Origin: Nitrospiria bacterium
GTDB lineage: Bacteria; Nitrospirota; Nitrospiria; SBBL01; JAADHI01
Assembly: GCA_046756925.1 (NCBI GenBank)
Contig: JBHHXH010000002.1
Span: forward strand, 2,990-66,989
Direction: 5' to 3'
Length of the DNA: 64,000 bases
Part shown: positions 1 to 64,000 of the stretch, piece after piece
Layout of the letters: each line of letters opens with the position of its first letter
Position numbering within the stretch: position 1 is the first letter of the stretch
The notes under the pieces: generated by a model
Told to the model about the DNA's origin: nothing
What the model saw: only the letters and a program-made list of their open reading frames with translations
Databases searched by the model: none
Translations under genes and position numbers: made by a program

Positions 1-2
1 AA

Positions 3-437
3 AAACTTATCGGGATCTGTTTTGGACACCAGATCATCGCACAGGCCTTGGGTGGGAAGGTGCAGAAGAGCGGAAAGGGATGGGGAGTCGGTGCGGCATC
101 CGTCTCGGTTTTTAAGCATGAACCTTGGATAGACACGCCAGACGATCACTTTCAACTATTGGTCAGCCATCAAGACCAAGTGATTCAATTACCCCCAAAA
201 GCTGAGCGCATTGCCGGCAATGATTTCTGTCCCAACGCAAGCTATCAGATCGGAGAACATATTTTGACGTTTCAGGGACATCCGGAATTCAGCCCTGATT
301 ACCTGAAATACCTGATTGAGGGTCGACGAGAATCTATCGGGACCCCTCAAGCAGAGAAAGCGCTGGATTCCTTGCAACAGAAGACCGATCACCTGCGGAT
401 CGCACGTTGGATCGTGGCTTTTCTCAAACAGTCATGA
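3..437 (+). CDS. Class I glutamine amidotransferase-like protein, 5' end cut by window edge
   Basis: The frame is open from base 3 and reads KLIGICFGHQIIAQALGG (G-x-C-x-G-H-Q nucleophile elbow). It runs into ORF 48..437, which carries the downstream QGHPEF His/Glu motif. Stop at 435-437. Confidence 0.75.
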   Translation, partial: KLIGICFGHQIIAQALGGKVQKSGKGWGVGAASVSVFKHEPWIDTPDDHFQLLVSHQDQVIQLPPKAERIAGNDFCPNASYQIGEHILTFQGHPEFSPDYLKYLIEGRRESIGTPQAEKALDSLQQKTDHLRIARWIVAFLKQS

Positions 438-762
438 GTGGGACTTTTGTCCCGCTGAACCGGTATTGCGTTAGAAATCATTGAAGCTCCCCCCAGCAAG
501 CTGGAGGAAATGCGCTGGCTGTGCATTTTCAAGTGTTTCTCGGACAGGCCTCCTCGAAGCGTAATCGCTTGGCCGCCTGAGATATTCAAATATCCATTGG
601 CATTCGCTTTTGACTAAAACCTTTATTTTAGAATCCTCCAAATTCGTACAACCTTTCAATCGGAAAGAAATGTTTGTATGATCTTCATATGTTAGCCTTC
701 TGATCACGGATGCGCATGATGTTTGACTTGAGAGGCATTGTGAGGCGATCGGACGACAGGCC

Positions 763-1536
763 ATGACCAAGGACAAAGGCGCGATTTATATCGGTACTTC
801 GGGTTGGTGCTACAATCATTGGAAAGGCCCTTTTTATCCTCAAAACCTGCCGAACCATCAAAAACTGCCTTATTATTGCCGGCATTTCCACACGGTAGAG
901 GTCAACAATGCGTTCTACCGACTGCCGGAAAAACAGACCTTAAGACGCTGGCGCGAGGCGGCCCCCCCGGGTTTTGTCTATACGGCGAAAGCCAGCCGCA
1001 CCATCACTCATATGAAGAAACTCAAAGATTCTAAAGGGCATGTCCGTTTGTTTTTGGACCGTATCGGACTATTGGAAGAGAAACTGGGCCCCATCCTGTT
1101 TCAACTGCCCCCCCGCTGGCATTTCAATGCGGAGCGCTTGGAGGCGTTTCTGGGGGTATTGGATGGCTCCTTTCATTATGTCTTCGAATTTCGCGATCCG
1201 AGTTGGTTGAATGAGGACACGTATGCGTTGCTTTCACGTGACAATGCAGCGTTCTGTATCTATGACTTAAACGGCTTTCTTTCGCCTAAAAAAATCATCG
1301 CAGATTTCATTTATGTGCGTTTGCACGGTCCGGAGACCGCGTATCAAGGCTGTTACGATGAACCGGCTTTGTCCGGCTGGGTCGGCGATTTCTCCACATG
1401 GGCATCGGAGGGTAAGACCGTTTATTGTTACTTTGACAATGACGAAGCGGCATACGCGGCAAAGAACGCCGCCCGACTTCAGCGTATGTTGATTGAGAAC
1501 AAGGAACGCCTTGGGGCAGGGTTCCCCGAGGCATAG
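763..1536 (+). CDS. DUF72 (YecE-like) family protein
   Basis: 257-aa ORF. The N-terminus IYIGTSGWCYNHWKGPFYP and the NAFYRLP segment are typical of DUF72 proteins as I recall them. Confidence 0.8.
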   Translation: MTKDKGAIYIGTSGWCYNHWKGPFYPQNLPNHQKLPYYCRHFHTVEVNNAFYRLPEKQTLRRWREAAPPGFVYTAKASRTITHMKKLKDSKGHVRLFLDRIGLLEEKLGPILFQLPPRWHFNAERLEAFLGVLDGSFHYVFEFRDPSWLNEDTYALLSRDNAAFCIYDLNGFLSPKKIIADFIYVRLHGPETAYQGCYDEPALSGWVGDFSTWASEGKTVYCYFDNDEAAYAAKNAARLQRMLIENKERLGAGFPEA

Positions 1537-1543
1537 GGAGATA

Positions 1544-2815
1544 ATGGTTCTCTTTAAAACAGAACGCGGAAAACATCAACGCACTTTGCGGCTTGGGGCT
1601 GCGGCGCTTATATTTGTCGTCTTGGCCGGTTGCGAACCGGCCCTTGAAGGAGGTATGCCCGTCTTGCGCTGGTATGTCTTTCATGAGCCTTCCGGTGCTT
1701 TTGAGGAGGCCGCCGGGCGCTGTTCGGAATCATCCGGAGGAGACTTTCGCATTGCCTTGACACCACTACCCGCGGACGCCGATCAGCAACGCGAGCAACT
1801 GGTCCGGCGGCTGGCCGCCGAAGACGGCGACATCGACCTCATCGGGATGGATGTCATCTGGACCGCGGAATTCGCCAAGGCGGGTTGGATTCTACCCTGG
1901 GAGGGCGCATTCGCGAAAGCGGCTCAAGCGGGACGCCTGGCCGCCGCGGTCAAAAGCGCGACCTTTCAAAACCGGTTGTGGGCCACACCCTTCACCACGA
2001 ACACCCAACTCTTGTGGTACCGGACGGACCGCGTCAAAACACCACCCAAAACCTGGGACGCGCTGTTGAACCTGGCGGAATCTTGGGGGGAAGGGGCCAT
2101 CCAGGCCCAGGGCGAACGTTACGAAGGATTGACGGTTTTTTTTACGACTCTACTGGCCTCTGCCGGGGGCGCCGTGCTGGACGAAAGTGGTGAACAGGTA
2201 TCTTTAATGGATAAGCCGACACGGCAAAGTTTGGCGATCATGAAACGGCTGGCGACGTTTCCGGCCGCGGATCCCACTTTGGCGGCGAAGCGCGAAGATC
2301 AGGGTCGTCTGGCTTTTGAGAGCGGGTTTCCCACCTTCATGATCAACTATACCTATGTCTGGCCCAGCGCCCAGGCCAATGCCCCCGAAGTCGCGGCCCG
2401 CATGGCCTGGGCCCGTTGGCCCGCGGTGGTCGAAAATCGGCCCAGCCGCGTGACGATCGGCGGCATCAATTTGGGAATTGGAGCCTACTCGCGCCATCCC
2501 GAACTGGCCTTTCGCGCCGCCCTTTGTATCGCCGCCGCAGACAATCAGCGTCTTGCCGCCAAGCGAGGCGGTTTGCCGCCAACCATTGCGGCGCTTTACG
2601 ATGAATCGGAGGTCCGGGCGACCTTCCCCTTCGCCGATGTACTCCGCGATACGCTCGAAGACGCGGTGCAACGCGCCCAGACGCCGGTGTACAATGACAT
2701 CTCGCTCGCCATCGGGCGCACCCTGCATCCGATGAAGCGGATCGATCCCCAGCGGGATGTGAAACGTCTGCGAAAGGCCGTTGAGCGGGCCTTAAAGTCG
2801 GAGGGCCTGCTATGA
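1544..2815 (+). CDS. Sugar ABC transporter substrate-binding lipoprotein (LpqY-like, family 1 SBP)
   Basis: ATG at 1544 is preceded by GGGAG (1536-1540). The signal peptide has lipobox VLAGC. It heads a permease-permease-ATPase operon, and its stop overlaps the next start (ATGA at 2812). Confidence 0.8.
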   Translation: MVLFKTERGKHQRTLRLGAAALIFVVLAGCEPALEGGMPVLRWYVFHEPSGAFEEAAGRCSESSGGDFRIALTPLPADADQQREQLVRRLAAEDGDIDLIGMDVIWTAEFAKAGWILPWEGAFAKAAQAGRLAAAVKSATFQNRLWATPFTTNTQLLWYRTDRVKTPPKTWDALLNLAESWGEGAIQAQGERYEGLTVFFTTLLASAGGAVLDESGEQVSLMDKPTRQSLAIMKRLATFPAADPTLAAKREDQGRLAFESGFPTFMINYTYVWPSAQANAPEVAARMAWARWPAVVENRPSRVTIGGINLGIGAYSRHPELAFRAALCIAAADNQRLAAKRGGLPPTIAALYDESEVRATFPFADVLRDTLEDAVQRAQTPVYNDISLAIGRTLHPMKRIDPQRDVKRLRKAVERALKSEGLL

Positions 2816-3687
2816 ATCGAATACGTTCGGAGTACAAGTTGGGCTGGCTCATGTGCGCGCCCGCGATTTTGGTGATGCTCGTTGTCTGCGCTTATCCCAT
2901 CCTGTATGCCTTTTGGCTGTCCTTGTTCCGTTACGACCTGCGCTTTCCGGAAGACCGTGTATTTGTGGGGCACGCCAACTATGTCAGTGTGCTTACGTCC
3001 GAAGTCTGGTGGCAGTCGCTGGCCAATACATTGGTTCTCACGCTGACCTCGGTATCGGTCGAATTGGTGCTCGGATTTGCCCTGGCCCTCTTGATGCATC
3101 GTGCCCTCGTGGGCCGACGCACGGTGCGCGCGGCGATCCTGATTCCTTACGGCATTATCACGGTCGTGGCGGCGTTGGCCTGGAAATTCGCATTCGATCC
3201 CACGACCGGTTTTGTCAACGCTCTGCTGGGGGTGGATCAAGCTTGGTTCACCGAGCGTGGGCCGGCTTTCTTTGTCGTTATCTTGACCGAGATTTGGAAA
3301 ACCACGCCGTTTATGGCCTTGTTGTTGCTGGCGGGCTTGACCCTGGTTCCGAATGAGCTTTTGCGCACGGCGCGAGTGGACGGGGCTTCGGCAGTGCAGC
3401 GATTCTTCAAGATGACCCTTCCGTTGATGAAACCCGCAATTCTGGTGGCCTTGCTGTTTCGGTCGCTGGACGCCTTTCGTATTTTTGATACGGTCTTCGT
3501 GCAAACCCGTGGGGCGCAGGACACCGAATCCGTGTCCCTTATCGGATACAATACCCTGATCACACGCTTGAATCTGGGGCTCGGCTCGGCCGTGTCGGTG
3601 TTAATCTTTCTTTGCGTCGTTGTTATCGCCCTCCTGTTTGTGAAGGGTTTCGGCGCCACACTCGACCGGAAGGCGGGAGGCCTCTAA
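2812..3687 (+). CDS. Sugar ABC transporter permease (SugA/MalF-like)
   Basis: 291 aa, multi-TM. It resembles the trehalose/maltose-type permease family ([19 protein letters not shown], and an EAA-like loop [12 protein letters not shown]). Confidence 0.85.
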
Positions 3688-4520
3688 TGCAAAACCGGAG
3701 ATTCAGCGAGCCTCTATTTTTGGGTTTCGGTACGGTGATTGCGATTTTCTATGCCCTGATTCCCGTGGCCTGGGTCGTCTCGCTTTCATTAAAGCCCGCC
3801 GCCGATCTCAACGATCGCCGTTTTTTTCCACAAAGGGTTGGCTGGGAACATTATAAGGCCGTCTTCCAGGATATCCAATTCCCCGCCGCGTTGTGGAACT
3901 CGCTCGGCATTGCCTCACTCTCCACCTTGTCGGCAGTGGTCTTGGCGATGTTTGCCGCTTACGCCGTGGTGCATCTGTCTTTTCCGGGGCGGCGGTGGGT
4001 GTTAATCGCGGCCTTGTCGATCGCCATGTTTCCCCCCATTGCTGTGATGGGTCCGCTTTTTAACCTGTGGCGGACCCTCGGGTTGTTCGATACCTGGCTG
4101 GGTTTGATCTTGCCCTACATGACCTTTACGTTGCCCTTGGCCCTCTGGACCCTGACCGCCTTTTTTCGCGAGATACCCTGGGACTTGGAGAAGGCTGCCC
4201 GTGTGGACGGCGCGACACCTTTTCAGGCCTTTCGCCATGTGACCGTCCCACTGGCGGTCCCTGGCGTTTTCACGACCGCGATCTTGGTCTTCATCTTTGC
4301 CTGGAATGACTTTTTGTTCGCGACCTCACTGACCTCCACCAACAAGGCGCGCACCGTGCCCGCCGCCATCGCTTTTTTTACCGGCAGTTCCCGTTTCGAG
4401 TTGCCCACGGGCGCCATCGCCGCGGCCTCGGTCCTGGTCACCGTGCCGATTATTGTCGTGGTGTTGGTTTTTCAGCGACGCATCGTCAGCGGTCTGACAT
4501 CGGGCGCCGTGAAAGGATAG
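3687..4520 (+). CDS. Sugar ABC transporter permease (SugB/MalG-like)
   Basis: ATG at 3687 overlaps the upstream stop (TAATG). Multi-TM, with EAA loop [20 protein letters not shown]. The longer ORF-track start at 3612 would overlap the preceding gene by 76 nt, so I rejected it. Confidence 0.85.
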
Positions 4521-4523
4521 GGC

Positions 4524-5690
4524 ATGGCCGAAATTATATTGGATCAAGTCGGCAAACGTTTTCCCGACGGCGTCGAGGCGATAAAGAAAGTCAGTTTCAC
4601 CATCCGGGACGGAGAGTTTTTGATCCTGCTGGGACCCTCGGGTTGCGGCAAGTCCACACTGCTCAATATGATTGTGGGGTTGGAAGCCGTCACCGAAGGG
4701 GAAATACGGATGGACGGCAAGGTCATCAACGACATCGATCCCAAGGACCGCAACATGGCGATGGTCTTTCAGAACTATGCGCTTTATCCCCACATGACGG
4801 TACGGGAAAACATGTCCTTTCCCCTTAAAATGGCCAAGGCTCCAAGGAAGGAAATTTACGAACGGGTCGTGCAGACGGCTGAAATATTGGGGCTGGGCGA
4901 GATGCTGGACCGCAAGCCGAGCCATCTTTCCGGTGGGCAACGTCAGCGCGTGGCCATGGGCCGCGCCATAGTCCGGCGGCCTTCGGTTTTTCTGCTCGAC
5001 GAACCCCTTTCGAACCTGGACGCCCAGTTGCGGGAGCAAATGCGTGCAGAAATCGCGCGCATCCAGCGCCGCCTCGGCGTGACCACCGTGTATGTGACCC
5101 ACGATCAGACCGAAGCCATGACGCTGGGGGACCGGGTCGTCGTGCTGTATCGAGGCGAGGCCCAGCAAATCGGCACGCCTCGGGCGTTGTATGAGCAGCC
5201 TCGCAATCTGTTTGTCGCCGCATTCATCGGCGCTCCCGCGATGAATTTCCTCCCCGCCAAGCTTGATGGACACCGCCTCAAACTGCCGATCGGAGAGATT
5301 GCATGGCCGCTTGAGCAAGCAGAACAGCTTGCCGAAGGCACAAAATTATTGACGGCCGGAATTCGTCCCGAAGATTTTAAAGAGGTCGCGATTGCGCCGG
5401 CTTACTTGCAGGTGCTTCACTTTCAAGTGATGATTGATATTGTCGAATGGTTGGGCGCAGAACGTTATGTCCACTTTGAGGTGAAGGGAGAGACGTCGTC
5501 CCCTCGCCCCGGCGGTTTTGAGCACTTTCGTTTTAAAACAGGGATCCGCGGCAATATTCGCATGGTGGCAAGGCTGGGTACAAACAGCCCGGCCGCCGAA
5601 GGAGAGAAACTTCGACTCTGCTTGGATATAAGCAAGGTACTTTTTTTCGATTCGGAGACGGGGGAGCGTCTTTCCATGCCCCGCAGATGA
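4524..5690 (+). CDS. Sugar ABC transporter ATP-binding protein (MalK/UgpC/SugC type)
   Basis: Walker A GPSGCGKST, signature LSGGQRQRVA, Walker B VFLLDEPLS, H-loop VTHD, plus a C-terminal regulatory (TOBE-like) extension. Confidence 0.9.
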   Translation: MAEIILDQVGKRFPDGVEAIKKVSFTIRDGEFLILLGPSGCGKSTLLNMIVGLEAVTEGEIRMDGKVINDIDPKDRNMAMVFQNYALYPHMTVRENMSFPLKMAKAPRKEIYERVVQTAEILGLGEMLDRKPSHLSGGQRQRVAMGRAIVRRPSVFLLDEPLSNLDAQLREQMRAEIARIQRRLGVTTVYVTHDQTEAMTLGDRVVVLYRGEAQQIGTPRALYEQPRNLFVAAFIGAPAMNFLPAKLDGHRLKLPIGEIAWPLEQAEQLAEGTKLLTAGIRPEDFKEVAIAPAYLQVLHFQVMIDIVEWLGAERYVHFEVKGETSSPRPGGFEHFRFKTGIRGNIRMVARLGTNSPAAEGEKLRLCLDISKVLFFDSETGERLSMPRR

Positions 5691-6211
5691 TGGGAGAACA
5701 AAGCTCTCTGACGCTTTATATTGACATCTGAAAGGTGGCGTCGAGAAGAACGCGGTTGAACATCGCCTGATGGCCTGATCTGCTTTAAAAGTTTCATTAC
5801 CCAGATTTTGTAGAGCAGGAAAGCGCTCTAGTGTGTGGAGAAAAGAGATTTGTTGCGATTAGAGAAGATGGGATGATTCTGCTAAGAACGCGGGTTGGTC
5901 CGCTCATCTTCGCTGCAGCAATGATCGTTGACACAGAATGATTGAACACGCCTAAAGTTAATGAAGTTTTCAGGCTATTAAACAATCAATCCTGCGATCC
6001 AAACCACGGTCATGAGCACAGATAACCCGGTTAAAGTTGTGATCGTGGCCCATTTTTTATCTTGACCCATTCTAAACCCACCTTTCATACAAGCCATACA
6101 TGATGATACTTAAATTATAACGCAAAATAGGGTGAATGATGTTTGCTGACATACAAAAATCAGTTTTCCCGAATTGTCTTCCCTCAGCCGATAGCCCAGA
6201 GACGAGGCGCA

Positions 6212-6427
6212 TTAGAGGGACACTCTCATAGGAGAAAGGAGTCGATTTTTGTGCGTCCTTCTTGGATGAACCACCTCCTCTATGCCGAAATGATATAAAA
6301 TGGAGTGTTGTAGATTTTGAAAGGCTTCTTCTTCGTTTCGCCCCCACCTGCAACAACCCGGCATGCTGGGAATGGTCGCTTTAAAACCGCCTTCATGTCC
6401 CTCTTCAAGGATCACTTTGAATTTCAT
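6212..6427 (-). CDS. HicB-like (UPF0150) small protein, no HicA partner seen
   Basis: The N-terminus MKFKVILEEGHEGGFKATIPSMPGCCRWGRNEEEAFQNLQHSI matches the HicB/UPF0150 pattern (E-x-GG-[FY]-x-A-x-x-P-x-x-PGC...G-x-x-x-EEA). RBS AGGAGGG lies upstream of the ATG. Confidence 0.5.
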   Translation of the reverse strand: MKFKVILEEGHEGGFKATIPSMPGCCRWGRNEEEAFQNLQHSILYHFGIEEVVHPRRTHKNRLLSPMRVSL

Positions 6428-6483
6428 TTTGAAACCCTCCTAATTTAATCTAATGATGTTTTGTTACATCCTCTATATTTGGG

Positions 6484-6513
6484 ATTATATTCCCAAATAT
6501 AGGCCACCGTCAA
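6484..6513 (-). promoter_or_regulatory. Sigma70-type promoter with embedded palindromic operator (copy 1)
   Basis: The minus strand reads TTGACG (6513-6508), an 18-nt spacer, then TATAAT (6489-6484). The -10 sits at the centre of the palindrome ATATTTGGGA-ATATAA-TCCCAAATAT (6475-6500). Confidence 0.5.
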
Positions 6514-6864
6514 CCTAAAATAAGTAGTAATCACAATAAAAAATAACTCAAGGGCTGAGGGCGTGTTTTCGACAGGAATAAGATTGACGTCAGTAAAGAA
6601 ACACACGACCATACCTTGAATCGACGAATAGAAGGCTTCTTATCAAATGCTTACATTATTCCCATCGTGAAAATGATAGCGAGGTGCTCTAAATTCAGAG
6701 GGGATGAGGCCTGAAGATGTTGATCAGCATCCATCCTACAAATCAAGCTTTACCAGGGAAAAATCGTATATCGTGGGTCTTGGACCGGAAATGGGTCCTT
6801 TTTCATTGAGAGAAGGTACTTTGGGAAGGAGTTTTTTTTTGATTCCTTGGTTTAATCTTATGGT

Positions 6865-7935
6865 TTAATCTTGTGGAGAAGCGTGCATCGAACGTCTGAT
6901 TTGACCGCGAAATATTGAGAGCATGAGTTGGAAAGCGGCAAAAAACGTCAGGGTCGTCACACCCTCTAGGACCGAAAACCCTTGTAAGCCAGGGGCCTCT
7001 TCGATAAGCAGGCGAAGAGGTGGAATAACCATGAGATAGCGCTCTAACCAAATTCCAAAAAGAATGATCCCTAAAATGGGTTTCAAAGATCGTTCACCTT
7101 TTCGATCTAGAAGGAGCGCACCGAAGGGAACGAGAAAGAGAGCGCAGACCATTAATCCGAAAGGCCAGACGAAAGGCCCCGAAAACCGTATATAAAGCGG
7201 TTTTACTTCTTCAGGGATGTTGGCATACCATATCGTGATAAATTGAGACCATCCGAGGTAGATCCATATAATTGAAAAAACCAGCAGTAATTTCCGCATG
7301 TTTTCCCATGTCTGCGTCTGCAACAATCGATGTCGGTTTCCCTCAATCATCAACATCAGTACGGCTAGCCCGGCATAGAGATTTCCAAACCAAAAATAGG
7401 GGGCGAACAAGGTGTTGTGCCAGCCCGGCGAAAGATTCATGCCGAAATCCCAACCGATCAGGGTCTGATGCAGTACAAAGAGCGCCAACAGGCAACAGAG
7501 ACGTCCAGGACGTTGGGTCTTGTCTCTCAGGTGGCTGGATAGGGTGTAGCATGCGAAGCCGTAATATAGGATCATCGCAACAAGGTGCCTGGTAAAAAAA
7601 ACGGGCGAAGTAAACCAAAAGGAATGACTCGGTGTTCGGACCCAATGGAACAGGTCGGACTGTCCCTGAACGAGTCCGAGCATGGCCATGACCGCGATGG
7701 GCGCATAGGCAAGAGTGATCATCCCAGACGGGACCAGATAAGACGATGCCCACCGAGCCCCCAGGAGCCAAAGAAACACGACGATCGCCAAGAGGCCCTG
7801 TGTGACTCCGAACAGGTAGACAAAATTGGCTGCATAAACGCCCCAGGGAACGCCGATGAAGGCCCATGCGAGCAGTCCGCATAAGAGCAAGGCGGCGAAA
7901 ACAGTTGTTTTGGCCGAAGCCGGTTTCACCATCAC
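6865..7935 (-). CDS. actF: Alternative complex III subunit ActF-like integral membrane protein
   Basis: 356-aa polytopic membrane protein, last gene of the act operon. Its start (GTG 7935 or ATG 7932) overlaps the actDE stop. Confidence 0.7.
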   Translation of the reverse strand: MMVKPASAKTTVFAALLLCGLLAWAFIGVPWGVYAANFVYLFGVTQGLLAIVVFLWLLGARWASSYLVPSGMITLAYAPIAVMAMLGLVQGQSDLFHWVRTPSHSFWFTSPVFFTRHLVAMILYYGFACYTLSSHLRDKTQRPGRLCCLLALFVLHQTLIGWDFGMNLSPGWHNTLFAPYFWFGNLYAGLAVLMLMIEGNRHRLLQTQTWENMRKLLLVFSIIWIYLGWSQFITIWYANIPEEVKPLYIRFSGPFVWPFGLMVCALFLVPFGALLLDRKGERSLKPILGIILFGIWLERYLMVIPPLRLLIEEAPGLQGFSVLEGVTTLTFFAAFQLMLSIFRGQIRRSMHASPQD

Positions 7936-9428
7936 TCCCGGCCCAATTGGTGCTTCACAAAATTGACGATATGCCAGCGTTCGGTTGCATCGAGGGCATC
8001 TCGGTATGGCGGCATGAAATGTTTCTTGCCGCTGCCGTGTGCGTGCGCATGTCCATCTTCCCCGTCTTCTCCGTGCCCGTGGCCTTCAGCGTAGCATTCG
8101 GGGCCTTCCGAGGCATGGGCGTGTTCGTCTTCGTGCGCGTGTTCGTGTGCCTCTTCATTCTCATGCGCGTGGTCCATTGAGGCGACCTCATCATGGTCAT
8201 GCGAATCTTCGTGTTCATGTGTTATCTCGGCCGTTTCCATCGGTTCCGACTCGTCATGCGGGTGGTCATGATCGTCCTCGTGCCCATTTCGATGTTCGCC
8301 TTCCGTAGAGGCCGTCTCGTCGTGTCGATGCGTATCCGCTTCATGTTCGTCTTCGAGAGCATCCTCATGTTCGTGGTCAGCACCCTCCTCATCATGTTGA
8401 TGCTCCCTTTCATCGTCGTCGTGGGTCGCTTCATCGTCATGCGCCTCATGGGACATCTCTTCCAGCGGTGGTCGGGGACGGGCGATTTCCGAGGCGAAGT
8501 TGGCGCCATTGGTAATAGCGACAAAAATGCATCCACCGGGCTGCTCTCGAAACCCTTCTTTGGTAAAGTCGGGAAATTCTCCGATCTTCTCTGCGATGAT
8601 GCCGTCGCCTTTTCCGCTGGAGCCGTGGCAGACCACGCAAAAATCTTGGAAGAGTTTTTTTCCGATCCGGAGTGAGTCATCACTGACGGGAACCGGGTTT
8701 TCGATCCACGGCCCTTCATCCTTCGAGCGTATTTCGAGGGCCTTGCCTTGCCGGGGAACAATGGACGGCGGAAGAGACACCAGTTCTTCTTGAGGACTGC
8801 GCGTTGTCTGATCGACCATGTCTTGAGACCAGGGCCAGGCGAGAACGAGAGAAGGCCATAAGAGCAGCATCGCGGCGCCGAGCCACAAACGAGCGATTTG
8901 TTTTTCAACACGATCGGCGCCGCAGCGTTTTAATAGCGTTGCGGCCGATGAGAGCTCGCTCGAAGTTCCCCGGACGCCGATGGCGAAGCGGTCGCTGCTG
9001 ACGCGCTGCGGGACGAAGCGTTTTCGGTCGGAGGAGAGCAGAGCGAAATAGAGAAAGCCTAAAACGGTGGACAGCAGCGAGAAGAGCACCATGATCTCGA
9101 ACGAGATGATGCCGATGGCGGGTAGGGATAAAATCGGCATCCCACCGGTTTGAATGGGATAGAGCACGGCGGTGCCTCCGCTCAGGAGAAGCCCTGCGGT
9201 CAAGCCGACAATTGCCCCAAACAAAGTAAATTTACCGATGGGACTATTTCCTTGGGAGACGGGGAGTCCCAATTCACCGGGGTCCATTGGAGAATAAAGG
9301 GTAATGTCTTCATGCCCCGACGCGGCGAGTGCCTGTAACGCCGCTCGTGTTTCCGCGGGAGAGGGAAAGGTTCCGAGAATGCCGTGATCGCGGGTAGTTT
9401 GATTCGTATTTTTCTTGTCGTTCATCAT
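7932..9428 (-). CDS. actDE: Fused ActD (DUF3341)-ActE (monoheme cytochrome c) subunit with a His/Asp/Glu-rich insertion
   Basis: Start ATGATG at 9428 overlaps the actC stop and follows AAGGAGG; I rejected the 147-aa upstream part of ORF 7932..9869 because it overlaps actC. The N-terminal part is GILGTFPSPAETRAALQAL plus 2 TM helices (ActD-like). The C-terminal part has CVVCH and ...ITNG...MPPYRDALDATERWHIVNFV (cytochrome c). Confidence 0.75.
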   Translation of the reverse strand: MMNDKKNTNQTTRDHGILGTFPSPAETRAALQALAASGHEDITLYSPMDPGELGLPVSQGNSPIGKFTLFGAIVGLTAGLLLSGGTAVLYPIQTGGMPILSLPAIGIISFEIMVLFSLLSTVLGFLYFALLSSDRKRFVPQRVSSDRFAIGVRGTSSELSSAATLLKRCGADRVEKQIARLWLGAAMLLLWPSLVLAWPWSQDMVDQTTRSPQEELVSLPPSIVPRQGKALEIRSKDEGPWIENPVPVSDDSLRIGKKLFQDFCVVCHGSSGKGDGIIAEKIGEFPDFTKEGFREQPGGCIFVAITNGANFASEIARPRPPLEEMSHEAHDDEATHDDDEREHQHDEEGADHEHEDALEDEHEADTHRHDETASTEGEHRNGHEDDHDHPHDESEPMETAEITHEHEDSHDHDEVASMDHAHENEEAHEHAHEDEHAHASEGPECYAEGHGHGEDGEDGHAHAHGSGKKHFMPPYRDALDATERWHIVNFVKHQLGRE

Positions 9429-10771
9429 GCCTCCTTTTGCTGCAAGGGGAGCATCTCTTTGATTTCGTACATGGAAACCGAAGGAAAAAGTTTCGTAAAG
9501 ATCAAAAAGTTCAAGCTGAAGAGTGCCAGCGTGCCGATTAATATGGTGGCTTCGACGGCGGACATGCTGTATGAACCCCAGGTGAATGCGGCATCGGGAG
9601 CCGATAGGCTGGGGATGAGGATGAGATAACGCTCGAACCAGAGCCCAACATTGATCAAGATCGTGATGATCAAAAGCTTCCGCGGCGAGCGGCGTATTGT
9701 CTTCGAGATGAGAAAGAGCGGGAGCAATCCGATCGAGAAGATCATCAACCAGAACATCCAGGCGAAGCGGCCGCTGATCTTCGATTGCATGACGGACAAT
9801 TCGACTACATCTTCCGTCTGCCAAAGGACGAAGGTTTCGACAAACATCATATAGTTCCAGAGGAGGCAAAGGACAAAAAGAAAAATCGCTAGTTTTTCGA
9901 GGTGCTCGACCCGGATATAGGCCTCGAAGCGATAGTACTTCCGAATGAGCACCGAAATGGTGATCACGGCCGAGACACCCGAGTAAATAGCGCCCAGGAC
10001 AAAGGCCGGCGCAAAAATGGTGCTGTGAAGTCCGTGGACATTCGAGACGGCAAAATCCCAGGAGACAATGCTATGGACGGACACCATCAGGGGGATGAGA
10101 AAAGAGGCCATTAAAACGTAGGCCCGTCGGAGATGCTGCCACTGTGCCGTCTCCCCCTTCCATCCGAACGACAGGCAGGTATAGAGTTGCTTCCGCCAGC
10201 CTTGCGTGTGGTCCCGCGCCGTCGCCAGATCGGGGATCATCCCGAGAAACAGAAACAAAGCGCTCCCGATCAAATAGGTGTTGATCGCGATGCTGTCCCA
10301 GGTGAGCGGCGAACGCATATTGGGCCACAGCTCCCGTTGGTTGGGATAGGGCGGAAACATCCAGTAGAAATACCAGCCGCGTCCGAGGTGGATCAAGGGG
10401 AGCAGGCCGGCGTTGACGAGAGAAAAGAGGGTCATGACCTCCGCGCTTCGGTAGATCGGTTTTCGCCATTCGCTGTGTGTGAGGTGGAGTACCGCGGAAA
10501 GCAAGGTGCCGGCATGACTCAAACCGATCCAGAAAATGAAAGTGGCGATATACCCGCCCCAAAAGACGGGGTTGTTCAAACCGGTGACCCCAAGACCCGA
10601 ACGCACCTGATACGCATAAGCCGCCACGGCGGAGATGACCACGAGAACCAGGCCCGCAACCAGCATCCAATAGCGCGCCGAGGTATGGGTCAGGCTTCGG
10701 ATGACGGCCTGATCGAGCTTCGCGCAAGCCGCCATTCCGGATGTTCGATCGGTGGTCTCCGGTGCTTCCAT
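9425..10771 (-). CDS. actC: Alternative complex III quinol-interacting membrane subunit ActC (NrfD/PsrC family)
   Basis: 448-aa polytopic protein of NrfD-like appearance, placed directly after the Mo-pterin-like/FeS subunit. Tight spacing on both sides. Confidence 0.85.
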   Translation of the reverse strand: MEAPETTDRTSGMAACAKLDQAVIRSLTHTSARYWMLVAGLVLVVISAVAAYAYQVRSGLGVTGLNNPVFWGGYIATFIFWIGLSHAGTLLSAVLHLTHSEWRKPIYRSAEVMTLFSLVNAGLLPLIHLGRGWYFYWMFPPYPNQRELWPNMRSPLTWDSIAINTYLIGSALFLFLGMIPDLATARDHTQGWRKQLYTCLSFGWKGETAQWQHLRRAYVLMASFLIPLMVSVHSIVSWDFAVSNVHGLHSTIFAPAFVLGAIYSGVSAVITISVLIRKYYRFEAYIRVEHLEKLAIFLFVLCLLWNYMMFVETFVLWQTEDVVELSVMQSKISGRFAWMFWLMIFSIGLLPLFLISKTIRRSPRKLLIITILINVGLWFERYLILIPSLSAPDAAFTWGSYSMSAVEATILIGTLALFSLNFLIFTKLFPSVSMYEIKEMLPLQQKEA

Positions 10772-10772
10772 T

Positions 10773-13700
10773 TTATGTATCGATGATCCGTTTCAAATAA
10801 ATCACCGCCGATTCGGTGTTGAGGTGTTCCAAGGCGCGGTAACGCCTTGGATCGCGCGCGGCCTTCGAAACCGCACTTTGATGATCCAGCAATGAGCCGA
10901 AGTGCATGGCGTCGGCCGGACAGGCCTGCACACAGGCGGGCTGAATTTCACCGTCTTTTACTTTCCTGTTTTCCAGCTTTGCGTCTTCCTTGCCCTTGCG
11001 AATGCGTTGCACGCAGAAGGTGCATTTTTCCATCACCCCGGCATCCCTGACCGAGATTTCCGGGCTTAATTGGCGATCGAGCGGCGTCGGCCATTCGGGT
11101 TGGACCCAATTAAAGTTCCGGACCTTGTAAGGACAGTTGACGGCGCAATAGCGTGTCCCGACGCAACGATTGTAGACTTGGGCATTGAGCCCATCCGGGG
11201 TATGGTAAGTGGCGTAGACGGGACAAACCGGTTCACAGGGAGCGTTGCCGCAGTGTTGGCAAAGCATGGGGAGAAAGCGTGCGCTTGGTGTCGGATCGGG
11301 CTGCCATGTCCGCTGTATTTGAATCCAGTCCATGCTCCGTTGGTTTCGGATGCCCGCTTCCCCCACGATCGGTATATTGTTTTCGGCATGACAGGCGACA
11401 TTGCAGGCTCCGCAACCGGTGCAGCGGTCCAGATCGATCACCATGCCCCAGCGGTAGTCCTCCGGGCCGTTGTGTCGCTCGGGTTGGAGATATTTTGCCA
11501 ATAGGCCGCTCAGCCCAGGCAGGGCGATGCCTTCACGGTTGGGTAGGGCTTCGATCGGCTGAAGGGAGGTCCCTTTTTTTAAGCGCTCCGCCTCGGCCGC
11601 GTCGAGCGTGAGGCTCATGTCATGACCGCCTTGATCGCTTGCGCCTTCCGTTTTTGCGAATGTGGTCTTCCGTCCTGTTTTTTTAATCGATACGCGCGAA
11701 GCCGCCCAAGCAAGGGTCCCGGTGGCCGCCTCGATCAGCGGTGATACGACCTTCAGCGGATTGACCCCTCTCCCGGTTGCATATCGTCCATAGGCCGTAT
11801 GTCCTTGTCCGATGGGCATGGCAAGGGTATCGGCTCGAATGCCGGGCCTTGGATAGGCCGGTGCTTCCAAGGAGCCTTCAGGGGTCTCGATCTGAAGAAG
11901 ATCGCCTTCTTGAATCCCGAGCCGACGGGCGACGCTGGAATGGATCTCCACCCAGCTGCCCCATGTAATCGTCGTCATCGGATCGGGCGCCTCCTGAAGC
12001 CAGGGCTGGTTGGCGCCGCGTCCGTCGTGGAGGGTGATCGATGGATAGAGTTGGAGGTGAAAGGAGTCTTTATGGGGTTCGGCGTTCCGGCTTTTTCCTT
12101 GAATGATATTGTTAATAAGTTTCAAATCGGTGTTTTTTAAAACCATGGCATTGCTGGGTTTTTCGTCCCATCGCCCACCATTTTTTAATAGCGTTGTCCA
12201 AAAGGGTCGGAAGTCGATACCGAAATCCAAACGTTCCTCCAAACCGGAAACGAAAAACCGCTCTTCCCAGGCTTCTTTTAAAAAGGATTCGAAATTGTCC
12301 CAGGGAAAACGTTCGGAAACCCTCCCTCCAAGCCCTTCGGCAAGCGAAATGAACACATCCCCCAAGGGACGTGTATCGTACAAGGGAGGCACGACGGGCT
12401 GCATGAGGCCGACAGTCCGGTGTCCGGACGCCACCTCGGGGATGTAGTCTCCAAAGGATTCAAGCGGGGTATGGAGCGGGAAGATGAGATCGGCCATGCG
12501 GTTGGTTTCATCGATGAATGAAGCAAAACCCACGATAAAAGGTAGTTTTTCGAGATCGGGCTGGAGTTCCAGCGAGGCGGGCGCATGGTAGAGGAGGTTT
12601 GCATCATGTAAAAAAAGGGCCTGAATCTTTCCTTCCTGAATCTCTTGCCCGAGGCCCATTATTCGTTTCCAATCGAGGCGCTTTTCCCCAAAGGTTTCGT
12701 AGGGCGTATAAAATCGGATGCCCCCTTTGCGATTCGTATTTCCAACGACGGTGTTGAGTATATTGATCGCAACGGCATGAAAGAGGCCGTCCGGACGCGC
12801 CATCGCCGCATCGCCGCATAGGGCGAGGCTTACGGGCGCCGTCGCGAATTCCTTCGCCAATGCGCCGATGACTTCCTGAGGAATATCGCAGCGCTGAGAG
12901 ACGGTCTCGATGCTATATTCGTTAAGAAGCCCGCGCCATGCCTTCGCGTCCTGAAGGCCCAATCGTTCGGCGTGCCATCCTTCGTTGAGGATGATCCGGG
13001 AGAGACCCAAGGCCAGGACGCCCTCACTGCCCGGACGGAGGGCAATCCAGCGATCGGCATTGGCGCCGGTGAGGGAAAGACGGGGCTCGCATTGAACGAA
13101 TTTCCCGCGGCGGGGTCTGGCCGGCGCTTGGCGAAAATCGCCGTAGGCTTTGCTGTAGCCGACTGGAGAGAGCCATCGCTCTAAGAAATTGGCCCCGAAA
13201 GAAAGCAGGTAATCCGTATGGGCGATATCATAGTGCGGCAGGGATTCGACCCCAAAGACAAGCTTGTTGGCGGATTTCAATACCGCGTAATCCAAAAATT
13301 CGTAAGTATAAACATGCGGGCTGCCGTAACCTGCCATGAAATTCGAGACCAGTTTGCTCAGATGCCCCCTGATCGGGCTGCCGATCAGAAAAAGGCGGTC
13401 CGTCATCTGGGCGTCTTGAAGCTTCTTCAGTTCTTTTACGACGATCCGCGTTGCCTGCTCCCATGAAATTTCTTCCCATTGGTCCGCTCCGCGAGGCCCC
13501 ACCCGTTTCAAGGGCCTTTTGACGCGATCCGGATTATAGAGCACCTGCAGGGACGCTTCCCCCATGGCGCAAAGCTTTCCTTGGTTGATGGGAGAAAGGG
13601 GATTTCCCTCAATCTTTTTGGCATGTCCATCCAGCATTCTCACGGAAATCCCGCAGCCGGAAGGGCATTGTCGGCAAACACTGGAATACCAGGTTGCCAT

Positions 13701-13826
13701 GCCGGGTGCGATATCGTCGGGCGGCACGACAAAAGGGATCAGGTGCGCTACGGGCGGCTCGACTTGGTTGCATGCCCCTAAGACGCCAGTGGTTCCGATG
13801 AGTTTTAAAAAGTTTCGACGGTCCAT
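10773..13826 (-). CDS. actB: Alternative complex III subunit ActB (molybdopterin-oxidoreductase-like domain fused to 4Fe-4S ferredoxin domain)
   Basis: Start taken at MDRRNFLKLIG (twin-arginine signal) at 13826. It has an N-terminal CRQCPSGCG cluster motif, and the C-terminal third has multiple CxxCxxCxxxCP ferredoxin motifs (CTGCGACNVAC, CQHCGNAPCEPVCP, CVGTRYCAVNCP, CTFC...CVQACP). Confidence 0.85.
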   Translation of the reverse strand: MDRRNFLKLIGTTGVLGACNQVEPPVAHLIPFVVPPDDIAPGMATWYSSVCRQCPSGCGISVRMLDGHAKKIEGNPLSPINQGKLCAMGEASLQVLYNPDRVKRPLKRVGPRGADQWEEISWEQATRIVVKELKKLQDAQMTDRLFLIGSPIRGHLSKLVSNFMAGYGSPHVYTYEFLDYAVLKSANKLVFGVESLPHYDIAHTDYLLSFGANFLERWLSPVGYSKAYGDFRQAPARPRRGKFVQCEPRLSLTGANADRWIALRPGSEGVLALGLSRIILNEGWHAERLGLQDAKAWRGLLNEYSIETVSQRCDIPQEVIGALAKEFATAPVSLALCGDAAMARPDGLFHAVAINILNTVVGNTNRKGGIRFYTPYETFGEKRLDWKRIMGLGQEIQEGKIQALFLHDANLLYHAPASLELQPDLEKLPFIVGFASFIDETNRMADLIFPLHTPLESFGDYIPEVASGHRTVGLMQPVVPPLYDTRPLGDVFISLAEGLGGRVSERFPWDNFESFLKEAWEERFFVSGLEERLDFGIDFRPFWTTLLKNGGRWDEKPSNAMVLKNTDLKLINNIIQGKSRNAEPHKDSFHLQLYPSITLHDGRGANQPWLQEAPDPMTTITWGSWVEIHSSVARRLGIQEGDLLQIETPEGSLEAPAYPRPGIRADTLAMPIGQGHTAYGRYATGRGVNPLKVVSPLIEAATGTLAWAASRVSIKKTGRKTTFAKTEGASDQGGHDMSLTLDAAEAERLKKGTSLQPIEALPNREGIALPGLSGLLAKYLQPERHNGPEDYRWGMVIDLDRCTGCGACNVACHAENNIPIVGEAGIRNQRSMDWIQIQRTWQPDPTPSARFLPMLCQHCGNAPCEPVCPVYATYHTPDGLNAQVYNRCVGTRYCAVNCPYKVRNFNWVQPEWPTPLDRQLSPEISVRDAGVMEKCTFCVQRIRKGKEDAKLENRKVKDGEIQPACVQACPADAMHFGSLLDHQSAVSKAARDPRRYRALEHLNTESAVIYLKRIIDT

Positions 13827-13854
13827 TCGGTTTTTATCTCTGTGAAACGAAGAT

Positions 13855-14376
13855 TCATTTGTGGCACACCCAGCAATCGATGGAAGCATCCATCTTTCGA
13901 TGGCATTTGAGACACCAGCCCATTTCCAGTGAGCTGACCTGTTTCACCTGCTCCATCTCGGATACATCGCCATGGCATTGTTCGCAAGCCAGATCGGCAT
14001 TGAGATGCATGCGATGTGAAAAATAGACGAAATCCGGAAGGTTGTAGACTTTTTTCCAGGGAATGGGTTGGCGATTATCCCAGTAATCGAGCAATTTTTG
14101 GACTTCAGGGTGGTCCAGGGCGATCATTTCATGACAGCCGATGCATTTTTGTACGCTCGGTACCCCCGCAACGGAAGACTTCTTCGCATAAATATGACAA
14201 TAAAGACAGGCGATTTCACTTTCTTGGGCATGAGTTTTATGACTGAAATCGATCGGCTGCAGGGGTGAGGATCGGGTCGAAAAGAAAAATGCATAGGCGA
14301 GTGCTGCGCTGAGGGTGATGACTAAGGTCGGAATAAAAAGCGAGAGCAATCGGGGAGAGATCTTTGTTTTCCGCAA
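13855..14376 (-). CDS. actA: Alternative complex III pentaheme cytochrome c subunit ActA
   Basis: 173 aa with an N-terminal TM anchor. Five CxxCH motifs: CLYCH, CIGCH, CEQCH, CLKCH, CWVCH. TTG start at 14376 with AGGGA upstream. Confidence 0.85.
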   Translation of the reverse strand: MRKTKISPRLLSLFIPTLVITLSAALAYAFFFSTRSSPLQPIDFSHKTHAQESEIACLYCHIYAKKSSVAGVPSVQKCIGCHEMIALDHPEVQKLLDYWDNRQPIPWKKVYNLPDFVYFSHRMHLNADLACEQCHGDVSEMEQVKQVSSLEMGWCLKCHRKMDASIDCWVCHK

Positions 14377-14400
14377 TGGATCGTCCCTGAAATGGCAGAC

Positions 14401-14428
14401 ATTATACAGGCTCTCTCTATGAAGTCAA
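14401..14428 (-). promoter_or_regulatory. Sigma70-type promoter of the act operon
   Basis: The minus strand reads TTGACT (14428-14423), a 16-nt spacer, then TATAAT (14406-14401), about 25 nt upstream of the actA start. Confidence 0.5.
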
Positions 14429-14491
14429 GGAAGACGCGGCTCCAACTTTGTCTTGTTTGTTGGTCTTTGGGTTTATATGGCGAGCACCGCG

Positions 14492-14680
14492 CTATTCAGG
14501 ATTGTTTTTGCTTGGCTCGGGCAATTCTGCCGCGTCGTTCGTTTCGTTGGCAGGGATGTAGTAACCACCTTCGGCCCATTTTCCCAGGTCGATCAGCTTG
14601 CATCGCTCGGAACAAAAAGGACGATGCCGGTTGTTCTGCCAGTGAACCGGCTTGTGGCATATCGGACAGCTCGGAGTCAT
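14492..14680 (-). CDS. yacG: DNA gyrase inhibitor YacG (zinc finger)
   Basis: 62 aa. CPICHKPV...[24 protein letters not shown] matches the YacG C4 zinc-ribbon signature. Confidence 0.8.
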
Positions 14681-14772
14681 TTTAGGAACTTAAGATCGTA
14701 TACATTCGAATAAAAATCCCGACTGGGTCAACACAAGCCGGGGACGCTTTGAACGATGTCGATTTGATTGCT

Positions 14773-15594
14773 TTAGCTGTTTTCGTTTCGTTTCGCAAAG
14801 GTTTTGTTCGGTTCGCGTTTGACCTTGAGGCTCGCATGAATATGACCGACTTTGATCTTGGTTTTGATAAGGACCGGGATATGTTTTTCGTCGTCTGTGA
14901 ACCAAATCGTCACATCTCCTTTGTCCATAAATACCCCTTCGTACCGGACAAGCGCCTTGGTCTTGATGGTGTTAAAGGTGCCCAAGGGTGTGGAGATGAT
15001 TTCCTTGCCGAGGATTTGAATCTCCAGTTTCCAATTTTTTCTGCTTTCGTGGACATTAATAAAAACGGATTGCCCCACCTGCAAGTTGCGGTGCATTCTA
15101 AAATAATAAAGCGCGCTCAATGAGTCTTGTACATGGGGTGGAATATCGAAGATTTCTTCCTTTTGTTCTCCTTTGTACCTTTTAACCTGGACGGCCCGAT
15201 GCCGAACTTGATCGAAATCGATCTCTTTTTCCTTTCTTCGTTTTCCTTGTCGCTGTTTGATGCGAACATAGTGCGAGTAAAATCCCTCGGTATCGATGAA
15301 GGTTTCGATGCGGTTGTTAACCGGATAGAAAAGCGACACAAATTCATTCGATTCGACGGTGGAGACGACATGGTAGGCCTGCCGTCCTTTTAATTCTTTT
15401 GGATCGAGCACTTCCATGATGGCTTCGCCGGCAGGAATGCCCATGTAACGGACATCGTATACCAATCGTTCGCCGGGCCCATACGAGAAAGGATGCACCT
15501 GATGCGCACTCGGTACGGATATGATACCTGACGCCTGGGTTTGAGAGAATAAAATGAACATCCCCAGGAGGGCCATAAAAGAAGATCGCATCAT
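14773..15594 (-). CDS. DUF3108 domain protein, secreted
   Basis: 273 aa with a signal peptide (ALLGMFILFSQTQASG). GERLVYDVRYMGIPAGEA ... DSLSALYYFR ... DVTIWFTDDEKHIPV resembles the DUF3108 pattern from memory. Confidence 0.65.
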   Translation of the reverse strand: MMRSSFMALLGMFILFSQTQASGIISVPSAHQVHPFSYGPGERLVYDVRYMGIPAGEAIMEVLDPKELKGRQAYHVVSTVESNEFVSLFYPVNNRIETFIDTEGFYSHYVRIKQRQGKRRKEKEIDFDQVRHRAVQVKRYKGEQKEEIFDIPPHVQDSLSALYYFRMHRNLQVGQSVFINVHESRKNWKLEIQILGKEIISTPLGTFNTIKTKALVRYEGVFMDKGDVTIWFTDDEKHIPVLIKTKIKVGHIHASLKVKREPNKTFAKRNENS

Positions 15595-15773
15595 TTTCGG
15601 TGTGTAAGCGTTTTTTGTTGAGGAAAAAAACCGTTATTTTTTTAATTTATCTTATTAACAGATATGCTTGGATAGGTCAAGATGTGCTGGGCGTTTTTCT
15701 TAAAATAACTTGAAGATAGGTTCTAAAACATGTGATTGTATCTTTATTGCAACCGATGACTTGAGTATTTGCC

Positions 15774-15825
15774 TTGACAGGGGGAAGACATCCTTGTATA
15801 TTTATATCCGACCAAAATAATCGGA
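15774..15825 (+). promoter_or_regulatory. isc operon promoter plus candidate IscR operator
   Basis: TTGACA (15774-15779), a 17-nt spacer, then TATATT (15797-15802). This is followed by the inverted repeat TCCGA-N9-TCGGA (15807-15825), 27 nt before the iscR ATG. Confidence 0.5.
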
Positions 15826-15851
15826 GACTTAAAAGGTCGCCTATACCTCTG

Positions 15852-16283
15852 ATGTTAAAACTGACAAAAAAGACGGATTATGCCTTAATGGCCATCAACT
15901 ATATGTCCTATCGAAAAGATTCCTTTGTCGCCAATACGCGGAATATTTCGGAAGCGTATAACATTCCCTTGGAATTACTTGCCAAGATACTGCAGAAGCT
16001 GGCAAAAAAAGGCATGATCGTCAGCCAAAACGGACCAAAGGGTGGTTACAGCCTGGCGAAAGATCCAAGTCTGATCACCTTGGGCGAAGTGATTCAGATC
16101 ATCGAAGGGCCTATACAGATTGTTCGTTGTGTTGAAGGAGACACCACATGCTCCCAAACGGAACAGTGTACGATTCGAAGCCCACTCCGAAGGATTGAAC
16201 AAAAAATTGTGTCATATTTACACAGCATCACCATTGACAAGTTTTGCCAAGAGGCAATAGAAGATGAAATCGCCGTCAACTGA
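15852..16283 (+). CDS. iscR: Rrf2-family Fe-S cluster regulator IscR
   Basis: Start at MLKLTKKTDYALMAINYM (typical Rrf2 N-terminus). Three clustered Cys (CVEGDTTCSQTEQC) could ligate a cluster. First gene of the isc operon. Confidence 0.8.
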   Translation: MLKLTKKTDYALMAINYMSYRKDSFVANTRNISEAYNIPLELLAKILQKLAKKGMIVSQNGPKGGYSLAKDPSLITLGEVIQIIEGPIQIVRCVEGDTTCSQTEQCTIRSPLRRIEQKIVSYLHSITIDKFCQEAIEDEIAVN

Positions 16284-16310
16284 CGGAACGAAACCAAGGT
16301 AGGAAATAAT

Positions 16311-17528
16311 ATGCTCAAACTTCCAATATTTATGGATAATCATTCAACGACGCCGGTCGACCCTCGGGTCTTAGAGGCCATGCTTCCCTATTTCTCCGAA
16401 AAATTCGGAAATGCGGCCAGCCGTAACCATTCTTTTGGGTGGGAGGGGGAAAAGGCGGTTGCCTATGCCCGCGAACAAATCGCTCAACTGGTCCACTGTC
16501 ATCCAAAGGAAATTATTTTTACGAGCGGCGCGACGGAATCCGACAACCTGGCCTTAAAAGGTGTGGCCGAGATGTACCGAGAAAAAGGAAGTCATATTAT
16601 TACGGTCGTTACGGAACATAAGGCCGTTCTCGATGCAGCGAAGCACTTAGAAAAAGAAGGCGCAAAGGTGACCTATCTACCGGTTGACCGGGATGGCTTG
16701 ATCGACCCTCAATCCGTCAAGGCGTCCATTACCGACAAAACGATCCTAATCTCTATCATGCTGGCCAATAACGAAATCGGGGTGATCCAGCCCATTGCGG
16801 AGATCGGACAAATTGCAAAGGAAGAGGGTATTTTGCTGCATTGCGACGCCACGCAGGGGGTGGGAAAAATTCCTGTCAATGTTGAAACGATGGGAATCGA
16901 CCTGATGTCATTCTCGGCGCATAAGATATACGGACCCAAAGGCGTCGGCGGGCTCTATGTCCGAAAAAAGAATCCTAGGGTGCGATTGGCGCCCATGTTC
17001 GACGGCGGTGGCCATGAGCGCGGCATGCGTTCCGGAACGCTCAATGTACCCGGTATCGTCGGTCTTGGCACGGCCTGCGAAATCTGTGAAAAAGAAATGG
17101 CCGAAGAATCGATTCGCGCGACCCGCTTGCGCTTGAAACTCCGGGATCATATATTAAAAGAGCTGGATGAGGTTTACGTGAACGGCCATCGGGAAAATCG
17201 TCTCCCGCAGAATTTGAATATGAGCTTTGCGTATGTTGAGGGGGAATCGTTGTTGATGGGGCTGAATGAAATCGCGCTCTCTTCCGGCTCGGCTTGTACC
17301 ACCGCGACCTTGGAACCCTCTTATGTTCTGCGTGCATTGGGCGTTGGAAGCGATCTGGCGCATTCTTCCATCCGATTCGGTCTCGGAAGGTTTAACACCG
17401 AGGAAGAAGTTGATTATGTCGGCAAAAAAATTGTGGAAACGGTGAAAAGGCTTCGGGAGATGTCGCCCCTTTATGAAATGGCAAAAGAAGGTATCGATCT
17501 CAAGAGTGTCCAGTGGACACAACATTAA
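16311..17528 (+). CDS. iscS: Cysteine desulfurase IscS
   Basis: PLP-lysine motif [11 protein letters not shown] and active-site loop SSGSACTT. 405 aa. Confidence 0.9.
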
Positions 17529-17539
17529 GGAGGTAGTCA

Positions 17540-17923
17540 ATGTCGTACAGCAATAAGGTGATCGATCATTACAACAATCCTCGAAATGTCGGGAGCCTCG
17601 ACAAGCAAGATAAGGAAGTCGGGACCGGCGTCGTCGGCGCACCGGAGTGTGGGGATGTGATGAAGCTCCAATTGAAGATTTCCGAAGGGGTCATCGAGGA
17701 CGCCCGCTTTAAAACCTTCGGTTGTGGCAGCGCCATCGCAAGTTCCAGCCTGGCGACGGAGTGGGTGAAAGGAAAGACAATCGATGAGGCATTTAAAATT
17801 AAGAACACGGAAATCGTGAATGAGTTAAATCTGCCTCCCGTAAAGATTCACTGTTCGGTCTTGGCGGAGGATGCGATCAAAGCCGCGATTGCGGATTACA
17901 AGAAAAAGAATGGAGAAGGATAA
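17540..17923 (+). CDS. iscU: Fe-S cluster scaffold IscU
   Basis: Three conserved Cys contexts (GAPECGDVMKL, FGCGSAIASSS, KIHCSVLAEDA) and the LPPVK Hsc-binding motif. Confidence 0.92.
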   Translation: MSYSNKVIDHYNNPRNVGSLDKQDKEVGTGVVGAPECGDVMKLQLKISEGVIEDARFKTFGCGSAIASSSLATEWVKGKTIDEAFKIKNTEIVNELNLPPVKIHCSVLAEDAIKAAIADYKKKNGEG

Positions 17924-17926
17924 AGA

Positions 17927-18286
17927 GTGGGGCAGATGGAAACAAATATCGGCAATGCGCAAACGGTTCGTTTGACATCCGCGGCGGTTGAAGCCGTAAA
18001 GGGGATGATTGTGAGAAAAAAATTAGGGAACGTGGCTTTGAGGTTGGGCGTCGAAGGAGGCGGTTGTTCGGGCCTGACCTATCAACTTAAATTCGATACC
18101 GAGGTGAGTCCACATGACGAAAGCTATGAGTTCGAAGGGCTGCGGGTGCTGGTCGACAAAAAAAGCCTGCTCTACTTAACGGGCATTACCCTCGATTTCA
18201 GCAAGGACTTGGTTGGAGGCGGTTTTAAGTTTATCAATCCGAACGCCAAGCAGAGCTGTGGTTGTGGAGAATCGTTCTCCGCCTGA
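17927..18286 (+). CDS. iscA: A-type Fe-S carrier IscA
   Basis: HesB/IscA family, with C-terminal CGCGESF and an upstream GGGCSG motif. The start is ambiguous (GTG 17927 or ATG 17936). Confidence 0.85.
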   Translation: MGQMETNIGNAQTVRLTSAAVEAVKGMIVRKKLGNVALRLGVEGGGCSGLTYQLKFDTEVSPHDESYEFEGLRVLVDKKSLLYLTGITLDFSKDLVGGGFKFINPNAKQSCGCGESFSA

Positions 18287-18293
18287 GGCTGCC

Positions 18294-19031
18294 ATGAATG
18301 TGATTCCTGAAAAAACAGGCCCCGAGAGGGGCCGTTCTTTTTTGGACCAGCAACCCCAAAACCGCCCGTGCTGGAGTTGTGAATACAAATCGGACGATCT
18401 CTATAATTGTTCTCAGTGCGACAAACTGCAGGAATTTCTTGAGGAGACGGATTACTTCAACTGGTTTGGTTTCGGCTATTTTCTTTCGATCGATCAAGAC
18501 GCCCTGGAAAAACAGTACCACCTCCTAAGCCGGAAATTTCATCCGGACTTTCACCAAAAAACATCACCGGAGGAACAAGCCATCAGCCTTGAAAATACCG
18601 CGCATTTAACCAAGGCCTATCGCATCTTAAAGGACCGCAAAAAAAGAATGGCATACTTGATCGAATTACTTGTAGGCGCGCAGGCGCCGCCGACAAACGT
18701 GGCGGACGATCTTTTTGAAGAAATATTGGAGATTCAAGAACGGATGGAAGCCATGCAAGAGATGGATCGATCTCAAAATGACCGCAAAGAGGCGCTGCTG
18801 TCGTCCTTAAAGATCGATCTGGAAAACATGGAAAGCCACCGGAAGGAAATAGAAGAAAGCCTGCAGTCCCTGTCATTAAAATGGGACTGCTTGGAAGAAA
18901 AGAGGGGAGCAGGGCCTTTAGGAGATTCGCAAATACTATATTTGCAAGAAATAAAAACCTTGCTGGCCAAAGACACCTATCTCGATCGTATCATCCAGGA
19001 AATACGCAGATCGATCGAAGGAGGATCTTAA
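18294..19031 (+). CDS. hscB: Co-chaperone HscB with N-terminal tetracysteine module
   Basis: ATG at 18294, just after the iscA stop. J-domain HPD (KFHPDFH). N-terminal CWSC-x10-CSQC. I rejected the ORF-track start at 18213 because it overlaps iscA. Confidence 0.8.
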   Translation: MNVIPEKTGPERGRSFLDQQPQNRPCWSCEYKSDDLYNCSQCDKLQEFLEETDYFNWFGFGYFLSIDQDALEKQYHLLSRKFHPDFHQKTSPEEQAISLENTAHLTKAYRILKDRKKRMAYLIELLVGAQAPPTNVADDLFEEILEIQERMEAMQEMDRSQNDRKEALLSSLKIDLENMESHRKEIEESLQSLSLKWDCLEEKRGAGPLGDSQILYLQEIKTLLAKDTYLDRIIQEIRRSIEGGS

Positions 19032-20864
19032 ATGTCTTATGTGATCGGAATAGACCTCGGGACAACCAACAGTCTGGTTGCCGTTATGGATGGAGACACC
19101 CCCCGTGTCATTAAAGATCGCTTCGGAAAGACCTCTCTCCCATCGGTTGTCTATATTCCCTCATCGGGCGCCCCTCCAGTTGTCGTCGGAGATCCGGCCA
19201 AGAAACATCTGGTGACGGATTCGGATCGGACAATATATTCCATTAAACGGTTTATGGGGAAAGGCCGGGACGAAATTCAAGAAGATACGAAAAGAATCCC
19301 TTACAAATTGCTTGGCGATTCAAATGAATCCGTCCGCATTCAAGTGGGCGAACGGCTGTATACCCCTCCGGAAATTTCGGCGTTTATTCTTCGTGAGTTG
19401 AAGGAACGGGCCGAAGCCGACCTGAAAGAATCGGTGTCTCAAGCAGTGATCACGGTGCCCGCTTATTTTAACGACAGTCAAAGACAGGCGACAAAAGATG
19501 CGGGAAAGATCTCTGGGCTTGAAGTGCTTCGCATATTGAATGAACCCACAGCCGCATCCCTGGCCTATGGCCTACAAAAATCCAAAGAAGGGATCATCGC
19601 GGTATATGATCTCGGCGGCGGGACATTCGATATTTCAATCTTAAAAATCAAAGAGGGCATATTTGAAGTCCTTGCCACCAATGGCGATACGCATTTAGGC
19701 GGCGATGATTTTGATCAACGAATCGTGACCCTATTCTGCGAAGAGATTCGCCGAGAATATAAGATCGATCTTTTTGAATATCCTGAAGTGTTACAGGACA
19801 TTCGTCTGAAGGCCGAGCAAGCGAAGTCATTGCTCTCTACACAGGCCTCTTACGAGATTGAGATGGTGCTACCGATGAAAAAGGGAACCTACCGGCGTGA
19901 AATGACCAAAAAAGAATTCGAGGAAAACATTCAAGATTTGGTGGACCGTACGACCGATCCATGCCGCATGGCGCTTGTCGATGCGGGCTTGAAACCGGCG
20001 GATGTGAATGAAGTCGTACTGGTCGGAGGATCGACGCGTATCCCTTATATCCAGGAAACGGTGGCCAAGCTCTTTCATAAAACGCCTCACAGCGAACTCG
20101 ATCCGGAGAAGGTCGTCGCCTTGGGGGCGGCGATTCAAGCCAATATTCTCTCCGGGGGCATTACCAATCTGCTGCTTTTGGACGTCACCCCATTATCGCT
20201 TGGCATTGAAACCATGGGGGGGGTCGTGGGCCGCTTGATTCCGAGGAATACAACCATCCCGACCAGCGGGAAGGAAACCTTTTCAACCTTTGTAGATGGT
20301 CAGCAATCTGTATCCATTCATGTCGTGCAGGGAGAAAGAGAACTGGTGGCCGATTGCCGCAGCTTGGCAAAATTTAATCTGACCGGAATCGATCCCATGC
20401 CGGCGGGCATGCCTCGGATTGAGGTCACGTTTTTAATCGATGCAAACGGGATACTGAATGTGAAGGCCACAGACCTTCGGAGCGGCAAAGCGCAATCCAT
20501 CGAAGTGAAGCCGACCTACGGCCTCACGGAGACGGAAACCGAGGCAATGATCTCGGATTCGATGGAACATGCAAAAGAAGACATGGAAAAGCGCTTATTG
20601 ATCGAGCTAAAAAATGAAGCCGAAACCGTGATCAGACACACGGAAAAGGGGCTTTCGCAAGGATCGGACCTGATGGACAAGACCGAACGGAAAATGATCG
20701 AGTCGTCTCTTTACGATTTAAAGATCGCCCTTGCGAAAAATGACCGGAATATGATTCGCGAAATACTCAATCGTCTCGATGAAGTCACGCTTCCGCTCGC
20801 GGAAAAATTGATGAACCGCACCGTGAAAGAAGCGCTTCAAGATAAAGAGCTGACCGATCTTTAG
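19032..20864 (+). CDS. hscA: Fe-S cluster chaperone HscA (Hsp70 family)
   Basis: [23 protein letters not shown], 610 aa, directly downstream of hscB. Confidence 0.92.
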
Positions 20865-20885
20865 AAACCTGTCCGGAAAGCCGAC

Positions 20886-21218
20886 ATGCCGAAGATTACA
20901 TTCCTAAAGGATGATCCGAACCGAAATATCACCATAGAATGCAAAACAGGGGAGACCATTCTCGATATTGCGCTTAAGAACGATATCGAGTTGGAACACA
21001 ATTGCGGCGGCAGTTGCGCCTGCACCACCTGCCATGTGATCGTTCGGGGAGGGTTGGACCATCTTTCCGATATGGAAGAAGACGAAGAAGATCGTCTGGA
21101 TACGGCCGAAGGGCTTACCCTCACCTCACGGCTCGGATGTCAGGCGGTCGTCGAGGGGGATTGTGTCGTCGAAATCCCAAAAAACGTGCAACCCTTCCGG
21201 AAGGCGGAACAACACTAA
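20886..21218 (+). CDS. fdx: [2Fe-2S] ferredoxin Fdx (adrenodoxin type)
   Basis: CGGSCACTTCH plus the downstream SRLGCQ Cys. 110 aa, in the isc context. Confidence 0.9.
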   Translation: MPKITFLKDDPNRNITIECKTGETILDIALKNDIELEHNCGGSCACTTCHVIVRGGLDHLSDMEEDEEDRLDTAEGLTLTSRLGCQAVVEGDCVVEIPKNVQPFRKAEQH

Positions 21219-21233
21219 GGAGTTTGAATAAAG

Positions 21234-21449
21234 ATGGATTTAAATTGGCACAGTATTGAAGACATCGGTGTGTTGTTGTTGGAAAATTATCCCGAAACGG
21301 ATCCCCTCAGCGTTCGATTTACTGACTTGCACAAAATGGTCACCGGTCTTTCCGGATTTTATGACGATCCCAAAAAATCGAACGAAGCAATTCTTGAAGC
21401 CATTCAAATGGCTTGGTATGAGGAATACAAAGACGCTCAAGACGAATAA
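21234..21449 (+). CDS. iscX: Fe-S assembly protein IscX
   Basis: 71 aa. WHSIEDIG...YPETDPLSVRFTDLHKMV...DDPKKSNEAILEAIQMAW parallels E. coli IscX (YfhJ). Confidence 0.8.
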   Translation: MDLNWHSIEDIGVLLLENYPETDPLSVRFTDLHKMVTGLSGFYDDPKKSNEAILEAIQMAWYEEYKDAQDE

Positions 21450-21687
21450 GTGAGCGTATGGGAACCCTCCGATCCTTTTTATTTCCGTGTTTCTGATTTT
21501 TTTCAATATCGTAAGATATTGCACCCTTCTGCATGATTTTTATTTCTGCTTCAACGGCCCCTTTGGTGGAATGGCGATTGGAATTGCGAATGGTCGTCAC
21601 GCCCTTTCTTGACAGCATCGGTCATGCACGATACATTTTATTCAATAAATAAACAGTGACACGATAGATATATCAAATAGAGATGCC

Positions 21688-22059
21688 GTGAAGATTTCAC
21701 AACGACTGTTTGAAAGCCAGCGACAATATAAACGAAAAAAAACGTTGAATGCCGTACGCTGGGATCACCGCGAAGGTGAAAACGTAGATGGAAAGATCCA
21801 CGATATTTCTCCGGCGGGCATCTTTTTGGCGCCGCTGGGGAAAATGCCGAAGGACATCCATCCGGAAGATCCGATATGGCTTGTCTTGCGTATCAACAAC
21901 AAAGATTATTTCCTTTCCGCCACGGTCCGTTGGCGGGGAGTGAGCAAGGAACATGGCGAATTCGGGTTTGGCCTTGAATTTGCCGACAATAGCAAGCGAC
22001 TTGCTGAAGATCTGTGTCTTAAAATGGCCGAAAGCGGCCTATTCTTCGTTCCCGCCTAA
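21688..22059 (+). CDS. PilZ domain protein
   Basis: RQYKRKK (RxxxR-like) followed by DISPAGIF (D/NxSxxG), the bipartite c-di-GMP-binding PilZ signature. GTG start. Confidence 0.65.
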   Translation: MKISQRLFESQRQYKRKKTLNAVRWDHREGENVDGKIHDISPAGIFLAPLGKMPKDIHPEDPIWLVLRINNKDYFLSATVRWRGVSKEHGEFGFGLEFADNSKRLAEDLCLKMAESGLFFVPA

Positions 22060-22298
22060 ATAACAAGAGCCCTATTAAGAAAACCGATGTCTCCCTCTCT
22101 GGAATGGCTTGTATCGAGCCAAGGTGCGCCGGAATTGTAGTGACGAGGGTTCACCTTAAAAATGTCGCATGTCTCAAGCCGGAAAATGATTAGATGACCT
22201 GAGAAAACAGAAGTCCTGTCATGCACTTATTCTTTATCTTGATGGGGTCCGAACCGATTCCTAATTCCATCCCTGTTAAAAGACCTATTAAAAAAACC

Positions 22299-22336
22299 TT
22301 GACAACAGTAAAATTTGGGAATATAATCCCAAATAT
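22299..22336 (+). promoter_or_regulatory. Consensus sigma70 promoter with embedded palindromic operator (copy 2)
   Basis: TTGACA (22299-22304), a 17-nt spacer, then TATAAT (22322-22327). The -10 lies in the middle of ATTTGGGA-ATATAA-TCCCAAAT. The 24-nt core 22313-22336 is identical to 6475-6498 on the opposite strand. Confidence 0.55.
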
Positions 22337-22358
22337 GAAGAGATGAGGGAGCACAGAT

Positions 22359-23324
22359 TTGAAGACCACAAAAAAAATAAACATCCAATTTTTACTGGTA
22401 ATCGCCATGATAGTCACAATTCTCCTATGTCCTCGCTGGCGTAAAAAAGCCCATGCCAGCCATGAACAAATCGATATCGCCTCTTTTTGGGGAGAAATAG
22501 AAACCGGTTTTCTCTACGACGATAATATTTTTCAAGTAAAGGATGGAAAGGAATCGGATATGATTTGGGAGTCCAACCTATCCTTGTCCTATCTTCCGAA
22601 GGAGATCAAATGGAGCGCCCGAGCAATATTTGATCGATATCGAAAAAACAACGAGTTGAATTATGTCTACTATGAAGTCGGTATGGAACGCCCATTTGGT
22701 CAGAGAAATTATGGAAGTGTCGTCCTTCATCTGTCTCCTTCCGCCTTGCTCGACAAGCAAGATCCGAATAGAGAACCCTTCTCGTTAGAATCTTACGGGT
22801 TCAGCGCCACGGTCGACCGGAACACCGATCGAATAGGCAATATTGGCATAAACTTTTCTTACACGCGATTGGATTACGGGGCTCCTTTTAATGCAAAAGA
22901 TACGAATATATTAAGCCTCAGTCCGTCTCTTTTTTATCGGATGGGAGACTACTGGCGTTTTTTGGCCGAGGTAACCTACGAAAAGGGAGACGCGCAGGGA
23001 GGATTTATCTTGACCGATATTCCGGATGACATCTCCTATACAGCGCTCGCGGCTTCCTTCAAGATTGTTTATCAGGTCAGGGAAAATACACGGTTGCGGT
23101 TTCGCTACAAGATTCGCAAAAAACGATTTAGCACGGAAGGGGCCGATGCTTTTCATAAGGATAGGAACGATGCCAACCATGCTTTGTATGCCGAGATACA
23201 ATACAATCCGGTCGAAAAGGTAAGCGTTTTTAGCCGCATAGACCGCTTGTGGCGGAATTCAAACCTTGATTTTGTCGCTTTTAACGAGACACGGTGGATG
23301 CTGTCCGTGGCATATCGGTTCTAA
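22359..23324 (+). CDS. Outer-membrane beta-barrel protein (family uncertain, possibly BBP2/OmpL-like)
   Basis: TTG start with GAGGGAG RBS. Signal peptide ending AHA. Alternating amphipathic strands, and a C-terminal ...LSVAYRF with terminal Phe typical of BAM substrates. Confidence 0.6.
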   Translation: MKTTKKINIQFLLVIAMIVTILLCPRWRKKAHASHEQIDIASFWGEIETGFLYDDNIFQVKDGKESDMIWESNLSLSYLPKEIKWSARAIFDRYRKNNELNYVYYEVGMERPFGQRNYGSVVLHLSPSALLDKQDPNREPFSLESYGFSATVDRNTDRIGNIGINFSYTRLDYGAPFNAKDTNILSLSPSLFYRMGDYWRFLAEVTYEKGDAQGGFILTDIPDDISYTALAASFKIVYQVRENTRLRFRYKIRKKRFSTEGADAFHKDRNDANHALYAEIQYNPVEKVSVFSRIDRLWRNSNLDFVAFNETRWMLSVAYRF

Positions 23325-23515
23325 TTGATTATATGGCATCGATGCATTTGGAATTGTTAAACGAGATGCCCACTGCCCAGTTAGAAATAAGAAAACGTGA
23401 GAGGAGGCGCCGTATCCTCATCAATATCGAAAATAACAGCGGCGAAAGAACGAAGATCAACTGAAATGTTTCGGTTGAGGTTAAACAACTTTTTTATTAT
23501 TTGGAGGGTCAAAAA

Positions 23516-24118
23516 ATGGACGCAAGAAAATATAGACGGATATTAATCGGAGGAATTGCATTTTCTTTCTTGTTCGCGTTGGTGTCCCATGCGGCCGGCC
23601 TTGACGACCGTGTCACAGGCGTGAAACTGCGTGGCGACGGCACCGTCGATGATGCGCCGGGAAGACATATCCAAGACGATGATATTGGTCCGGATGGACT
23701 CAAGCGCCGGGGGGATGGATCGATCGACGATACCCAACCCAATCGACCTGGCGGGATGAATGACGTAAAGCGCCGTGGCGACGGCACCATCGATGACCAT
23801 TCACGGGACCGGCATCGTGATGGGGATGACCACGCCAGAATGAGAGAGGACGATCGTAACGACAGGTCCCATCGAGGCAGAGGACGCGGACGCGGTCGTG
23901 GCCGAGGACGTGGGCGCGGGGGCGATCACGATGTAAGAGTTTCCATGGAGGAGCATCGGGGACGAGGCCGTGATCATGACCGTATGGAAGATCGTGTCGC
24001 CGCCCGGAGGGACGACCACCGGGGTCGCGGCCGGGACGATCACCGGACCCGCGAAAGAGACGACGACCGGAATCGCGGACGAGATGACGACCGAGGCCGT
24101 GGAAGAGACGATAACTAA
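23516..24118 (+). CDS. Secreted low-complexity Arg/Asp/Gly-rich repeat protein
   Basis: ATG at 23516 after GGAGGG. Signal peptide ILIGGIAFSFLFALVSHAAG. Three repeats [KR][LR]RGDG[TS][VI]DD, then a run of RG dipeptides (HRGRGRGRGRGRGRGG) and an RD/RG-rich tail to the stop. Confidence 0.6.
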   Translation: MDARKYRRILIGGIAFSFLFALVSHAAGLDDRVTGVKLRGDGTVDDAPGRHIQDDDIGPDGLKRRGDGSIDDTQPNRPGGMNDVKRRGDGTIDDHSRDRHRDGDDHARMREDDRNDRSHRGRGRGRGRGRGRGRGGDHDVRVSMEEHRGRGRDHDRMEDRVAARRDDHRGRGRDDHRTRERDDDRNRGRDDDRGRGRDDN

Positions 24119-24205
24119 GTCCATGCCGTAAAAGCAATACCGGCCAAAACGGCATATCGCCAGCCGGCAAGTCTCCTTTATTTATTTCCTTAATCTGCCT
24201 ATCTG

Positions 24206-24240
24206 AAAGGGCATCTCCTTGAGATGCCCTTTCTTTATTT
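24206..24240 (+). terminator. Rho-independent terminator
   Basis: Perfect 12-bp stem AAAGGGCATCTC / GAGATGCCCTTT (24206-24217 and 24221-24232) with a 3-nt loop, followed by TTCTTTATTT. Confidence 0.7.
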
Positions 24241-24518
24241 GGGAGTCTCAAAAATTATTTCCTAAAACGATTATGGATGCTTTGCGAAAAGGATTTCACG
24301 GATAGACAACAGAATCGGTTGAGCATGTGTGTTGCCTACCGATTCATATTCATGTTGAGAAGGCAAGATTATTGCGAAACGATTCGAATGTAGGTTATAT
24401 AAAAAGTAGAGTGTTTTTTTACGCAAGAGGATCGATAAATGCCGTCATCGAGGCTCAGGTAATCAATAGGCATATTGGAGCTTCCGAATTTTATCGTGCG
24501 AGGAAAGGAGGTATTGTC

Positions 24519-25658
24519 ATGAAAGAACCGGCGCAAACGAACGCAAAGTATATTATCACCTGCCTGCTCATCTTTTTACTTGTCTTATTGGTCGAGGGCT
24601 GTGTCACAAAGGACCGGTTTATGAGTCAGGTCTCGGAAACCCAGGGTCTCGCGAGACAGCTTGGAGAAGTTCAGCAGGCACATGATGATTTGAAAAGAGA
24701 AGCGGTTGCCTTAAAAAAGCGTCTCGCAAACCTGAGTGCCGCGCTGACCGATGCGCAAGAAGAAGCCGCGCAAAGAGAGAGGGTGCTCGGAGATGAAAAA
24801 CAAGGTTTGGAGACGGCGCTGGCCCGGTCAAAGCAAGACCTGTCGGCACTGGAGCACCGGTTGGCGGAAAAGGAGACAGAAGCGGCTGCCTTAAAAAAGC
24901 GTCTCGAGAATCTGAGTGCGGCGCTAAGCGCCGCCAAAAAAGAAGCTGCGCAAAGAGAGAGGGTGCTCCGAGTTGAAAAACAAGGTTTGGAGACGGCACT
25001 GGCGCAGTCGAAGCAAGACCTGTCGGCGTTGGAGCACCGGTTGGCGGCGAAGGCGGATGCACTCGAGGCCCTGCGGGCCGAGCACGATGCCGTCCATCAG
25101 GAGAATGAAAAGCTCCGGGAGGCGCTCGAGCTCAGCGAGGCGGATCTGGAGCGAATGAAACGTGAGATAAAAGAAAGCTCGAAAGCACACCAAGACCTTG
25201 TGAGAGGACTTAAAAAAGAAATCGATGAAGGCAGCATCAAGATTAAGAAACTAAAAAATCGTCTGCATGTCGAAATTGTCGACAGCATTCTCTTTGCTTC
25301 CGGAAGCGACCGAATCACGTTGGAAGGGAAGGGTGTCTTGACCAAGGTGAGTGACGTTTTAAAAGACGTGAGGGAAAACGACATCCGGATAGAAGGGCAT
25401 ACCGATCATGTTCCGATCGGTCCTAAAATCATCGATAAATTCCCGACCAATTGGGAACTCTCCACCGCACGCTCGACGCAGGTCGTTCGCTTTCTCTTCG
25501 GGCAGGGGGTGCAGCCGGAAAATATGCAGGCGGCCGGTTTTTCCAAGTATCGTCCGGTGGCATCGAACGAAATTCCTGAAGGAAGACGGCGAAACAGACG
25601 CATCGAGATCGTCCTGTTTCCAAGAGATCTCTTAAGGCTCGCTGAAGCGGTTGAATGA
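24519..25658 (+). CDS. OmpA/MotB-family peptidoglycan-binding lipoprotein with coiled-coil repeats
   Basis: ATG at 24519 after AGGAAAGGAGG. Lipobox LVEGC. Long heptad-like region, then a C-terminal OmpA_C pattern (IRIEGHTDHVPIG...NWELSTARSTQVVRFL...NRRIEIVLFP). Confidence 0.8.
   Translation: MKEPAQTNAKYIITCLLIFLLVLLVEGCVTKDRFMSQVSETQGLARQLGEVQQAHDDLKREAVALKKRLANLSAALTDAQEEAAQRERVLGDEKQGLETALARSKQDLSALEHRLAEKETEAAALKKRLENLSAALSAAKKEAAQRERVLRVEKQGLETALAQSKQDLSALEHRLAAKADALEALRAEHDAVHQENEKLREALELSEADLERMKREIKESSKAHQDLVRGLKKEIDEGSIKIKKLKNRLHVEIVDSILFASGSDRITLEGKGVLTKVSDVLKDVRENDIRIEGHTDHVPIGPKIIDKFPTNWELSTARSTQVVRFLFGQGVQPENMQAAGFSKYRPVASNEIPEGRRRNRRIEIVLFPRDLLRLAEAVE
24699..25058 (+). repeat. 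Tandem 2 x 180-bp in-frame duplication inside the OmpA-family gene
   Basis: 24699-24878 and 24879-25058 align base for base (gaagcggYtgccttaaaaaagcgtctcg...ctgtcggcRYtggagcaccggttggcgg), about 85% identical by eye. Each copy encodes 60 aa (EAxALKKRLxNLSAAL...QDLSALEHRLA). Confidence 0.85.
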
Positions 25659-25734
25659 AACCACTTCGACTTCGATCACAAAGCATCATTTCGGATGGGC
25701 CGTATGATAAGAAGACGATTGTCTCCCTTAGATC

Positions 25735-26892
25735 TTATGATTTTGTCATCGCCGATATTAATATTTCGGCGACTTCGGGACGGCTGAATTCGAGCGGTGG
25801 TTTGATCCCCGCACTGAGCATCTCACGCACCTTCGTGCCGGAAAGGGCAACCCGTTCCGCCGGGTCGTGTGGGCAGGTCTTGGAAGACACCATGCCCAGG
25901 CAACGCTTGCAATAAAAAGTATGATCGAAGAAGAGCGGCCGAATACCGAGTTCGCCGTCCTCGAATTCCTTAAAAATATTTTGCGCGTCGTAGGTGCCGT
26001 AAAAGTCTCCCACGCCGGCATGGTCGCGGCCGACGATAAAATGGGTGACCCCGTAGTTCTTTCTGCAGATGGCGTGAAAGATGGCCTCTTTCGGACCCGC
26101 GTAGCGCATGGCGGCTGGAAAGACGGAAAGGACGGTCCGGTCTTTCGGATAATACTGATCGAGTAAGACTTTGTAGCAATCCATTCGGACATCGGCGGGG
26201 ATGTCCCCTTCTTTTGTCGCGCCCACAATCGGATGGAGAAGCAAACCGTCCGTGATTTCCAAGGCGCACTTTTGGATATATTCATGGGCCCGGTGGACCG
26301 GGTTCCGTGTTTGGAAAGCGACAACACGATGCCATCCTCTCTCTTCGAACAGCGCTCTTGTTTGAGCCGGTTCAAGACGGTGTGATTGAAAGGGCATGTT
26401 GGGAGGGCGCTGGATCATCTCGATCGGTCCTCCAAGTAGTAAAGGGCCGAGGGAATGGGTATAGGCCACACCGGGATGGCGCATCTCGTGGGTCCCATAA
26501 ACACTGAGCGCTTCCGCTTCCTTGTCGAAGGCAAACATCTCTTGTACCCGAAGGATGGCCAGGAGGGTTTCGGATGCATCGGTCAAGGCAATTTCTTGCC
26601 CTTCTTTAATGGCCGAAGCCTCGTCCGCCGAGACCGACAAGGTGATGGGGAGACTCCAGGGCAGACCGTTCGAAAGACGCATCGAATGGAGCACACTGTG
26701 GTAGTCGTCACTGCACATGAAGCCCTCAAGAGGAGAAAACACGCCGCTTGCAATCAATTCCAAATCCGAAATCTCGCGAGGTGTCAATACAATTTTCTTC
26801 AGGGTCGCTGCTTTTTGCGTTGTGCGGTCAATTTCTTTGGCTTCAACGAATCGGTTGATCAGTTTTCCGCCGTGGGGTGTTGAAATCTTCAT
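25735..26892 (-). CDS. sat: Sulfate adenylyltransferase (ATP sulfurylase, homo-oligomeric Sat type)
   Basis: Start at MKISTPHGGKL (ATG 26892 after AAGGAG). QTRNPVHRAHE and VGRDHAGVG motifs. Confidence 0.9.
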   Translation of the reverse strand: MKISTPHGGKLINRFVEAKEIDRTTQKAATLKKIVLTPREISDLELIASGVFSPLEGFMCSDDYHSVLHSMRLSNGLPWSLPITLSVSADEASAIKEGQEIALTDASETLLAILRVQEMFAFDKEAEALSVYGTHEMRHPGVAYTHSLGPLLLGGPIEMIQRPPNMPFQSHRLEPAQTRALFEERGWHRVVAFQTRNPVHRAHEYIQKCALEITDGLLLHPIVGATKEGDIPADVRMDCYKVLLDQYYPKDRTVLSVFPAAMRYAGPKEAIFHAICRKNYGVTHFIVGRDHAGVGDFYGTYDAQNIFKEFEDGELGIRPLFFDHTFYCKRCLGMVSSKTCPHDPAERVALSGTKVREMLSAGIKPPLEFSRPEVAEILISAMTKS

Positions 26893-26958
26893 AAAATCTC
26901 CTTGCTTAAAGCTTATAAATGGAATCAAGAAAAAAACGTTTTCAACTTTTGTTTCGAA

Positions 26959-27345
26959 TTAGATCGAAAAATCGAGGCCCTGCGCGCCGTCTTCGATCGT
27001 TTCATCGAGCGCGATCTTCATAACCTTCGTCCGGATGGTGAAGGTCTCTTTCTTCCCCTTGATATCGACCGCTTCCCAAGAGATAAAATCGCGTGTTTTG
27101 TGCACATGCGGCGCCAGCTTCGCCCCCTTTGATCCGAATTGATACGAAAGATGAAACTCGATCGCCTCTTCAGGACAGGCTTTGACGCAGGGCAGACAAT
27201 CCCAGCAATCTTCCGGATATTTCAAGTGGGCCTTGTTGACGGAATGATCTTTTACGATCAGGTCGCCGGGGCACATCCGTACACAAGGGGGTTGTCTTGA
27301 ATTGTAACAGCCGTTGCATTTTTCCGGGTCCACCCATACAGGCAT
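26959..27345 (-). CDS. aprB: Adenylylsulfate (APS) reductase beta subunit AprB
   Basis: MPVWVDPEKCNGCYNSRQPPCVRMCPGDLI and CWDCLPCVKACP (two 4Fe-4S motifs) parallel AprB of Archaeoglobus and other sulfate reducers. 128 aa. Confidence 0.85.
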   Translation of the reverse strand: MPVWVDPEKCNGCYNSRQPPCVRMCPGDLIVKDHSVNKAHLKYPEDCWDCLPCVKACPEEAIEFHLSYQFGSKGAKLAPHVHKTRDFISWEAVDIKGKKETFTIRTKVMKIALDETIEDGAQGLDFSI

Positions 27346-27362
27346 CGCTCAATTTCCTTTCA

Positions 27363-29081
27363 TCATGGTTTATAACGGTCTCCTGGAATAATCTGCTCAT
27401 AGGGCCGAGTCGTCATTTGGATCTCACCGCTCTTTGGATCTCTGACCGAGTTGACGAATTTCAACCAGTTGACGTCATCCCGATCGGGGTAATCTCTCCG
27501 GGTGTGGTAGGTCGGCCAGCGGGTTTCTTTTCGGTAGGAAAGATGTTCCACTAAGACTTGCGCCACATCCACCCGATCGATGATTTCATGCGCTTTCATC
27601 AGCTGGTGCAGGTCCTCCGCGATCAATTGGTTGGCCTCGCCGGGTAATGTCGAGAGCCGTTTGCGGGCGATTGCGAGCATTTCCTCATTCATTTCGTAAT
27701 AGGTGGAGACACCGCCGGCATACTGTTCCATGATTTTCTGAAGCCGGGCCTCAAGATCGGCCGGATGGATGCCCCGCATCCCTTGTTCATGATTGTAAAA
27801 TGCATTGAAGGCCCGCTTTTCTTCTTGCGCGATTTGGGCGTCCGATACAGTTGTGTTTTCCATCTGAGCGATATCGTCTCCCATCGTCCGGGCGGCCAAG
27901 ACGCCCTCCGCCCAACAACCGGAGACAAACTTATAAGGCGCGCCGCCCGCGACGTCACCTGCGGCATAGAGTCCCTTCAGCGTCGTCCTGCGACCGACAT
28001 CCACCCAATACCCTGCCTGGCAGTGGCCTCCGACGATATAGGGCTCCGTCGTTTGGACTTCCACCGGCTCTTTTCCGGGATCGATGTTGTTCGACAACCA
28101 GTAAAGCACTTGAGAAGGATACATATCTAGATAGGCTTTTTTCAGGTCCTGCACTTTTTCCGGGGGAATCCCCCGGGTATCCAGGTAGACCGGACCGCGG
28201 CCTTCTTTGATCTCTTGAATCGGGCCGTGCGCCCGATAAGGGGTCGGCGCCCCGTCTCCGCCGATGTTGCCGTAGCGGTTCACCATGAAACGCTCCCCCT
28301 TGGAATTGACCTGTGGCGCGCCGGCCCCCAGCGCAATCGTTCCTGTCGGGGCGATGGCATCTTTGGTCCGGATGGCGACATAACGCATCTCGTAGGAGGT
28401 CATCTCCGCACCAGCCCGGATGCCCATGGCATAGCCTGCACCGGTGTTATAGGGCGAGTACCAGGTTTTATGAGACGCATCTCCGGTATTGTTCGGACGG
28501 TACAAACCCGCCGCGCCGCCCGTTGCAATCAGGGTCGCCTTTGCCCGAACGACATAAAACTTACCGTTTCGAAGCGAGAATCCGACGGCGCCCGCGATGC
28601 GGTCCCCATCGGTGAGTAGATTCGTGACCACGATCCAATTGTAAACCTTGGTTCCCGCCGTGCGGGCGGCCCGGGCCAGAATCGGCTTGAGGGACTCGCC
28701 GTTGATCTTGATATTCCATCGGCCTCGGGGGAGATACTCCCCATTTTCATCGCACAATATCGGAAGTCCCCATTTTTCGACCTTTTTGACGCAATATTCA
28801 AAAAGCGCCGACATCGACTGAACCAGGTCTTCGCGGATGAGACCGCAAGAATCGGACCGAACATAGCGCACAAAGCTTTCCGGCGTTTCCCCCTTATTTA
28901 AATAGGCATTGATGGCGTTCATCCCGCCCGCCAGGCAACCGCTCCGATCGATGTGGGCCTTCTCAAGGATGGTGACTTTATATTGGGGAAAGCGTTCCCG
29001 CACTTCAACGGCCGCCATGCAACCGGCGGTGCCTCCTCCGATGATTAAGATGTCCGTATCGATGATTTGCCGTTCGATCAT
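27363..29081 (-). CDS. aprA: Adenylylsulfate (APS) reductase alpha subunit AprA (FAD flavoprotein)
   Basis: ATG at 29081 after GGTGAGGA (the ORF-track GTG at 29090 is less likely). FAD fold DILIIGGGTAGCMAA. Collinear resemblance to AprA throughout (EKWGLPI, GAVGFS, ATGGA, YRKETRWP). Confidence 0.88.
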   Translation of the reverse strand: MIERQIIDTDILIIGGGTAGCMAAVEVRERFPQYKVTILEKAHIDRSGCLAGGMNAINAYLNKGETPESFVRYVRSDSCGLIREDLVQSMSALFEYCVKKVEKWGLPILCDENGEYLPRGRWNIKINGESLKPILARAARTAGTKVYNWIVVTNLLTDGDRIAGAVGFSLRNGKFYVVRAKATLIATGGAAGLYRPNNTGDASHKTWYSPYNTGAGYAMGIRAGAEMTSYEMRYVAIRTKDAIAPTGTIALGAGAPQVNSKGERFMVNRYGNIGGDGAPTPYRAHGPIQEIKEGRGPVYLDTRGIPPEKVQDLKKAYLDMYPSQVLYWLSNNIDPGKEPVEVQTTEPYIVGGHCQAGYWVDVGRRTTLKGLYAAGDVAGGAPYKFVSGCWAEGVLAARTMGDDIAQMENTTVSDAQIAQEEKRAFNAFYNHEQGMRGIHPADLEARLQKIMEQYAGGVSTYYEMNEEMLAIARKRLSTLPGEANQLIAEDLHQLMKAHEIIDRVDVAQVLVEHLSYRKETRWPTYHTRRDYPDRDDVNWLKFVNSVRDPKSGEIQMTTRPYEQIIPGDRYKP

Positions 29082-29154
29082 TGTCCTCACCCTAAAAAAT
29101 GTCGTATCCGATTCGCTTTCACACTTGTTTTGTCGATGGCGCTTGGAAAGCGCT

Positions 29155-29601
29155 TCAGATATGGAACATTAAGACGTTTCCGCCTTCCCTTTCTATTTTT
29201 CTTTCACAAAGGTCTTGAAAGTTGATGGCATTCAGTTGGTTTTGAAGAACATCGTTCGCTTCATGCCATATTTCTCTAAGGATCATGCTGTCGATTCCCC
29301 TTTCACCCGGCTTGTTGTAGGAAAGCTCGGAGGGCGCATTTTGACCTTCGATCGCCCTGAGGACCTCACCGAAGGTGATCTGACCCGGCAATCGCGCCAA
29401 TCGATAACCCCCGTGGGGCCCACGCACACTTTCCACCAAGCCTTTTTTCTTCAATTGGCTCATGACCTGTTCCAAAAATCGCAGGGGGATCTTCTCTTTT
29501 TGCGCGATCGCTTTGACTTGTAGGGGGCCAGGGTCGGTATGGAGCGAGAGGGCCAACACGGCCAGCACGGCATATTCGCCTTTTGCAGAAAAATGGAGCA
29601 T
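29155..29601 (-). CDS. Rrf2-family transcriptional regulator lacking the Cys cluster ligands (CymR-like)
   Basis: Rrf2 wHTH N-terminus (SAKGEYAVLAVLALS...IPLRFLEQVMSQLKKKGLVESVRGPHGGYRLA). It has only one Cys in the whole protein. It lies directly upstream of aprA on the same strand. Confidence 0.8.
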   Translation of the reverse strand: MLHFSAKGEYAVLAVLALSLHTDPGPLQVKAIAQKEKIPLRFLEQVMSQLKKKGLVESVRGPHGGYRLARLPGQITFGEVLRAIEGQNAPSELSYNKPGERGIDSMILREIWHEANDVLQNQLNAINFQDLCERKIEREGGNVLMFHI

Positions 29602-29640
29602 AAAACATACTATTCCGATAGGTTATATATAGTATATGCA

Positions 29641-29669
29641 TTTATAATGGATGCGGAGGTGCTTGTCAA
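29641..29669 (-). promoter_or_regulatory. Sigma70-type promoter of rrf2-aprAB-sat
   Basis: The minus strand reads TTGACA (29669-29664), a 17-nt spacer, then TATAAA (29646-29641). The inverted repeat ATACTAT-N15-ATAGTAT (29607-29635) lies between the -10 and the ATG. Confidence 0.5.
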
Positions 29670-29705
29670 CTCAAAACTGGTATCGCTCAGTTTTTCGATC
29701 CGAAT

Positions 29706-29734
29706 CTTAAGTCGACGCCCAAAGTCGACTTAAG
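29706..29734. repeat. Perfect 11-bp inverted repeat CTTAAGTCGAC-N7-GTCGACTTAAG
   Basis: Read directly from the sequence. It lies between the lspA stop (29834) and the rrf2 promoter. Confidence 0.8.
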
Positions 29735-29833
29735 GTCGCACCCAGTTGAAGTTCGGGCAATCATGAAGAGAATGTTGGAAAAAATGAACCGAGGGCCGAA
29801 AAGAAGGTGTCTGGGCGGGATCGGAAATCGAAA

Positions 29834-30352
29834 TCAGTCCCTTCCATCCGGCTCTTGGGTGACCTGTTTTTTTTGAAGAAAGAGATGAAACATCATTAAA
29901 GACACCCCGACGGTGATAGATGAGTCCGCCACATTAAAGGCCGGCCAGTGATGCCTGCCGATGAAAAAATCCAAAAAATCGACGACCTTTCCAAGACGAA
30001 TGCGGTCGATCATATTGCCGATGGCACCGCCGAAAAGGAGAGAAACGGCGATCAGCGCAAGGGTGTCCTCATTGGGTGTTTGGCGAAAGATGACACTGAG
30101 CAGGATCAAGGCAATAATAGAAATGATGGTAAAGAAAACGCCGCGAAACGCGGCACCCTGTTCGGCCATAAAGCCAAAGGCCGCACCCGGGTTTTGAATG
30201 TAGGTCAGGGCAAAGAATCCGTCGATGACGATCATGGATTCATGGAGTTCGAATTGGCTTTGTACGAGGCTTTTGGTGATCTGATCTAAGAGGATGATGG
30301 TGCAGCCGATGACCATCAGAAAAAAATGCTTACGGTGCATCAACGTCCTCAT
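29834..30352 (-). CDS. lspA: Lipoprotein signal peptidase II
   Basis: DQITKSLV, GGAIGNMIDR and FNVADSSITVG motifs. Start at ATG 30352 or 30340; both overlap the ileS 3' end. I rejected the upstream part of ORF 29834..30604 as an overlap artefact. Confidence 0.85.
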   Translation of the reverse strand: MRTLMHRKHFFLMVIGCTIILLDQITKSLVQSQFELHESMIVIDGFFALTYIQNPGAAFGFMAEQGAAFRGVFFTIISIIALILLSVIFRQTPNEDTLALIAVSLLFGGAIGNMIDRIRLGKVVDFLDFFIGRHHWPAFNVADSSITVGVSLMMFHLFLQKKQVTQEPDGRD

Positions 30353-33233
30353 CGCGCAAGACCCCGGTGCAGCGCCGGCAAAGACGCGGATGCCTGGGGT
30401 CCGACCCGAAGTCTTCTCCGAAGACCCAACAGCGTTCGCATTTCTCTCCACGGGCGGGTCCGACTTGTACTGCAATGCCCAGCGCGTCATTCGTCTGTTG
30501 ATACGACCAGTCTTCGGTTTGAAGGCGCGCGGTTTCGGAAGGGGTCTTCCATTCCTGTAAACGAACCTGGGAGACGATAAAGAGTGCGGGCAAAAATGTT
30601 TCAAATGCGTTCAGGTCCTGATACACCGGCTTTTTTGCGAACAAGGACGGCGCGGCTTCGAGCGGATTTCCGATTTTTCGTTCCTTTCGCGCGGTTTCCA
30701 GCACGCGGGCCACCGCTTCCCGAATACGGATCAATCGATCCCAGCGCGCCAAGCGTTCTGAATCGACCGCTTTGGCCTTGATGAATGAACAGAGGTGAAC
30801 GGACCGTTTCTTTTTAAGATCTGTCGGGAGATGCGTCCAGATCTCTTCCGCGGTAAAGGTCAATATGGGCGCCATTAAGCGGACCAGTGTCAAGAGGATT
30901 TCCTGCATGACGGCCTGCGCCGCGCGCCGCTCGGGGGAGCGCTGGGCAGAGGTATAGAGCCGGTCTTTTAAGATGTCGAGATAAAAGGCCGAGAGATCGA
31001 CGGCGCAAAAATTATTCAAGGCGTGAAAGACCACATGAAAAGTCGATGTCTGATAAGCCTGTTGGACTTTCTGGTTCAAAAGATGAAGACGGTCTTGCGC
31101 CCATCGATCGATGTCTTGGAAATCGTCTTCCGATACGGCCAGGCGATCGGCACCAGAAAAATCATAGAGATTCCCGAGTAGAAAGCGGCATGTATTCCGG
31201 ATTTTGCGATAGGCTTCCACCATCTGCGTGAGGATATCCGACGAAATACGGATGTCCTCTCGAAAGTCGGTGGCCGCCACCCAAAGCCTCAGGATATCCG
31301 CCCCGTGCCGTTGAATGACTTCCTGCGGGGCAATGACATTGCCCTCCGATTTTGACATCTTTTTACCGGCGCCATCCACGACAAATCCGTGTGTCAAAAC
31401 CGCTTTATAAGGAACGCGGTTGTCCGTCATCAATGCGGCGAGCAGGGTGCTGTGAAACCAGCCACGGTGCTGATCCGAACCCTCCAGGTAGAGGTCCGCG
31501 GGCCATGCCAACTCGGGGCGCGTTTTCAAAACGGCGGCGTGGCTGACCCCCGATTCGAACCAAACATCCAATATATCTTGTTCCTGAATAAAGTTGCCGC
31601 CGCCGCATTTCGGGCAGATGGTGCCTTCGGGCAGCAGGGCTTCGGCAGGTTTCAAAAACCAGAGATCACTGCCGGAACCTTGTTTCATCTCATCCGCGAC
31701 ATGGTCGATGATCTCTTTGGACGTAAAGGTTTCCTTGCAATCACGGCAAGCAAAGGCGACGATGGGCACGCCCCACACGCGTTGGCGGGAGATACACCAG
31801 TCGGGACGGTTTGCGATCATCCCCTCAATCCGGTCTTGTCCCCATTTGGGGATCCATGCGACATCCTCGGTAATCGCTTTTAAGGCGCGCGTGCGAAGAT
31901 CGTTCGCAGACATTGAGATAAACCATTGCTCCGTCGCCCGAAAGATCACAGGCCGCTTGCATCGCCAGCAGTGCGGGTAGGAGTGGGCGATCTCTCCCGC
32001 GTGGAGCAGCGCATCATGTTCTCGCAAGGTTGAGAGAATCTGCGCGTTGGCGTCGAAGACTTTCAGGCCCGAAAACGGTCCGGCTTCTTCCGTAAACCGG
32101 CCGCGGTGATCGACGGGTGCGTAGACCTCGAGTCGATATTGCAAGCCAACCTCGTAATCCTCCTGACCATGTCCGGGGGCGGTGTGAACGCAACCCGTGC
32201 CTTGCTCCAGCGTGACATGCTCAGCAAGTACAATCGGTGAGGGACGATCTATCCAAGGATGGCTGAACTCCCAACCTTCAATTTCAGCGCCGGTAAATGA
32301 GCCGACTTGTTGAATGTTGATCCCTCCAAGCGTTTCTTTAGTGAAACTGTCAAAAAGCTCTCTCGCAACAATGTAAGCATCACTTCCGGCCACAAACACT
32401 ACGTATGTAAGTAGAGGATGCAGGGCGATTGCTTGGTTTGCAACAAGTGTCCAGGGTGTCGTAGTCCAGATTACGATAGAGAGATTTCGACCTTTCATTT
32501 CGTGTGTGATGGGTTGTTCGGCGATCTGTACCACATCTTTGATAATATTGATGAGACTTTCCTCCTGTCGGCCCCGTAGCGGAAACTTCACATAAATCGA
32601 GGGAGATGCATGATCCGCATATTCAACTTCCGCTTCGGCCAGGGCGGTTTCATCATAAGCACACCATAACACTGGTTTTTTCCCTTTATAGACGCCGCCG
32701 GTAGCATAGACCTTTGCGAACTCCCGGACGATCGCGGCTTCGTAGTCCGGGGTCAATGTCAGATAAGGATGTTCCCAGTCGCCAAAAACACCCAAACGTT
32801 TGAACTCTTCCTTCTGGATTTCGACAAACTTTTCCGCATATTCACGACAGCGCTTCCGGATTTCGATTAGCGAGAGGGTCTGCTTTTTCGATCCGAGTTT
32901 TTTTAATACCTGATGCTCGATCGGCAAGCCATGACAATCCCAGCCGGGAACGTAGGGGACCCGGTAGCCGCTCATGGTTTTCGATTTAACGATGATGTCT
33001 TTCAAGATTTTGTTGAGGGCGTGACCGATGTGGATATGGCCGTTCGCATAGGGGGGACCGTCATGCAGGATGTAGGTATTATCCTCAACATGTTGTGTTT
33101 GTATGTGGTCGCATAGCTGCGTTTTGTCCCACTCGGAGAGTTGAGAGGCCTCTCGCTGCGCCAAATTTGCCCGCATGGGGAAGTCGGTTTTCGGAAGGTG
33201 CAAACTGTGCTTATAAGATGTTTTTTTATCCAT
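30330..33233 (-). CDS. ileS: Isoleucine--tRNA ligase (type 1, C-terminal zinc finger)
   Basis: HIGH (ANGHIHIGHALN), KMSKS (GKKMSKSEGN), C-terminal CERCW...CRRC. Start at MDKKTSYKHSLHLPKTDFPMRANL (33233), by analogy with the E. coli N-terminus. Confidence 0.93.
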   Translation of the reverse strand: MDKKTSYKHSLHLPKTDFPMRANLAQREASQLSEWDKTQLCDHIQTQHVEDNTYILHDGPPYANGHIHIGHALNKILKDIIVKSKTMSGYRVPYVPGWDCHGLPIEHQVLKKLGSKKQTLSLIEIRKRCREYAEKFVEIQKEEFKRLGVFGDWEHPYLTLTPDYEAAIVREFAKVYATGGVYKGKKPVLWCAYDETALAEAEVEYADHASPSIYVKFPLRGRQEESLINIIKDVVQIAEQPITHEMKGRNLSIVIWTTTPWTLVANQAIALHPLLTYVVFVAGSDAYIVARELFDSFTKETLGGINIQQVGSFTGAEIEGWEFSHPWIDRPSPIVLAEHVTLEQGTGCVHTAPGHGQEDYEVGLQYRLEVYAPVDHRGRFTEEAGPFSGLKVFDANAQILSTLREHDALLHAGEIAHSYPHCWRCKRPVIFRATEQWFISMSANDLRTRALKAITEDVAWIPKWGQDRIEGMIANRPDWCISRQRVWGVPIVAFACRDCKETFTSKEIIDHVADEMKQGSGSDLWFLKPAEALLPEGTICPKCGGGNFIQEQDILDVWFESGVSHAAVLKTRPELAWPADLYLEGSDQHRGWFHSTLLAALMTDNRVPYKAVLTHGFVVDGAGKKMSKSEGNVIAPQEVIQRHGADILRLWVAATDFREDIRISSDILTQMVEAYRKIRNTCRFLLGNLYDFSGADRLAVSEDDFQDIDRWAQDRLHLLNQKVQQAYQTSTFHVVFHALNNFCAVDLSAFYLDILKDRLYTSAQRSPERRAAQAVMQEILLTLVRLMAPILTFTAEEIWTHLPTDLKKKRSVHLCSFIKAKAVDSERLARWDRLIRIREAVARVLETARKERKIGNPLEAAPSLFAKKPVYQDLNAFETFLPALFIVSQVRLQEWKTPSETARLQTEDWSYQQTNDALGIAVQVGPARGEKCERCWVFGEDFGSDPRHPRLCRRCTGVLRDEDVDAP

Positions 33234-33311
33234 TTTTTCGAGGCCAGATAGTAACATCGGCCCTATGGCTTGTCAACGACGGGACGGGCCGTCTCCGGCT
33301 TCCGCACCGCT

Positions 33312-34850
33312 TTATTGGTCTTGATCGCACTGGGATTCCTTGAGAAACGCGATCGCGGCCGCTTTTGAGGAGAGCCTCCCCAGGAGCTGCTCTTCACGGA
33401 TGATGCTGAGGTATTTCCCAACCCGCGGACCGGATGGGATCTTGAGGGCATCCATCACCTCGCGTCCATTGACAAGCGGCGCCGGAATCTTGGCCCGTTC
33501 GGCGGAGAGGGCTTCGATGCCGGCGATCCGGTCTTTTATCAGATGATAATGAGAGATCTGAATTTGACCCTTCTCGGGAATCGTGGCCATGCCGTCGCAA
33601 AAGATCAACTGCAAGAGTTTCTTTCCGGGATGTTGAGGATTGAGGAAGGTGCGCTCGATGGTGGCCGCGCGCATTTTTTCAATTTGTCCATGGACCAGGA
33701 TCAGATGTTTTCGGACCAGCCATGTCAAGCGGCCTTCGTCGACATGATCGGGGCTTCCCTTTTGTAGGGAAGAGAGCTTGAGCCGTTTAGCGATGATCTT
33801 CACCAGGTCCGCGCCGACCTGGTCGTGGTTGTTGAAACGAATGCGATCCACACCGTCGTCTTCCGGGGTCTGAATGGTTCGGGGTTTGCCGATATCGTGA
33901 AAAAGGACGGCCAAGACCGTCTCGGCGTCGTATCCGTCTCCAAATTCTTGACGATATTCTTGGGACATCAATTGAGAAAGCGCCAGTCGCGTGTGTGTCC
34001 ATACATCTCCTTCCGCGTGATATATTTTCGGTTGGGGACACCCTTTCATGGGGAGGAGTTCCGGGATCAATGCCGCAAAGGCGCCGCTTTTATCCCATAA
34101 GTCGAAGGAACGCACCGGGTCGACCAACATGGCCTTGATAAATTCCTTGGCGATCGTCTCACGCGGAACGACAAAAGCACCCGCTTCGCGTATTGCATTC
34201 AGCTTGCCCATCAATTGCTTTAGGGCGGCCCAGCTTTCGTCCTCGAATCCCAGCTGAAGCTGTGCGGCAAGACGCAGCCCGCGGAGCAGGCGGGTGCTGT
34301 CTTCCGAGAATCGCTGTGATGGATTTCCCACCGCGCGAAGGCAGCCTGATTGTAAATCGGCGATTCCATTGTAGGGATCGATCAGGCTTTTCTTTTTTAG
34401 GTCGACCGCCATGGCATTGATTGTAAAGTCACGACGCTTAAGGTCGGCCTCGACGGGAAGATCCGGATCGGTTCGAACCTCGAAATCGCGATAGGCCCCC
34501 GTGTGAGAGAAAGAAGCTTCCGTTCTGGGTAGGGCCACATCGATCGCTGGCTCAAATGGCTGATCATGGGCATAAAATTTGTAAATCCCGAACTGTTTGC
34601 CCACCCAACTGACCTTCCCATATTGGCGCAGCAGCTTGCCAAGAGCGTCGGCGGGAACATGGCGCACCAAAAAATCGAAGTCCTGGGTCTCGCGTTTCAA
34701 AAGCAGGTCACGGACGGCGCCGCCGACAAGATAGATCTTGCTTTGAGGAAAACGTGCTCCGACAGCAGCCAAAAAAGGAAGGCGTGGCGCGAGTGAGGCC
34801 AGCTTGTCCCATAGGTGTTCGGGCGATATTTCAAGGGTCGATTTTGTCAA
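33312..34850 (-). CDS. cca: CCA tRNA nucleotidyltransferase / poly(A) polymerase family protein with HD domain
   Basis: Nucleotidyltransferase head GGAVRDLLL and RRDFTINAMA. HD motif VLFHDIGKP. 512 aa. Confidence 0.7.
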   Translation of the reverse strand: MTKSTLEISPEHLWDKLASLAPRLPFLAAVGARFPQSKIYLVGGAVRDLLLKRETQDFDFLVRHVPADALGKLLRQYGKVSWVGKQFGIYKFYAHDQPFEPAIDVALPRTEASFSHTGAYRDFEVRTDPDLPVEADLKRRDFTINAMAVDLKKKSLIDPYNGIADLQSGCLRAVGNPSQRFSEDSTRLLRGLRLAAQLQLGFEDESWAALKQLMGKLNAIREAGAFVVPRETIAKEFIKAMLVDPVRSFDLWDKSGAFAALIPELLPMKGCPQPKIYHAEGDVWTHTRLALSQLMSQEYRQEFGDGYDAETVLAVLFHDIGKPRTIQTPEDDGVDRIRFNNHDQVGADLVKIIAKRLKLSSLQKGSPDHVDEGRLTWLVRKHLILVHGQIEKMRAATIERTFLNPQHPGKKLLQLIFCDGMATIPEKGQIQISHYHLIKDRIAGIEALSAERAKIPAPLVNGREVMDALKIPSGPRVGKYLSIIREEQLLGRLSSKAAAIAFLKESQCDQDQ

Positions 34851-35057
34851 GGTTTGTCCGATCCCTTCGGGAGCTTTTAATGGAAGGTATTAAATGGTCA
34901 TCGATATCAATGTTCCCCAAACGACAGATGAGCTCATCGAAACGATGCATGCATACTATAGAACATTTTCACCTTCAAAAAAATACACCTTTTACCCGGG
35001 ATTCGCGAAAAGAAGCTCGATACAAGGCCCCGACGTCGCTTTTATCGTTTTTTGTCC

Positions 35058-35120
35058 TTGACATTGTGGGATTAGATTGTATAATTTGCCGAAAAGTGTC
35101 ATAAAGTGGGGGAGAGTGGG
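35058..35120 (+). promoter_or_regulatory. dcw (Pmra-like) promoter and MraZ-box direct repeats
   Basis: TTGACA (35058-35063), a 16-nt spacer, then TATAAT (35080-35085). Then GTGTC (35096), GTGGG (35106) and GTGGG (35116) at exact 10-bp phasing, just before mraZ. Confidence 0.55.
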
Positions 35121-35126
35121 AAGCCT

Positions 35127-35570
35127 ATGTTCATGGGCATGTTTCAGCATAACATCGATAACAAGGGCCGCTTAAGTGTTCCCGGCCAATTTCGCGAGGC
35201 AATCAAAACCCTGCCGGATGACAAGCTGATTCTCACCAGCAATCTGGACCGCTGCCTCGTCCTCTACCCCTCTCAAGAGTGGCATTATTTTAAAGAGAAA
35301 GCAAAAACCCTTCCATCGATGAATAAAAAAGTCACCAAATTTTATCGATTTCTTTTCTCTCGTGCAACGCCCTGCAGCCTCGATAAGCAAGGCCGGATTT
35401 TGATTCCTCAACTGCTCCGAGACCATGCCGCCTTAGAAGGAGAGACTTGTCTTGTTGGAATTGACAATAAAATCGAAATATGGAATCAAGCTCGTTGGAT
35501 GGAGGAAGACAGTCTCACCACATCGAACCCTGAAGAAATTTTAGAAGCGATGGCGGACTTGGGAATGTGA
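35127..35570 (+). CDS. mraZ: Transcriptional regulator MraZ
   Basis: Two SpoVT/AbrB-like halves with DNKGRLSVP and DKQGRILIP. First gene of the dcw cluster. Confidence 0.9.
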   Translation: MFMGMFQHNIDNKGRLSVPGQFREAIKTLPDDKLILTSNLDRCLVLYPSQEWHYFKEKAKTLPSMNKKVTKFYRFLFSRATPCSLDKQGRILIPQLLRDHAALEGETCLVGIDNKIEIWNQARWMEEDSLTTSNPEEILEAMADLGM

Positions 35571-35633
35571 CGTAATCGCAAGGAGGATGGCCTGGAAGTA
35601 TCCGCGGAAAACAATCACCTTCAACACCAACCC

Positions 35634-36533
35634 GTGTTAGTTGACCCGGTTTTAAGGTCCTTGGGATGCGAACGGGGAAGCCGCAAACGTTATGTCGACT
35701 GCACGGTCGGGCTGGGGGGGCATGCCGAGTCCATATTAAACGCAACGGCGCCGTCCGGAACGCTGATTGGAATCGACAGAGACGGAGAGGCGCTCAAGCT
35801 CGCAAGCCATCGGCTTCGATTTTTATCCGATCGCGTCGTGTTGAGAAAAGGCAGTTTTAAGGAAATCGCTCGGATTCTTTCCGAGCTCAAGCATCGGGAG
35901 GCCGATGGATTTCTCTTCGATCTGGGCGTGTCGTCCTACCAGCTTGAAAATCCCGAAAGGGGTTTTTCTTTCAAAATGCCCGGACCGATGGATATGCGGA
36001 TGGATCGGGAGACCGGCGGGACGGTCGCCGATTTAATCAACAACTGGACACAACAGGAATTAAAAGAGGTCATCCAAAAATACGGAGAGGAAAGGTGGGC
36101 GGGAAGAATCGCCACGGGGATCGTCCGGCACCGAGCGGAAAAAGGGGAAATTCACCGGACGGATGAATTGGAGGAAATCATCTGGAGAGCAATCCCAAGC
36201 CGGTTTCGACATGGCCGTATCCATCCGGCGACCCGGACGTTTCAGGCATTCAGAATGGTTGTGAACAACGAGCTGGAACAACTCGAGTCGGGTTTGCTGG
36301 CGGCGATTTCCTTGCTGGCCATTGGCGGCAGACTCGTCGTGATTTCTTTTCATTCTCTGGAAGATCGTTCGGTGAAGCGGATCTTTAGAAGTTGGTCGGA
36401 GGGGCGCGAAGGATGCGCTCCCAAGCGATTTAGAACGCTTTACAAAAAACCGGTGACGGCCGGGCCGGAAGAGATCGTGCGAAATCGACGGGCCAGAAGC
36501 GCCAAGCTTCGCGCCTTGGAGCGCGCCGCCTAA
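35634..36533 (+). CDS. rsmH: 16S rRNA (cytosine1402-N4)-methyltransferase RsmH (5' boundary unresolved)
   Basis: YVDCTVGLGGHAESIL (SAM site) and FDLGVSSYQLE. The coordinates follow the ORF-track GTG, but the conserved H-x-PVL lies upstream of it (see findings). The real start is probably near 35587-35592. Confidence 0.85.
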   Translation: MLVDPVLRSLGCERGSRKRYVDCTVGLGGHAESILNATAPSGTLIGIDRDGEALKLASHRLRFLSDRVVLRKGSFKEIARILSELKHREADGFLFDLGVSSYQLENPERGFSFKMPGPMDMRMDRETGGTVADLINNWTQQELKEVIQKYGEERWAGRIATGIVRHRAEKGEIHRTDELEEIIWRAIPSRFRHGRIHPATRTFQAFRMVVNNELEQLESGLLAAISLLAIGGRLVVISFHSLEDRSVKRIFRSWSEGREGCAPKRFRTLYKKPVTAGPEEIVRNRRARSAKLRALERAA

Positions 36534-36544
36534 GGGGGGTGGAT

Positions 36545-36841
36545 ATGTCCCGAACGTTTTTAATGTTTGTCCTGATCGTACCGATGCTGGTGTTTGCCTT
36601 CCTCGCCGTATGGCAACGTGACGAGATTATCCGAATCGGGTATCGGACGGAAACGCTTCAAGAGAAAAAACGGGCGCTTCTCCGTGTCCGAAAGGACTTG
36701 GTCGCAGAACTGTCGTTCTTGAGCACGGCGGAGCGGATCGAGCAAATCGCTCGGGAGCAACTCCAAATGAAACCGCCAGACCCTTCTCAGCGGATCTATA
36801 TATCGATGTCTCACCCGGATGGCCGTCACGAAGAAGAATAG
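36545..36841 (+). CDS. ftsL: Cell division protein FtsL-like
   Basis: Small bitopic protein (one TM, then a coiled coil) in the canonical position between rsmH and ftsI. ATG at 36545 after AAGGGGGG. Confidence 0.6.
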   Translation: MSRTFLMFVLIVPMLVFAFLAVWQRDEIIRIGYRTETLQEKKRALLRVRKDLVAELSFLSTAERIEQIAREQLQMKPPDPSQRIYISMSHPDGRHEEE

Positions 36842-36922
36842 TCGCCCGTTCCGGATCGTCTCCAAAATGTGAGCCGAGACAAGGCCTTTTTGTTGAAAGC
36901 CCCGATTCTAAGGATATGAAAT

Positions 36923-38755
36923 ATGTGGCAAGCATCCCAAGTATCCCAAGTATCCAATGATTTGTACCGTCCATCCCGTGTTTATATCGGCTTTGCCTGC
37001 TTGATGGTCGGATTTGTGCTTGTTTCGGTCCGTCTGGTCTTTGTTCAGTGGTTCCAACATGAGGAATGGTTGGGCCGTGCGCGACAAGGACAGGAATTAA
37101 GCGTGAAAGTTGAAGCGGAGCGGGGAACGATTTATGACCGTCACGGCAACGTGCTCGCGATGAGTGTCGAACGTCCGTCGATCTATGCCATTCCAAAGGA
37201 CATCGAGGACCCTGTCGCCCTGTCTCGCCGCCTTGCCCCGATATTGGGGGTTCCACAGAAAGGGCTTATCCGGCGGCTCAGAAGCAAGGAAAATTTCGTT
37301 TGGCTTCGACGAAAGCTGACAAACGAGAAACGCTTGGAGGTCGAAAAGCTGAAATTAAAAGGCATTGGATTCCTCAGGGAAAGCAAGCGGGTCTATCCAA
37401 AAGGCCCGCTGTTCGGTCACCTATTGGGCTTCGCCGGTCTCGATAATCAAGGTTTGGAGGGCATCGAACGGAAATACGATCACACCCTCAGGGGGCGGAA
37501 TGGGGAACTGATCTTGGAACGCGACGGGATGAAAAAATCGATTTTCCGAAAAGATCTCGAATTTTTAATGCCGACCCCCGGAACGAATCTTTATTTGACG
37601 GTCGATGAGATGATTCAATACATCAGTGAACGCGAACTCGATCGTATTGTCGAGGAAACCGACGCGGAAGGCGGCACCGTCATCGTGATGGATCCCTGGA
37701 GCGGTGAGATACTCTCCATGGCCGTACGGCCCGAGTTTGATCCGAACCGTGTCAAAACTGCCCATCCCGCACAATGGCGGAACAGAGCCATTACCGATTT
37801 TTATGAGCCGGGGTCCACCTTTAAAATCGTCACGGCCGCGGCGGCCCTCGAAGAGCGGCTGATCGGACCCGATGACTTGATCGATTGCGAAGAGGGCGCC
37901 TATGCAGTTAAGGGAACCATCATTCATGACCATGATGCGATCGGCACCATTCCTTTTCGCCAGGTGATCGCCAAATCGAGCAATATCGGTACGATCAAAG
38001 TAGCCGAGATACTGGGGACGGACCGTTTGGAGCGCTATGTCCATGCCTTCGGCTTCGGATCGCGGCTGGGGGTTGATTTGCTTGGAGAATCGCCGGGCTT
38101 GTTGCGGGGGCGAAAAAAATGGTCCGGGCGTTCTCTGGCCTCGATCGCCATCGGTCAGGAGGTCGGCGTGACGCCTTTACAAATGGTGACGGCCACTTCG
38201 GTTTTGGCGAATGGCGGCTGGCTAATGTCTCCCCGTATTGTAAGAGAAATAAAGGGTGCGGGGAGACATCAGCGAAGACCGTCTCCAACGATCGGCAGGG
38301 TTGTGTCCGAGGAAACGACCGAGAAAATGGTCCAAATTTTAAAGGGCGTGGTTTCCACGGCCGGGACGGCGTCCCGTGCGGCGATTCCCGGTTACTCCGT
38401 GGCGGGAAAGACGGGCACCGCGCAAAAAATCGATCCCGCGACCGGGCGATATGCCAAGGATAAATTTGTCAGTTCTTTTGTCGGTTTTGTGCCGGCGGAC
38501 AATCCGGTGATTTCCATATTGGTCATGGTGGACGAGCCGAAGGGCCATGCCTGGGGAGGGGAGGTTGCCGCTCCCGTTTTTGCATCGATCTCAAAAGATG
38601 TCTTGCATTACCTGAAGGTGCCCCCGCAATCCGGTGCGCCGGAGACTATTCAGCCGGTTCCGGAGTTGGATTTTCGGAAAAAAACCTTAAAGCGCGTTGC
38701 AGCGCAAGACGCCAAAGCGGTGCACGCGAGTGTGATGATCGGTCCCGCTCCATGA
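36923..38755 (+). CDS. ftsI: Peptidoglycan D,D-transpeptidase FtsI (class B PBP)
   Basis: N-terminal TM. SxxK (GSTFK), SxN (SSN), KTG (GKTGTA). dcw position. Confidence 0.85.
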   Translation: MWQASQVSQVSNDLYRPSRVYIGFACLMVGFVLVSVRLVFVQWFQHEEWLGRARQGQELSVKVEAERGTIYDRHGNVLAMSVERPSIYAIPKDIEDPVALSRRLAPILGVPQKGLIRRLRSKENFVWLRRKLTNEKRLEVEKLKLKGIGFLRESKRVYPKGPLFGHLLGFAGLDNQGLEGIERKYDHTLRGRNGELILERDGMKKSIFRKDLEFLMPTPGTNLYLTVDEMIQYISERELDRIVEETDAEGGTVIVMDPWSGEILSMAVRPEFDPNRVKTAHPAQWRNRAITDFYEPGSTFKIVTAAAALEERLIGPDDLIDCEEGAYAVKGTIIHDHDAIGTIPFRQVIAKSSNIGTIKVAEILGTDRLERYVHAFGFGSRLGVDLLGESPGLLRGRKKWSGRSLASIAIGQEVGVTPLQMVTATSVLANGGWLMSPRIVREIKGAGRHQRRPSPTIGRVVSEETTEKMVQILKGVVSTAGTASRAAIPGYSVAGKTGTAQKIDPATGRYAKDKFVSSFVGFVPADNPVISILVMVDEPKGHAWGGEVAAPVFASISKDVLHYLKVPPQSGAPETIQPVPELDFRKKTLKRVAAQDAKAVHASVMIGPAP

Positions 38756-40263
38756 AACTGGGCGCCTGGGTCGATGCCTTTATGTCTGCTGCAAAAGGAA
38801 ACGAGAAGGTGGTGATCGAATTGCACGGAATCGGCGATGGGGAGATCGATAGCATCGCGGACGATTCGCGGGAGGTCTCTCCCGGCAGTCTCTTTATCGC
38901 TCGAAAAGGGGCACAGCGGGATGGCCACCAATTTATCGGCTCGGCCATTCAGCGAGGGGCTTCGGCCGTCGTATTGGAACAACCGATTCCCGAAGACCGC
39001 GAATCCGGACCGGCCGCCTATGTCCGTGTGGCCGATTCCAGAGCGGCCCTCTCGCATCTCGCACCCTATTTCTATGGAGATCCCGCCTCGGCGCTTCGAT
39101 TGGTCGGCCTGACGGGGACGAACGGAAAGACAACGACGGCTTATTTAATCGATGCCATGCTCCGGGAGGCGGAATTGCATTGCGGTTTGTTGAGCTCCGT
39201 CATTTACCGTCTGGGGAAGGAGGCGGTTGTTCCTCGAAATACGACACCCGGTTTACTGGAGTTACAGGGCTGTTTTGCAAAGATGCGCAAATCAAAAGTG
39301 ACGCATGTCACGATGGAAGTGTCGTCTCATTCCCTTCATCAAGGCCGGGTGGAAGGATGCACATTCGAAACCGCTGTGTTTACGAATTTAACAGAGGATC
39401 ACCTTGACTATCATCGAACGATGGAAGCCTACTACGCTGCCAAGAAAAAGCTATTCGATCAAACAAAGGGGCGGTGTGTGATTAATGGCGACGATCCCTG
39501 GGGAAAACGGCTCTTGAAGGAAGTCGAAGCGCCCTGTTGGTCTTACGGGATCGCTCGGAAAGGAGCGATCCATCCGGAATGGTATCGATCGGATGTCAAT
39601 GGAATCGCTATGACGGTCCAAACCCCTGCCGGGAAGATCGATGTTGCCTCCCCCTTATGCGGGGTTCATAATATATATAACCTGCTGGCGGCGATCGGTG
39701 CCGGGCTTTCGCTTGGCCTTGGCAAGAGCAGCATCGCATCCGCCATTCGGTCGATGCGGTCGGTGCCGGGCCGTTTCGAGAAAATCGACGAAGGTCAGAA
39801 TTTTAACGTGATTGTCGATTATGCCCATACGGAGGATGCCCTGAGGCGACTCTTGCGGGCGGTGTCGGACCTTTCTCCGAAGCGGATCATTACGGTGTTC
39901 GGTTGCGGCGGAGACCGGGACAAGGGAAAACGCCCCAAAATGGCGGCGGTGGCAGCAGCATTCAGCCAGGTTGTGATACTGACATCCGACAACCCCAGAA
40001 CCGAGCGGCCGGAGGAAATTATCCGGGAAATCGAAACGGGTTTCCCGCGTGGCGATGCCGAAAGCGGGGAGCGGTCGCACCGTTTTGAAAAACATCTCGA
40101 TCGCCGTAAAGCCATTCGGCGGGCCGTCTTCTTGGCAGAACCGGGGGATGCCGTCGTCATCGCGGGGAAGGGGCATGAAGCGGTTCAGCAGATTGGGAAT
40201 CAACGACTTCCCTTCGATGATCGCGCGGAAGCGCGCCGTGCGCTTACAGAGTGCCGGTCATGA
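38752..40263 (+). CDS. murE: UDP-MurNAc-tripeptide synthetase (meso-DAP adding) MurE
   Basis: GLTGTNGKTTT P-loop and TSDNPRTE motif. The start overlaps the ftsI stop (ATGA). Confidence 0.9.
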   Translation: MKLGAWVDAFMSAAKGNEKVVIELHGIGDGEIDSIADDSREVSPGSLFIARKGAQRDGHQFIGSAIQRGASAVVLEQPIPEDRESGPAAYVRVADSRAALSHLAPYFYGDPASALRLVGLTGTNGKTTTAYLIDAMLREAELHCGLLSSVIYRLGKEAVVPRNTTPGLLELQGCFAKMRKSKVTHVTMEVSSHSLHQGRVEGCTFETAVFTNLTEDHLDYHRTMEAYYAAKKKLFDQTKGRCVINGDDPWGKRLLKEVEAPCWSYGIARKGAIHPEWYRSDVNGIAMTVQTPAGKIDVASPLCGVHNIYNLLAAIGAGLSLGLGKSSIASAIRSMRSVPGRFEKIDEGQNFNVIVDYAHTEDALRRLLRAVSDLSPKRIITVFGCGGDRDKGKRPKMAAVAAAFSQVVILTSDNPRTERPEEIIREIETGFPRGDAESGERSHRFEKHLDRRKAIRRAVFLAEPGDAVVIAGKGHEAVQQIGNQRLPFDDRAEARRALTECRS

Positions 40264-40292
40264 TCTGAGCATTTGGCTCGGGCGATAACCAC

Positions 40293-41717
40293 ATGTGGAC
40301 AGTGTCGGATCTTCTAGAGGGATGTCATGGAAAAAGAGGCGAAAAAACGCCCTTGGCGGGCGAAGTTTCCGGTTTTTCCATCGATAGCAGAACGATCCAG
40401 CCGAACGCGATGTTCATTGCCCTGGACGGACCCCGCTTCGATGGACACGACTTCGTCGAGGAGGCCCTTCGAAAGGGTGGAGCTGGCGCGATTGTTTCCG
40501 CAGCGGCCTTTCAGGAGAGAGAGAAACAATGGCGTCCCTATTTCGCTTCCCATTATTTTGTGCGGGTCGAGGATCCACTGAAGGCGCTCCAGGCATTGGC
40601 CGCATGGCACAGGCGCCGGTTTCGATGTCCCCTGATCGGCATTACCGGCAGCAATGGAAAAACGACGACAAAAGAAATAACGGCAGCGATCTTGGGGCAA
40701 AGCGGGCCGGTTTTGAAAACGAAGGGAAATTTAAACAATCATATCGGTCTTCCGTTGACGCTTTTGGGTTTAAATAAAGACCACGGCGCCGCCGTGCTCG
40801 AGATGGGAATCAGTCAAAAAGGAGAAATGAGACGGCTTTGCGACATTGCCGCGCCGACCGTCGGTTTAATCACCAATATTGGATCGGCGCATTTGGAGGG
40901 TTTGGACGATTTGGAAGGCGTGGGGCGAGAAAAAGGAGTGCTTTTTGAGTCCCTCGGACCGGGAGGAACGGCCGTGATCAACCGGGACGATCGGTTTTTA
41001 AACAGATGGATGCAAGGTCTTTCGCGGAAATGGACCTTCGGCTTAGATCCGGAATCGGATATCACGGCGGAAAATATCGATGCGGGTCGGGAAGGGGTTC
41101 GCTTCAGACTCTTGAGGAAACGAAATGGTAACGCCGCTGAAGAGATTCGGCTCCCGATGCCGGGCAAGCACCAGATCGTCAATGCACTGGGGGCCGCGGC
41201 CGTCGCCGCTTCGCTGGGCTGCGGCATCCAAGAGACCGCGGCAGGATTGGCCGCGTTTCGACCCATGCCTCGGCGTATGGAGATTTTTAAAACGAAAGGC
41301 TTGACCCTGCTTTTCGATGCTTACAATGCGAATCCCGATTCGGTCTATGCGGCCTTACAGTTGCTTTCGTCCTATCCCAAAGCATCGGGTGCGCGCATCG
41401 CCGTTTTAGGCGAGATGTTGGAGCTGGGACGCTTTAGGGAATCGGCCCATTTTCAAGTCGGAATGCAAGCAGCCGGTTTCGGCATCGACCGCCTCTTCTG
41501 TCTTGGGGCGTCGGCGGAACGGACGGCGGATGGGGCGCGGCAAGGAGGCATGACCCCGGATGTGGTTTCGGTACACCCGGACCTCGAATCACTGGCTGCA
41601 AGCCTGAAAAAGGTCTTGGCAAAGGGAGACACACTGTTACTAAAGGGATCCCGGGCCATACGGATGGAACACTTGTTGCCCGATCTGGGTATTGGAGCAA
41701 AGTCCAATGTTTTATAA
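40293..41717 (+). CDS. murF: UDP-MurNAc-pentapeptide synthetase MurF
   Basis: [14 protein letters not shown]-loop. Mur ligase architecture. dcw position. Confidence 0.9.
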
Positions 41718-42783
41718 CCTGCTTTATCCGCTTCATACGGCTTATTCTTTCTTAAATATTTTCCGCTACATTACGTTTAGAACGATCTATGCGGTGGTCA
41801 CCGCCTTGGTCATTTCATTTTTGATCGGCCACCGGATTACTGCGCTGCTAAAACGACTCCAGATCGGGCAGACCGTCCGGGAGGACGGCCCGAAATCGCA
41901 CCTCGAGAAATCGGGAACGCCGACAATGGGGGGCTTGATGATCCTCATTGCCGTCTTGGTGGCCACGCTCCTTTGGGCGGATTTAACGAACAGCTATATT
42001 TGGCTGGTGCTCTTTTCAACAACCGGGTTCGGCCTCATCGGTTTTTGGGATGACTACCTCAAGTGCATCAAAAAAGACCCGAAAGGCCTCTTGCCCCGAT
42101 ATAAATTCGGCCTCCAGGTCTTGTTGGCCCTCTTGACAGCGCTCGGTCTTTACGGTTCTTCCGCCTATTCCACGATCCTGTCCGTTCCCTTCTTTAAAAA
42201 TATTACACCCGATCTCGGGGTTTTTTACATTCCCTTTGCCGTACTGGTGATCGTCGGGGCCTCCAACGCCGTCAACCTCACCGATGGATTGGACGGCCTG
42301 GCCGTTGGCCCGATCATGGTCACCGCCGTGGCCTACATGATCGTATCCTACGTCAGCGGTCACATCGATTTTTCCGAGTATTTAATCATTCCCTACATTA
42401 AAGGAGCGGGTGAACTGTCCGTATTTTGCGGGGCCATCCTCGGCGCGGCCCTTGGATTTCTCTGGTTCAATACCTATCCGGCGACGATCTTTATGGGGGA
42501 TATCGGCTCCCTTCCCTTGGGAGGCGCCCTTGGTACCGTGGCGGTGATTTCGAAACATGAACTTCTATTGGCCTTGGTCGGCGGCATCTTCGTTGTGGAA
42601 GCCCTCTCGGTGATCTTTCAAGTCGTCTCCTTCAAGTCCCGTGGAAAGCGGGTTTTTTTGATGGCGCCCATCCATCATCACTTTGAGTTAAAAGGCTGGG
42701 AAGAGCCCAAGGTGGTGGTGCGGTTTTGGATCATTGCCATCATTCTGGGCTTGATCAGTTTGAGCACCTTGAAATTGCGTTGA
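41707..42783 (+). CDS. mraY: Phospho-N-acetylmuramoyl-pentapeptide transferase MraY
   Basis: Start at [10 protein letters not shown] (overlaps the murF end). GTPTMGG and [13 protein letters not shown] motifs. 10 TM-like segments. Confidence 0.93.
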
Positions 42784-42826
42784 AGGAAAAGAATCGAATG
42801 AAAAACAACCGTGTAGAGTCCCGCCC

Positions 42827-42893
42827 CCGACCCCTCCCCCGTTCTACGAAGGAGTTTCCTCTCATCCGCTTTAACGAACGGGAGGGGGGTCGG
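42827..42893 (+). other. GC-rich imperfect hairpin in the mraY-murD spacer
   Basis: Left arm CCGACCCCTCCCCCGTTC (42827-42844). Right arm GAACGGGAGGGGGGTCGG (42876-42893). 18-nt arms with 2 mismatches and a 31-nt loop. Confidence 0.6.
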
Positions 42894-42910
42894 ATGGGGA
42901 TGTTTGAGGG

Positions 42911-44242
42911 ATGAAACGCCAACTCAATAAAAAGCATGTGTCCGTTGTCGGGATGGGGAAAAGCGGCATGGCTGCGGCCGCCTTGCTTTCGAGGCAAGGG
43001 GCGGATGTCCTGGTTGTCGATGACCGGGATAGAATGATCGATGGGGCCCTGCCGGAATCGTTTCGATGCCGCCTGGGGGGATGGCGTGAGGAGGATCTGA
43101 CCTCCGCCGACTTGGTTGTGTTAAGCCCGGGCGTCTCCTTGGATCGGCTGCCGGTGGCCCGTCTGAAGGCCTTGGGGGTTCCCTTAATCGGCGAAGTGGA
43201 GTTGGCTGCGGGCTTGCTCTCCGCACCCATGATCGGCATCACGGGGTCGAATGGCAAGAGCACCACAACGACCTTGGCGGGAGAGATTCTCCGGGACTGG
43301 GGATGGGCCGTTTTTGTGGGTGGAAATTTAGGTCCCCCGCTCTCCGAAGCGGTTTCCACACATTCGGATTTTATCGTTGCCGAACTGAGTTCTTTCCAGC
43401 TGGAGACGGTTTCGGATCTTCGCCCGAGGATTGCCGCCTTATTAAACATCACGCCGGATCACCTGGACCGCTATCCCGATATTTCGGCCTACCGGCAGGC
43501 AAAATGGCGAATATTTGAAAACCAGACCTCAGACGATCATGCGGTGCTCAATTTCGACGATCCCGCATCCCATCCCCCTTTCCTTCAGGCCAATCCTATT
43601 TATTTCAGTCGCCATCGGTCTGTGCGCCGTGGGGTGTACCTGCAAGAAGGAGCGATTGTCTCGACCATCCGTGGGGAACCCGAGGCGATTTGCCGGTTGG
43701 ATTCCCTCCCCGCAGCGCAGGCTTGCCATGAGGAAAACATCCTGGCTGCCGTTGCGATTACCTTGTTGTGCGGGTGTTCCGTCGAGGGAATCGCGCGGAC
43801 CCTTCAGCGCTTTAAGGGCTTGCCCCACCGAATGGAATTTGTGAGGGAGCGGCGGGGTGTTCGGTATTTGAACGATTCCAAGGGCACGAATGTCGGCGCC
43901 GTGACCGGGTCGTTAGAGCGTCTAAGGGCGCCGGTGACGCTGATCGCGGGTGGAAGAGATAAGGATGCCGACTTTCGCCCGCTGGCGGCCCTCGTCCGCG
44001 AAAAAGTGAAACACATGATTCTGCTGGGGGAATCGAAGGAAAAGATGGCGCGGGTCTTCTCGGGATTGACACGGATCGAAACGGCTGAGTCCATGGAAGA
44101 GGCGCTCGCATTGGCATCCGACCGATCCCGGCCTGGAGACATGGTGCTCTTATCGCCCGGCTGTGCCAGCTACGATCTGTTTAGGGACTACCGGCATCGT
44201 GGAGAGGTGTTTAAGAAACTCGTCATGGATTTGCCCGAATGA
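42911..44242 (+). CDS. murD: UDP-MurNAc-L-Ala--D-Glu ligase MurD
   Basis: VVGMGKSG Rossmann N-terminus and [12 protein letters not shown]-loop. Confidence 0.9.
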   Translation: MKRQLNKKHVSVVGMGKSGMAAAALLSRQGADVLVVDDRDRMIDGALPESFRCRLGGWREEDLTSADLVVLSPGVSLDRLPVARLKALGVPLIGEVELAAGLLSAPMIGITGSNGKSTTTTLAGEILRDWGWAVFVGGNLGPPLSEAVSTHSDFIVAELSSFQLETVSDLRPRIAALLNITPDHLDRYPDISAYRQAKWRIFENQTSDDHAVLNFDDPASHPPFLQANPIYFSRHRSVRRGVYLQEGAIVSTIRGEPEAICRLDSLPAAQACHEENILAAVAITLLCGCSVEGIARTLQRFKGLPHRMEFVRERRGVRYLNDSKGTNVGAVTGSLERLRAPVTLIAGGRDKDADFRPLAALVREKVKHMILLGESKEKMARVFSGLTRIETAESMEEALALASDRSRPGDMVLLSPGCASYDLFRDYRHRGEVFKKLVMDLPE

Positions 44243-45486
44243 AAAGGCGCGGAAGCCGATCCAGGCGTTTAAAAAATTCCATGCAGATCGTCCTCCCGTT
44301 TGGCCCGGGTGGTATTGTGCGGAACAAGGAGAAACGCCATCCGCCACCGCCGCTGCCTTCCGGAGATTGGGTGCTCCTGACAACCGTGGTCGTCCTGTGC
44401 CTGTTTGGTCTGCTCATGGTGTACAACGCCAGCAGTATCCGCGCGGAGCGGACCTACCTCGATTCGTTTTATTTTATCAAGAAACAAATACAATGGAGTC
44501 TCGTCGGCGTGGCGGCCTTTGCCGCCGCTTCCAGGTTCGATGCGGATCGCCTCCGCGATTGGATGGTTCCCATTGCCGTGCTGGTCATGATGGCGCTTGC
44601 CTCGGCGCTGATTTTTGGAAAAGACATCAACGGATCCCGCCGATGGATCAGTCTGGGACCCATCTCGCTACAACCGTCGGAAATCGCAAAACTCTTTACC
44701 GTGTTCTATTTGTCTCACTATATCGCCAAGAAGGGAGAACGTTTAAGAAATTTTTTGGACGGCGCCGCGCCTCCCCTGATTGTGATCGGCTTGATGATTT
44801 TTTTAATTCTCCTGGAACCCGACCTTGGAACAACGGTCGTCATCCTCTGTTTGTCATCCGCCCTCCTGTTTCTCGGCGGGGTGCCCTTGAAACAAATGGC
44901 GATGTTGAGCGGGATGCTTGTGCCGGTTTTTCTGTATTGGGCCGTATCGGCCCCCTATCGGCTCAAGCGATTGTTGACCTTTTTAAATCCTTGGAAGGAC
45001 CCCTATGGAAGCGGCTTTCAGATTATTCAGTCTCATATCGCGCTCGGCAGCGGTGGGCTGGCCGGTAAAGGGCTTACGGAGGGCAAGCAAATCATGTTTT
45101 TTCTCCCGGAACCTTATACCGATTTTATATTTGCCGTCATTGGGGAAACCTTCGGCTTGGTGGGGACGACCCTGATCCTTTCTCTCTTTGCGGTCATTCT
45201 ATGGCGGGGAACAAGAATTGCGCTCAAAACGGAAAGCCCTTTCAGTCGGATGATGGCTTCGGGGATGACCCTGTTGATTGTCTTGCCCGCCTTATTGAAT
45301 ATGGCCGTGGTCACCGCGCTGCTCCCGACAACGGGCCTGCCCTTGCCGTTTTTGAGCTACGGCGGGTCCGCGATGTTGATTAATTGCACGGCGGTTGGCG
45401 TGCTCTATAATATCTCCCGGCAAGTACAGGACAGAACTTTCGGCTATGCAACAAAAGGAAATTCGATATGGGAGGGGCTTCAGTGA
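44239..45486 (+). CDS. ftsW: SEDS-family peptidoglycan polymerase FtsW
   Basis: Polytopic. LQPSEIAK and GSGGLAGKGLTEG SEDS motifs. The start overlaps the murD stop (ATGA). Confidence 0.88.
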   Translation: MKRRGSRSRRLKNSMQIVLPFGPGGIVRNKEKRHPPPPLPSGDWVLLTTVVVLCLFGLLMVYNASSIRAERTYLDSFYFIKKQIQWSLVGVAAFAAASRFDADRLRDWMVPIAVLVMMALASALIFGKDINGSRRWISLGPISLQPSEIAKLFTVFYLSHYIAKKGERLRNFLDGAAPPLIVIGLMIFLILLEPDLGTTVVILCLSSALLFLGGVPLKQMAMLSGMLVPVFLYWAVSAPYRLKRLLTFLNPWKDPYGSGFQIIQSHIALGSGGLAGKGLTEGKQIMFFLPEPYTDFIFAVIGETFGLVGTTLILSLFAVILWRGTRIALKTESPFSRMMASGMTLLIVLPALLNMAVVTALLPTTGLPLPFLSYGGSAMLINCTAVGVLYNISRQVQDRTFGYATKGNSIWEGLQ

Positions 45487-46556
45487 GGGTGGTGATCGCG
45501 GGCGGGGGTACGGGCGGACATCTTTTTCCGGGTATTGCATTGGCGGATGCCTTTCGGCAAATAGCGGCGGATGTGAGCATTCTCTTCGTCGGCACATCGA
45601 AAGGCCTTGGAGACGCCCCGCTGTTGGGTCGGCACCATCGGTTTGAGACGGTTTCGGCGGCCGGTTTTATCGGAAAAGGGTTCATCGGACGGATGAAATC
45701 CCTCCTTTCGATCCCCATTGCCTTATATCAATCCATTCGAATATTAAGACGTTTTTCACCTCAGTTGGTGATCGGTATGGGCGGATATGCCGCCGGTCCG
45801 GTCCTCCTGGCCTCGGTGTTGCTTCGTTTAAAACGGGTGATTCTGGAACCCAATGTCGTGCCGGGTTTATCCAACCGTCTCATTGCGCCATTTTGTCATA
45901 TCGTCTTTACGGCTTTCGAAGAAACGCGGCACAGGTTGAGGGCGCATACGATCCAACGTCTCGGCATGCCGGTCCGGCCTGAAATCGTGGATGCAAAACC
46001 GGCGCAAAACAGGCAAGCGGGACACACCCTCTTGGTGCTGGGCGGGAGCCAGGGGGCGCATTCGATCAATGGGGCGATGATGACCGCGCTGCCTTCATTG
46101 GAAGCGCTCAATGAAAGTTTGTTCATCATCCATCAAACCGGTGAAAAAGACCAAGCGGCGGTTCGATCGGCTTACCAAGCGGCGGGGTTTGCCGCGGAAG
46201 TCACCGCCTTTATCGACGATATGGCTGCCGCTTACATGGCATCGGATCTGGTGGTGAGCCGAGCCGGCGCCGGAACCCTTTCGGAGTTGGCCGTGCTGGG
46301 CAAGGCGTCGCTTCTCATCCCCTTTCCGTATGCGGCGGGCCACCAAGAGGAAAATGCGGCGGCCTTTGTCGCCGCCGGAGCGGCCGTGATGCTCTACGAC
46401 CGCGCCTTAAGCGGTTCCCGTACGGCGCTCGAAATTCGAAACCTGCTATCCGATGCCAAGCGGAGGCGGGAGATGGAAACGGCGGCAAAACAGCAGGGGA
46501 ATGTCAACGCCGCGGAGGCGATCGTCAACGCATGCCTGGGATTGTTGCAGGAATAA
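45468..46556 (+). CDS. murG: Lipid II synthase MurG
   Basis: AGGGTGGHLFPGIALA N-terminal glycine-rich loop. GT28 layout. Confidence 0.9.
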   Translation: MGGASVRVVIAGGGTGGHLFPGIALADAFRQIAADVSILFVGTSKGLGDAPLLGRHHRFETVSAAGFIGKGFIGRMKSLLSIPIALYQSIRILRRFSPQLVIGMGGYAAGPVLLASVLLRLKRVILEPNVVPGLSNRLIAPFCHIVFTAFEETRHRLRAHTIQRLGMPVRPEIVDAKPAQNRQAGHTLLVLGGSQGAHSINGAMMTALPSLEALNESLFIIHQTGEKDQAAVRSAYQAAGFAAEVTAFIDDMAAAYMASDLVVSRAGAGTLSELAVLGKASLLIPFPYAAGHQEENAAAFVAAGAAVMLYDRALSGSRTALEIRNLLSDAKRRREMETAAKQQGNVNAAEAIVNACLGLLQE

Positions 46557-46666
46557 GGGAACATAAAGGCGGCCCTTTGGATTTAGAGGGTGTGCCGTTC
46601 AGCTATGCGCCCGCTGAAGCGATCGTCAAAACCGAAGCGATTGTTGAAGCCAAAGAAGAAGGCAGA

Positions 46667-48043
46667 ATGTTTCGAAAAGTACAGTATATCCACTTCGTCG
46701 GCATCGGGGGCGCCGGAATGAGCGGGATCGCGGAGATTTTGCTGAATATGAAATTCCAGGTCAGCGGTTCGGACTGCTTAAGCACGGAGCGGACGAAACA
46801 TCTTGAAGCGAGTGGAGGGAAAATTTACATCGGACATGATCCACGATTTATCGAGGGCGCACAAGTGGTCGTTTATTCCTCTGCGGTTTCCGATGACAAT
46901 GTCGAAATCGTCGCCGCGAAAGAGAAAAAAATCCCAGTCATTCCGCGAGCGGAGATGCTTGCCGAGCTGATGCGGCTTCGATATGGGATTGCCGTCGCGG
47001 GGGCGCATGGGAAGACGACCACCACCACCATGATTGCCACGGTATTGGCGGAAGGCGGGCTGGATCCGACAGCCGTCATCGGGGGGAAGGTGAATCAGTA
47101 CGGAGGCCCTGCGCAGAAAGGAGAAGGAGAATTCCTGGTCGCCGAAGCGGACGAAAGCGACGGCTCTTTTTTGAAGTTAAGTCCGACCATCGCCGTGGTC
47201 ACGGGCCTCGATCATGAGCATCTCGATTACTACAAAACATTCGATGCCATCGAATCGACTTTTCTCGATTTTATGAACAAGGTCCCATTTTACGGTCTGG
47301 CCATTCTCTGCGGAGACGATCCGGTGCTGACCCGGATGATTCATCGGACGGAAAAACGCCTATTGAGATATGGAACTTCACAGGCCGTTCAGTTGCGTGC
47401 CGAGGAGATGCGGTATCAGCCCTGGAAAACCGAGTTCGAGGTGGTGTTCCAAGGGAATAAATTGGGGCAATTTGTGCTCCCCGCACCTGGGCGCCATAAT
47501 GTACTCAATGCCCTGGCGGCGATTGCGGTGGGTCTTGAGTTGGATCTGCCGACGACAACCATCAAAAAAGGCATCCTCGCCTATCGTGGCGTAGAGAGGC
47601 GTTTCCAACTCCGGGGAGAAACGAGAGGTGTTGTGGTCATTGACGATTACGCCCATCATCCCACGGAGATCCAAGCGGCTGTGGCCGCAGCGAAAGGCGG
47701 ATGGGGCCGGCCGCTGGCGGTTGTATTTCAGCCGCACCGATATTCCCGAACCCGAGATTGCCTCGAATCCCTTGCGAAGTCGTTTCAAGACGTCGATTAT
47801 TTGTATCTGACGGACATTTATCCTGCGGGGGAAGCGCCGATCCCCGGAATAGACGGAGAGCGGCTGTATTGTGAGGTGTGTCGTTACCGTAAAGAGCATA
47901 CGTATTTCATGAAAGAGTCGGCAGAAATCGTTTCCGCGCTTCAAAACATCGCACAAACCGGTACGATGCTCATGACCCTCGGTGCGGGGGATGTATGGAA
48001 GGTGGGGAAGGCTTTTTTATCCGGGGGAGCGCATGCGTCTTAA
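46667..48043 (+). CDS. murC: UDP-MurNAc--L-Ala ligase MurC
   Basis: Start at MFRKVQYIHFVGIGGAGMSGIAEIL. GAHGKTTTT P-loop. The ORF-track extension to 46532 overlaps murG and has no homologous content. Confidence 0.9.
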   Translation: MFRKVQYIHFVGIGGAGMSGIAEILLNMKFQVSGSDCLSTERTKHLEASGGKIYIGHDPRFIEGAQVVVYSSAVSDDNVEIVAAKEKKIPVIPRAEMLAELMRLRYGIAVAGAHGKTTTTTMIATVLAEGGLDPTAVIGGKVNQYGGPAQKGEGEFLVAEADESDGSFLKLSPTIAVVTGLDHEHLDYYKTFDAIESTFLDFMNKVPFYGLAILCGDDPVLTRMIHRTEKRLLRYGTSQAVQLRAEEMRYQPWKTEFEVVFQGNKLGQFVLPAPGRHNVLNALAAIAVGLELDLPTTTIKKGILAYRGVERRFQLRGETRGVVVIDDYAHHPTEIQAAVAAAKGGWGRPLAVVFQPHRYSRTRDCLESLAKSFQDVDYLYLTDIYPAGEAPIPGIDGERLYCEVCRYRKEHTYFMKESAEIVSALQNIAQTGTMLMTLGAGDVWKVGKAFLSGGAHAS

Positions 48044-48069
48044 AAGTCGCCCTCGGTATCTTGGCTTGA

Positions 48070-49053
48070 ATGATGAGGTCTTGCTGTTCTCGGATTTATT
48101 GCTTCGGTGCGATTTCGAATGGCCATCGTCGAATCGGAGATAAAAAAACGGACGCTGCGATTTTGAAAGAAGCCTTGGAGGAATATCCGGGGGAAACGCG
48201 ATGGGACGAATCACTGGCCCCCTATACTTCGCTGAAAGTTGGCGGTCGCGCGGATGCCCTGGTGTTTCCGGGCTCGGTTGAGATGCTTATGGAATTGATG
48301 AAAGGGATCTCGAAGGCCGGTGTGCCCTATTTCGTTTTGGGAAACGGGACAAACGTGCTTGTGAAGGAAGGGGGCATCCGAGGTTTGGTCTTGAATTTAA
48401 AAAACCTCAACCGGATCGAATTGATCGGCTTCGACGTGATCTTTGCGGAAGCCGGAAGCGCCTATCCGAAGGTAGCGACCTTTGCGATGGAGCATCATTT
48501 GGGAGGCATTGAATACGCCGCCGGCATTCCCGGCACGGTCGGGGGGGCGGTGGCGATGAACGCCGGCATTCCGAATTGCGATACGGGATCCTCCTTGCTG
48601 AATATTGGCCTGGTCGATGAAGCCGGAACGCTCCGCGATCTCTCTCCGCAGGAGATCGATTTCGGATACCGCAGCACCTCGCTTCCGCAAGGAGTGGTGG
48701 TCTCCGCCGCTTTCCGACTGACACCCACTCCGGAGGAGGAGGTTGAGGCGTCCTTAAAAGCGTACTTAAAAACCCGGAGGACGCGCCAACCCTTGGATTT
48801 ATCCAATTGCGGCTCGGTCTTTAAAAACCCGCCGGATGGATTTGCGGGAGATTTAATTGAACAAGCCGGTTTAAAAGGCTGTCGTGTCGGAGATGCGCAG
48901 GTCTCGACGAAACATGGGAATTTCATCGTCAATCTGGGTTCGGCGAGGGCCGACGATGTGCTGGCGCTCATCGAAAAAATGCACGAGGCGATCGTCGCGC
49001 GCTTCGGGATTTCCCTCGAGTTGGAGGTGAAAGTGGTCGGAAGCGATAAATAG
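48070..49053 (+). CDS. murB: UDP-N-acetylenolpyruvoylglucosamine reductase MurB
   Basis: PYTSLKVGGRADALVFP FAD-domain motif and GSVFKNP. The N-terminal 30 aa (Cys-rich, non-conserved look) make the exact start uncertain. Confidence 0.85.
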   Translation: MMRSCCSRIYCFGAISNGHRRIGDKKTDAAILKEALEEYPGETRWDESLAPYTSLKVGGRADALVFPGSVEMLMELMKGISKAGVPYFVLGNGTNVLVKEGGIRGLVLNLKNLNRIELIGFDVIFAEAGSAYPKVATFAMEHHLGGIEYAAGIPGTVGGAVAMNAGIPNCDTGSSLLNIGLVDEAGTLRDLSPQEIDFGYRSTSLPQGVVVSAAFRLTPTPEEEVEASLKAYLKTRRTRQPLDLSNCGSVFKNPPDGFAGDLIEQAGLKGCRVGDAQVSTKHGNFIVNLGSARADDVLALIEKMHEAIVARFGISLELEVKVVGSDK

Positions 49054-49097
49054 GGCGTTTGGAAATGATGACCTCAAAGACCTCATTGGAGAATTGA

Positions 49098-50039
49098 TTG
49101 AATCGGTCTCGCTTTATCGGGAAAAAAATCGGTGTATTGATGGGGGGTCTCTCTGCGGAGCGGGAGGTGTCTTTGAAGACGGGAGCGGCGGTGACCGCCG
49201 CGCTCGAACGCCGAGGCTGCCAGGTTATCCCCATAATCGTCGATGCCGAAATTCCAAAGGTGCTCGGCAGGGAAAAGATCGATGTGGCCTTTATCGCCCT
49301 GCACGGGCGTTTTGGGGAAGACGGCGCGATCCAAGGACTTCTTGAAATCATGCGGATTCCGTATACCGGGTCCGGAATCGCCGCGAGCAGCCTTGCCATG
49401 AACAAAATCTCGTCGCGCGATATTTTTCATGCCCACCGGCTTCCCACGCCGCCTTCACAGGCGTTCTTTAAATCGGAAGCGGAAGCGCCCCATCCGGATC
49501 GATTGCCCTTCGGGCTTCCGGCGGTGGTCAAACCCGTTTCGGAAGGGTCTAGTGTTGGCGTGAGACTCGTCGCGACGCCCGAAGAATTCGAAAATGCCGT
49601 TCAGGGCGCCTTTTATTTCGGACCCAGCATCCTTGTGGAAAAGTATATCGCCGGCAAGGAAGTTCATGTCGGCATTCTCAACGAAAAAGCCTTGGGCGCG
49701 ATTGAAATTCGACCGAAGGGGGCATTCTATGACTATTCAGCAAAATATATTCCCGGCCAGTCGAGGCACATTTTTCCTGCGCCGCTGCCAGCGGAAGTCT
49801 ACGAAACGGTGTGCGATTTGGGCATGCGTGCCCATCGGGCATTGGGCTGTAGGAACTATAGCCGGGTCGATCTCCTGCTGGACAAGGAAAATCATCCCTG
49901 TCTTCTCGAGGTCAACTCCCTCCCCGGCATGACCGAGACCAGCTTGATGCCGGAAATCGCACAGGGTGTCGGAATGTCCTTCGACGATTTGGTGGAGGCG
50001 ATATTGGAAACCGCTTCGAGCAGTAACGAGAGGATATAA
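49098..50039 (+). CDS. ddl: D-alanine--D-alanine ligase
   Basis: TTG start 6 nt after GGAG. GGLSAEREVSL, ALHGRFGEDGAIQGLLE, EVNSLPGMT. Confidence 0.9.
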   Translation: MNRSRFIGKKIGVLMGGLSAEREVSLKTGAAVTAALERRGCQVIPIIVDAEIPKVLGREKIDVAFIALHGRFGEDGAIQGLLEIMRIPYTGSGIAASSLAMNKISSRDIFHAHRLPTPPSQAFFKSEAEAPHPDRLPFGLPAVVKPVSEGSSVGVRLVATPEEFENAVQGAFYFGPSILVEKYIAGKEVHVGILNEKALGAIEIRPKGAFYDYSAKYIPGQSRHIFPAPLPAEVYETVCDLGMRAHRALGCRNYSRVDLLLDKENHPCLLEVNSLPGMTETSLMPEIAQGVGMSFDDLVEAILETASSSNERI

Positions 50040-50885
50040 ATGCAGCGCAAACGCGATCGGAGACGGCAAAGGAAAAAGCAAAAGAAAGGATTGTCCGGAA
50101 GTGGGATGAAAGGGATGTTTCGTATTGTCGCGACCGCGGTCGTTTTTGGGACTTTGCTCTTTGCCGTCGCACTCGGACTCGAACGTATTGCCGTGTCTCC
50201 GGTTTTTCGCGTCGAGAAGATTTTATGGGTGGGACTTCAGCATCTCCAAGAAAAAGAGATGAAAACCCGGTTTCAGTCGGTGGTGGGGAGAAATATATTT
50301 CAGGTCGATATACAAGAGATCCATCGTCGACTGATATCCGACAAGTGGATTAAGGAGGCTGTCGTCAAGAAGGATTTTCCGAATCGCCTCGTGATCCGTG
50401 TGGTTGAAAGAAAACCGGCCTCGGTCGAGTATCGTCTCAAGGATTTTGAAGAGCGCGTGGTGGATCGATCGGTCGCCCCGGTCGTCCTCGATACGGAGGG
50501 CATGGTTTTACAAAAAGGGGGCGCATTGCCGACGGGTTTGGCCCCTCTGATTCATGTCAATCGGGAGGCCTACGATCGCGCCTTGGATTTGTGGGACTTG
50601 GTCGGAGATCGTTCGGACATCTACATCGATCTTTCGAACCCCAAGGACCTGCAGGTCTATATTACGACAAGGGATGGCGAACGTCGGCTCGGTGTGATCC
50701 ATTTTGGAGAAGAAATCACCGAAGACAGTTGGGATCGTTATGTGTCGATCGAAACGGATCTAAGAGAACGCGGTGTTTCCCCATGGGAAGTCGACCTGCG
50801 CTTCGATGGACAGGCTGTCATGAGATCGGGCCGGGAGCGAGATGACCCGGCGTCCGAAAAACCTTCCGCGGCAATGTATTTCTAA
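50040..50885 (+). CDS. ftsQ: Cell division protein FtsQ
   Basis: Basic N-terminus, single TM, then a POTRA-like region (VxGxxHL...IRVVERKP). Canonical position between ddl and ftsA. Confidence 0.75.
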   Translation: MQRKRDRRRQRKKQKKGLSGSGMKGMFRIVATAVVFGTLLFAVALGLERIAVSPVFRVEKILWVGLQHLQEKEMKTRFQSVVGRNIFQVDIQEIHRRLISDKWIKEAVVKKDFPNRLVIRVVERKPASVEYRLKDFEERVVDRSVAPVVLDTEGMVLQKGGALPTGLAPLIHVNREAYDRALDLWDLVGDRSDIYIDLSNPKDLQVYITTRDGERRLGVIHFGEEITEDSWDRYVSIETDLRERGVSPWEVDLRFDGQAVMRSGRERDDPASEKPSAAMYF

Positions 50886-50895
50886 AGGAGTCCCT

Positions 50896-52116
50896 ATGAC
50901 GAACGGAGAAGACATTTTAGTCGGTCTCGATGTCGGCACCACAAAGATATGCACCATTGTGGCGGAAATTATCGATAACAAACGGGTCGATATCATCGGG
51001 GTCGGAAGCCATCCTTCGACCGGTCTTAAAAAAGGCATGGTCGTGAATATCGAAAGCACGGTGAATGCAATCAAACGCTCTGTGGAAGAAGCCGAATTGA
51101 TGGCGGGGATCGACATCGATTCCGTCTACACGGGGATCGCGGGCGGTCATATCAAAGGTTTCAACAGCCGGGGGGTGCTTGCCGTCAAGGATCGGGAAGT
51201 CAGCCGTGCGGATATCGAAAAGGTGCTGGAAGCCGCCAGGGCCCAGGCCATTCCGCTCGACCGTGAGATTCTGCACGTATTGCCGCAAGAATTCATCGTC
51301 GACAGCCAAGACGGCATTAAAGACCCCCTCGGAATGTCGGGTGTGCGTCTCGAAGTGCTCGTGCATATTATTACAGGGGCCGTCACGGCCGCACAGAATA
51401 TCGAAAAGTCCATACAAAGAGCGGGATTGAGCGTTCGGGAGATGATCCTTCAGCCCTTGGCGTCGAGCGAAGCCATCCTGACGCAGGAAGAGAAGGAACT
51501 CGGGGTCGGTGTCGTCGATATCGGGGGCGGAACGACCGATATTGCCACCTTTGTCGACGGCGGCATCCGGCATACGGCGGTCTTGCCGATTGGAGGCAAC
51601 CATTTTACGAATGATATCGCGATCGGCCTCAGAACCCCGCGGTCGGAAGCGGAACGGATCAAAATTTCACATGGTTGCGCCTCGGTGGAGAGCATGGAAG
51701 AAGAGATCAAGGTCGATGTGCCCAGTGTCGGAGGCCGTCCGCATCGGAATCTATCGGGTCGTCTTCTTGCCGAGATCATCGAAGCGCGCGCCGAGGAACT
51801 TTTTTCGCTCGTGGCGCAGGAGATTGAAAAGATGAAAGACGAAGACCGTATCGCCTCCGGCATGGTGCTGACCGGTGGCGCCTCTTCGTTTAAGGGCATG
51901 GTGGAGGTGGCCGAACGTGTGCTTGGCCTCCCCGTTCGGACCGGCAATCCCTCCGGAATCGACGGCTTGGTCGATGTGGTCAATGCACCGGGATTCGCAA
52001 CCGGCATCGGATTGACATTGTACGCTTTTAGAAACAGAGACGAGAAAGAGGTTCGTCGAAATGGAAAACGACGGATGTTTTACCGAATGAAGGAATGGGT
52101 CAAGGATTTTTTTTAG
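50896..52116 (+). CDS. ftsA: Cell division protein FtsA
   Basis: ATG at 50896 after AAGGAG. Actin-fold motifs VGLDVGTTKI and DIGGGTTDIA. Confidence 0.92.
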   Translation: MTNGEDILVGLDVGTTKICTIVAEIIDNKRVDIIGVGSHPSTGLKKGMVVNIESTVNAIKRSVEEAELMAGIDIDSVYTGIAGGHIKGFNSRGVLAVKDREVSRADIEKVLEAARAQAIPLDREILHVLPQEFIVDSQDGIKDPLGMSGVRLEVLVHIITGAVTAAQNIEKSIQRAGLSVREMILQPLASSEAILTQEEKELGVGVVDIGGGTTDIATFVDGGIRHTAVLPIGGNHFTNDIAIGLRTPRSEAERIKISHGCASVESMEEEIKVDVPSVGGRPHRNLSGRLLAEIIEARAEELFSLVAQEIEKMKDEDRIASGMVLTGGASSFKGMVEVAERVLGLPVRTGNPSGIDGLVDVVNAPGFATGIGLTLYAFRNRDEKEVRRNGKRRMFYRMKEWVKDFF

Positions 52117-52153
52117 TGTCAGATGATTGAATGCCAATAGATAAGGAGGAGGT

Positions 52154-53305
52154 ATGTTTCTATTCGATGAAGATGGGCAAAACTTAAAGCCGGCGCGTAT
52201 CAAGGTGATCGGCATCGGCGGCGGCGGATCCAATGCCGTCAATAATATGATTTGCTGCAATGTGGAGGGTGTCGATTTTATCGCGGCCAATACGGACAGC
52301 CAGGCATTGAAGTTATCGAAGTCGCCGCAGATGATTCAGTTGGGCATGAAACTGACGCGCGGACTGGGCGCGGGCGGAAGACCCCAGATCGGCCGGGAAT
52401 CCGCCTTGGAAACGATCGATCATATCCGTGAAATGTTGACGGACGTGGACATGGTGTTCGTTACCGCTGGTATGGGTGGCGGAACCGGCACGGGCGCGGC
52501 CCCTGTGGTGGCCAACATCGCCAAGGAAATGGGCATATTAACCGTCGGGGTCGTGACGAAACCCTTCGATTTCGAAGGCCCGAAACGCATGAGACAAGCG
52601 GAGGAAGGCATACAAGAGCTGAAGAAGGGCTGCCATTCAGTCATCATCATCCCCAACCAGAAGCTCCTGAGTGTGGTGGAAAAAGGAACGCCCATGGTGG
52701 AGGCGTTTTTCGTTGTGGACGATGTCTTAAGACAGGCCGTTCAAGGCATTTCCGCACTGATTACGACACCGGGTCTGATGAATGTCGATTTTGCCGATGT
52801 TCGCGCGGTCATGTCGCATATGGGACGGTCCGTCATGGGAATGGGGCTTGCGAAAGGGGAAAATCGGGCCATGATTGCAGCGGAAGCCGCCATTTCAAGC
52901 CCGCTTTTGGAGGAGAGCTCCATCGAAGGCGCCCGCGGTGTCTTATTGAACGTCACCGGGGGGAAGGACCTTTCGCTTCATGAGGTCAGCGAGGCCTCCT
53001 CGGTGATTCAAAAGGCAGTGGACCCCGAAGCGAATATCATCTTTGGGGCCGTCATCTCGGAGCATATGACGGATTCGGTTCAAGTCACCGTCATCGCGAC
53101 GGGATTCGAAGAGTTGACCCTCAGAAACGAAGCACGAAAAGAAGAGATACGACCCGTTCGACCCGTCATAAAACCGCCGGTCAAAGAACGGGAGCAGGGG
53201 ATTGTGATCCATAAGGTACCATTGGACGAACGGCAGGCGCAGTCGCACTTCGGAGAAGATGAGTGGGACATTCCCACCTTTCTAAGGAATCAAAGCAACG
53301 GATGA
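52154..53305 (+). CDS. ftsZ: Cell division GTPase FtsZ
   Basis: [11 protein letters not shown] and the tubulin signature [16 protein letters not shown]-terminal DIPTFLR peptide. Confidence 0.95.
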
Positions 53306-54036
53306 TGCAACAAGAAGTGCTTCAAACCTACCACTGGGTGGAGAACAATGGGCATGGATATCTTCAACTCCCTTTGCTCCACCACAGCTCTCTTTTTCAC
53401 TTTTTCGGAACGCGTCTCTTGTCGTCGATCTCCCCCAAAAACGGCAGCGATCCGGTCGCTTTGAAACAAGTTCACGAAGACCGTATTTGCCATGTCGGCG
53501 GAGCGACAGGCGTTTCCCAAGACGCGTTTGCGGGTTTAGAAGGGGACGCATTGGCGACCGATACCCCGAATCTGCTGTTGACGGTTTCAACGGCGGATTG
53601 TCTTCCGGTGCTTTTGTTCGATCCGCAACGGAAGGTGGTGTCCGCTATTCATGCCGGGTGGCGTGGAAGTGTGTTGAATATTGCTGGAAAAGCGGTTGCC
53701 GAGATGGCCTCGACCTACGGTTCGAACCCCCGGGACCTGCTTGCCGGCATCGGCCCATCGATCGGGCGCTGTTGTTTTATTGTAAAAGAAGATGTCGTGA
53801 CGGCCATCGAAACGAAGTGCCTTCATAAAGACCGGGTTTTGTTTAGGAATGGGGGAGGCCGTTGGCGGGTCGATTTAACGGTCCTCAACCGGCTTCAACT
53901 GATCGATGCCGGCCTTACATCCGAGCGGATTGCATCCACCGGGCTCTGCACATCGTGTCTGTCCAATCTCTTTTATTCCTACCGGAGGGAAAAAAAGAAA
54001 ACCGGCGGCATGTTGAGCGGAATTATGTTAGTCTAG
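53302..54036 (+). CDS. pgeF: PgeF/YfiH family protein (DUF152; purine nucleoside phosphorylase / peptidoglycan editing factor)
   Basis: ATG overlaps the ftsZ stop (ATGA). TADCLPV, HAGWRG and GLCTSC...FYSYRRE motifs. Confidence 0.8.
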
Positions 54037-54085
54037 AGTGCCGGGAGATTTAGGCCGAGAGGCTTGAGGGCGAGAGATTTGGGGT

Positions 54086-54778
54086 ATGGACGATGATCGT
54101 CAACCGACGATTTCGGAAAATCTGAACAGGGTAAAAGACGCGATCCACAGGGCGGCGGAGCGGTCCGGCAGAACCTCGGATCGGATCATGCTTGTTGCGG
54201 TATCCAAATACGTCCCGTTGGCGCAATTGAAAGAAGCGGCCCGATGGGGAATTTCGGTATTTGGCGAGAGTCGGGTTCAGGAAGGGGTCGCAAAATTTTT
54301 GGATTCGGGTTTCATTAAGGAAATCGATGCCCTGCATTTTATCGGCCCGCTTCAGACCAACAAGGTCAACAAAGCCGTCGGTTTATTCGATGTCATTCAT
54401 TCCGTCGATTCCATGCATTTGGCCGAACGAATTTCGCGGGAAGCCGGCCGGCGCGGCATCCGCCAATCGATTTTAATCGAAGTGAATATCGGTGGAGAAA
54501 AGAGCAAGCACGGAACCTCCCCTCGGGAGACACCCACGTTGGTAGACGCCATTCGAAGGCTCCCGAATCTTTCGCTGCTCGGACTCATGACTGTCCCGCC
54601 GCCGAGCCCTCATCCGGAGGGGTCGCGGCCGTATTTTGCGGCCCTTCGGACCTTGGGACAGCGCATGGACCTGCATCGTTTTTCCATGGGCATGTCTTCG
54701 GATTTTGAAGTGGCGATCGAAGAAGGAGCCACCTGGGTGCGGGTCGGGACGGCCCTTTTCGGTAAACGAGACGCATGA
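54086..54778 (+). CDS. yggS: PLP homeostasis protein YggS/YlmE
   Basis: LVAVSKY (PLP lysine), HFIGPLQTNK, LSMGMSSDFEVAIEEGATWVRVGTALFG. Confidence 0.85.
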   Translation: MDDDRQPTISENLNRVKDAIHRAAERSGRTSDRIMLVAVSKYVPLAQLKEAARWGISVFGESRVQEGVAKFLDSGFIKEIDALHFIGPLQTNKVNKAVGLFDVIHSVDSMHLAERISREAGRRGIRQSILIEVNIGGEKSKHGTSPRETPTLVDAIRRLPNLSLLGLMTVPPPSPHPEGSRPYFAALRTLGQRMDLHRFSMGMSSDFEVAIEEGATWVRVGTALFGKRDA

Positions 54779-55608
54779 AGAGCAAAAAGACAAGCAAAAA
54801 GAAAAGTGCCCGTATCGCCTTTCTGGGCTCTGGCAATATGTCGGAGGCGATCATCAAAGGTGTGTTGGGCGCTGGCTTGTTTAAGCCGGCCGATTTGCTG
54901 GCATCCGATGTTTCCAAAAAGCGGCTCGCATGGCTGGAGCAAACCTATGGCCTTCGGACGACCCAGTCGAACCGGGAGGCCGTTCGTGAAGGAGAAACCA
55001 TCGTCCTCGGCGTCAAGCCCATCATGGTCGAAGCGGTGCTGGCGGAGATTAAATCGGAACTGGCGGAGAAGATCATTGTTTCGATTGCTGCCGGGGTTCC
55101 GCTCGTGAAGCTTGCCGCCGGTCTCATGCGGGAGGCGAGAATCATACGGGCGATGCCGAATGCCCCGGCGCAAGTCCAGTCGGGCGCGACCGTACTGAGC
55201 CCGGGAAAGGGCGTGGAGACAAGACAGCTGTCCCAAGTGCTCAAGATCTTCGACGTAATCGGTAAAACCTGGGTCTTGGAAGAACGGTACATGGATGCGG
55301 TTACCGGACTGTCGGGAAGCGGTCCGGCCTTTGTCTTTATCATGATCGAAGCCTTGGCCGACGGTGGCGTCAAGGAGGGGCTTCCCAGGCAGGTTGCACT
55401 GTCTCTTGCGGCCCAAACGGTCTTGGGCGCGGCCGAGATGGTGATTCAGACGAGAGAACATCCGGCCCGATTGAAAGACTTTGTCGCCTCGCCCTCGGGC
55501 ACCACGATTTCAGGCCTTCACAAGCTCGAAGCGGGGAACTGCCGCGCCGCGTTTATCGCCGCGGTGGAAGCAGCGACCCAGCGGTCCCAAGAGCTGGGAA
55601 AAGAATAG
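54775..55608 (+). CDS. proC: Pyrroline-5-carboxylate reductase
   Basis: IAFLGSGNMSEAI Rossmann N-terminus, RAMPNAPAQV, SPSGTTISGL. Confidence 0.88.
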   Translation: MKSKKTSKKKSARIAFLGSGNMSEAIIKGVLGAGLFKPADLLASDVSKKRLAWLEQTYGLRTTQSNREAVREGETIVLGVKPIMVEAVLAEIKSELAEKIIVSIAAGVPLVKLAAGLMREARIIRAMPNAPAQVQSGATVLSPGKGVETRQLSQVLKIFDVIGKTWVLEERYMDAVTGLSGSGPAFVFIMIEALADGGVKEGLPRQVALSLAAQTVLGAAEMVIQTREHPARLKDFVASPSGTTISGLHKLEAGNCRAAFIAAVEAATQRSQELGKE

Positions 55609-55749
55609 TCTTTTTGCTCGGTTCAATATAAAATAGCAATACGTGTTTGAGTATTTTCGGTGGCTTTTCGGAGATGACGCAAGGCATAAAATATCCTGGC
55701 GTTATTCACACAAGCACCGCGACACCCACACCTTCATCGGAGAAACAGC

Positions 55750-56049
55750 ATGTTCATCGCGGCAAACTTCATATCGGCAACGGCCACCGTGATCGATATG
55801 ATCCTTCAATTTTATATGTGGGTCATTATCGCACGCGCGGTCATTTCATGGGTGAATCCGGATCCATACAATCCCATCGTTCAGTTTCTGTACAAGATCA
55901 CCGAACCGGTCCTCTATCCCATACGAATGCGGATGGCCAGTTATAGCAGCGGCATCGACTTATCTCCGATGATCCTGATCCTGATCATCATTTTTTTAAA
56001 GCAGTTTTTGGTCGGTTCGCTCGTCGCCTTGTCTCATCGGCTCCGCTAA
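55750..56049 (+). CDS. yggT: YggT/YlmG family membrane protein
   Basis: 99 aa, 2-3 TM. ...ARAVISWVNPDPYNPIVQFLYKITEPVLYPIR matches the YggT signature. Confidence 0.75.
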   Translation: MFIAANFISATATVIDMILQFYMWVIIARAVISWVNPDPYNPIVQFLYKITEPVLYPIRMRMASYSSGIDLSPMILILIIIFLKQFLVGSLVALSHRLR

Positions 56050-56133
56050 GGACCGGAAAGAGTTGAAGATCAATTTATTTCAGGTCAACCAGTAAAAAAA
56101 TAAAGGGAAACACCATGGAGAGTGAGGTTTAAG

Positions 56134-56634
56134 ATGAAATTGACACCGCTGGAAATTCGTCAAATGACGTTTGGAAAAAGTTTTAGAGGATATAATTGTA
56201 CAGAAGTCGATGACTTTGTCGAAACACTATCCGATGATTTGGATGACTTGGTCAAAGAAATCGCGTCTTACAAAGAACAATTGGAAAAACAAGACAATAC
56301 GATCTCGGAATTGGAAAAAGCGGAAGGGGCCATGACCGATACGCTCTTGATGGCCCAAAAGGCGATGGAAAATGTCAAGGCGAATGCTCAGAAAGAGGGA
56401 GAATTGATCATCCGTCAAGCGGAGATTCGCGCGGAAGAAATCACCGGGGCCGCGATTAAGCACGAGACGCAGCTGAAGGGAGAAATCATCAACCTAAAAC
56501 ATCGGAAAGTCGAATTGATCGAAAAGATAAAGTCGCTGCTTCGAGGGGTTGCGCGGGAATTGCAATGGGCCGCGGAAGACAAATCGAAGACCTTCTCCGA
56601 GGCGTCCAAGGAAGCCGAAATAGAACAGGAATAA
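56134..56634 (+). CDS. DivIVA domain protein
   Basis: MKLTPLEIRQMTFGKSFRGYNCTEVDDFVE (DivIVA N-terminal lipid-binding domain), followed by a coiled coil. Confidence 0.8.
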   Translation: MKLTPLEIRQMTFGKSFRGYNCTEVDDFVETLSDDLDDLVKEIASYKEQLEKQDNTISELEKAEGAMTDTLLMAQKAMENVKANAQKEGELIIRQAEIRAEEITGAAIKHETQLKGEIINLKHRKVELIEKIKSLLRGVARELQWAAEDKSKTFSEASKEAEIEQE

Positions 56635-56787
56635 AGGGCCCGGACATGGCGGCGAACCGCTTGCAGTCGAGGAAAACCCTTGCGGGAAAAACCCCGAAAT
56701 AAAAAGGATTTTTTGGAAATGGTGGTTGTTGGGGGAAGCGCTCCCTTGAAATTGGACCGACGGATCTTCCCACCGGAAACGCCAAAA

Positions 56788-57999
56788 ATGTCTCTCGCGT
56801 TTCCGTTTTTCATCTTATGCATCTTGGTCCTACTGCCTGCGGGGTCTTGGGCCAGGAGCGAGCGTTGGGGGGATTCGTACGAAAAGACACCCTTATACCT
56901 AGAAGAGGGCGCGATCCGATTTCGGGATTTCAGGCCGGAGCTGAAACATGCGGAAGAAGGACGGTATGTATCCCGTTTCGAAGACGGTCCGACCCTGACC
57001 TATACCATCGCAATTCCCCTCCAAACCCATGTAAAGACATATTTTGAAAGGTACAAGGTGCCCTATGGCGCTTTTGTCGCCATCGATCCGAAATCCGGAA
57101 AGATCCTCGCCTTGGTCGACCATTCGACAAGAGAGCCCCGATCAAAAGGGCTGGTGTTCCGTGCGAGCTATCCTGCCGCATCGATCTTTAAGCTCGTGAC
57201 GGCGGCGGCGGCCATCGAAAAGGAGCAAGTGACGCCCGAAACGACGATTTCCTATCGCGGAGAATTTAACCGCCTCAAACCTGCCTATTGGAGGGACAAC
57301 CCGGAGAAGGATATCTTGAAGACAACCCTGGCGGATGCCTTGGCGAGTTCGAACAATGTAGTTTTTGCCAAGGTGGGTGCAAGATGGCTCGATTTTCAGA
57401 CCTTATCTCAATTTGGGAAAAAATTTCTATTTAATCGGCGCATCCCCTTTGAAAGCCCCATTGAAATCAGCCGAATGGAGATCGATGACTCCGAAGCCAG
57501 CCTGGCGAAAACCGCCGCCGGGTTCGGCGAAGTGGGTCTTTCTCCGATGCATGCGGCATTGCTGGGTGCGGCCATTGCGAATGACGGTGTCATGATGAGG
57601 CCATATATGGTCGATTTCATCAACAGCCGGACCGGCGAGAAGATTTATGAATGCGATCCAAAACCCTTGATGACAACGGTCTTGCCTGAAACCGCCGCCA
57701 TGCTTCGAGATATGATGGGTTTGACGGTTCTAAAAGGAACGGTTCAAGAGGTCTTTCAAACGCCACGGCTGGAGCGTAGCCTCCGAGGCATCGAAATCGG
57801 AGGAAAGACCGGTTCCTTAAGGGGTAAAACACCCCGAGGAAGGGTGACCTGGTTTGTCGCGATGGCGCCCCTCGACGATCCGGAGATTGTCGTCTCCGCG
57901 ATGATCGTCAACGATCCCGTCTGGCACATCATCGCGCCTCAAGTGGCGAAAACCGCATTGGCTTTTTATTTCGAGTCGCGGAATGCAAGGGCGCCTTAG
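56788..57999 (+). CDS. Penicillin-binding transpeptidase-domain protein (monofunctional, secreted)
   Basis: Signal peptide MSLAFPFFILCILVLLPAGSWA. SxxK (ASIFK), SxN (SSN), KTG (GKTGS). Confidence 0.7.
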   Translation: MSLAFPFFILCILVLLPAGSWARSERWGDSYEKTPLYLEEGAIRFRDFRPELKHAEEGRYVSRFEDGPTLTYTIAIPLQTHVKTYFERYKVPYGAFVAIDPKSGKILALVDHSTREPRSKGLVFRASYPAASIFKLVTAAAAIEKEQVTPETTISYRGEFNRLKPAYWRDNPEKDILKTTLADALASSNNVVFAKVGARWLDFQTLSQFGKKFLFNRRIPFESPIEISRMEIDDSEASLAKTAAGFGEVGLSPMHAALLGAAIANDGVMMRPYMVDFINSRTGEKIYECDPKPLMTTVLPETAAMLRDMMGLTVLKGTVQEVFQTPRLERSLRGIEIGGKTGSLRGKTPRGRVTWFVAMAPLDDPEIVVSAMIVNDPVWHIIAPQVAKTALAFYFESRNARAP

Positions 58000-58099
58000 C
58001 CGGAGTTGAAACCAGGCCGGGTTTTTTTGTGGTGAAGATTCCCGCCTGCCTTAGGGAACCCGCATGGTTAAAGCGACACTTGTAGACACATACAGCGCA

Positions 58100-59632
58100 C
58101 TATGCCATACGCTTTGCGGCGCCCCAGAGGGCTTCCTCGATCGCCGCCAAAAGCGGTGTAAAGCTACCCGCTTCTAAAGCGGAAAGACCGATGGCCTCAT
58201 AGCGTGTACAAAGACCTTTGGTCGTTTCTTGATCGATCCGATCGATTTTATTAAAAACAAGAAGCTGCGGGACCTCCGAGAGCCCAAGCTCCGAGAGGAC
58301 TTTTCGAACGGTGTCGATCTGCTGTTCGAATCTTGGGCTGCTGATGTCGACCAAATGGATCAGCAGATGGGCATCCTGTAGTTCGTCTAACGTAGACTGG
58401 AAGGCGCCAAGCAGGTCTTTCGGAAGCGACTGGATAAAACCGACGGTATCCGTGATGATCACTTCGCGTTCCCTCGGAAAACGGAGCCGACGTGTAGAGG
58501 TATCGAGTGTTGCAAAGAGGAGGTCCTTGGTTTCGACGCGACTTTTTGTGAGCCGGTTCAGCAGCGTGGACTTGCCCGCGTTAGTGTAGCCGACGATCGA
58601 GAGGATGGGCAAGCGGTTTGCTGTCCGTTTCTTGCGCCGCCGCTTGCGAGCGGCGGCCAAGTGTTTCAGTTCCCGTTCCAATCGCGCGATCCGGTCCCAG
58701 GCTCGGCGGCGGTCGATTTCCAACCGGGTTTCTCCCGGTCCGCGGCCCCCAATGCCTCCCGTCAGCCGCGAAAGCGCGGTGCTCCGGGCCGCCAGGCGGG
58801 GAAGACGATAACGAAGTTGCGCCAGCTCCACCTGGACTTTCGCCTCACGGCTGTGCGCCCTTTGCGCGAAGATATCCAGGATCAACTGCGTGCGGTCCAA
58901 TACCTTCATTTCGGTGACTTCCCCTATCGTCTTGACTTGGAGTGGAGAGAGGTTTTGGTCGAAAACAAGCAACTCGGCTTGCTGCTGAAGCGCCTTCATC
59001 ACGACCTCTTTAAGCTTGCCCTCGCCCAAAAGATATTTGGGATGGAGCGCCTTCGGGCGCTGGATAATGCGTGCGATGGGGACGAGGCGGGCGGAATGGG
59101 CGAGCTCGGCGAGTTCGTCCATCGCATTTTCTTGATCGATTCGTGGTTTGAGAGAAGCGCTGATGAGAATGGCACGACCCGCGTTGCCGGTGGCCTGGGT
59201 CTTTGTTTTTTGTCGGATAAATTCGGTTTCCAGATCGCTGAGAAAGGGCGTGAGCGACAACTTGAGCTGGTGAATGGGTCGTGGGACGTGGACTTCGTAC
59301 AGAGCCCCTTTGGGATTGGGCGGCAGCAAGTGCGCCAGATAGACGCGGCCCGGCATGCCGTCGGCCAAGATGCTGAGGGCCGCGATGATATCGAGGCGAA
59401 GCAAGGCCAGATCACTGAGGTCTTCTGTGCTGAGCGGTTCGTTTCTCAGATGGGTATGGATCAGCCGTAGTCCTCGAAGCGGACGTTTGCCAAAACGGAA
59501 CTCGGACAAATCGGGGATGAGAACCTGGCGCTGATTTCCGACCAAGACAAAATGGATGACACCGTCTCTGGCCACAAGTATCCCGATTTGGCGGTTGATT
59601 TCAAGCGAAATGGAGGTCAGGAGTCGGGCCAC
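58100..59632 (-). CDS. hflX: GTPase HflX, long form (5' boundary unresolved)
   Basis: G1 GYTNAGKSTLLN, G3 DTVGFI, G4 NKID. The coordinates follow the ORF-track GTG, but homologous-looking coding sequence continues in frame up to the stop at 59755-59753 (see findings). Confidence 0.88.
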   Translation of the reverse strand: MARLLTSISLEINRQIGILVARDGVIHFVLVGNQRQVLIPDLSEFRFGKRPLRGLRLIHTHLRNEPLSTEDLSDLALLRLDIIAALSILADGMPGRVYLAHLLPPNPKGALYEVHVPRPIHQLKLSLTPFLSDLETEFIRQKTKTQATGNAGRAILISASLKPRIDQENAMDELAELAHSARLVPIARIIQRPKALHPKYLLGEGKLKEVVMKALQQQAELLVFDQNLSPLQVKTIGEVTEMKVLDRTQLILDIFAQRAHSREAKVQVELAQLRYRLPRLAARSTALSRLTGGIGGRGPGETRLEIDRRRAWDRIARLERELKHLAAARKRRRKKRTANRLPILSIVGYTNAGKSTLLNRLTKSRVETKDLLFATLDTSTRRLRFPREREVIITDTVGFIQSLPKDLLGAFQSTLDELQDAHLLIHLVDISSPRFEQQIDTVRKVLSELGLSEVPQLLVFNKIDRIDQETTKGLCTRYEAIGLSALEAGSFTPLLAAIEEALWGAAKRMA

Positions 59633-59868
59633 TTCAAAGGTGACGACTTGGTCATCCTTTATTTTTCGGTGGCCGATTCGCTCCAGGCGTTTGATTTGAA
59701 GGGGCTTTAAGCCGCTGAGGGTTCCAAAAATATGCGTAACGGCAGACTCCTTTCATGAATATCTTAGCATCTTAGGATCTGAAAATCGAATACATATTGT
59801 ATTTCCTTCTCGAGGGTGTTAAGATAACAAACTCGCTACATCTTTAAAAATTAAAGGGTTTTTAAGGT

Positions 59869-60876
59869 ATGTTTTTCAGTCTGAAATGGCGCCGCTTCGG
59901 TTTTATCGCCGTGTGCACCATGCTCCTTTCCCCTGCTCTAAACGCGGCCACCCCGGAAGAGATCGCGGAATCGCATTTTGAGGAGGCGGTGTCTTTCAAT
60001 AAACAGCGCCAATTTAACGATGCAATCATCGAATTGGCCCAAGCCGTCAAGCTGAGCATCGACAACCACAAGTATCATCGAGCCCTCCACCGAACCTATC
60101 TGGCAACACGCCGTGGGCGGCAAGGCATCCTTTTCTATAAGGGATTGGTTCGAGAACACCCGAAAAATCCAACGGTCCATTATTGGCTGGGTCGTTTTTA
60201 TCTGGCCGACAAATCCTTGGATGCCGCGGCGAGAGAATTTCAAAGGGTGACCCTCTTGGCGCCGAAGGACGAGCACGGTTACATTTCCCTAGGCCACGTC
60301 TACATTCGAATGGGAAAGCCGGAGAAAGCCTTGGAAGCTTACCTGAAAGCCGATGTCTTGGTGCCCGATATCCCGGTTGTAAAAGTGGGAATAGGAAATA
60401 TCTATTACGCTTTTGAGGACTACGACAAAGCGCAAGAGGCATACGAAGTCGCTCTTGAAAAGGACTCCAGCTATTTGGAGGCCCGCTACAATCTCGGACT
60501 GATTTATGAAATAAAAGGAGAGTTCGGAGAGGCGGCTGAGCAGTGGAAACTGATGATCGAGACAGACCCGAACGAATCGGATGCTCGGGAGCGGCTGGCA
60601 AACCTCTATTTTCGCGCGAAGCTTTATATGGATGCCGTGAGAGAATATGCCACCCTGTCTTTGGTTCGACTGGAAGATCCGAAAATTTTTTTCGCGCTCG
60701 GCGAGGCGCAAATTTTATTGGCGTCCGAGCTGACCAATCAAAAAGATCGAGATACGCTAAAAATGCGGGCCCGCGAAAGTTTTAGCCGGGTTTTGGAATT
60801 GGAACCCAACCACAAAGCGGCCAAAAGGTACCTCAAACGTTTAAAATCGATTGCATCCACGCAAGGGAAGAAATGA
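59869..60876 (+). CDS. TPR repeat protein, secreted
   Basis: Signal peptide ending ALNA. About 6-7 34-residue TPR-like units (e.g. AIIELAQAVKL, YISLGHVYIRMGKPEKALEAYLKA, YNLGLIYEIKGEFGEAAEQW). Confidence 0.75.
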   Translation: MFFSLKWRRFGFIAVCTMLLSPALNAATPEEIAESHFEEAVSFNKQRQFNDAIIELAQAVKLSIDNHKYHRALHRTYLATRRGRQGILFYKGLVREHPKNPTVHYWLGRFYLADKSLDAAAREFQRVTLLAPKDEHGYISLGHVYIRMGKPEKALEAYLKADVLVPDIPVVKVGIGNIYYAFEDYDKAQEAYEVALEKDSSYLEARYNLGLIYEIKGEFGEAAEQWKLMIETDPNESDARERLANLYFRAKLYMDAVREYATLSLVRLEDPKIFFALGEAQILLASELTNQKDRDTLKMRARESFSRVLELEPNHKAAKRYLKRLKSIASTQGKK

Positions 60877-60942
60877 CCCCGTGGAAAGCCTGTTAATCAG
60901 CTTGAAGCCCCACATTTTGAGGCCCCACAAGGAGCGCTTGGT

Positions 60943-61521
60943 TTGATAAAATTTAAAAAGGGATTTCGTTTTGTTTTACCGGCCGTTTTCTTTCTCGTCT
61001 TTGGCGTCGGGGATGCTTACGGCCGTGCGGAAAAAAAGACCTACGATTGTAATGCGGTGGAAAACAAGGCGATCCGAACGACCATTGACATGAAATTGGC
61101 CAAAAAATGGAAGAAGAAAAAGAAAGAAATCAAGAACGATGTGATCGATAACAACGATTTACTGAAGGTTCGCTTAAGTTTTTTTCCTTTCTTGGATCCG
61201 CCCATGAATCTGGGGGTTGGAAAATGCGTTTCGGCTGAAGATGGCCGAATCGCCATTAAAAAGGCATTGGAGTACAACCGTGGGATCGGATTTGTTGTCA
61301 TGCAGGAACTCTTGCCCCATCACTGGATCAGAATTGGTTTGACCGATCTGGCCGAATTGGCGTGGATCCCTGTGACCCCGAAAGACATATCCCGTTTGGC
61401 GGATCCAAGCTTGACCACAGACCAATTTCAATCGGTTTATAGAGAACTGGCCACTTTAAAGGAGCGGAAGCTTCCCTTTGGGATGGGGACCAAGGAAATA
61501 GAGGTCCCGCCTGAAGAATGA
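60943..61521 (+). CDS. Hypothetical secreted protein
   Basis: TTG start, signal peptide VLPAVFFLVFGVGDAYG, Lys-rich patch KKWKKKKKE. I recognise no family. Confidence 0.45.
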   Translation: MIKFKKGFRFVLPAVFFLVFGVGDAYGRAEKKTYDCNAVENKAIRTTIDMKLAKKWKKKKKEIKNDVIDNNDLLKVRLSFFPFLDPPMNLGVGKCVSAEDGRIAIKKALEYNRGIGFVVMQELLPHHWIRIGLTDLAELAWIPVTPKDISRLADPSLTTDQFQSVYRELATLKERKLPFGMGTKEIEVPPEE

Positions 61522-61940
61522 ATGTTCGATTTGACAAGATACACTTCCAGCGCGATCGAGTTCATTTCCTCCTTTTTCTTATTTCGATGATTTTTGCCAT
61601 GCTCATTCGTCCGGCCCTTGGGACCGCCTTGGACCGGGACGCCTCCGAAATAGAAATACTGGATCATGCATGGCGTCCCGATGAAGTGTGGGAGAGAATC
61701 GGCAAAACGAAGTTCGTCTGGAATGCGACTGTTCGCAACAATTCGGACATTCGAAAACGGGTGTATCTTTACTATGATCTGCTGGATGAACGCGATGTGC
61801 CGGTGGCTCGAAATGTCACCAATCGATACGTCGCTGCGCATGAAACCCTCAAGATTATCGCGGATTCTTATATCATGACCTTCGATCTCCCCCGAGTCAG
61901 ACGAAGTCGGGTGACGGTCAAGGTGGGGGTACCTCACTAA
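61518..61940 (+). CDS. Hypothetical membrane-anchored protein
   Basis: The start overlaps the upstream stop (ATGA), suggesting translational coupling. One N-terminal TM (FLLFLISMIFAMLI). I recognise no family. Confidence 0.45.
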   Translation: MNVRFDKIHFQRDRVHFLLFLISMIFAMLIRPALGTALDRDASEIEILDHAWRPDEVWERIGKTKFVWNATVRNNSDIRKRVYLYYDLLDERDVPVARNVTNRYVAAHETLKIIADSYIMTFDLPRVRRSRVTVKVGVPH

Positions 61941-62158
61941 GAGCGCTCGAAGATCGGTCCTGATCCCTTACCGAGCGCGATACGGTTCCATTAAATCCGT
62001 CCAAGCCCTTAAACGTAATGATGGGGCCGTGAACCGTTTTTTATCCAACAAAAAATTGAACGACTTGATTCTTGGCCGATCCGGTGCAACAATAGTATAA
62101 TTCAATGAATATGATTCAATGAAGCTAATGCAAGATCAAGAGAAAACGCGAGGCCCCC

Positions 62159-63166
62159 ATGAAAAAGCTTGAGCACTTTTGGCGCGATGGAAGACGGCGA
62201 AGGCGGGTGTTCATCGGTGTGGGTCTGTGGCTGGTTTTTTATCTGGCCATATCCGTATCCGATATAATGGCCGAAACACCTTTTATCCAAGAAAAGTCGG
62301 TATTAAAAGGGCATATCGATATCGTTCGATCCGTTGCCTTTTCCCCGGATGGCACGCTGTTGGTGACGGGGAGCTACGATAAAACCGTTCGGGTGTGGGA
62401 TTTAGAAGCGGGTCGCATGCGTTATATGATGACGAATCCAAATATCGTCAGGGCAGTGGCTTTTTCTCCGAATGGGAAAATGATTGCCTCTGGCAACTAT
62501 AATAAGACGGCGGAACTTTGGGATGTCGAAACAGGGAAAAGAAGAGCCGTGCTCGGGCACGTCAAGTTGGTCCGAACCGTGGCCTTCTCCCCGGACGGGA
62601 AACTCTTGGCGACCGGCAGCACGGATTTTAAGGTCCGCCTGTGGTCGATTCGAACCGGAAGGGAAAAGAAGGTGTTATCCGGACACCGCAAGGCCGTGAA
62701 CGCCGTGGCCTTCTCCCCGGATGGCAAGATAGTGGCTTCGGGGAGCACGGACCGCAGCATTCGTTTATGGGACAAAGATTCGGGAAAGGAAGTGGCTGTG
62801 TTATTGGGGCATGATAAACCCATCTTCTCGCTCTCCTTTTCCCCGGACGGCGCGACTTTGGCCTCCGGAGGGAGCGATAAGACCATTCGACTTTGGGATA
62901 TGGCGGATTATACCGAAAAAAGCCGGCTGATCGGGCATACGGATGCCGTCAATACGGTGGACTATTCCCCCGACGGCAAAATATTGGTGTCCGGCGGCGC
63001 CGATCAGACCCTCCGGTTTTGGGACATCGAAACTGGAGACGAAAAGACCCGGTTGGAAGAAGGCCATTCCCTCTATGTCGCCTCCGCCACCTTTTCTCCG
63101 GACGGCACGATGTTGGCTTCCGGAGGCGGTGACCGCTCTATTCGAGTCTATACGGTCACGCCTTGA
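62159..63166 (+). CDS. WD40 repeat beta-propeller protein with N-terminal membrane anchor
   Basis: Arg-rich N-terminus plus a TM (VFIGVGLWLVFYLAISV), then seven repeats of the type V.SVAFSPDG..LA[ST]GS.D.T[IV]RLWD. Confidence 0.85.
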   Translation: MKKLEHFWRDGRRRRRVFIGVGLWLVFYLAISVSDIMAETPFIQEKSVLKGHIDIVRSVAFSPDGTLLVTGSYDKTVRVWDLEAGRMRYMMTNPNIVRAVAFSPNGKMIASGNYNKTAELWDVETGKRRAVLGHVKLVRTVAFSPDGKLLATGSTDFKVRLWSIRTGREKKVLSGHRKAVNAVAFSPDGKIVASGSTDRSIRLWDKDSGKEVAVLLGHDKPIFSLSFSPDGATLASGGSDKTIRLWDMADYTEKSRLIGHTDAVNTVDYSPDGKILVSGGADQTLRFWDIETGDEKTRLEEGHSLYVASATFSPDGTMLASGGGDRSIRVYTVTP

Positions 63167-63504
63167 TAATATTGTTGTCCTAAATTTTCCGATTCAAACT
63201 TCTTTATCCGACCCAAACTTCGAAGCCCTTTAATCATTCACAAATAAAGGAGCTGATACCTGTTTTTACAGGCGGAAGCCCATTATAATACGAAAATTTG
63301 TCCCCTTTGGCGCTTTCTGCGCCCTTGATTCCACTGGGCCCACCTTAGACTCAGCCTCGTCTAATCACGTGGTTCTGCACATGGGGGAGATGCAAAGAAA
63401 TGGTCCCCCTGTATCAAATCCCGTTTTCTTTATATAAAACATAGTTTTGTGTGTATTTTTTTTTGAGTAATCTTTAATAAAAAGGCGTAAAGATCTGTAA
63501 AAAT

Positions 63505-63528
63505 ATTTTGACATGTATTTTGACATGT
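63505..63528 (+). repeat. Tandem 12-bp direct repeat ATTTTGACATGT x2
   Basis: 63505-63516 and 63517-63528 are identical. Each contains a TTGACA hexamer. They lie immediately upstream of a third TTGACA. Confidence 0.8.
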
Positions 63529-63537
63529 AAAAAGTGC

Positions 63538-63566
63538 TTGACACTTTTTTTTTCGCGTGCTAGATT
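63538..63566 (+). promoter_or_regulatory. Candidate sigma70-type promoter
   Basis: TTGACA (63538-63543), a 17-nt spacer, then TAGATT (63561-63566), in a strongly AT-rich stretch. This would give a leader of about 180 nt before the ATG at 63754. Confidence 0.45.
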
Positions 63567-63753
63567 TGCCAATCTTTTGATCATCCAGTTGATTCAATAT
63601 TACTCCAGAGAGGTGAGTCGAAACCCTTTCCATGTGGATACCCGGTGAAAGAAACACATATCGTAAGGTGGGTGTCATTCTTAAACAAACAATTCTTCAA
63701 AATTCCCATAGCTTAAAAACCCCTGTAACTAGATGAATATGAAGGAGAATATT

Positions 63754-64000
63754 ATGAAGACCAAAAGAAGAAATGCATTGAGATTATTCTTCGCGTTCAT
63801 GCTGATTCTTTCTGTTCCGGGAATGTCTTTTGCCGGGGAGGATAATCATGATCATTCACATGACGCCCAACCCCAGGTGCTTGCCGCTGCGGAGTCGAGC
63901 GACTGGAAAGCGAAACTAAAGGCTCAAATTAAACAGGAAGAACAAGCGGAAGGCCGGAGCGGGCGCAAAGAGCAGGTTGATGCGGCTATGAAGGCCTTGA
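63754..64000 (+). CDS. Secreted protein with His-rich N-terminus, 3' end cut by window edge
   Basis: ATG at 63754 after GAAGGAG. MKTKRRNALRLFFAFMLILSVPGMSFA signal peptide, then GEDNHDHSHD. The frame is open to the window end. It is not in the ORF track because no stop is reached. Confidence 0.6.
   Translation, partial: MKTKRRNALRLFFAFMLILSVPGMSFAGEDNHDHSHDAQPQVLAAAESSDWKAKLKAQIKQEEQAEGRSGRKEQVDAAMKAL

Follow-up and report, generated by a model that had tools for sequence, protein, structure and literature searches.

A palindromic operator over the −10 box points to DUF6502 proteins as probable autoregulated repressors of envelope-protein promoters

Results

Two promoters of the window share one palindrome

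The window, that is, the whole 64-kb stretch of Nitrospiria DNA analyzed here, contains two copies of a 24-mer, ATTTGGGAATATAATCCCAAATAT, each in front of a gene. Sequence matching, a promoter scan and a repeat search placed copy 1 at 6498-6475 on the minus strand, upstream of a 71-aa HicB-like ORF (6212..6427, minus strand), and copy 2 at 22313-22336 on the plus strand, upstream of a gene for an outer-membrane β-barrel (22359..23324, plus strand). The barrel gene is followed by an ORF for a 205-aa secreted protein rich in Asp, Arg and His (23501..24118, plus strand).

In both copies, the arms TTTGGGA and TCCCAAA (6497-6478, minus strand; 22314-22333, plus strand) form perfect inverted repeats around a 6-bp spacer, AATATA, which is itself asymmetric. 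The palindrome of copy 1 reaches out to CTATATTTGGGA...TCCCAAATATAG. Spacer bases 2-6 and the first T of the right arm make up a TATAAT hexamer (6489-6484, minus strand; 22322-22327, plus strand) that is oriented toward the downstream gene at both sites. The promoter scan joined the first of these −10 boxes to TTGACG at 6508..6513, 18 nt upstream (11/12 consensus match over 6513-6484, minus strand), and the second to TTGACA at 22299..22304, 17 nt upstream (12/12 over 22299-22327, plus strand). Transcription is predicted to start about 7 nt past the hexamer, near 6477 for copy 1 and near 22334 for copy 2, and leaders of 25-50 nt precede the downstream genes. An earlier note on this DNA had described the identical 24-mers, the perfect TTTGGGA-N6-TCCCAAA repeat around TATAAT and the correctly spaced −35 elements; all three descriptions hold.

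The arm pattern has exactly two matches in the 64-kb window, also with two mismatches permitted, and both score 14/14 arm positions. In a window-wide repeat search, the 24-mer pair was the sole long-range repeat of at least 18 nt with 100% identity, while the remaining pairs were chance-level matches of 72-94% or repeats within genes. The flanks of the two copies diverge within a few bases of the 24-mer, and the window ORFs adjacent to either copy include no transposase. The earlier note had regarded a dispersed or mobile repeat in non-promoter contexts as an observation that would speak against shared regulation. What we find instead are two copies with unrelated flanks, and the sites in other genomes described below stand at gene starts with a −35 element.

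Two other identities of the element were considered and rejected. An RNA element is contradicted by the absence of Rfam matches in the window and by the predicted transcription start, which lies downstream of most of the palindrome, so that a hairpin would be absent from the transcript. As for a terminator, the stem is flagged as terminator-like on the opposite strand, where it has only three G-C pairs and no upstream gene.

Several other features of the window were recorded. A minus-strand cluster at 6865-14376, ending just upstream of copy 1, comprises large ORFs (1038, 448, 645 and 356 aa) and resembles an alternative-complex-III-type oxidoreductase, as judged by gene size and order only; the 356-aa ORF has no Pfam match, and the ORF at 7932-9869 carries a long His/Asp/Glu-rich tail with HDHDH and EHEHED runs. 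On the plus strand, the order and size of the ORFs and the sequence motifs seen in them make 15774-21449 a probable isc operon (an Rrf2/IscR-like regulator, then apparent IscS, IscU, IscA, HscB, HscA, ferredoxin and IscX), of which the regulator is the sole Pfam-confirmed member. A Pfam-confirmed PilZ-domain gene (21688-22059) lies just upstream of copy 2. An OmpA-family gene (24327-25658) contains a 180-nt tandem duplication with 87% identity in its coiled-coil part (24698-25053), and a gene at 62159-63166 carries seven repeats of about 126 nt (62308-63154) that look like WD40 by period and conserved motif only.

The genes behind the two copies and their counterparts elsewhere

The HicB-like ORF has a 50-nt leader and a GGAGGG ribosome-binding site. 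Its Pfam match, HicB_lk_antitox (E 1.6e-4, under the curated cutoff), covers residues 4-47 and thereby the N-domain only. A word-based homologue search with the protein returned nothing but itself, and an exhaustive search found 399 remote relatives, themselves HicB_lk_antitox or UPF0150 proteins; it also matches the genuine HicB of locus L004 (E 1e-5). The relatives end in a transmembrane helix and not in a C-terminal RHH/HTH domain. In the same frame as the HicB-like ORF, a 39-aa ORF with a transmembrane helix (DKKWATITTLTGLSVLMTVVWIAGLIV; 6097-5978, minus strand) corresponds to the C-terminal membrane anchor of the single-protein relatives P0128 (105 aa) and P0130 (106 aa). Read as one frame, 5975-6427 (minus strand) begins with the 71-aa ORF and closes with the 39-aa ORF, the two being separated by 33 codons with a stop on either side. 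Since P0128 and P0130 are single fused proteins, about 45 extra codons seem to split or disrupt the window gene, unless it represents two genes.

A HicB-like gene with a palindromic promoter calls to mind the operators of HicAB toxin-antitoxin systems, which often overlap the −10 box. That the element serves HicB autoregulation, or is part of a mobile or dispersed repeat, is nevertheless scarcely credible. The protein has the N-terminal HicB fold only and lacks a DNA-binding domain, as the earlier note had also concluded. No HicA-like ORF is adjacent, the HicA of L004, searched by tblastn, had its best match in the window far from the site (E 0.14), and the window copies, two in 64 kb, have no transposase beside them. 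The same site, moreover, serves unrelated genes encoding the barrel, DUF6502 and DUF5666 proteins. HicB autoregulation was therefore rejected.

The barrel protein scores exactly at the curated cutoff of Pfam BBP2_2 and has a weak EpsL-like C-terminus; with the weak HicB_lk_antitox match, these assignments agree with the earlier view that the two promoters drive a HicB-like gene and an outer-membrane barrel. Only four homologues of the barrel were found among 5.8 billion proteins, and the one with a source name is from Nitrospiria. Three non-identical orthologues (55, 49 and 47% identity; loci L004, L006 and L007) all have TTGACA, 17 nt and the palindrome directly upstream. The site reads ATTTGGGATTATAATCCCAAAT, as part of a perfect 32-bp palindrome, in L004, is the 24-mer identical to that of the window in L006, and reads AAATGGGAATATATTCCCAAAT in L007. 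Upstream of the barrel gene, each of the four genomes has a different neighbor (PilZ in the window, elsewhere a protein without Pfam domain, an M48 peptidase and LptG). As the palindrome is kept despite these differing neighbors, the element travels with the barrel gene under strong selection. Copy 1 has a counterpart in L043, a Nitrospirota MAG. There, the 20-mer and its tatagag flank recur unchanged in front of MSIKVILENKRELGFKA..., with which P0128 begins; P0128 and the window HicB-like protein share 51% identity. Judged by sequence, both window promoters thus have conserved counterparts elsewhere.

The 205-aa secreted protein downstream of the barrel, delineated by ORF calling and clustering, contains three KRRGDG[ST]IDD repeats, after which come RGRGRG and runs rich in Asp and His, and has no Pfam or NCBIfam match. 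Its family (cluster 23) is present in loci L003-L006 and L008 (L004 copy at 11131-11721), and its gene is probably co-transcribed with the barrel gene.

The palindrome marks DUF6502 genes in many phyla

To survey the motif across bacteria, one genome per species (185,579 species genomes, 596 Gb) was scanned for TTTGGGA-W6-TCCCAAA. This forward set, picked on the W6 spacer (non-A/T spacers occur only in the reverse set below), comprises at least 119 loci in Gamma- and Deltaproteobacteria, Myxococcota, Planctomycetota, Nitrospirota and other groups. By our own estimate, chance would yield a few tens of sites in the complete genome collection. About 40 of the listed loci share a TTGACA-like −35 element 16-18 nt upstream of the central −10 box and an ATG 1-3 nt past the right arm, which opens a protein of 270-290 aa. 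This protein, with the conserved N-terminus ..LRPLVRILLRNGVPYGTFADLAKRVYVDVA..GRKQT.SRVSVITGLSRKEV.., is Pfam DUF6502 (PF20112; E 1e-95).

Among the matches listed, HMM searches detected a DUF6502 gene within the locus of up to 8 kb in 46 of 119 loci (~40%), and clustering of all ORFs detected a DUF5666 gene in 49 of 119. The latter encodes a lipoprotein of about 480 aa made of DUF5666 repeats and is the single further conserved neighbor among the listed loci; it mostly lies immediately downstream of DUF6502 and at times has its own palindrome promoter. In the same clustering, no other regulator was conserved beside the motif across phyla. Culturable bacteria with a motif match include Thiothrix, Haliea, Marinobacter and Proteus terrae, and a DUF6502 gene is also present in the loci from Thiothrix lacustris and Haliea alexandrii.

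This distribution bears on a regulator encoded between the two window copies. The earlier note had seen no candidate adjacent to either copy, which is correct in that none adjoins them, but incomplete in that the window encodes the Rrf2/IscR-like regulator at 15774-16283, a gene without a link to the motif. It is the only recognizable dimeric repressor gene between the copies, and the isc operon ends about 0.9 kb before copy 2. Binding of the palindrome by this protein is still very improbable: in other phyla the motif is found with DUF6502 and not with an Rrf2 gene, and the Rrf2 gene of the window does not have the motif in front of it. To our knowledge, the published type 1 and type 2 motifs of IscR are also unlike TTTGGGA-N6-TCCCAAA. 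Owing to the missing association across phyla, IscR/Rrf2 was rejected as the binder.

Tandem operators occur at five loci (L199 628-680, L201 3111-3165, L050 1621-1670, L069 1115-1165 and L090 123-170), where the consensus palindrome is followed 5-10 nt on by a weaker GGGAA-N-TCCCA site; those of L050, L069, L199 and L201 lie upstream of the DUF5666 lipoprotein gene. This arrangement suggests, from the sequence, cooperative binding at some promoters.

DUF6502 genes selected by protein similarity carry the operator

In the reverse direction, 80 DUF6502 loci from JGI metagenomes were selected by protein similarity alone. In each, the 150 nt in front of the DUF6502 start were searched for the site agreeing with most of the 14 arm positions. 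The score was 14/14 in 39 loci, 13/14 in 25, 12/14 in 6 and lower in 10. A palindrome match of at least 12/14 thus lies just upstream of 70 of the 80 genes. Among the ten low scorers, three are without upstream DNA, one retains TGGGA-N6-TCCCA as a core, two follow a DUF5666 gene that has tandem palindromes, and four have no site (4 of about 77 genes with adequate upstream DNA). Across the 462 kb of the reverse loci, 63 of the 66 sites with a score of at least 13/14 stand at DUF6502 starts.

The 63 distinct own-promoter sites gave the consensus cTTGACa..aaaATTTGGGAATATAaTCCCAAATAtg, which contains the window 24-mer. Both window copies would therefore be identical because each represents the family-wide consensus, and not through recent duplication. 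Every one of the 63 sites has GGG and CCC, in contrast to the variable spacer, where TATAAT, TATGGT, CATCAT and TAAAAT occur. In 48 of the 63 sites an ATG or GTG follows 0-3 nt past the palindrome, from which the DUF6502 mRNA is predicted to be usually leaderless; a subgroup of DUF6502 genes has leaders of 45-85 nt.

The constant company of a strong sigma-70 promoter and the often leaderless start would also be compatible with arms that are an intrinsic promoter feature, acting in leaderless start selection or through DNA shape or a cruciform, with no dedicated repressor; the terminator-like flag on the opposite strand could be read in the same sense. We regard this as quite improbable. Conservation is far higher in the arms than in the −10 box, which makes a purely structural promoter feature unlikely, and sigma-70 recognition needs no dyad symmetry. 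The element is furthermore limited to one small gene set per genome, and the window leaders of 25-50 nt show that it is not tied to leaderless starts.

A more serious alternative is that the palindrome is the operator of a different transcription factor, with DUF6502-DUF5666 merely its most conserved target operon. Some palindrome sites have no DUF6502 gene within the locus of up to 8 kb, other loci carry the same arms without DUF6502, and DNA binding by DUF6502 is a prediction from models; co-occurrence and structure prediction cannot fully separate a regulator from the most conserved target of another one. Against this stand the site at the DUF6502 start in about 90% of family members from many phyla, a classic signature of autoregulation, and the HTH and winged-helix elements of the DUF6502 models described below. 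No other regulator is a conserved neighbor across phyla; the histidine kinase/sigma-54 pair noted below was seen in Nitrospiria loci only. We therefore consider a different factor unlikely and favor DUF6502 itself as the binder.

A second set of loci (L016, L049, L060, L065, L072, L077, L080, L091, L101, L105 and L128), from Steroidobacteraceae and other proteobacteria, was noted separately. Most of them carry a palindrome of about 30 bp close to GCAAATTTGGGAAAWTTTTCCCAAATTTGC between divergent genes, one of which starts MRISDDRYSRDRLRLDLALRF...TGLTDDRIRKLYRTYL and has no Pfam match; there is no DUF6502 gene nearby and no −10 box in the spacer. The half-site is thus not exclusive to the DUF6502 family, and this set may belong to a different regulator that uses the same half-site.

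DUF6502 in the lineage of the window

Searches of the 64-kb window by tblastn with 25 DUF6502 proteins and with DUF5666 proteins detected neither family. Both are present in close relatives. The MAG GCA_046756825.1 has the palindrome both at its barrel orthologue (L007) and at a DUF6502-DUF5666 pair (L129); at the pair, TTGACA-17-TATAAT lies inside TTTTTGGGAATATAATCCCAATT and is directly followed by the ATG start codon. One shared metagenome contains both L132, with DUF6502, and L004, with a barrel orthologue; the window, L004 and L132 have a GC content of 0.52 and tetranucleotide correlations of r 0.95-0.96. L129 (1-4302) and L132 (2664-10978, gene order read from ORFs and NCBIfam matches) share the order histidine kinase, sigma-54-dependent response regulator, DUF6502, DUF5666. 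The histidine kinase/response regulator pair was found beside DUF6502 in Nitrospiria loci only.

In L132, two MurG/PssE-like glycosyltransferase genes come next, while the L129 contig ends within the DUF5666 gene; a similar glycosyltransferase gene with its own palindrome promoter occurs in L047 (Planctomycetota). We claim no link to PEP-CTERM/exosortase systems, as the NCBIfam matches to EpsL, PrsK and PrsR were all far below cutoff.

Structure models of DUF6502 and the comparison with HetR

DUF6502 (PF20112) proteins have about 275 aa, with more than 6,000 matches at E ≤ 1e-20. The family has no NCBIfam model and no mention of it was found in our literature search, in which DUF5666 appeared only in omics tables. 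We modeled two members, P0029 and P0054, as AF2 monomers from overlapping alignments of 64 and 108 sequences (pLDDT 77 and 78). In both models, five helices form the N-terminal domain, whose HTH spans residues 58-76; a winged helix occupies the center (residues 125-161), and the C-terminal part has long helices. The HTH is built around a near-invariant SR..ITGLSRKE, with S59, R60, G66, R69 and E71 invariant in both alignments.

A Foldseek search against one structural library, the PDB, returned HetR as the top match for both models over about 312 columns, that is, the full length. The E-values are marginal (4J00_A 4.5e-4 and 3QOD_A 0.011 for the first model, 3QOD_A 0.044 for the second), the TM-scores are about 0.3, and the next matches are partial IclR/MarR winged-helix domains, likewise of DNA-binding proteins. 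At the sequence level, no relationship is detectable: searching the PDB sequences with a DUF6502 profile gave no match at E ≤ 10, hhalign against the HetR sequence gave a probability of 0.2 and no signal, and the HetR Pfam models did not match DUF6502, which is matched by PF20112 only. We hence treat the relationship as a lead and not as a finding.

HetR (PDB 3QOD, 4J00, 4YRV), the master regulator of heterocyst differentiation in cyanobacteria, has 299 aa against about 275 for DUF6502. It is an autoregulated dimer with an N-terminal helical HTH domain that reads a palindrome of GGG...CCC triplets, features to which the modeled DUF6502 may be likened. HetR mainly activates, from upstream sites, whereas the position of the DUF6502-type site on the −10 box has the geometry of a repressor site. 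HetR has been described as a novel transcription factor whose flap and hood folds are likewise novel; it recognizes GGG-N5-CCC, with Glu71, Lys73 and Arg62 contacting bases (PMC4649674). The DUF6502-type site, GGG-N8-CCC, follows the same triplet logic with another spacing, and the predicted DUF6502 recognition helix (..GLSRKE..) holds an invariant Glu, where Glu71 of HetR contacts C bases. DUF6502 is found outside the cyanobacteria and has no known PatS-like inhibitor. The RGxG and RGDG[ST] motifs of the 205-aa secreted protein loosely recall the HetR-inhibiting RGSGR peptides; by this speculative analogy, a peptide feedback of the PatS kind might be suspected from the RGDG repeats of this barrel partner.

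Discussion

We propose, with a probability of roughly 70%, that DUF6502 acts as a dimeric, autoregulated repressor by occluding the −10 box, and that both window promoters belong to its envelope-protein regulon. Each 24-bp element would be a near-consensus sigma-70 promoter with a built-in operator, whose inverted repeat flanks and partly contains the −10 hexamer. A DUF6502 dimer, encoded outside the 64-kb window, would recognize this operator. Because the arms bracket the −10 box and reach the predicted start, the bound dimer should cover both and exclude RNA polymerase until some signal releases it. The outcome would be negative autoregulation together with co-repression of the DUF5666, barrel and HicB-like genes; the direction, repression, we infer from the position of the operator only. 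A single dimeric repressor encoded elsewhere and serving both promoters is what the earlier note had proposed, and the conserved footprint and the association with DUF6502 lend this support.

In Nitrospiria, the putative regulon appears to extend to the BBP2_2 barrel with its secreted repeat protein and to the small HicB-like gene. Its predicted members are largely envelope-associated: the lipoprotein, the barrel, secreted repeat proteins, a glycosyltransferase-like gene and the HicB-like protein, which is membrane-anchored in its relatives. The HicAB-like appearance of copy 1 ends at the promoter, as the window has no HicA partner, its HicB-like protein has no DNA-binding domain and the operator also serves unrelated genes.

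The proposed arrangement is analogous to the LexA/SOS box and to operators of TetR-family and phage 434/P22-type repressors, in which a dimer binds a 20-26-bp inverted repeat over the core promoter. As with classical autorepressors, the regulator's own gene is the best-conserved target, and a small dispersed regulon shares one consensus. In contrast to them, DUF6502 is an unrelated and uncharacterized family, the −10 box lies within the operator spacer in a strikingly constant geometry, and the mRNA of the regulator is usually predicted to be leaderless. The CRP/FNR-type site is TGTGA-N6-TCACA; TGGGA-N6-TCCCA has what we take to be the same 5-6-5 architecture as the CRP core, with one position per half-site differing. 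Unlike in that system, no CRP/FNR-family gene is associated with the motif.

More tentatively, DUF6502 could be a remote non-cyanobacterial relative of HetR: a three-domain, dimeric, GGG/CCC-reading protein, autoregulated from a leaderless promoter-operator and controlling envelope proteins in many phyla. We think this doubtful, though worth stating. It would cover Nitrospirota, Proteobacteria, Myxococcota, Planctomycetota and other phyla, with DUF5666, the BBP2-type barrel and secreted repeat proteins as its targets. The literature found reports no HetR fold outside cyanobacteria. If true, the HetR fold would be a specialized offshoot of an old and widespread regulator family, and the link, if real, would bear on the origin of HetR.

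Leaving HetR aside, the reading of DUF6502 as a repressor would give a DUF with thousands of members a concrete role, that of an autoregulated DNA-binding repressor with a 20-26-bp operator and a recognizable regulon. Its fixed geometry, in which the operator contains the −10 box and is followed at 1-3 nt by a leaderless start, would constitute a compact and reusable regulatory module, and the conservation of the operator would let regulons be read from sequence in uncultured phyla.

Follow-up and report, generated by a model that had tools for sequence, protein, structure and literature searches.

A conserved histidine-rich acidic insert directly before the predicted axial methionine of ActE in a fused ActD-ActE protein of alternative complex III from Nitrospirota

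The alternative complex III operon

The window analysed here is a 64,000-nucleotide stretch of contig JBHHXH010000002.1 from a Nitrospiria bacterium (GenBank assembly GCA_046756925.1). It contains an operon that homology searches confirm as a complete actABC(DE)F operon of alternative complex III (ACIII). All the operon genes and the features within them lie on the minus strand. ActA (13855..14376) is a 173 aa pentaheme cytochrome c with five CxxCH motifs, matching the Pfam Cytochrome_C7/c3 models and a QrcA-like NCBIfam model. ActB (10773..13889; 1038 aa) is a fusion of molybdopterin-like and 4Fe-4S parts (Pfam Molybdopterin, Molybdop_Fe4S4 and Fer4) and carries a twin-arginine motif, RRNFLK; in the PDB it matches best the ActB chains of the four solved ACIII complexes, 6f0k_B, 6lod_B, 8k9e_B and 6btm_B (E 1e-94 to 4e-105). 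ActC (9425..10771; 448 aa) is an NrfD-like quinol-binding membrane subunit (PF03916 NrfD, E 2e-24), and the TGA stop of its gene overlaps the ATG of the fused actDE gene. The product of the latter (7932..9428; 498 aa) was recognized as ActD-ActE from its translation and Pfam matches. The actDE stop is in turn overlapped by the GTG start of an ActF-like gene (6865..7935), which encodes a second NrfD-type membrane subunit of 356 aa. A Pfam search with this last product gave no match; phmmer against ACIII chains matched it to 6f0k_C/F, 6btm_C/F and 8k9e_C/F (E 7e-15 to 7e-9).

In sequence tests ActA, ActB, ActC together with ActF, ActD and a monoheme ActE were thus all found, and the complex is predicted to belong to the quinol:cytochrome c/HiPIP oxidoreductase activity class. 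The same ActD-ActE architecture and gene order occur at four other loci (L001, L003, L162 and L163). At these loci and in the window, the operon neighbours are genes for a DUF3108 protein, a DCC1-like thiol-disulfide oxidoreductase, housekeeping functions and 2-oxoacid:ferredoxin oxidoreductase; no redox-partner or metal-handling genes adjoin the operon at any of the five. The actABCDE module of Nitrospirales has a split ActB and no ActF (PMC12342949); the present operon is unlike it in having an unsplit ActB and the ActF-like gene.

The fused ActD-ActE protein and its insertion

The actDE product is identical to NCBI MFQ5596509.1, annotated as "ActD [Nitrospiria bacterium]". Its ActD domain spans residues 16-175 (8904..9383; PF11821, E 3.4e-28, 98.9 bits against a cut-off of 25.7). 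Hydropathy indicates two transmembrane helices in this domain, at about residues 64-90 and 96-133. The AlphaFold2 (AF2) model of the domain has a pLDDT of 80-95, and Foldseek matches it to 8k9e_D, 6lod_D, 6btm_D and 6f0k_D. A third hydrophobic helix follows at residues 178-199 (8832..8897), seen as a hydropathy peak and as an AF2 helix at 184-196, and would carry the ActE part across to the periplasm. Attachment of c-type heme takes place in the periplasm. Because the third helix comes after the two-helix ActD hairpin, and because of this site of heme attachment, the ActE part is predicted to be periplasmic.

The N-terminal part of the ActE cytochrome c fold, at residues 241-311 (8496..8708), aligns with the solved ActE chains and is modelled at a pLDDT of 75-97; cytochrome c Pfam models match residues 253-286. 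The heme motif CVVCH occupies residues 264-268 (8625-8639). An earlier sequence-only reading of this DNA had identified the motif correctly and placed it at about 8622-8639. ITNG follows at residues 305-308 (8505-8516). The predicted sixth (axial) heme ligand is Met472 (8013..8015, exactly where that reading had put the codon), part of GKKHFMPP, a motif peculiar to the clade. All 25 aligned relatives have this Met, which pairs with that of NMPAY when R. marinus ActE is aligned; Cys264, Cys267 and His268 are likewise invariant in the aligned relatives. The protein closes with a C-terminal cytochrome helix at residues 481-495, ATERWHIVNFVKHQL (7944..7988; pLDDT 82-96), whose RW pair is invariant in 80 sequences.

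When the insert described below is deleted, the remaining sequence aligns end to end, including CxxCH and the Met loop, with 8k9e_E, 6f0k_E, 6btm_E and 6lod_E. The same reading had named a failure of CVVCH and MPPY to share one cytochrome fold as grounds for giving up its interpretation. The alignment, the invariant Met472, the AF2 confidence (75-97 for residues 236-310 and 82-96 for 471-495) and the Foldseek search, in which the top matches to the model are ActD and ActE chains and cytochrome c552, agree in confirming that the two motifs belong to one predicted class I fold. The long coil in the model keeps the Foldseek TM-scores modest (0.33-0.52 of target). From the CVVCH and Met472 alignment, a monoheme ActE with His/Met ligation is predicted.

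The long coil is an insertion between Gly308 and Met472, delimited by composition and alignment to residues 309-471 (8016..8504). Its His/Asp/Glu-rich core, residues 322-470 by composition (8019-8465), agrees with the span of 8025-8470 reported earlier. The 163 residues include 32 His, 22 Asp, 36 Glu and only 6-8 hydrophobic residues; the hand count in the sequence-only reading was 32 His and about 57 Asp plus Glu, with almost no hydrophobic residues. The insert has a net charge of about -48 at pH 7 and a pI of 4.6. It extends the distance from CxxCH to Met to 208 residues. Among 153 relatives, 76 of them from genomes and 77 from metagenomes, this distance is 48-56; the feature lies well outside what chance would give. 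The corresponding gap before the Met in solved ActE chains is ~3-13 residues, short as that reading had stated. The histidines alternate with other residues: HxH occurs 14 times (6.2 expected) and HH not at all (6.3 expected). Among the other ORFs in ~150 kb of DNA from these organisms, none has such a His density except shadow frames of the same gene.

As suspected from the composition, the loop is predicted to be disordered. Two AF2 runs gave it a pLDDT of ~40-50 and no secondary structure, with flanks at 80-97. The insert alone has no Pfam match at E<=10 and no PDB sequence match at E<=1. It is almost certainly an in-frame, polyanionic, low-complexity and predicted unstructured ActE loop, specific to this lineage and placed directly before the axial Met. 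From the sequence, the loop is expected to leave the fold immediately ahead of the axial Met; that it sits at the heme face used by ACIII for electron exchange, as the sequence-only reading had it, does not follow from this.

Two cysteines accompany the insert. Cys300 (8529..8531), just ahead of ITNG, is Cys in all insert-bearing sequences, whereas the position is W, Y, F or H in the 76 genome-derived insert-free relatives, whose ActE parts contain the two heme cysteines only. Cys445 (8094-8096) lies in an anchor motif, ECYAEGHGH, at residues 444-452 (8073..8099). A single Cys occurs in each insert, 19-41 residues ahead of the Met and in the motif C-x2-3-[G/E]-H-x-H, and pLDDT is locally higher at residues 441-448. 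All insert-bearing sequences have the two cysteines, and all 76 relatives lack both. The pair and GKKHFMPP appear to have co-evolved with the insert, the conserved aromatic at position 300 being replaced.

Conservation and distribution of the insert

The insert is found in frame in ten distinct sequences, with overall identities of 41-61%, from a small set of uncultured Nitrospirota. It varies from 101 to 174 aa, and in all ten the reading frame is kept through it and resumes at GKKHFMPP...RWHIVNY. No member of this clade has lost the insert, although overall identity falls as low as 41%. Among members the flanks share 69-79% identity; the alignment of the insert itself is 36% gaps. In every member the insert is 17-22% His with a net charge of -27 to -51. 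HxH is enriched 2-3-fold in 9/9 members (p<=0.008) and HH is depleted in every one, so that the histidines form an (HX)n pattern. Even inserts that cannot be aligned are alike in composition and in HxH/HH statistics, which suggests that constraint acts on the pattern rather than on the insert sequence. In one subclade a 26-aa repeat has expanded to 2-4 copies (P0006, P0008 and P0009). Pairs of the available clade DNA encode proteins of ~45-50% amino-acid identity.

Misassembly of a low-complexity region might produce such a protein, as might a frameshift that joins two genes; the biased composition and the long shadow ORFs at 8193..8675 (plus strand) and 8222..8911 (minus strand) are what would raise the suspicion. 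In independent assemblies from NCBI, JGI, ENA and Logan alike, the insert is in frame and has the same conserved sequence on either side. A simple-repeat artefact is rejected, since Tandem Repeats Finder (TRF) detected no sizeable DNA tandem repeat, just two weak short arrays. On the sequence evidence, an assembly or annotation artefact is effectively refuted.

A search with insert-deleted sequence returned a single match, a separate 182-aa ActE (P0011), and the word index of that search evidently yielded few candidates; distribution was therefore judged from an HMM search of cluster representatives and two contig scans. Among 1.84 billion representatives at 50% identity, there were two full-profile matches, and the next match (1e-56) is without the insert. 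The metagenome scan gave no further insert-bearing member, the 77 scorable relatives all being spaced 48-55. Other HMM matches of 370-550 aa were considered as insert carriers and set aside: P0013 and P0014 have a ~45-aa insertion elsewhere that is not His-rich, and P0067 and P0107 are multi-domain proteins with nothing resembling the His-rich insert. Comparable inserts are thus absent from all the other ActE sequences examined, so that the concern that they might be common in ActE is answered. The literature searched contains no mention of ACIII together with "histidine-rich".

The predicted ActD and ActE folds match those of the solved complexes from Rhodothermus marinus (6F0K), Flavobacterium johnsoniae (6BTM), Roseiflexus castenholzii (6LOD) and Chloroflexus aurantiacus (8K9E). 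The protein differs from these in the fusion of ActD to ActE through an additional transmembrane helix, in the 163 rather than ~3-13 residues between (I/V)T.G and Met, and in the two extra cysteines. P0012 and P0021 are examples from other lineages in which ActD is fused to ActE and the insert is lacking. By sequence, the ActE is nearest (31-41% identity) to those of Gallionella, Sideroxydans and other Gammaproteobacteria, which share its N-terminal AWPWSQDM. Unlike the present clade, these have a spacing of 48-56, no His-rich segment and an aromatic residue at position 300, and their ActD and ActE are mostly encoded by separate genes. As judged from sequence comparison, what is new is the conserved His-rich acidic insert in the ActE of an otherwise known complex.

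Possible functions of the loop

Composition, the (HX)n pattern and predicted disorder lend indirect support to metal tethering, proton buffering, metal- or pH-dependent gating and partner docking as candidate roles. The most likely function is that of a multivalent module with low to moderate affinity for divalent transition metals, which would keep metal ions at the cytochrome where electrons enter or leave ACIII. Once bound, metal could alter the conformation of the Met-ligand loop and thereby the potential or accessibility of the heme. Cys300 and Cys445 may anchor the C-terminal end of the insert to the cytochrome core, by forming a disulfide in the periplasm or by contributing, together with the neighbouring GHxH, to a Cys/His metal site. 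Taken as a whole, from the anatomy to the inferred metal-binding function, this explanation is favored tentatively, its chances falling a little on the doubtful side of even.

The insert has the high density of alternating HX histidines in a predicted disordered segment that marks an (HX)n loop. The (HX)n loops of ZIP and CDF transporters are presumably comparable. The His-rich periplasmic loop of PA4063 is described as disordered without metal and as aiding zinc binding (PMC8561739), and a His-rich loop is documented for ZnuA in references given in PMC3872050. Like the ZnuA and PA4063 loops, the insert is periplasmic by prediction, predicted to be disordered, and rich in His and acidic residues in alternating HX order. 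The loops of all these proteins are typically ~10-40 residues long and lie beside a defined high-affinity metal site in a transport protein, whereas the insert has 100-170 residues, is part of a heme protein in a respiratory complex and has no sequence homology to them. It shows no homology to any described metal-binding family and is to be regarded as an analogue, not a member. Certain points count against metal binding. Composition alone proves neither binding in vivo nor the identity of the metal, and in the window and at L001, L003, L162 and L163 alike the operon lacks linked metal-handling genes. Furthermore, HxH can arise by slippage of a hexanucleotide (a His-X codon pair); TRF reports a weak period-6 array at 8120-8148, and one subclade has the expanded 26-aa repeat.

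The strong negative charge, kept in every member at -27 to -51 in a loop predicted to be disordered, is also what would be expected of an electrostatic docking or tethering arm, a disordered polyanion that recruits a basic periplasmic redox partner (cytochrome c, HiPIP, cupredoxin or an oxidase domain) to the ActE heme. Similar modules exist in the bc1 complexes, namely the mitochondrial hinge protein QCR6/UQCRH and the ~150-aa acidic domain of Paracoccus denitrificans cytochrome c1. They resemble the insert in being strongly acidic, low-complexity and probably disordered, and in being on a terminal c-type cytochrome; the analogy is functional only. They are N-terminal or separate subunits of an unrelated enzyme family, whereas the insert lies before the Met ligand, and to our knowledge they are Glu/Asp/Ala-rich, not His-rich. 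The location in the terminal cytochrome of a quinol:cytochrome c oxidoreductase would suit docking. The ActE of R. marinus provides the final heme of the wire and donates directly to caa3 (PMC5928083). Docking by charge, on the other hand, needs neither 17-22% His nor the (HX)n order nor the avoidance of HH, and no candidate basic partner is encoded beside the operon at any locus examined. Docking as the main function is considered unlikely. A tolerated low-complexity expansion is a similarly improbable account, in which slippage enlarged a permissive surface loop, harmlessly and to no specific end. Such an origin would fit the range of lengths (101-174 aa, with 36% gaps), the 26-aa unit in 2-4 copies in P0006, P0008 and P0009, and the lack of any structure or domain match. 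It does not predict the retention of the insert in every member across deep divergence, the uniform composition and HxH/HH statistics of non-alignable inserts, or the co-evolved cysteines and GKKHFMPP with replacement of the aromatic at 300.

The loop might also serve as a site of lithotrophic electron entry in an FeOB-type ACIII, which is judged very improbable whether the site is for a metal substrate or for metal sensing. As a substrate site it would bind periplasmic Fe(II) or Mn(II), for which His and carboxylate ligands are suited, and pass electrons straight to the ActE heme, ACIII being run in reverse as a metal:quinone oxidoreductase in a lithoautotroph. As a sensor, sharing the same slim chance, it would let metal availability switch the axial ligation or the potential of the heme. 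What supports the substrate site is circumstantial throughout. The nearest ActE relatives, sharing AWPWSQDM, include those of Gallionella and Sideroxydans along with other Gammaproteobacteria, and the ACIII of Sideroxydans ES-1 is strongly induced by Fe(II), with a proposed role in reverse electron transport (PMC8788666). Two members, OFTM336 and OFTM244, share their OFTM prefix with Oslofjord tunnel MAGs and, on this ground alone, probably come from the Oslofjord tunnel study; the tunnel biofilms oxidise Fe and Mn (PMC10732223). The isoleucyl-tRNA synthetase (IleRS) is 64-65% identical to that of Ca. Manganitrophaceae, and rTCA-type 2-oxoacid:ferredoxin oxidoreductase genes adjoin the operon in L163. 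Against this, neutrophilic Fe(II) oxidation is assigned in current models to the outer membrane, which avoids mineral formation in the periplasm (PMC8788666), and the DNA available for these organisms showed neither Cyc2 nor porin-cytochrome genes. A typical ActE heme has a far lower potential than the Mn(II)/Mn(III) couple; that of R. marinus lies at +165 mV (PMC5928083).

The hypotheses can be tested directly, because a module of this small size can be expressed by itself. Were tolerated expansion the true explanation, the insert would still show that the loop before the Met of a class I cytochrome has room for a disordered insertion of very large size. The unclassified Nitrospiria concerned are related to lineages that oxidise Mn or nitrite, and at least some of those bearing the insert appear to stem from Fe/Mn-oxidising biofilms. 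In Flavobacterium, deletion of ActE slows growth, and electron transfer to aa3 persists (PMC8552683). The ACIII of this clade is most similar to that of neutrophilic iron oxidisers, in which the complex is thought to drive reverse electron transport. A conserved loop of 100-170 residues and two new cysteines at the Met-ligand loop point to a lineage-specific function at the heme, which may be metal binding, metal-dependent control of electron flow, or capture of a partner.

The fused ActD-ActE protein and its operon

The gene at window 7932..9428 (-) encodes, by translation, a 498-aa protein identical to NCBI MFQ5596509.1, 'quinol:electron acceptor oxidoreductase subunit ActD [Nitrospiria bacterium]'. 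By Pfam, PF11821 (the ActD family) covers residues 16-175 (E 3.4e-28) and cytochrome c models match residues 253-286. The translated heme motif CVVCH occupies residues 264-268 (nt 8625-8639), ITNG residues 305-308 (nt 8505-8516), and FMPPY contains the axial Met, Met472 (nt 8013-8015). The sequence-only reading had reported a His/Asp/Glu-rich insertion just ahead of this Met, with coordinates and residue counts that were off by at most a few bases or residues. Two ActD helices are followed by a third hydrophobic helix (residues 178-199; hydropathy and AlphaFold2 model), which would bring the ActE part to the periplasm. This predicted topology agrees with the site of c-type heme attachment, which is periplasmic.

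The operon is a bona fide alternative complex III (ACIII). ActD-ActE is the fourth of its co-directional genes, which are translationally coupled through ATGA and GTGA overlaps. ActA has five CxxCH motifs; the top PDB matches of ActB (1038 aa) are the ActB chains of four solved ACIII (E 1e-94 to 4e-105); ActC is NrfD-like; and the ActF-like membrane protein encoded 3' of ActD-ActE matches solved ACIII ActC and ActF chains. Gene order is identical in the related loci L001, L003, L162 and L163. The actABCDE module reported in Nitrospirales, in contrast, has a split ActB and no ActF (PMC12342949).

A DUF3108 (PF11306) gene at window 14773-15594 (-) is directly adjacent upstream of actA on the same strand; in L001 (708-1541) it is also upstream of actA on the same strand, with one 209-aa ORF between. 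DUF3108 may be a conserved neighbour of this ACIII operon. L162, the contig encoding P0009, has a HicB-like antitoxin ORF (8158-8355) separating actB from actC, and a gene for a phage-type integrase (12594-13586) just 3' of actF. Directly upstream of the window operon, on the opposite strand, 15774-21218 (+) begins with an Rrf2 regulator and a class-V aminotransferase (IscS-like), both Pfam-checked, followed by ORFs that by eye resemble IscU, IscA, HscB, HscA and ferredoxin. An apparently complete division/cell-wall (dcw) cluster, from mraZ-like to ftsZ-like ORFs by eye, spans 35106-53305 (+).

An insert within the ActE cytochrome fold

The interpretation that the insert lies inside the ActE cytochrome fold is supported by alignment and modeling. 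With the insert deleted, the C-terminal half aligns through both CxxCH and the Met loop to solved ActE chains (8k9e_E 83-182, 6f0k_E 86-185, 6btm_E 69-155 and 6lod_E 62-152), so that CVVCH and MPPY belong to a single fold, as first proposed. The R. marinus counterpart of the ITNG-to-Met stretch is ISHGVRNMPAY, and an alignment of 25 relatives shows no variation at Cys264, Cys267, His268, Gly308 or Met472. Two AlphaFold2 runs gave a pLDDT of 75-97 at residues ~236-310 and 82-96 at 471-495, and ~40-50 for the insert, which has no predicted secondary structure. The top Foldseek matches are the ActD and ActE chains of four solved ACIII structures. Two other fused ActD-ActE proteins (P0013, P0014) have an insertion of another kind in the segment from CxxCH to the (T)xG motif; it is ~45 residues long (…SVPSLA…EAYLREF…) and not rich in His. 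Thus the ActE fold tolerates insertions at more than one loop.

The insert is real: an in-frame insert of 101-174 aa occurs between the same flanks in ten distinct sequences (P0001-P0009 with cluster mates, and the truncated L004). That these come from NCBI, JGI, ENA and Logan assemblies rules out an artefact for all practical purposes. TRF found just two weak short arrays in 7900-8700. The CxxCH-to-Met spacing is 150-208 in the Nitrospirota clade versus 48-56 in relatives, 77 of them from metagenomes and 76 from species-representative genomes; most of the latter are Gammaproteobacteria, Gallionella and Sideroxydans among them. Against 1.84 billion cluster representatives, a profile search gave just two matches over the full length (E about 1e-222 to 1e-228); the match ranked after them (1e-56) lacks the insert, and none of the other top 148 matches has a His-rich stretch. 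A literature search found no paper pairing 'alternative complex III' with 'histidine-rich', and the variant is apparently undescribed.

The 163 residues between Gly308 and Met472 include 32 His, 22 Asp and 36 Glu, with hydrophobics nearly absent (net charge ~-48 at pH 7; pI 4.6). Relative to shuffles, all nine complete members have 2-3 fold more HxH (p<=0.008), and HH is nearly missing (0-1 observed vs 3-6 expected); the histidines are therefore in an (HX)n arrangement. The flanks are 69-79% identical among members, and the inserts, despite 36% gaps in their alignment, remain similar in composition: all are 17-22% His, with net charges between -27 and -51. The subclade P0006/P0008/P0009 has 2-4 copies of a 26-aa unit (…EDEHSHGDPMFAEDDH…); the loop thus evolves by repeat expansion.

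Each insert has exactly one Cys (Cys445 in the window protein). It lies 19-41 residues ahead of the Met within a C-x2-3-[G/E]-H-x-H motif, and a stretch rich in G, H and D leads from there to GKKHFMPP, which is invariant. The clade has another Cys of its own, Cys300 (PGGC), at a position where 76/76 genome-derived relatives have an aromatic residue (W, Y, F or H); the ActE parts of these relatives have only the two heme cysteines. The pLDDT rises locally around Cys445. We infer that Cys300 and Cys445 form a putative disulfide or Cys/His metal site, which would anchor the loop to the core at its C-terminal end. In OFTM336, a DCC1-like thiol-disulfide oxidoreductase gene (L001 10415-10780) lies immediately 3' of actF, a position from which it is absent in the window; it may be of interest beside the cysteine pair.

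Among ~150 kb from insert-bearing organisms, no other ORF is comparably His-rich. Two shadow ORFs over the insert, 8193-8675 (+, 160 aa) and 8222-8911 (-, 229 aa), are other-frame overlaps and not genes; their frames stay open because GAN/CAY bias leaves this low-complexity coding sequence free of stop codons. A 205-aa ORF at 23501-24118 (+), with no Pfam match, has an N-terminal hydrophobic signal-like segment and then an extreme Arg/Asp/Gly/His low-complexity region that contains (RG)7 and repeats of RRGDG(S/T)(I/V)DD. On one side of it is a putative beta-barrel porin-like ORF (22359-23324), on the other an OmpA-family protein (24327-25658) that has a long coiled coil.

Possible roles of the loop

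The insert places a polyanionic (HX)n loop, predicted to be unstructured and periplasmic, immediately ahead of the Met that is the axial ligand of the ActE heme. In the ACIII of R. marinus, the last heme of the wire (+165 mV) is that of ActE, which donates to the oxidase (PMC5928083). The most likely reading, though a tentative one, is that the loop is a multivalent transition-metal-binding module, which might additionally modulate the Met-ligand loop. Its analogues would be the His-rich periplasmic loops of PA4063 (PMC8561739) and ZnuA (references in PMC3872050), which are disordered when metal-free and help to bind zinc.

The same loop could, with lower probability, electrostatically capture a basic redox partner. 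Such capture has been proposed for the bc1 acidic hinge protein and the Paracoccus c1 acidic domain, which offer a parallel. It is unlikely, to a similar degree, that the insert arose by slippage and is tolerated without any specific role. Its conservation, the order in its His pattern and the cysteines that co-evolved with it speak for a function, but low-complexity loops are common and the proposed mechanism is drawn by analogy. That the loop is a direct site for Fe(II)/Mn(II), as substrate or sensor, is improbable.

Organism and ecology of the insert clade

The source MAG is filed at NCBI under unclassified Nitrospiria; its IleRS shares <=70% identity with any database sequence and 64-65% with Ca. 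Manganitrophaceae. The window cluster at 25735-29601 (-), encoding ATP sulfurylase, a small 4Fe-4S protein and an FAD flavoprotein, has a sat-aprB-aprA-like arrangement and adjoins an Rrf2 regulator; the genes that Ca. Manganitrophaceae share include a sat/aprA set (PMC9040806). In L163, the contig encoding P0003, a multi-subunit 2-oxoacid:ferredoxin oxidoreductase set (6059-9793; CO_dh-like, POR_N/PFOR_II, TPP_enzyme_C, POR and Fer4) lies 3' of actF; it would fit, and is suggestive of, rTCA autotrophy.

Two insert-bearing members, OFTM244 and OFTM336, have the Oslofjord subsea tunnel MAG prefix and, on that basis, are probably part of that data set; biofilms of the tunnel oxidise iron and manganese (PMC10732223). 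The nearest ActE relatives come from an ACIII of the kind found in neutrophilic iron oxidisers. In one of these, Sideroxydans ES-1, Fe(II) strongly induces ACIII, for which a role in reverse electron transport was proposed (PMC8788666). The insert is apparently confined to a small uncultured clade, for which this context is suggestive and nothing more.

Follow-up and report, generated by a model that had tools for sequence, protein, structure and literature searches.

A compact AprAB and ATP sulfurylase operon headed by an Rrf2 regulator in a Nitrospiria bacterium, most likely converting sulfate to sulfite for cysteine synthesis

Background

MtPAPSR from Methanothermococcus thermolithotrophicus is the characterised enzyme nearest to the AprAB studied here, and its structure (8A8O) was described by Jespersen & Wagner 2023 (PMC10322725). 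It favours PAPS over APS about 16-fold; the residues of its loop G-K120-R121-S122 were proposed to bind the 3'-phosphate, and Gln145 of canonical APS reductases was proposed to clash with the 3'-phosphate of PAPS (PMC10322725). In Yu et al. 2022 (PMC9040806), sat, aprA-B and aSir are listed as the assimilatory pathway of Ca. Manganitrophaceae, aerobic Mn oxidisers that use sulfate as a sulfur source for growth, and AprB and aSir-TusA are given as expressed core genes.

On the regulatory side, CymR of S. aureus ends in the tail YMFYI, the terminal Ile of which inserts in the CysK active site, with nanomolar affinity obtained via the Ile carboxylate.

Results and discussion

Organization of the locus

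The window, i.e. the whole 64-kb stretch of DNA that was analysed, contains the four ORFs rrf2-aprA-aprB-sat on the minus strand, where the earlier note had placed them, with intergenic gaps of 73, 17 and 66 nt. The following features were retained (evidence in brackets).

29706..29734, minus strand: hairpin with an 11-bp perfect stem, CTTAAGTCGAC/GTCGACTTAAG, and a 7-nt loop (folding and sequence)
29641..29669, minus strand: sigma-70-type operon promoter, with TTGACA at 29669-29664, a 17-nt spacer and TATAAA at 29646-29641
29605..29630, minus strand: operator-like palindrome ATATATAACCTATCGGAATAGTATGT, core TATCGGAATAGTA (PWM)
29155..29601, minus strand: rrf2, 148 aa, Rrf2-family regulator (PF02082)
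27363..29081, minus strand: aprA-like alpha subunit, 572 aa, FAD flavoprotein of the GRWN subclade (NF005331)
26959..27345, minus strand: aprB-like beta subunit, 128 aa, two [4Fe-4S] motifs (Fer4 families)
25735..26892, minus strand: sat, homo-oligomeric ATP sulfurylase, 385 aa (NF003166)

About 45 ORFs were annotated in the 64-kb window, and none of them encodes Qmo, AprM, Dsr or Hdr, which agrees with the earlier note. Searches of the six-frame translation of the window with E. coli CysC, CysH, CysD, CysN, CysJ and CysI and with a Nitrospirota aSir gave no match; sulfite reductase, sulfate permease and cysK genes were likewise absent from the window. Other genes present include an ABC transporter, an ACIII-like complex, an isc cluster, outer-membrane proteins, lspA-ileS, CCA and a dcw cluster.

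Assignment of AprA, AprB and Sat

The AprA-like protein (domains FAD_binding_2 and Succ_DH_flav_C) scored 772 bits against NF005331, 'adenylyl-sulfate reductase subunit alpha' (cut-off 557), and 480 bits against TIGR02061, the canonical AprA model, below its cut-off of 642. Its top PDB match was 8A8O_A (E 1e-190), with 1JNR_A at E 4e-123, and identity to MtPAPSR was 53% for the alpha and 35% for the beta subunit. Translation is taken to start at ATG 29081, which follows GAGGA and gives 572 aa; a GTG start (575 aa) was rejected, as it falls within the ribosome-binding site. The catalytic or substrate residues N58, Y73, W207, R238, G247, L251, R283 and H353 are shared with A. fulgidus AprA, relative to which the protein has lost about 50 aa through six deletions (4-17 residues each) and has a shorter N-terminus. 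The AprB-like protein has two ferredoxin motifs, which together hold its 8 Cys, and retains the conserved Trp48 (EDCWDC); it scored 75 bits against TIGR02060 (below the cut-off of 136), matched 1JNR_B, 3GYX_B and 8A8O_C over residues 1-107 (each about 1e-16), and is devoid of the long C-terminal tail. Sat (PUA_2 and ATP-sulfurylase domains) scored 571 bits against NF003166 (cut-off 387), and its top PDB match was MtATPS (8A8D, E 6e-115). Its likely start is ATG 26892 (385 aa), with AAGGAG located 5 nt upstream; a 397-aa ORF beginning at TTG was disfavoured.

Family profiles and PDB matches thus confirmed the three assignments, which the earlier note had called strong, and its remark that AprA and AprB are shorter than the classical proteins was borne out by the deletions and by the missing AprB tail.

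Lineage and gene order in related loci

By its sequence, the window AprAB is a member of the already described compact AprAB lineage (NF005331), so that the operon is a useful example of a known lineage, not a discovery. In a neighbour-joining tree, which is rough and carries no support values, the window AprA fell in the GRWN clade, sister to the Mt-like clade and apart from the canonical AprA clade; this phylogeny had been proposed as a check in the earlier note, as had a search for recurrent rrf2-aprAB-sat units, and the arrangement does recur in related Nitrospirota loci. In a neighbourhood survey of 80 related genome loci, sat was found downstream in 48 and Rrf2 upstream in 32, a fusion of TusA with aSir (an assimilatory sulfite reductase of ferredoxin type, NIR_SIR x2) lay between aprB and sat in 13, and about 15 had a TauE-family permease gene placed between rrf2 and aprA. 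Annotated recurrent neighbours in these 80 loci included no Qmo, AprM or Dsr, and a CysH-type reductase gene was found neither in the window nor in the 80 loci.

The order aprA then aprB was observed in 65/72 loci having enough downstream sequence, the reverse order in none, and the characterised M. thermolithotrophicus locus is also alpha-then-beta. The four features that had been listed as atypical (gene order, subunit length, missing partners and Rrf2 regulator) are real at this locus and atypical with regard to canonical aprBA loci, but are the rule within the compact lineage. A reversed order common in characterised organisms had been named as an argument against the assimilatory proposal; as this order is shared by the characterised M. 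thermolithotrophicus locus, it removes the strangeness of the arrangement, not the function.

Promoter, operator and regulator

In 30+ orthologous Nitrospirota loci, rrf2 is likewise preceded by TTGAC and a TATAAT-like hexamer at equivalent positions; the promoter of the window was missed by the consensus scanner because the last base of its -10 hexamer is A. Between this hexamer and the rrf2 start codon sits the palindrome (family consensus TATTCC-N4-GGAATA), which had the top PWM score in the window (28.5 bits, runner-up 16.3). It was found in about 30/33 rrf2 upstream regions, mostly as the strongest or sole match in the locus, and locus L033 displays a perfect 22-bp palindrome, TACTATTCCTATAGGAATAGTA. 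The hairpin separates the lspA stop from the rrf2 promoter and folds at -22 kcal/mol (z = -3.8), a stability equalled by 0/200 shuffles; it could serve as a terminator or an insulator, although a U tract is missing. No riboswitch was found.

Rrf2 belongs to PF02082 (E 5e-35). It has only one Cys, in agreement with the earlier note; this residue is C132, and no Cys occupies the IscR ligand positions. The C-terminus reads LMFHI-COOH, and [LVIP]-M-[FY]-H-I is found in nearly all 34 orthologues (terminal Ile in 34/34, Met at -4 in 33/34, an aromatic residue at -3 in 34/34), which makes this tail the most conserved feature outside the HTH. The absent ligand Cys and the resemblance of LMFHI to YMFYI support the view, already expressed in the earlier note, that this is a CymR-type rather than a cluster-binding Rrf2, and by this analogy a CymR-like function is supported. 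Rrf2 would then be a repressor bound to the palindrome, which overlaps the transcription start, and the operon would be autoregulated. [quoted passage not shown]

Another mode of sensing (redox at Cys132, a small ligand, or an Fe-S cluster in the three-Cys orthologues), in which the conserved C-terminus would serve dimer or DNA contacts, is rather unlikely, and concerns regulation only. The sequence is at least as near to IscR as to CymR, being slightly nearer the former in pairwise similarity (85 and 71 bits) and below both curated cut-offs (93 vs 208 bits for IscR, 88 vs 195 bits for CymR). Three Cys at the IscR positions are kept in the orthologues of L026, L029, L035 and L053 and in the regulator of the Pelotomaculum operon, Cys132 is kept in 23/34 orthologues, and the window holds no cysK. 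These points are met by the last five residues, which match the CysK-binding pentapeptide YMFYI of CymR and are conserved in the 34 orthologues, and by the IscR-like paralogue of the same window, from which a tail of the LMFHI type is missing.

Substrate of the reductase

The loop of the window AprA is R121-W122-N123. The motif G-R-W-N was present in 120/120 of its closest homologues, whereas the 120 homologues closest to Mt carry, with few exceptions, G-x-R-S/N; canonical APS reductases have x-W-Q at the same loop. At the position of Af L278, the window clade has Leu (Leu251) and the Mt clade Gln. Using an E. coli CysC probe validated at E <= 1e-36, an APS kinase was found adjoining the alpha gene (within ~8 kb) in 6/7 Mt-like loci vs 0/82 GRWN loci (Fisher p = 1e-8, a value that ignores phylogenetic kinship, the loci being not independent and the Mt-like sample limited to n=7). 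As Trp and Leu are kept as in APS reductases and APS kinase is absent nearby in GRWN loci, the window AprAB probably reduces APS, not PAPS.

It is improbable that the enzyme is instead a PAPS reductase like MtPAPSR, converting PAPS to sulfite and PAP with the help of an APS kinase and a PAP phosphatase whose genes lie elsewhere. Among proteins of solved structure and assayed activity, this PAPS-specific enzyme is indeed the closest (E 1e-190, 53% identity), the basic Arg121 stands at the position of Mt Lys120, and the small Asn123 replaces Gln145, so that PAPS may fit sterically; genes for CysC, CysH or a PAP phosphatase could moreover be located in other parts of the genome, outside the 64-kb window. 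Yet Trp122 and Leu251 (Arg and Gln in the Mt clade) are as in APS reductases, no APS kinase occurs in the 64-kb window or in ~8 kb around the gene in the 82 GRWN loci, as against 6/7 Mt-like loci, and the operon holds no DHH or CysQ-type phosphatase. As weak evidence, among the entries listed in the core-gene table of PMC9040806, the Manganitrophaceae core genes comprise AprB and aSir, and neither cysC nor cysH.

Role of the operon

The operon most likely converts sulfate to sulfite for cysteine synthesis. In this Nitrospiria bacterium, related to Ca. Manganitrophaceae, it would supply the enzymes for the two opening steps in assimilatory sulfate reduction: Sat would form APS from sulfate, and the compact AprAB heterodimer would reduce APS directly to sulfite and AMP, so that no APS-kinase step would be required. 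With FAD on AprA and two [4Fe-4S] clusters on AprB, the reaction would proceed, as in dissimilatory APS reductases, through an FAD-N5 sulfite adduct. Electrons would enter via AprB, delivered by a soluble carrier of low potential, ferredoxin being the most plausible, and not by membrane Qmo/AprM. The reduction of sulfite would then fall to an assimilatory sulfite reductase with its gene in another part of the genome; in many relatives, an aSir-TusA fusion is part of this operon itself. The assimilatory function in place of CysH suggested by the earlier note is supported by the aSir-TusA and permease genes in the operons of relatives; it also fits the absence of a Qmo/AprM/Dsr partner in the window and among the annotated recurrent neighbours, the assimilatory role of the nearest characterised enzyme, MtPAPSR, and the annotation of Manganitrophaceae by Yu et al.

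Sulfite detoxification or oxidation, the other function mentioned in the earlier note, found no support, and a dissimilatory unit, with AprAB and Sat working in reverse for sulfite oxidation or detoxification with ATP gain, or in sulfate respiration, and electrons passed on to a membrane partner encoded elsewhere, is very improbable: although databases annotate the protein as 'adenylyl-sulfate reductase', its catalytic residues are those of dissimilatory AprA and some MAG surveys read aprAB and sat of aquifer Nitrospirota as sulfite-oxidation genes, the window proteins fall below the canonical AprA/AprB cut-offs and outside the canonical clade, the window holds no qmo, aprM, hdr or dsr, a CymR-like regulator heads the operon, relatives' operons hold assimilatory aSir-TusA and permease, no reverse activity was observed with MtPAPSR (PMC10322725), and these genes are read as anabolic in the related Manganitrophaceae, which oxidise Mn aerobically (PMC9040806).

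As a whole, an autoregulated assimilatory operon with an APS-reducing AprAB under CymR-like control is the best explanation of the locus, and we regard it as likely.

Comparison with known systems

MtPAPSR (8A8O; PMC10322725) belongs to the same compact NF005331 lineage and has an assimilatory role; it shares with the window unit the catalytic residues, the lack of Qmo/AprM, the alpha-then-beta order and a linked Sat that is nearest to MtATPS. The window unit differs by its loop (G-R-W-N vs G-K-R-S), by Leu251 (vs Gln250), and by the lack of APS kinase, DHH PAP phosphatase and TauE; it is bacterial, headed by Rrf2, and its predicted substrate is APS.

The sat-aprAB-aSir genes of Ca. Manganitrophaceae (PMC9040806) are orthologues from the same Nitrospiria lineage (AprA 79-86% identical), and loci L008, L013 and L068 of this family have the same rrf2-aprA-aprB-sat arrangement; the functional reading is also the same, but the window unit is devoid of aSir and of the TauE permease. 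The statement of Yu et al. 2022 is made at the level of annotation, to which an analysis of substrate, regulator and operator is added here.

Canonical AprBA (A. fulgidus 1JNR, M. gigas 3GYX; TIGR02061/TIGR02060) consists of homologous FAD alpha and 2x[4Fe-4S] beta subunits with the same catalytic Asn, Trp, Arg and His, loop Trp (144) and Leu (278), and probably shares substrate APS and chemistry. In the window enzyme, by contrast, six deletions remove about 50 residues, the long C-terminal tail of the beta subunit is missing, the gene order is reversed, QmoABC/AprM/Dsr are absent, both scores lie under the cut-offs, and the proteins stand in a separate clade and an anabolic context.

CymR of Bacillus/Staphylococcus (NF047409; 2Y75, 3T8R) has, like the window Rrf2, the Rrf2 fold, no Fe-S ligand Cys and the terminus x-M-F-x-I-COOH, and is likewise tied to sulfur-assimilation genes. 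The GGAAT of the palindrome presumably resembles the published CymR box. The window Rrf2 departs from CymR in its score (88 bits vs a cut-off of 195), in its phylum, and in heading its own target operon, with predicted autoregulation.

Finally, CysH-type thioredoxin-dependent APS/PAPS reductases carry out the same step, from (P)APS to sulfite for assimilation, but are unrelated to the window AprAB in sequence and fold, being single-subunit and thiol-dependent enzymes.

Operon structure and gene content of the window

The operon consists of four co-directional genes separated by intergenic gaps of 73, 17 and 66 nt, and domain and family calls were unambiguous for all of them.

Genes of the operon
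29155-29601, (-) strand: rrf2, 148 aa
27363-29081, (-) strand: aprA-like gene, 572 aa, ATG start preceded by GAGGA
26959-27345, (-) strand: aprB-like gene, 128 aa
25735-26892, (-) strand: sat, 385 aa, ATG start preceded by AAGGAG

For sat, an alternative 397-aa ORF with a TTG start is probably too long. Its product is a homo-oligomeric ATP sulfurylase (NF003166, 571.1 bits for a cut-off of 387; PUA_2 and ATP-sulfurylase domains), closest to the enzyme of Methanothermococcus thermolithotrophicus (MtATPS, 8A8D; E 6e-115). Qmo, AprM, Hdr and Dsr were absent from the annotated genes of the 64-kb window, and probes for E. coli CysC, CysH, CysD, CysN, CysJ and CysI and for Nitrospirota assimilatory sulfite reductase (aSir) found no match in its six-frame translation. 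Gene calls and six-frame probes thus agree with the earlier note, which had described an rrf2-aprA-aprB-sat unit with no Qmo, AprM or Dsr nearby. An Rfam search of 24000-31000 (E <= 0.1) returned no riboswitch or other RNA match, and no significant terminator structure was detected 3' of sat (z = -0.5).

Elsewhere the window encodes an ABC transporter, an alternative-complex-III-like (ACIII-like) cluster, an isc cluster with its own IscR-like Rrf2, outer-membrane proteins, lspA-ileS, a CCA-adding enzyme and a complete dcw cluster. Convergent with sat lies an OmpA/MotB-like protein (24327-25658, (+) strand), in whose coiled coil a segment of about 70 aa is repeated in tandem (two copies of KKRLxNLSAALxxAxxEAAQRERVLxxEKQGLETALAxSKQDLSALEHRLA). 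A 205-aa ORF (23501-24118, (+) strand) begins like a signal peptide and continues as low-complexity sequence extremely rich in Arg, Asp and Gly, with a run of RGRGRGRGRGRG and repeated DDHRGRGRD-like units. The ACIII-like cluster spans 6865-14376 on the (-) strand.

Genes of the ACIII-like cluster
13855-14376, (-) strand: cytochrome c7-like protein
10773-13889, (-) strand: ActB-like molybdopterin/4Fe-4S protein, 1038 aa
9425-10771, (-) strand: NrfD/ActC
7932-9869, (-) strand: ActD fused to cytochrome c
6865-7935, (-) strand: 356-aa membrane protein with no Pfam match

Lineage of the AprA and AprB subunits

The window AprA is identical to the NCBI entry [quoted passage not shown], and its next relatives (79-87% identical) come from Nitrospirota and Ca. 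Manganitrophaceae MAGs. Among PDB entries, the alpha subunit of MtPAPSR, the PAPS reductase of M. thermolithotrophicus (8A8O_A, E 9.6e-191, 53% identity by BLASTP), ranks far ahead of the AprA of A. fulgidus (AfAprA, 1JNR; E 1e-123) and that of M. gigas (E 1e-91). AprA scores above the NCBIfam equivalog cut-off of NF005331 (772.5 bits vs 557) and below that of the canonical family TIGR02061 (480.1 bits vs 641.75); AprB likewise scores below the canonical TIGR02060 (75.1 bits vs 135.65). Compared to AfAprA, the window protein lacks some 50 aa, spread over six stretches of 4-17 residues, and its N-terminus is shorter; AprB matches known beta subunits over residues 1-107 only. The catalytic and APS-binding residues N74, Y95, W234 and R265 of AfAprA correspond to N58, Y73, W207 and R238 of the window protein, and G274, L278, R317 and H398 to G247, L251, R283 and H353, whereas N123 stands in place of Q145 and R119 in place of E141. 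AprB keeps 8 Cys and W48, as in canonical AprBA.

The phylogenetic placement of AprA proposed in the earlier note was performed as a neighbour-joining tree of 42 sequences, which is rough and carries no support values. In this tree the window AprA falls in a separate clade of compact proteins sharing a G-R-W-N loop (hereafter the GRWN subclade), which is sister to the clade of MtPAPSR (Mt-like) and apart from the clade of AfAprA and the 654-657-aa representatives, i.e. outside the canonical lineages. MtPAPSR itself has the alpha2-beta2 architecture and the catalytic residues of dissimilatory APS reductases, and is assimilatory, prefers PAPS and showed no reverse activity; its gene probably came from bacteria, whose homologs are still designated "putative APSR" (Jespersen & Wagner 2023, PMC10322725).

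Related loci and gene order

In a pattern scan with each GTDB species represented by one genome, relatives were retrieved in at least 172 species, and 80 loci (numbered L in what follows) were kept, including Nitrospirota, Bacillota, Actinomycetota, Planctomycetota, Chloroflexota, Schekmanbacteria, Hadarchaeota, Hydrothermarchaeales and Methanobacteriota. The aprB gene lies 3' of aprA in 65 of the 72 loci with downstream room and upstream in none of the 80; sat is found downstream in 48/80 and upstream in none; and an Rrf2 gene directly precedes the operon in 32 loci, all from Nitrospirota. AprA measures 560-590 aa and AprB 103-133 aa across these loci, and the M. thermolithotrophicus locus also runs from alpha to beta. 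Homologous units of the kind described in the window therefore recur. Canonical AprBA loci have the order aprB-aprA and are linked to qmoABC, aprM, hdr-like or dsr genes, whereas the window has aprA-aprB and none of these in 64 kb. The aprA-before-aprB order and the compact subunits, considered as atypical in the earlier note, are thus real departures from canonical loci but the rule within their own lineage; being found throughout the related loci, they are lineage traits and not anomalies of this locus.

Two Sat ORFs are unusually long (631 aa in L043, 512 aa in L041); their extensions gave no CysC match and so contain no APS-kinase domain. A Bacillota sub-branch (L052, L063, L067, L069, L070, L072, L080) has a GRWN-type AprA with no aprB or sat nearby. 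In these loci a conserved 467-aa protein (weak protein-kinase match) is encoded upstream, with DUF711 and ACT-domain proteins further upstream, and a 460-aa pyridine-nucleotide-disulfide oxidoreductase or a His_biosynth-family protein downstream; here the flavoprotein may be the base of another enzyme system.

Anabolic context

In 13 Nitrospirota loci, a gene between aprB and sat encodes an aSir of about 800 aa (two NIR_SIR/NIR_SIR_ferr modules) with a C-terminal TusA.

Loci with the aSir-TusA fusion
L016, L017, L021, L024-L026, L029, L031, L032, L035, L053, L073: about 2.4 kb after aprB
L085: positions 1764-4094

A TauE/SafE-family permease gene is inserted between rrf2 and aprA in about 15 loci. 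Separate small TusA genes adjoin small NIR_SIR genes or lie directly upstream of aprA in L044, L054, L065, L083 and L084. This recurrent fusion or adjacency of TusA and sulfite reductase suggests that the product of the reductase is handed to TusA. Mt-like loci of Bacillota and Acidobacteriota carry small NIR_SIR, TusA and ThiF/JAB/ThiS-PALP sulfur-carrier genes beside alpha-beta-sat, as well as ABC transporters and Cys/Met PLP enzymes. [quoted passage not shown] 2022, PMC9040806), and an excerpt of the core table of that study gives AprB and the aSir-TusA fusion as expressed. Taken with the assimilatory function of MtPAPSR, these data indicate that the central suggestion of the earlier note, an assimilatory AprAB, was right. 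The assimilatory reading had already been made for close relatives in 2022; our literature search on assimilatory bacterial AprAB found only this Manganitrophaceae statement and the M. thermolithotrophicus paper.

No plausible reductase partner that could serve as a conserved electron donor was found among the recurrent extra genes annotated in the related loci (ParA/Mrp-like, TrkAH, CNNM, GGDEF-HD). Ferredoxin is a plausible donor, because the aSir of the relatives is of the ferredoxin type and ferredoxin was proposed as the physiological donor of MtPAPSR (PMC10322725).

APS or PAPS as substrate

The PAPS specificity of MtPAPSR was ascribed to Lys120-Arg121-Ser122, which house the 3'-phosphate, and Gln145 of A. 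fulgidus AprA would clash with this group (PMC10322725). The window enzyme has Arg121-Trp122-Asn123 in place of this MtPAPSR loop.

Loop residues and APS-kinase adjacency
Window and all 120 closest homologs: loop G-R-W-N (120/120); Leu at Af Leu278; APS kinase near the alpha gene in 0/82 loci
120 closest MtPAPSR homologs: loop G-[KRT...]-R-[SN] in nearly all; Gln at Af Leu278; kinase in 6/7 loci
Canonical AprA: loop G-[QRK]-W-[QG]; Leu at Af Leu278 (Gly in 1 of 3 representatives)

The GRWN total of 82 is made up of the 80 loci from the scan plus the window and L089; the seven Mt-like loci are those of M. thermolithotrophicus, Pelotomaculum, Caldanaerobius, a Thermincolia MAG, a Bacillota MAG, an Acidobacteriota MAG and Halobacteroides. 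Except in Halobacteroides, each Mt-like locus has the kinase gene next to the alpha gene, either directly upstream or alongside. The difference in adjacency gives a Fisher p of 1e-8 for loci that are not phylogenetically independent. As a sensitivity control, the E. coli CysC probe detected all six Mt-like kinases (E <= 1e-36), and with E. coli probes no APS kinase, CysH, CysDN or CysJ was found in the window or in the 80 related loci.

From the loop and Leu residues and the kinase split, we infer that the GRWN subclade reduces APS directly and that the Mt-like subclade is a derived, PAPS-using form. The window enzyme could instead use PAPS, as does its closest structural match, with a kinase encoded elsewhere; given the G-R-W-N loop and the consistent lack of an adjacent kinase, this is unlikely. 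Direct reduction of APS is the more probable reading. The split between GRWN loops without kinase and G-x-R-S/N loops with an adjacent one offers a two-residue hypothesis for APS vs PAPS specificity, for which Jespersen & Wagner explicitly asked for an experiment (PMC10322725).

Rrf2 regulator

Against the CymR model NF047409 the Rrf2 protein scores 88.1 bits (cut-off 195), aligning end to end (residues 3-148 to 2-139 of 139), and against the IscR model TIGR02010 it scores 93.5 bits (cut-off 207.55), with no Cys at the ligand positions. Its one Cys (C132) occupies a non-ligand column, and the protein is about equally distant from the IscR and CymR structures. The C-terminus, ...NVLMFHI-COOH, can be compared to YMFYI-COOH in SaCymR, the Rrf2 repressor CymR of S. 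aureus; among 34 Rrf2 orthologs, all end in Ile and have Phe or Tyr at position -3, and 33 have Met at position -4. SaCymR binds cysteine synthase (CysK) by inserting YMFYI into its active site, the carboxylate of the terminal Ile taking the O-acetylserine site (preprint 10.1101/2024.09.19.614015). The CymR-type assignment made in the earlier note is accordingly upheld as regards the lack of ligand Cys and the CysK-type tail, but not by the family score, which is below the CymR cut-off, nor by overall distance, IscR being about as near.

Extending these features, the protein would be an autoregulated CymR-like repressor dependent on CysK and O-acetylserine. To our knowledge, such sensing through a CymR-type Rrf2 has so far been described only in Bacillota, and the CymR paradigm would be extended by an Rrf2 from another phylum that docks to CysK and has a defined operator.

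The rrf2 orthologs of L026, L029, L035 and L053, and L083:2801-3256, combine three Cys at IscR positions with a CysK-type tail (VMYHI, NMYFI), as does the regulator of the Pelotomaculum operon. By sequence comparison, the cysteines are lost in the window's Rrf2 branch; since some orthologs keep both the three Cys and the tail, the sensing mode may differ between branches. The second Rrf2 of the window heads the isc cluster, which runs to 20864, so that a cluster-type and a Cys-less Rrf2 lie within 14 kb.

Genes of the isc cluster
15774-16283, (+) strand: second Rrf2, three Cys at IscR ligand positions, no CysK-type tail
16311-17528, (+) strand: iscS
18213-19031, (+) strand: hscB
19032-20864, (+) strand: hscA

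Promoter and putative operator

Elements upstream of rrf2
29669-29641, (-) strand: rrf2 promoter, TTGACA, 17 nt, TATAAA
29605-29630, (-) strand: palindromic element with core TATCGGAATAGTA, putative operator

The promoter was called by manual reading and conservation; it was missed by an automatic scan owing to the final A of the -10 hexamer. In about 30 of 33 Nitrospirota loci, promoter and palindrome are found at equivalent positions. The palindrome (family consensus TATTCC-N4-GGAATA; a perfect 22-bp palindrome in L033) is usually the strongest or only match per locus, and also precedes the operon in three loci without rrf2. It resembles what we take to be the published CymR operator consensus. 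A second site at 6651-6678, in a 1.2-kb stretch of small ORFs, scored 16 bits against the operator PWM, vs 28.5 for the element upstream of rrf2, and was judged a probable chance match; one of these ORFs (6212-6427, (-) strand) is HicB-antitoxin-like. Between the lspA stop and the rrf2 promoter, a hairpin at 29706-29734 ((-) strand; perfect 11-bp stem, -22 kcal/mol, z = -3.8, no U tract) may be a terminator, an insulator or a protein-binding palindrome.

Implications for surveys

Members of this lineage are annotated simply as "adenylyl-sulfate reductase", and at least one study of aquifer Nitrospirota MAGs reads aprAB and sat as a capacity for sulfite oxidation (PMC11033732). MAGs nzgw269, nzgw272 and nzgw273 of that study (L012, L029 and L030) carry the compact GRWN-type gene, its text discussing nzgw271; the L029 operon includes aSir-TusA, and the L030 contig stops shortly 3' of aprA. 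The sulfite-oxidation signal of that study is thus likely anabolic, at least in part. If the GRWN subclade is indeed assimilatory, surveys using aprA/K00394 would count many purely anabolic organisms as dissimilatory sulfur cyclers. Compact subunits, the aprA-then-aprB order, the GRWN loop, NF005331 vs TIGR02061 scores and the lack of Qmo can be used as discriminators against such over-calling.

Comparison with known systems

On balance we favour, with moderate confidence, the view that the GRWN subclade (at least 172 GTDB species) is a widespread class of AprAB-type enzymes reducing APS for assimilation, which would add a third solution to the APS and the PAPS reductases of the CysH type. Two switches, Trp to Arg and Leu to Gln, coupled to the recruitment of an APS kinase, would set the PAPS-specific MtPAPSR type apart from this class, and in Nitrospirota the class would be under the control of a CymR-like Rrf2 reading O-acetylserine via CysK. 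Current understanding is not overturned: the window operon is another member of a lineage that was structurally characterised in 2023 and annotated as assimilatory in a neighbouring family in 2022. To this are added the APS/PAPS subclade split, the CymR-like, putatively CysK-docking regulator with its putative operator, and the warning on aprA as a marker.
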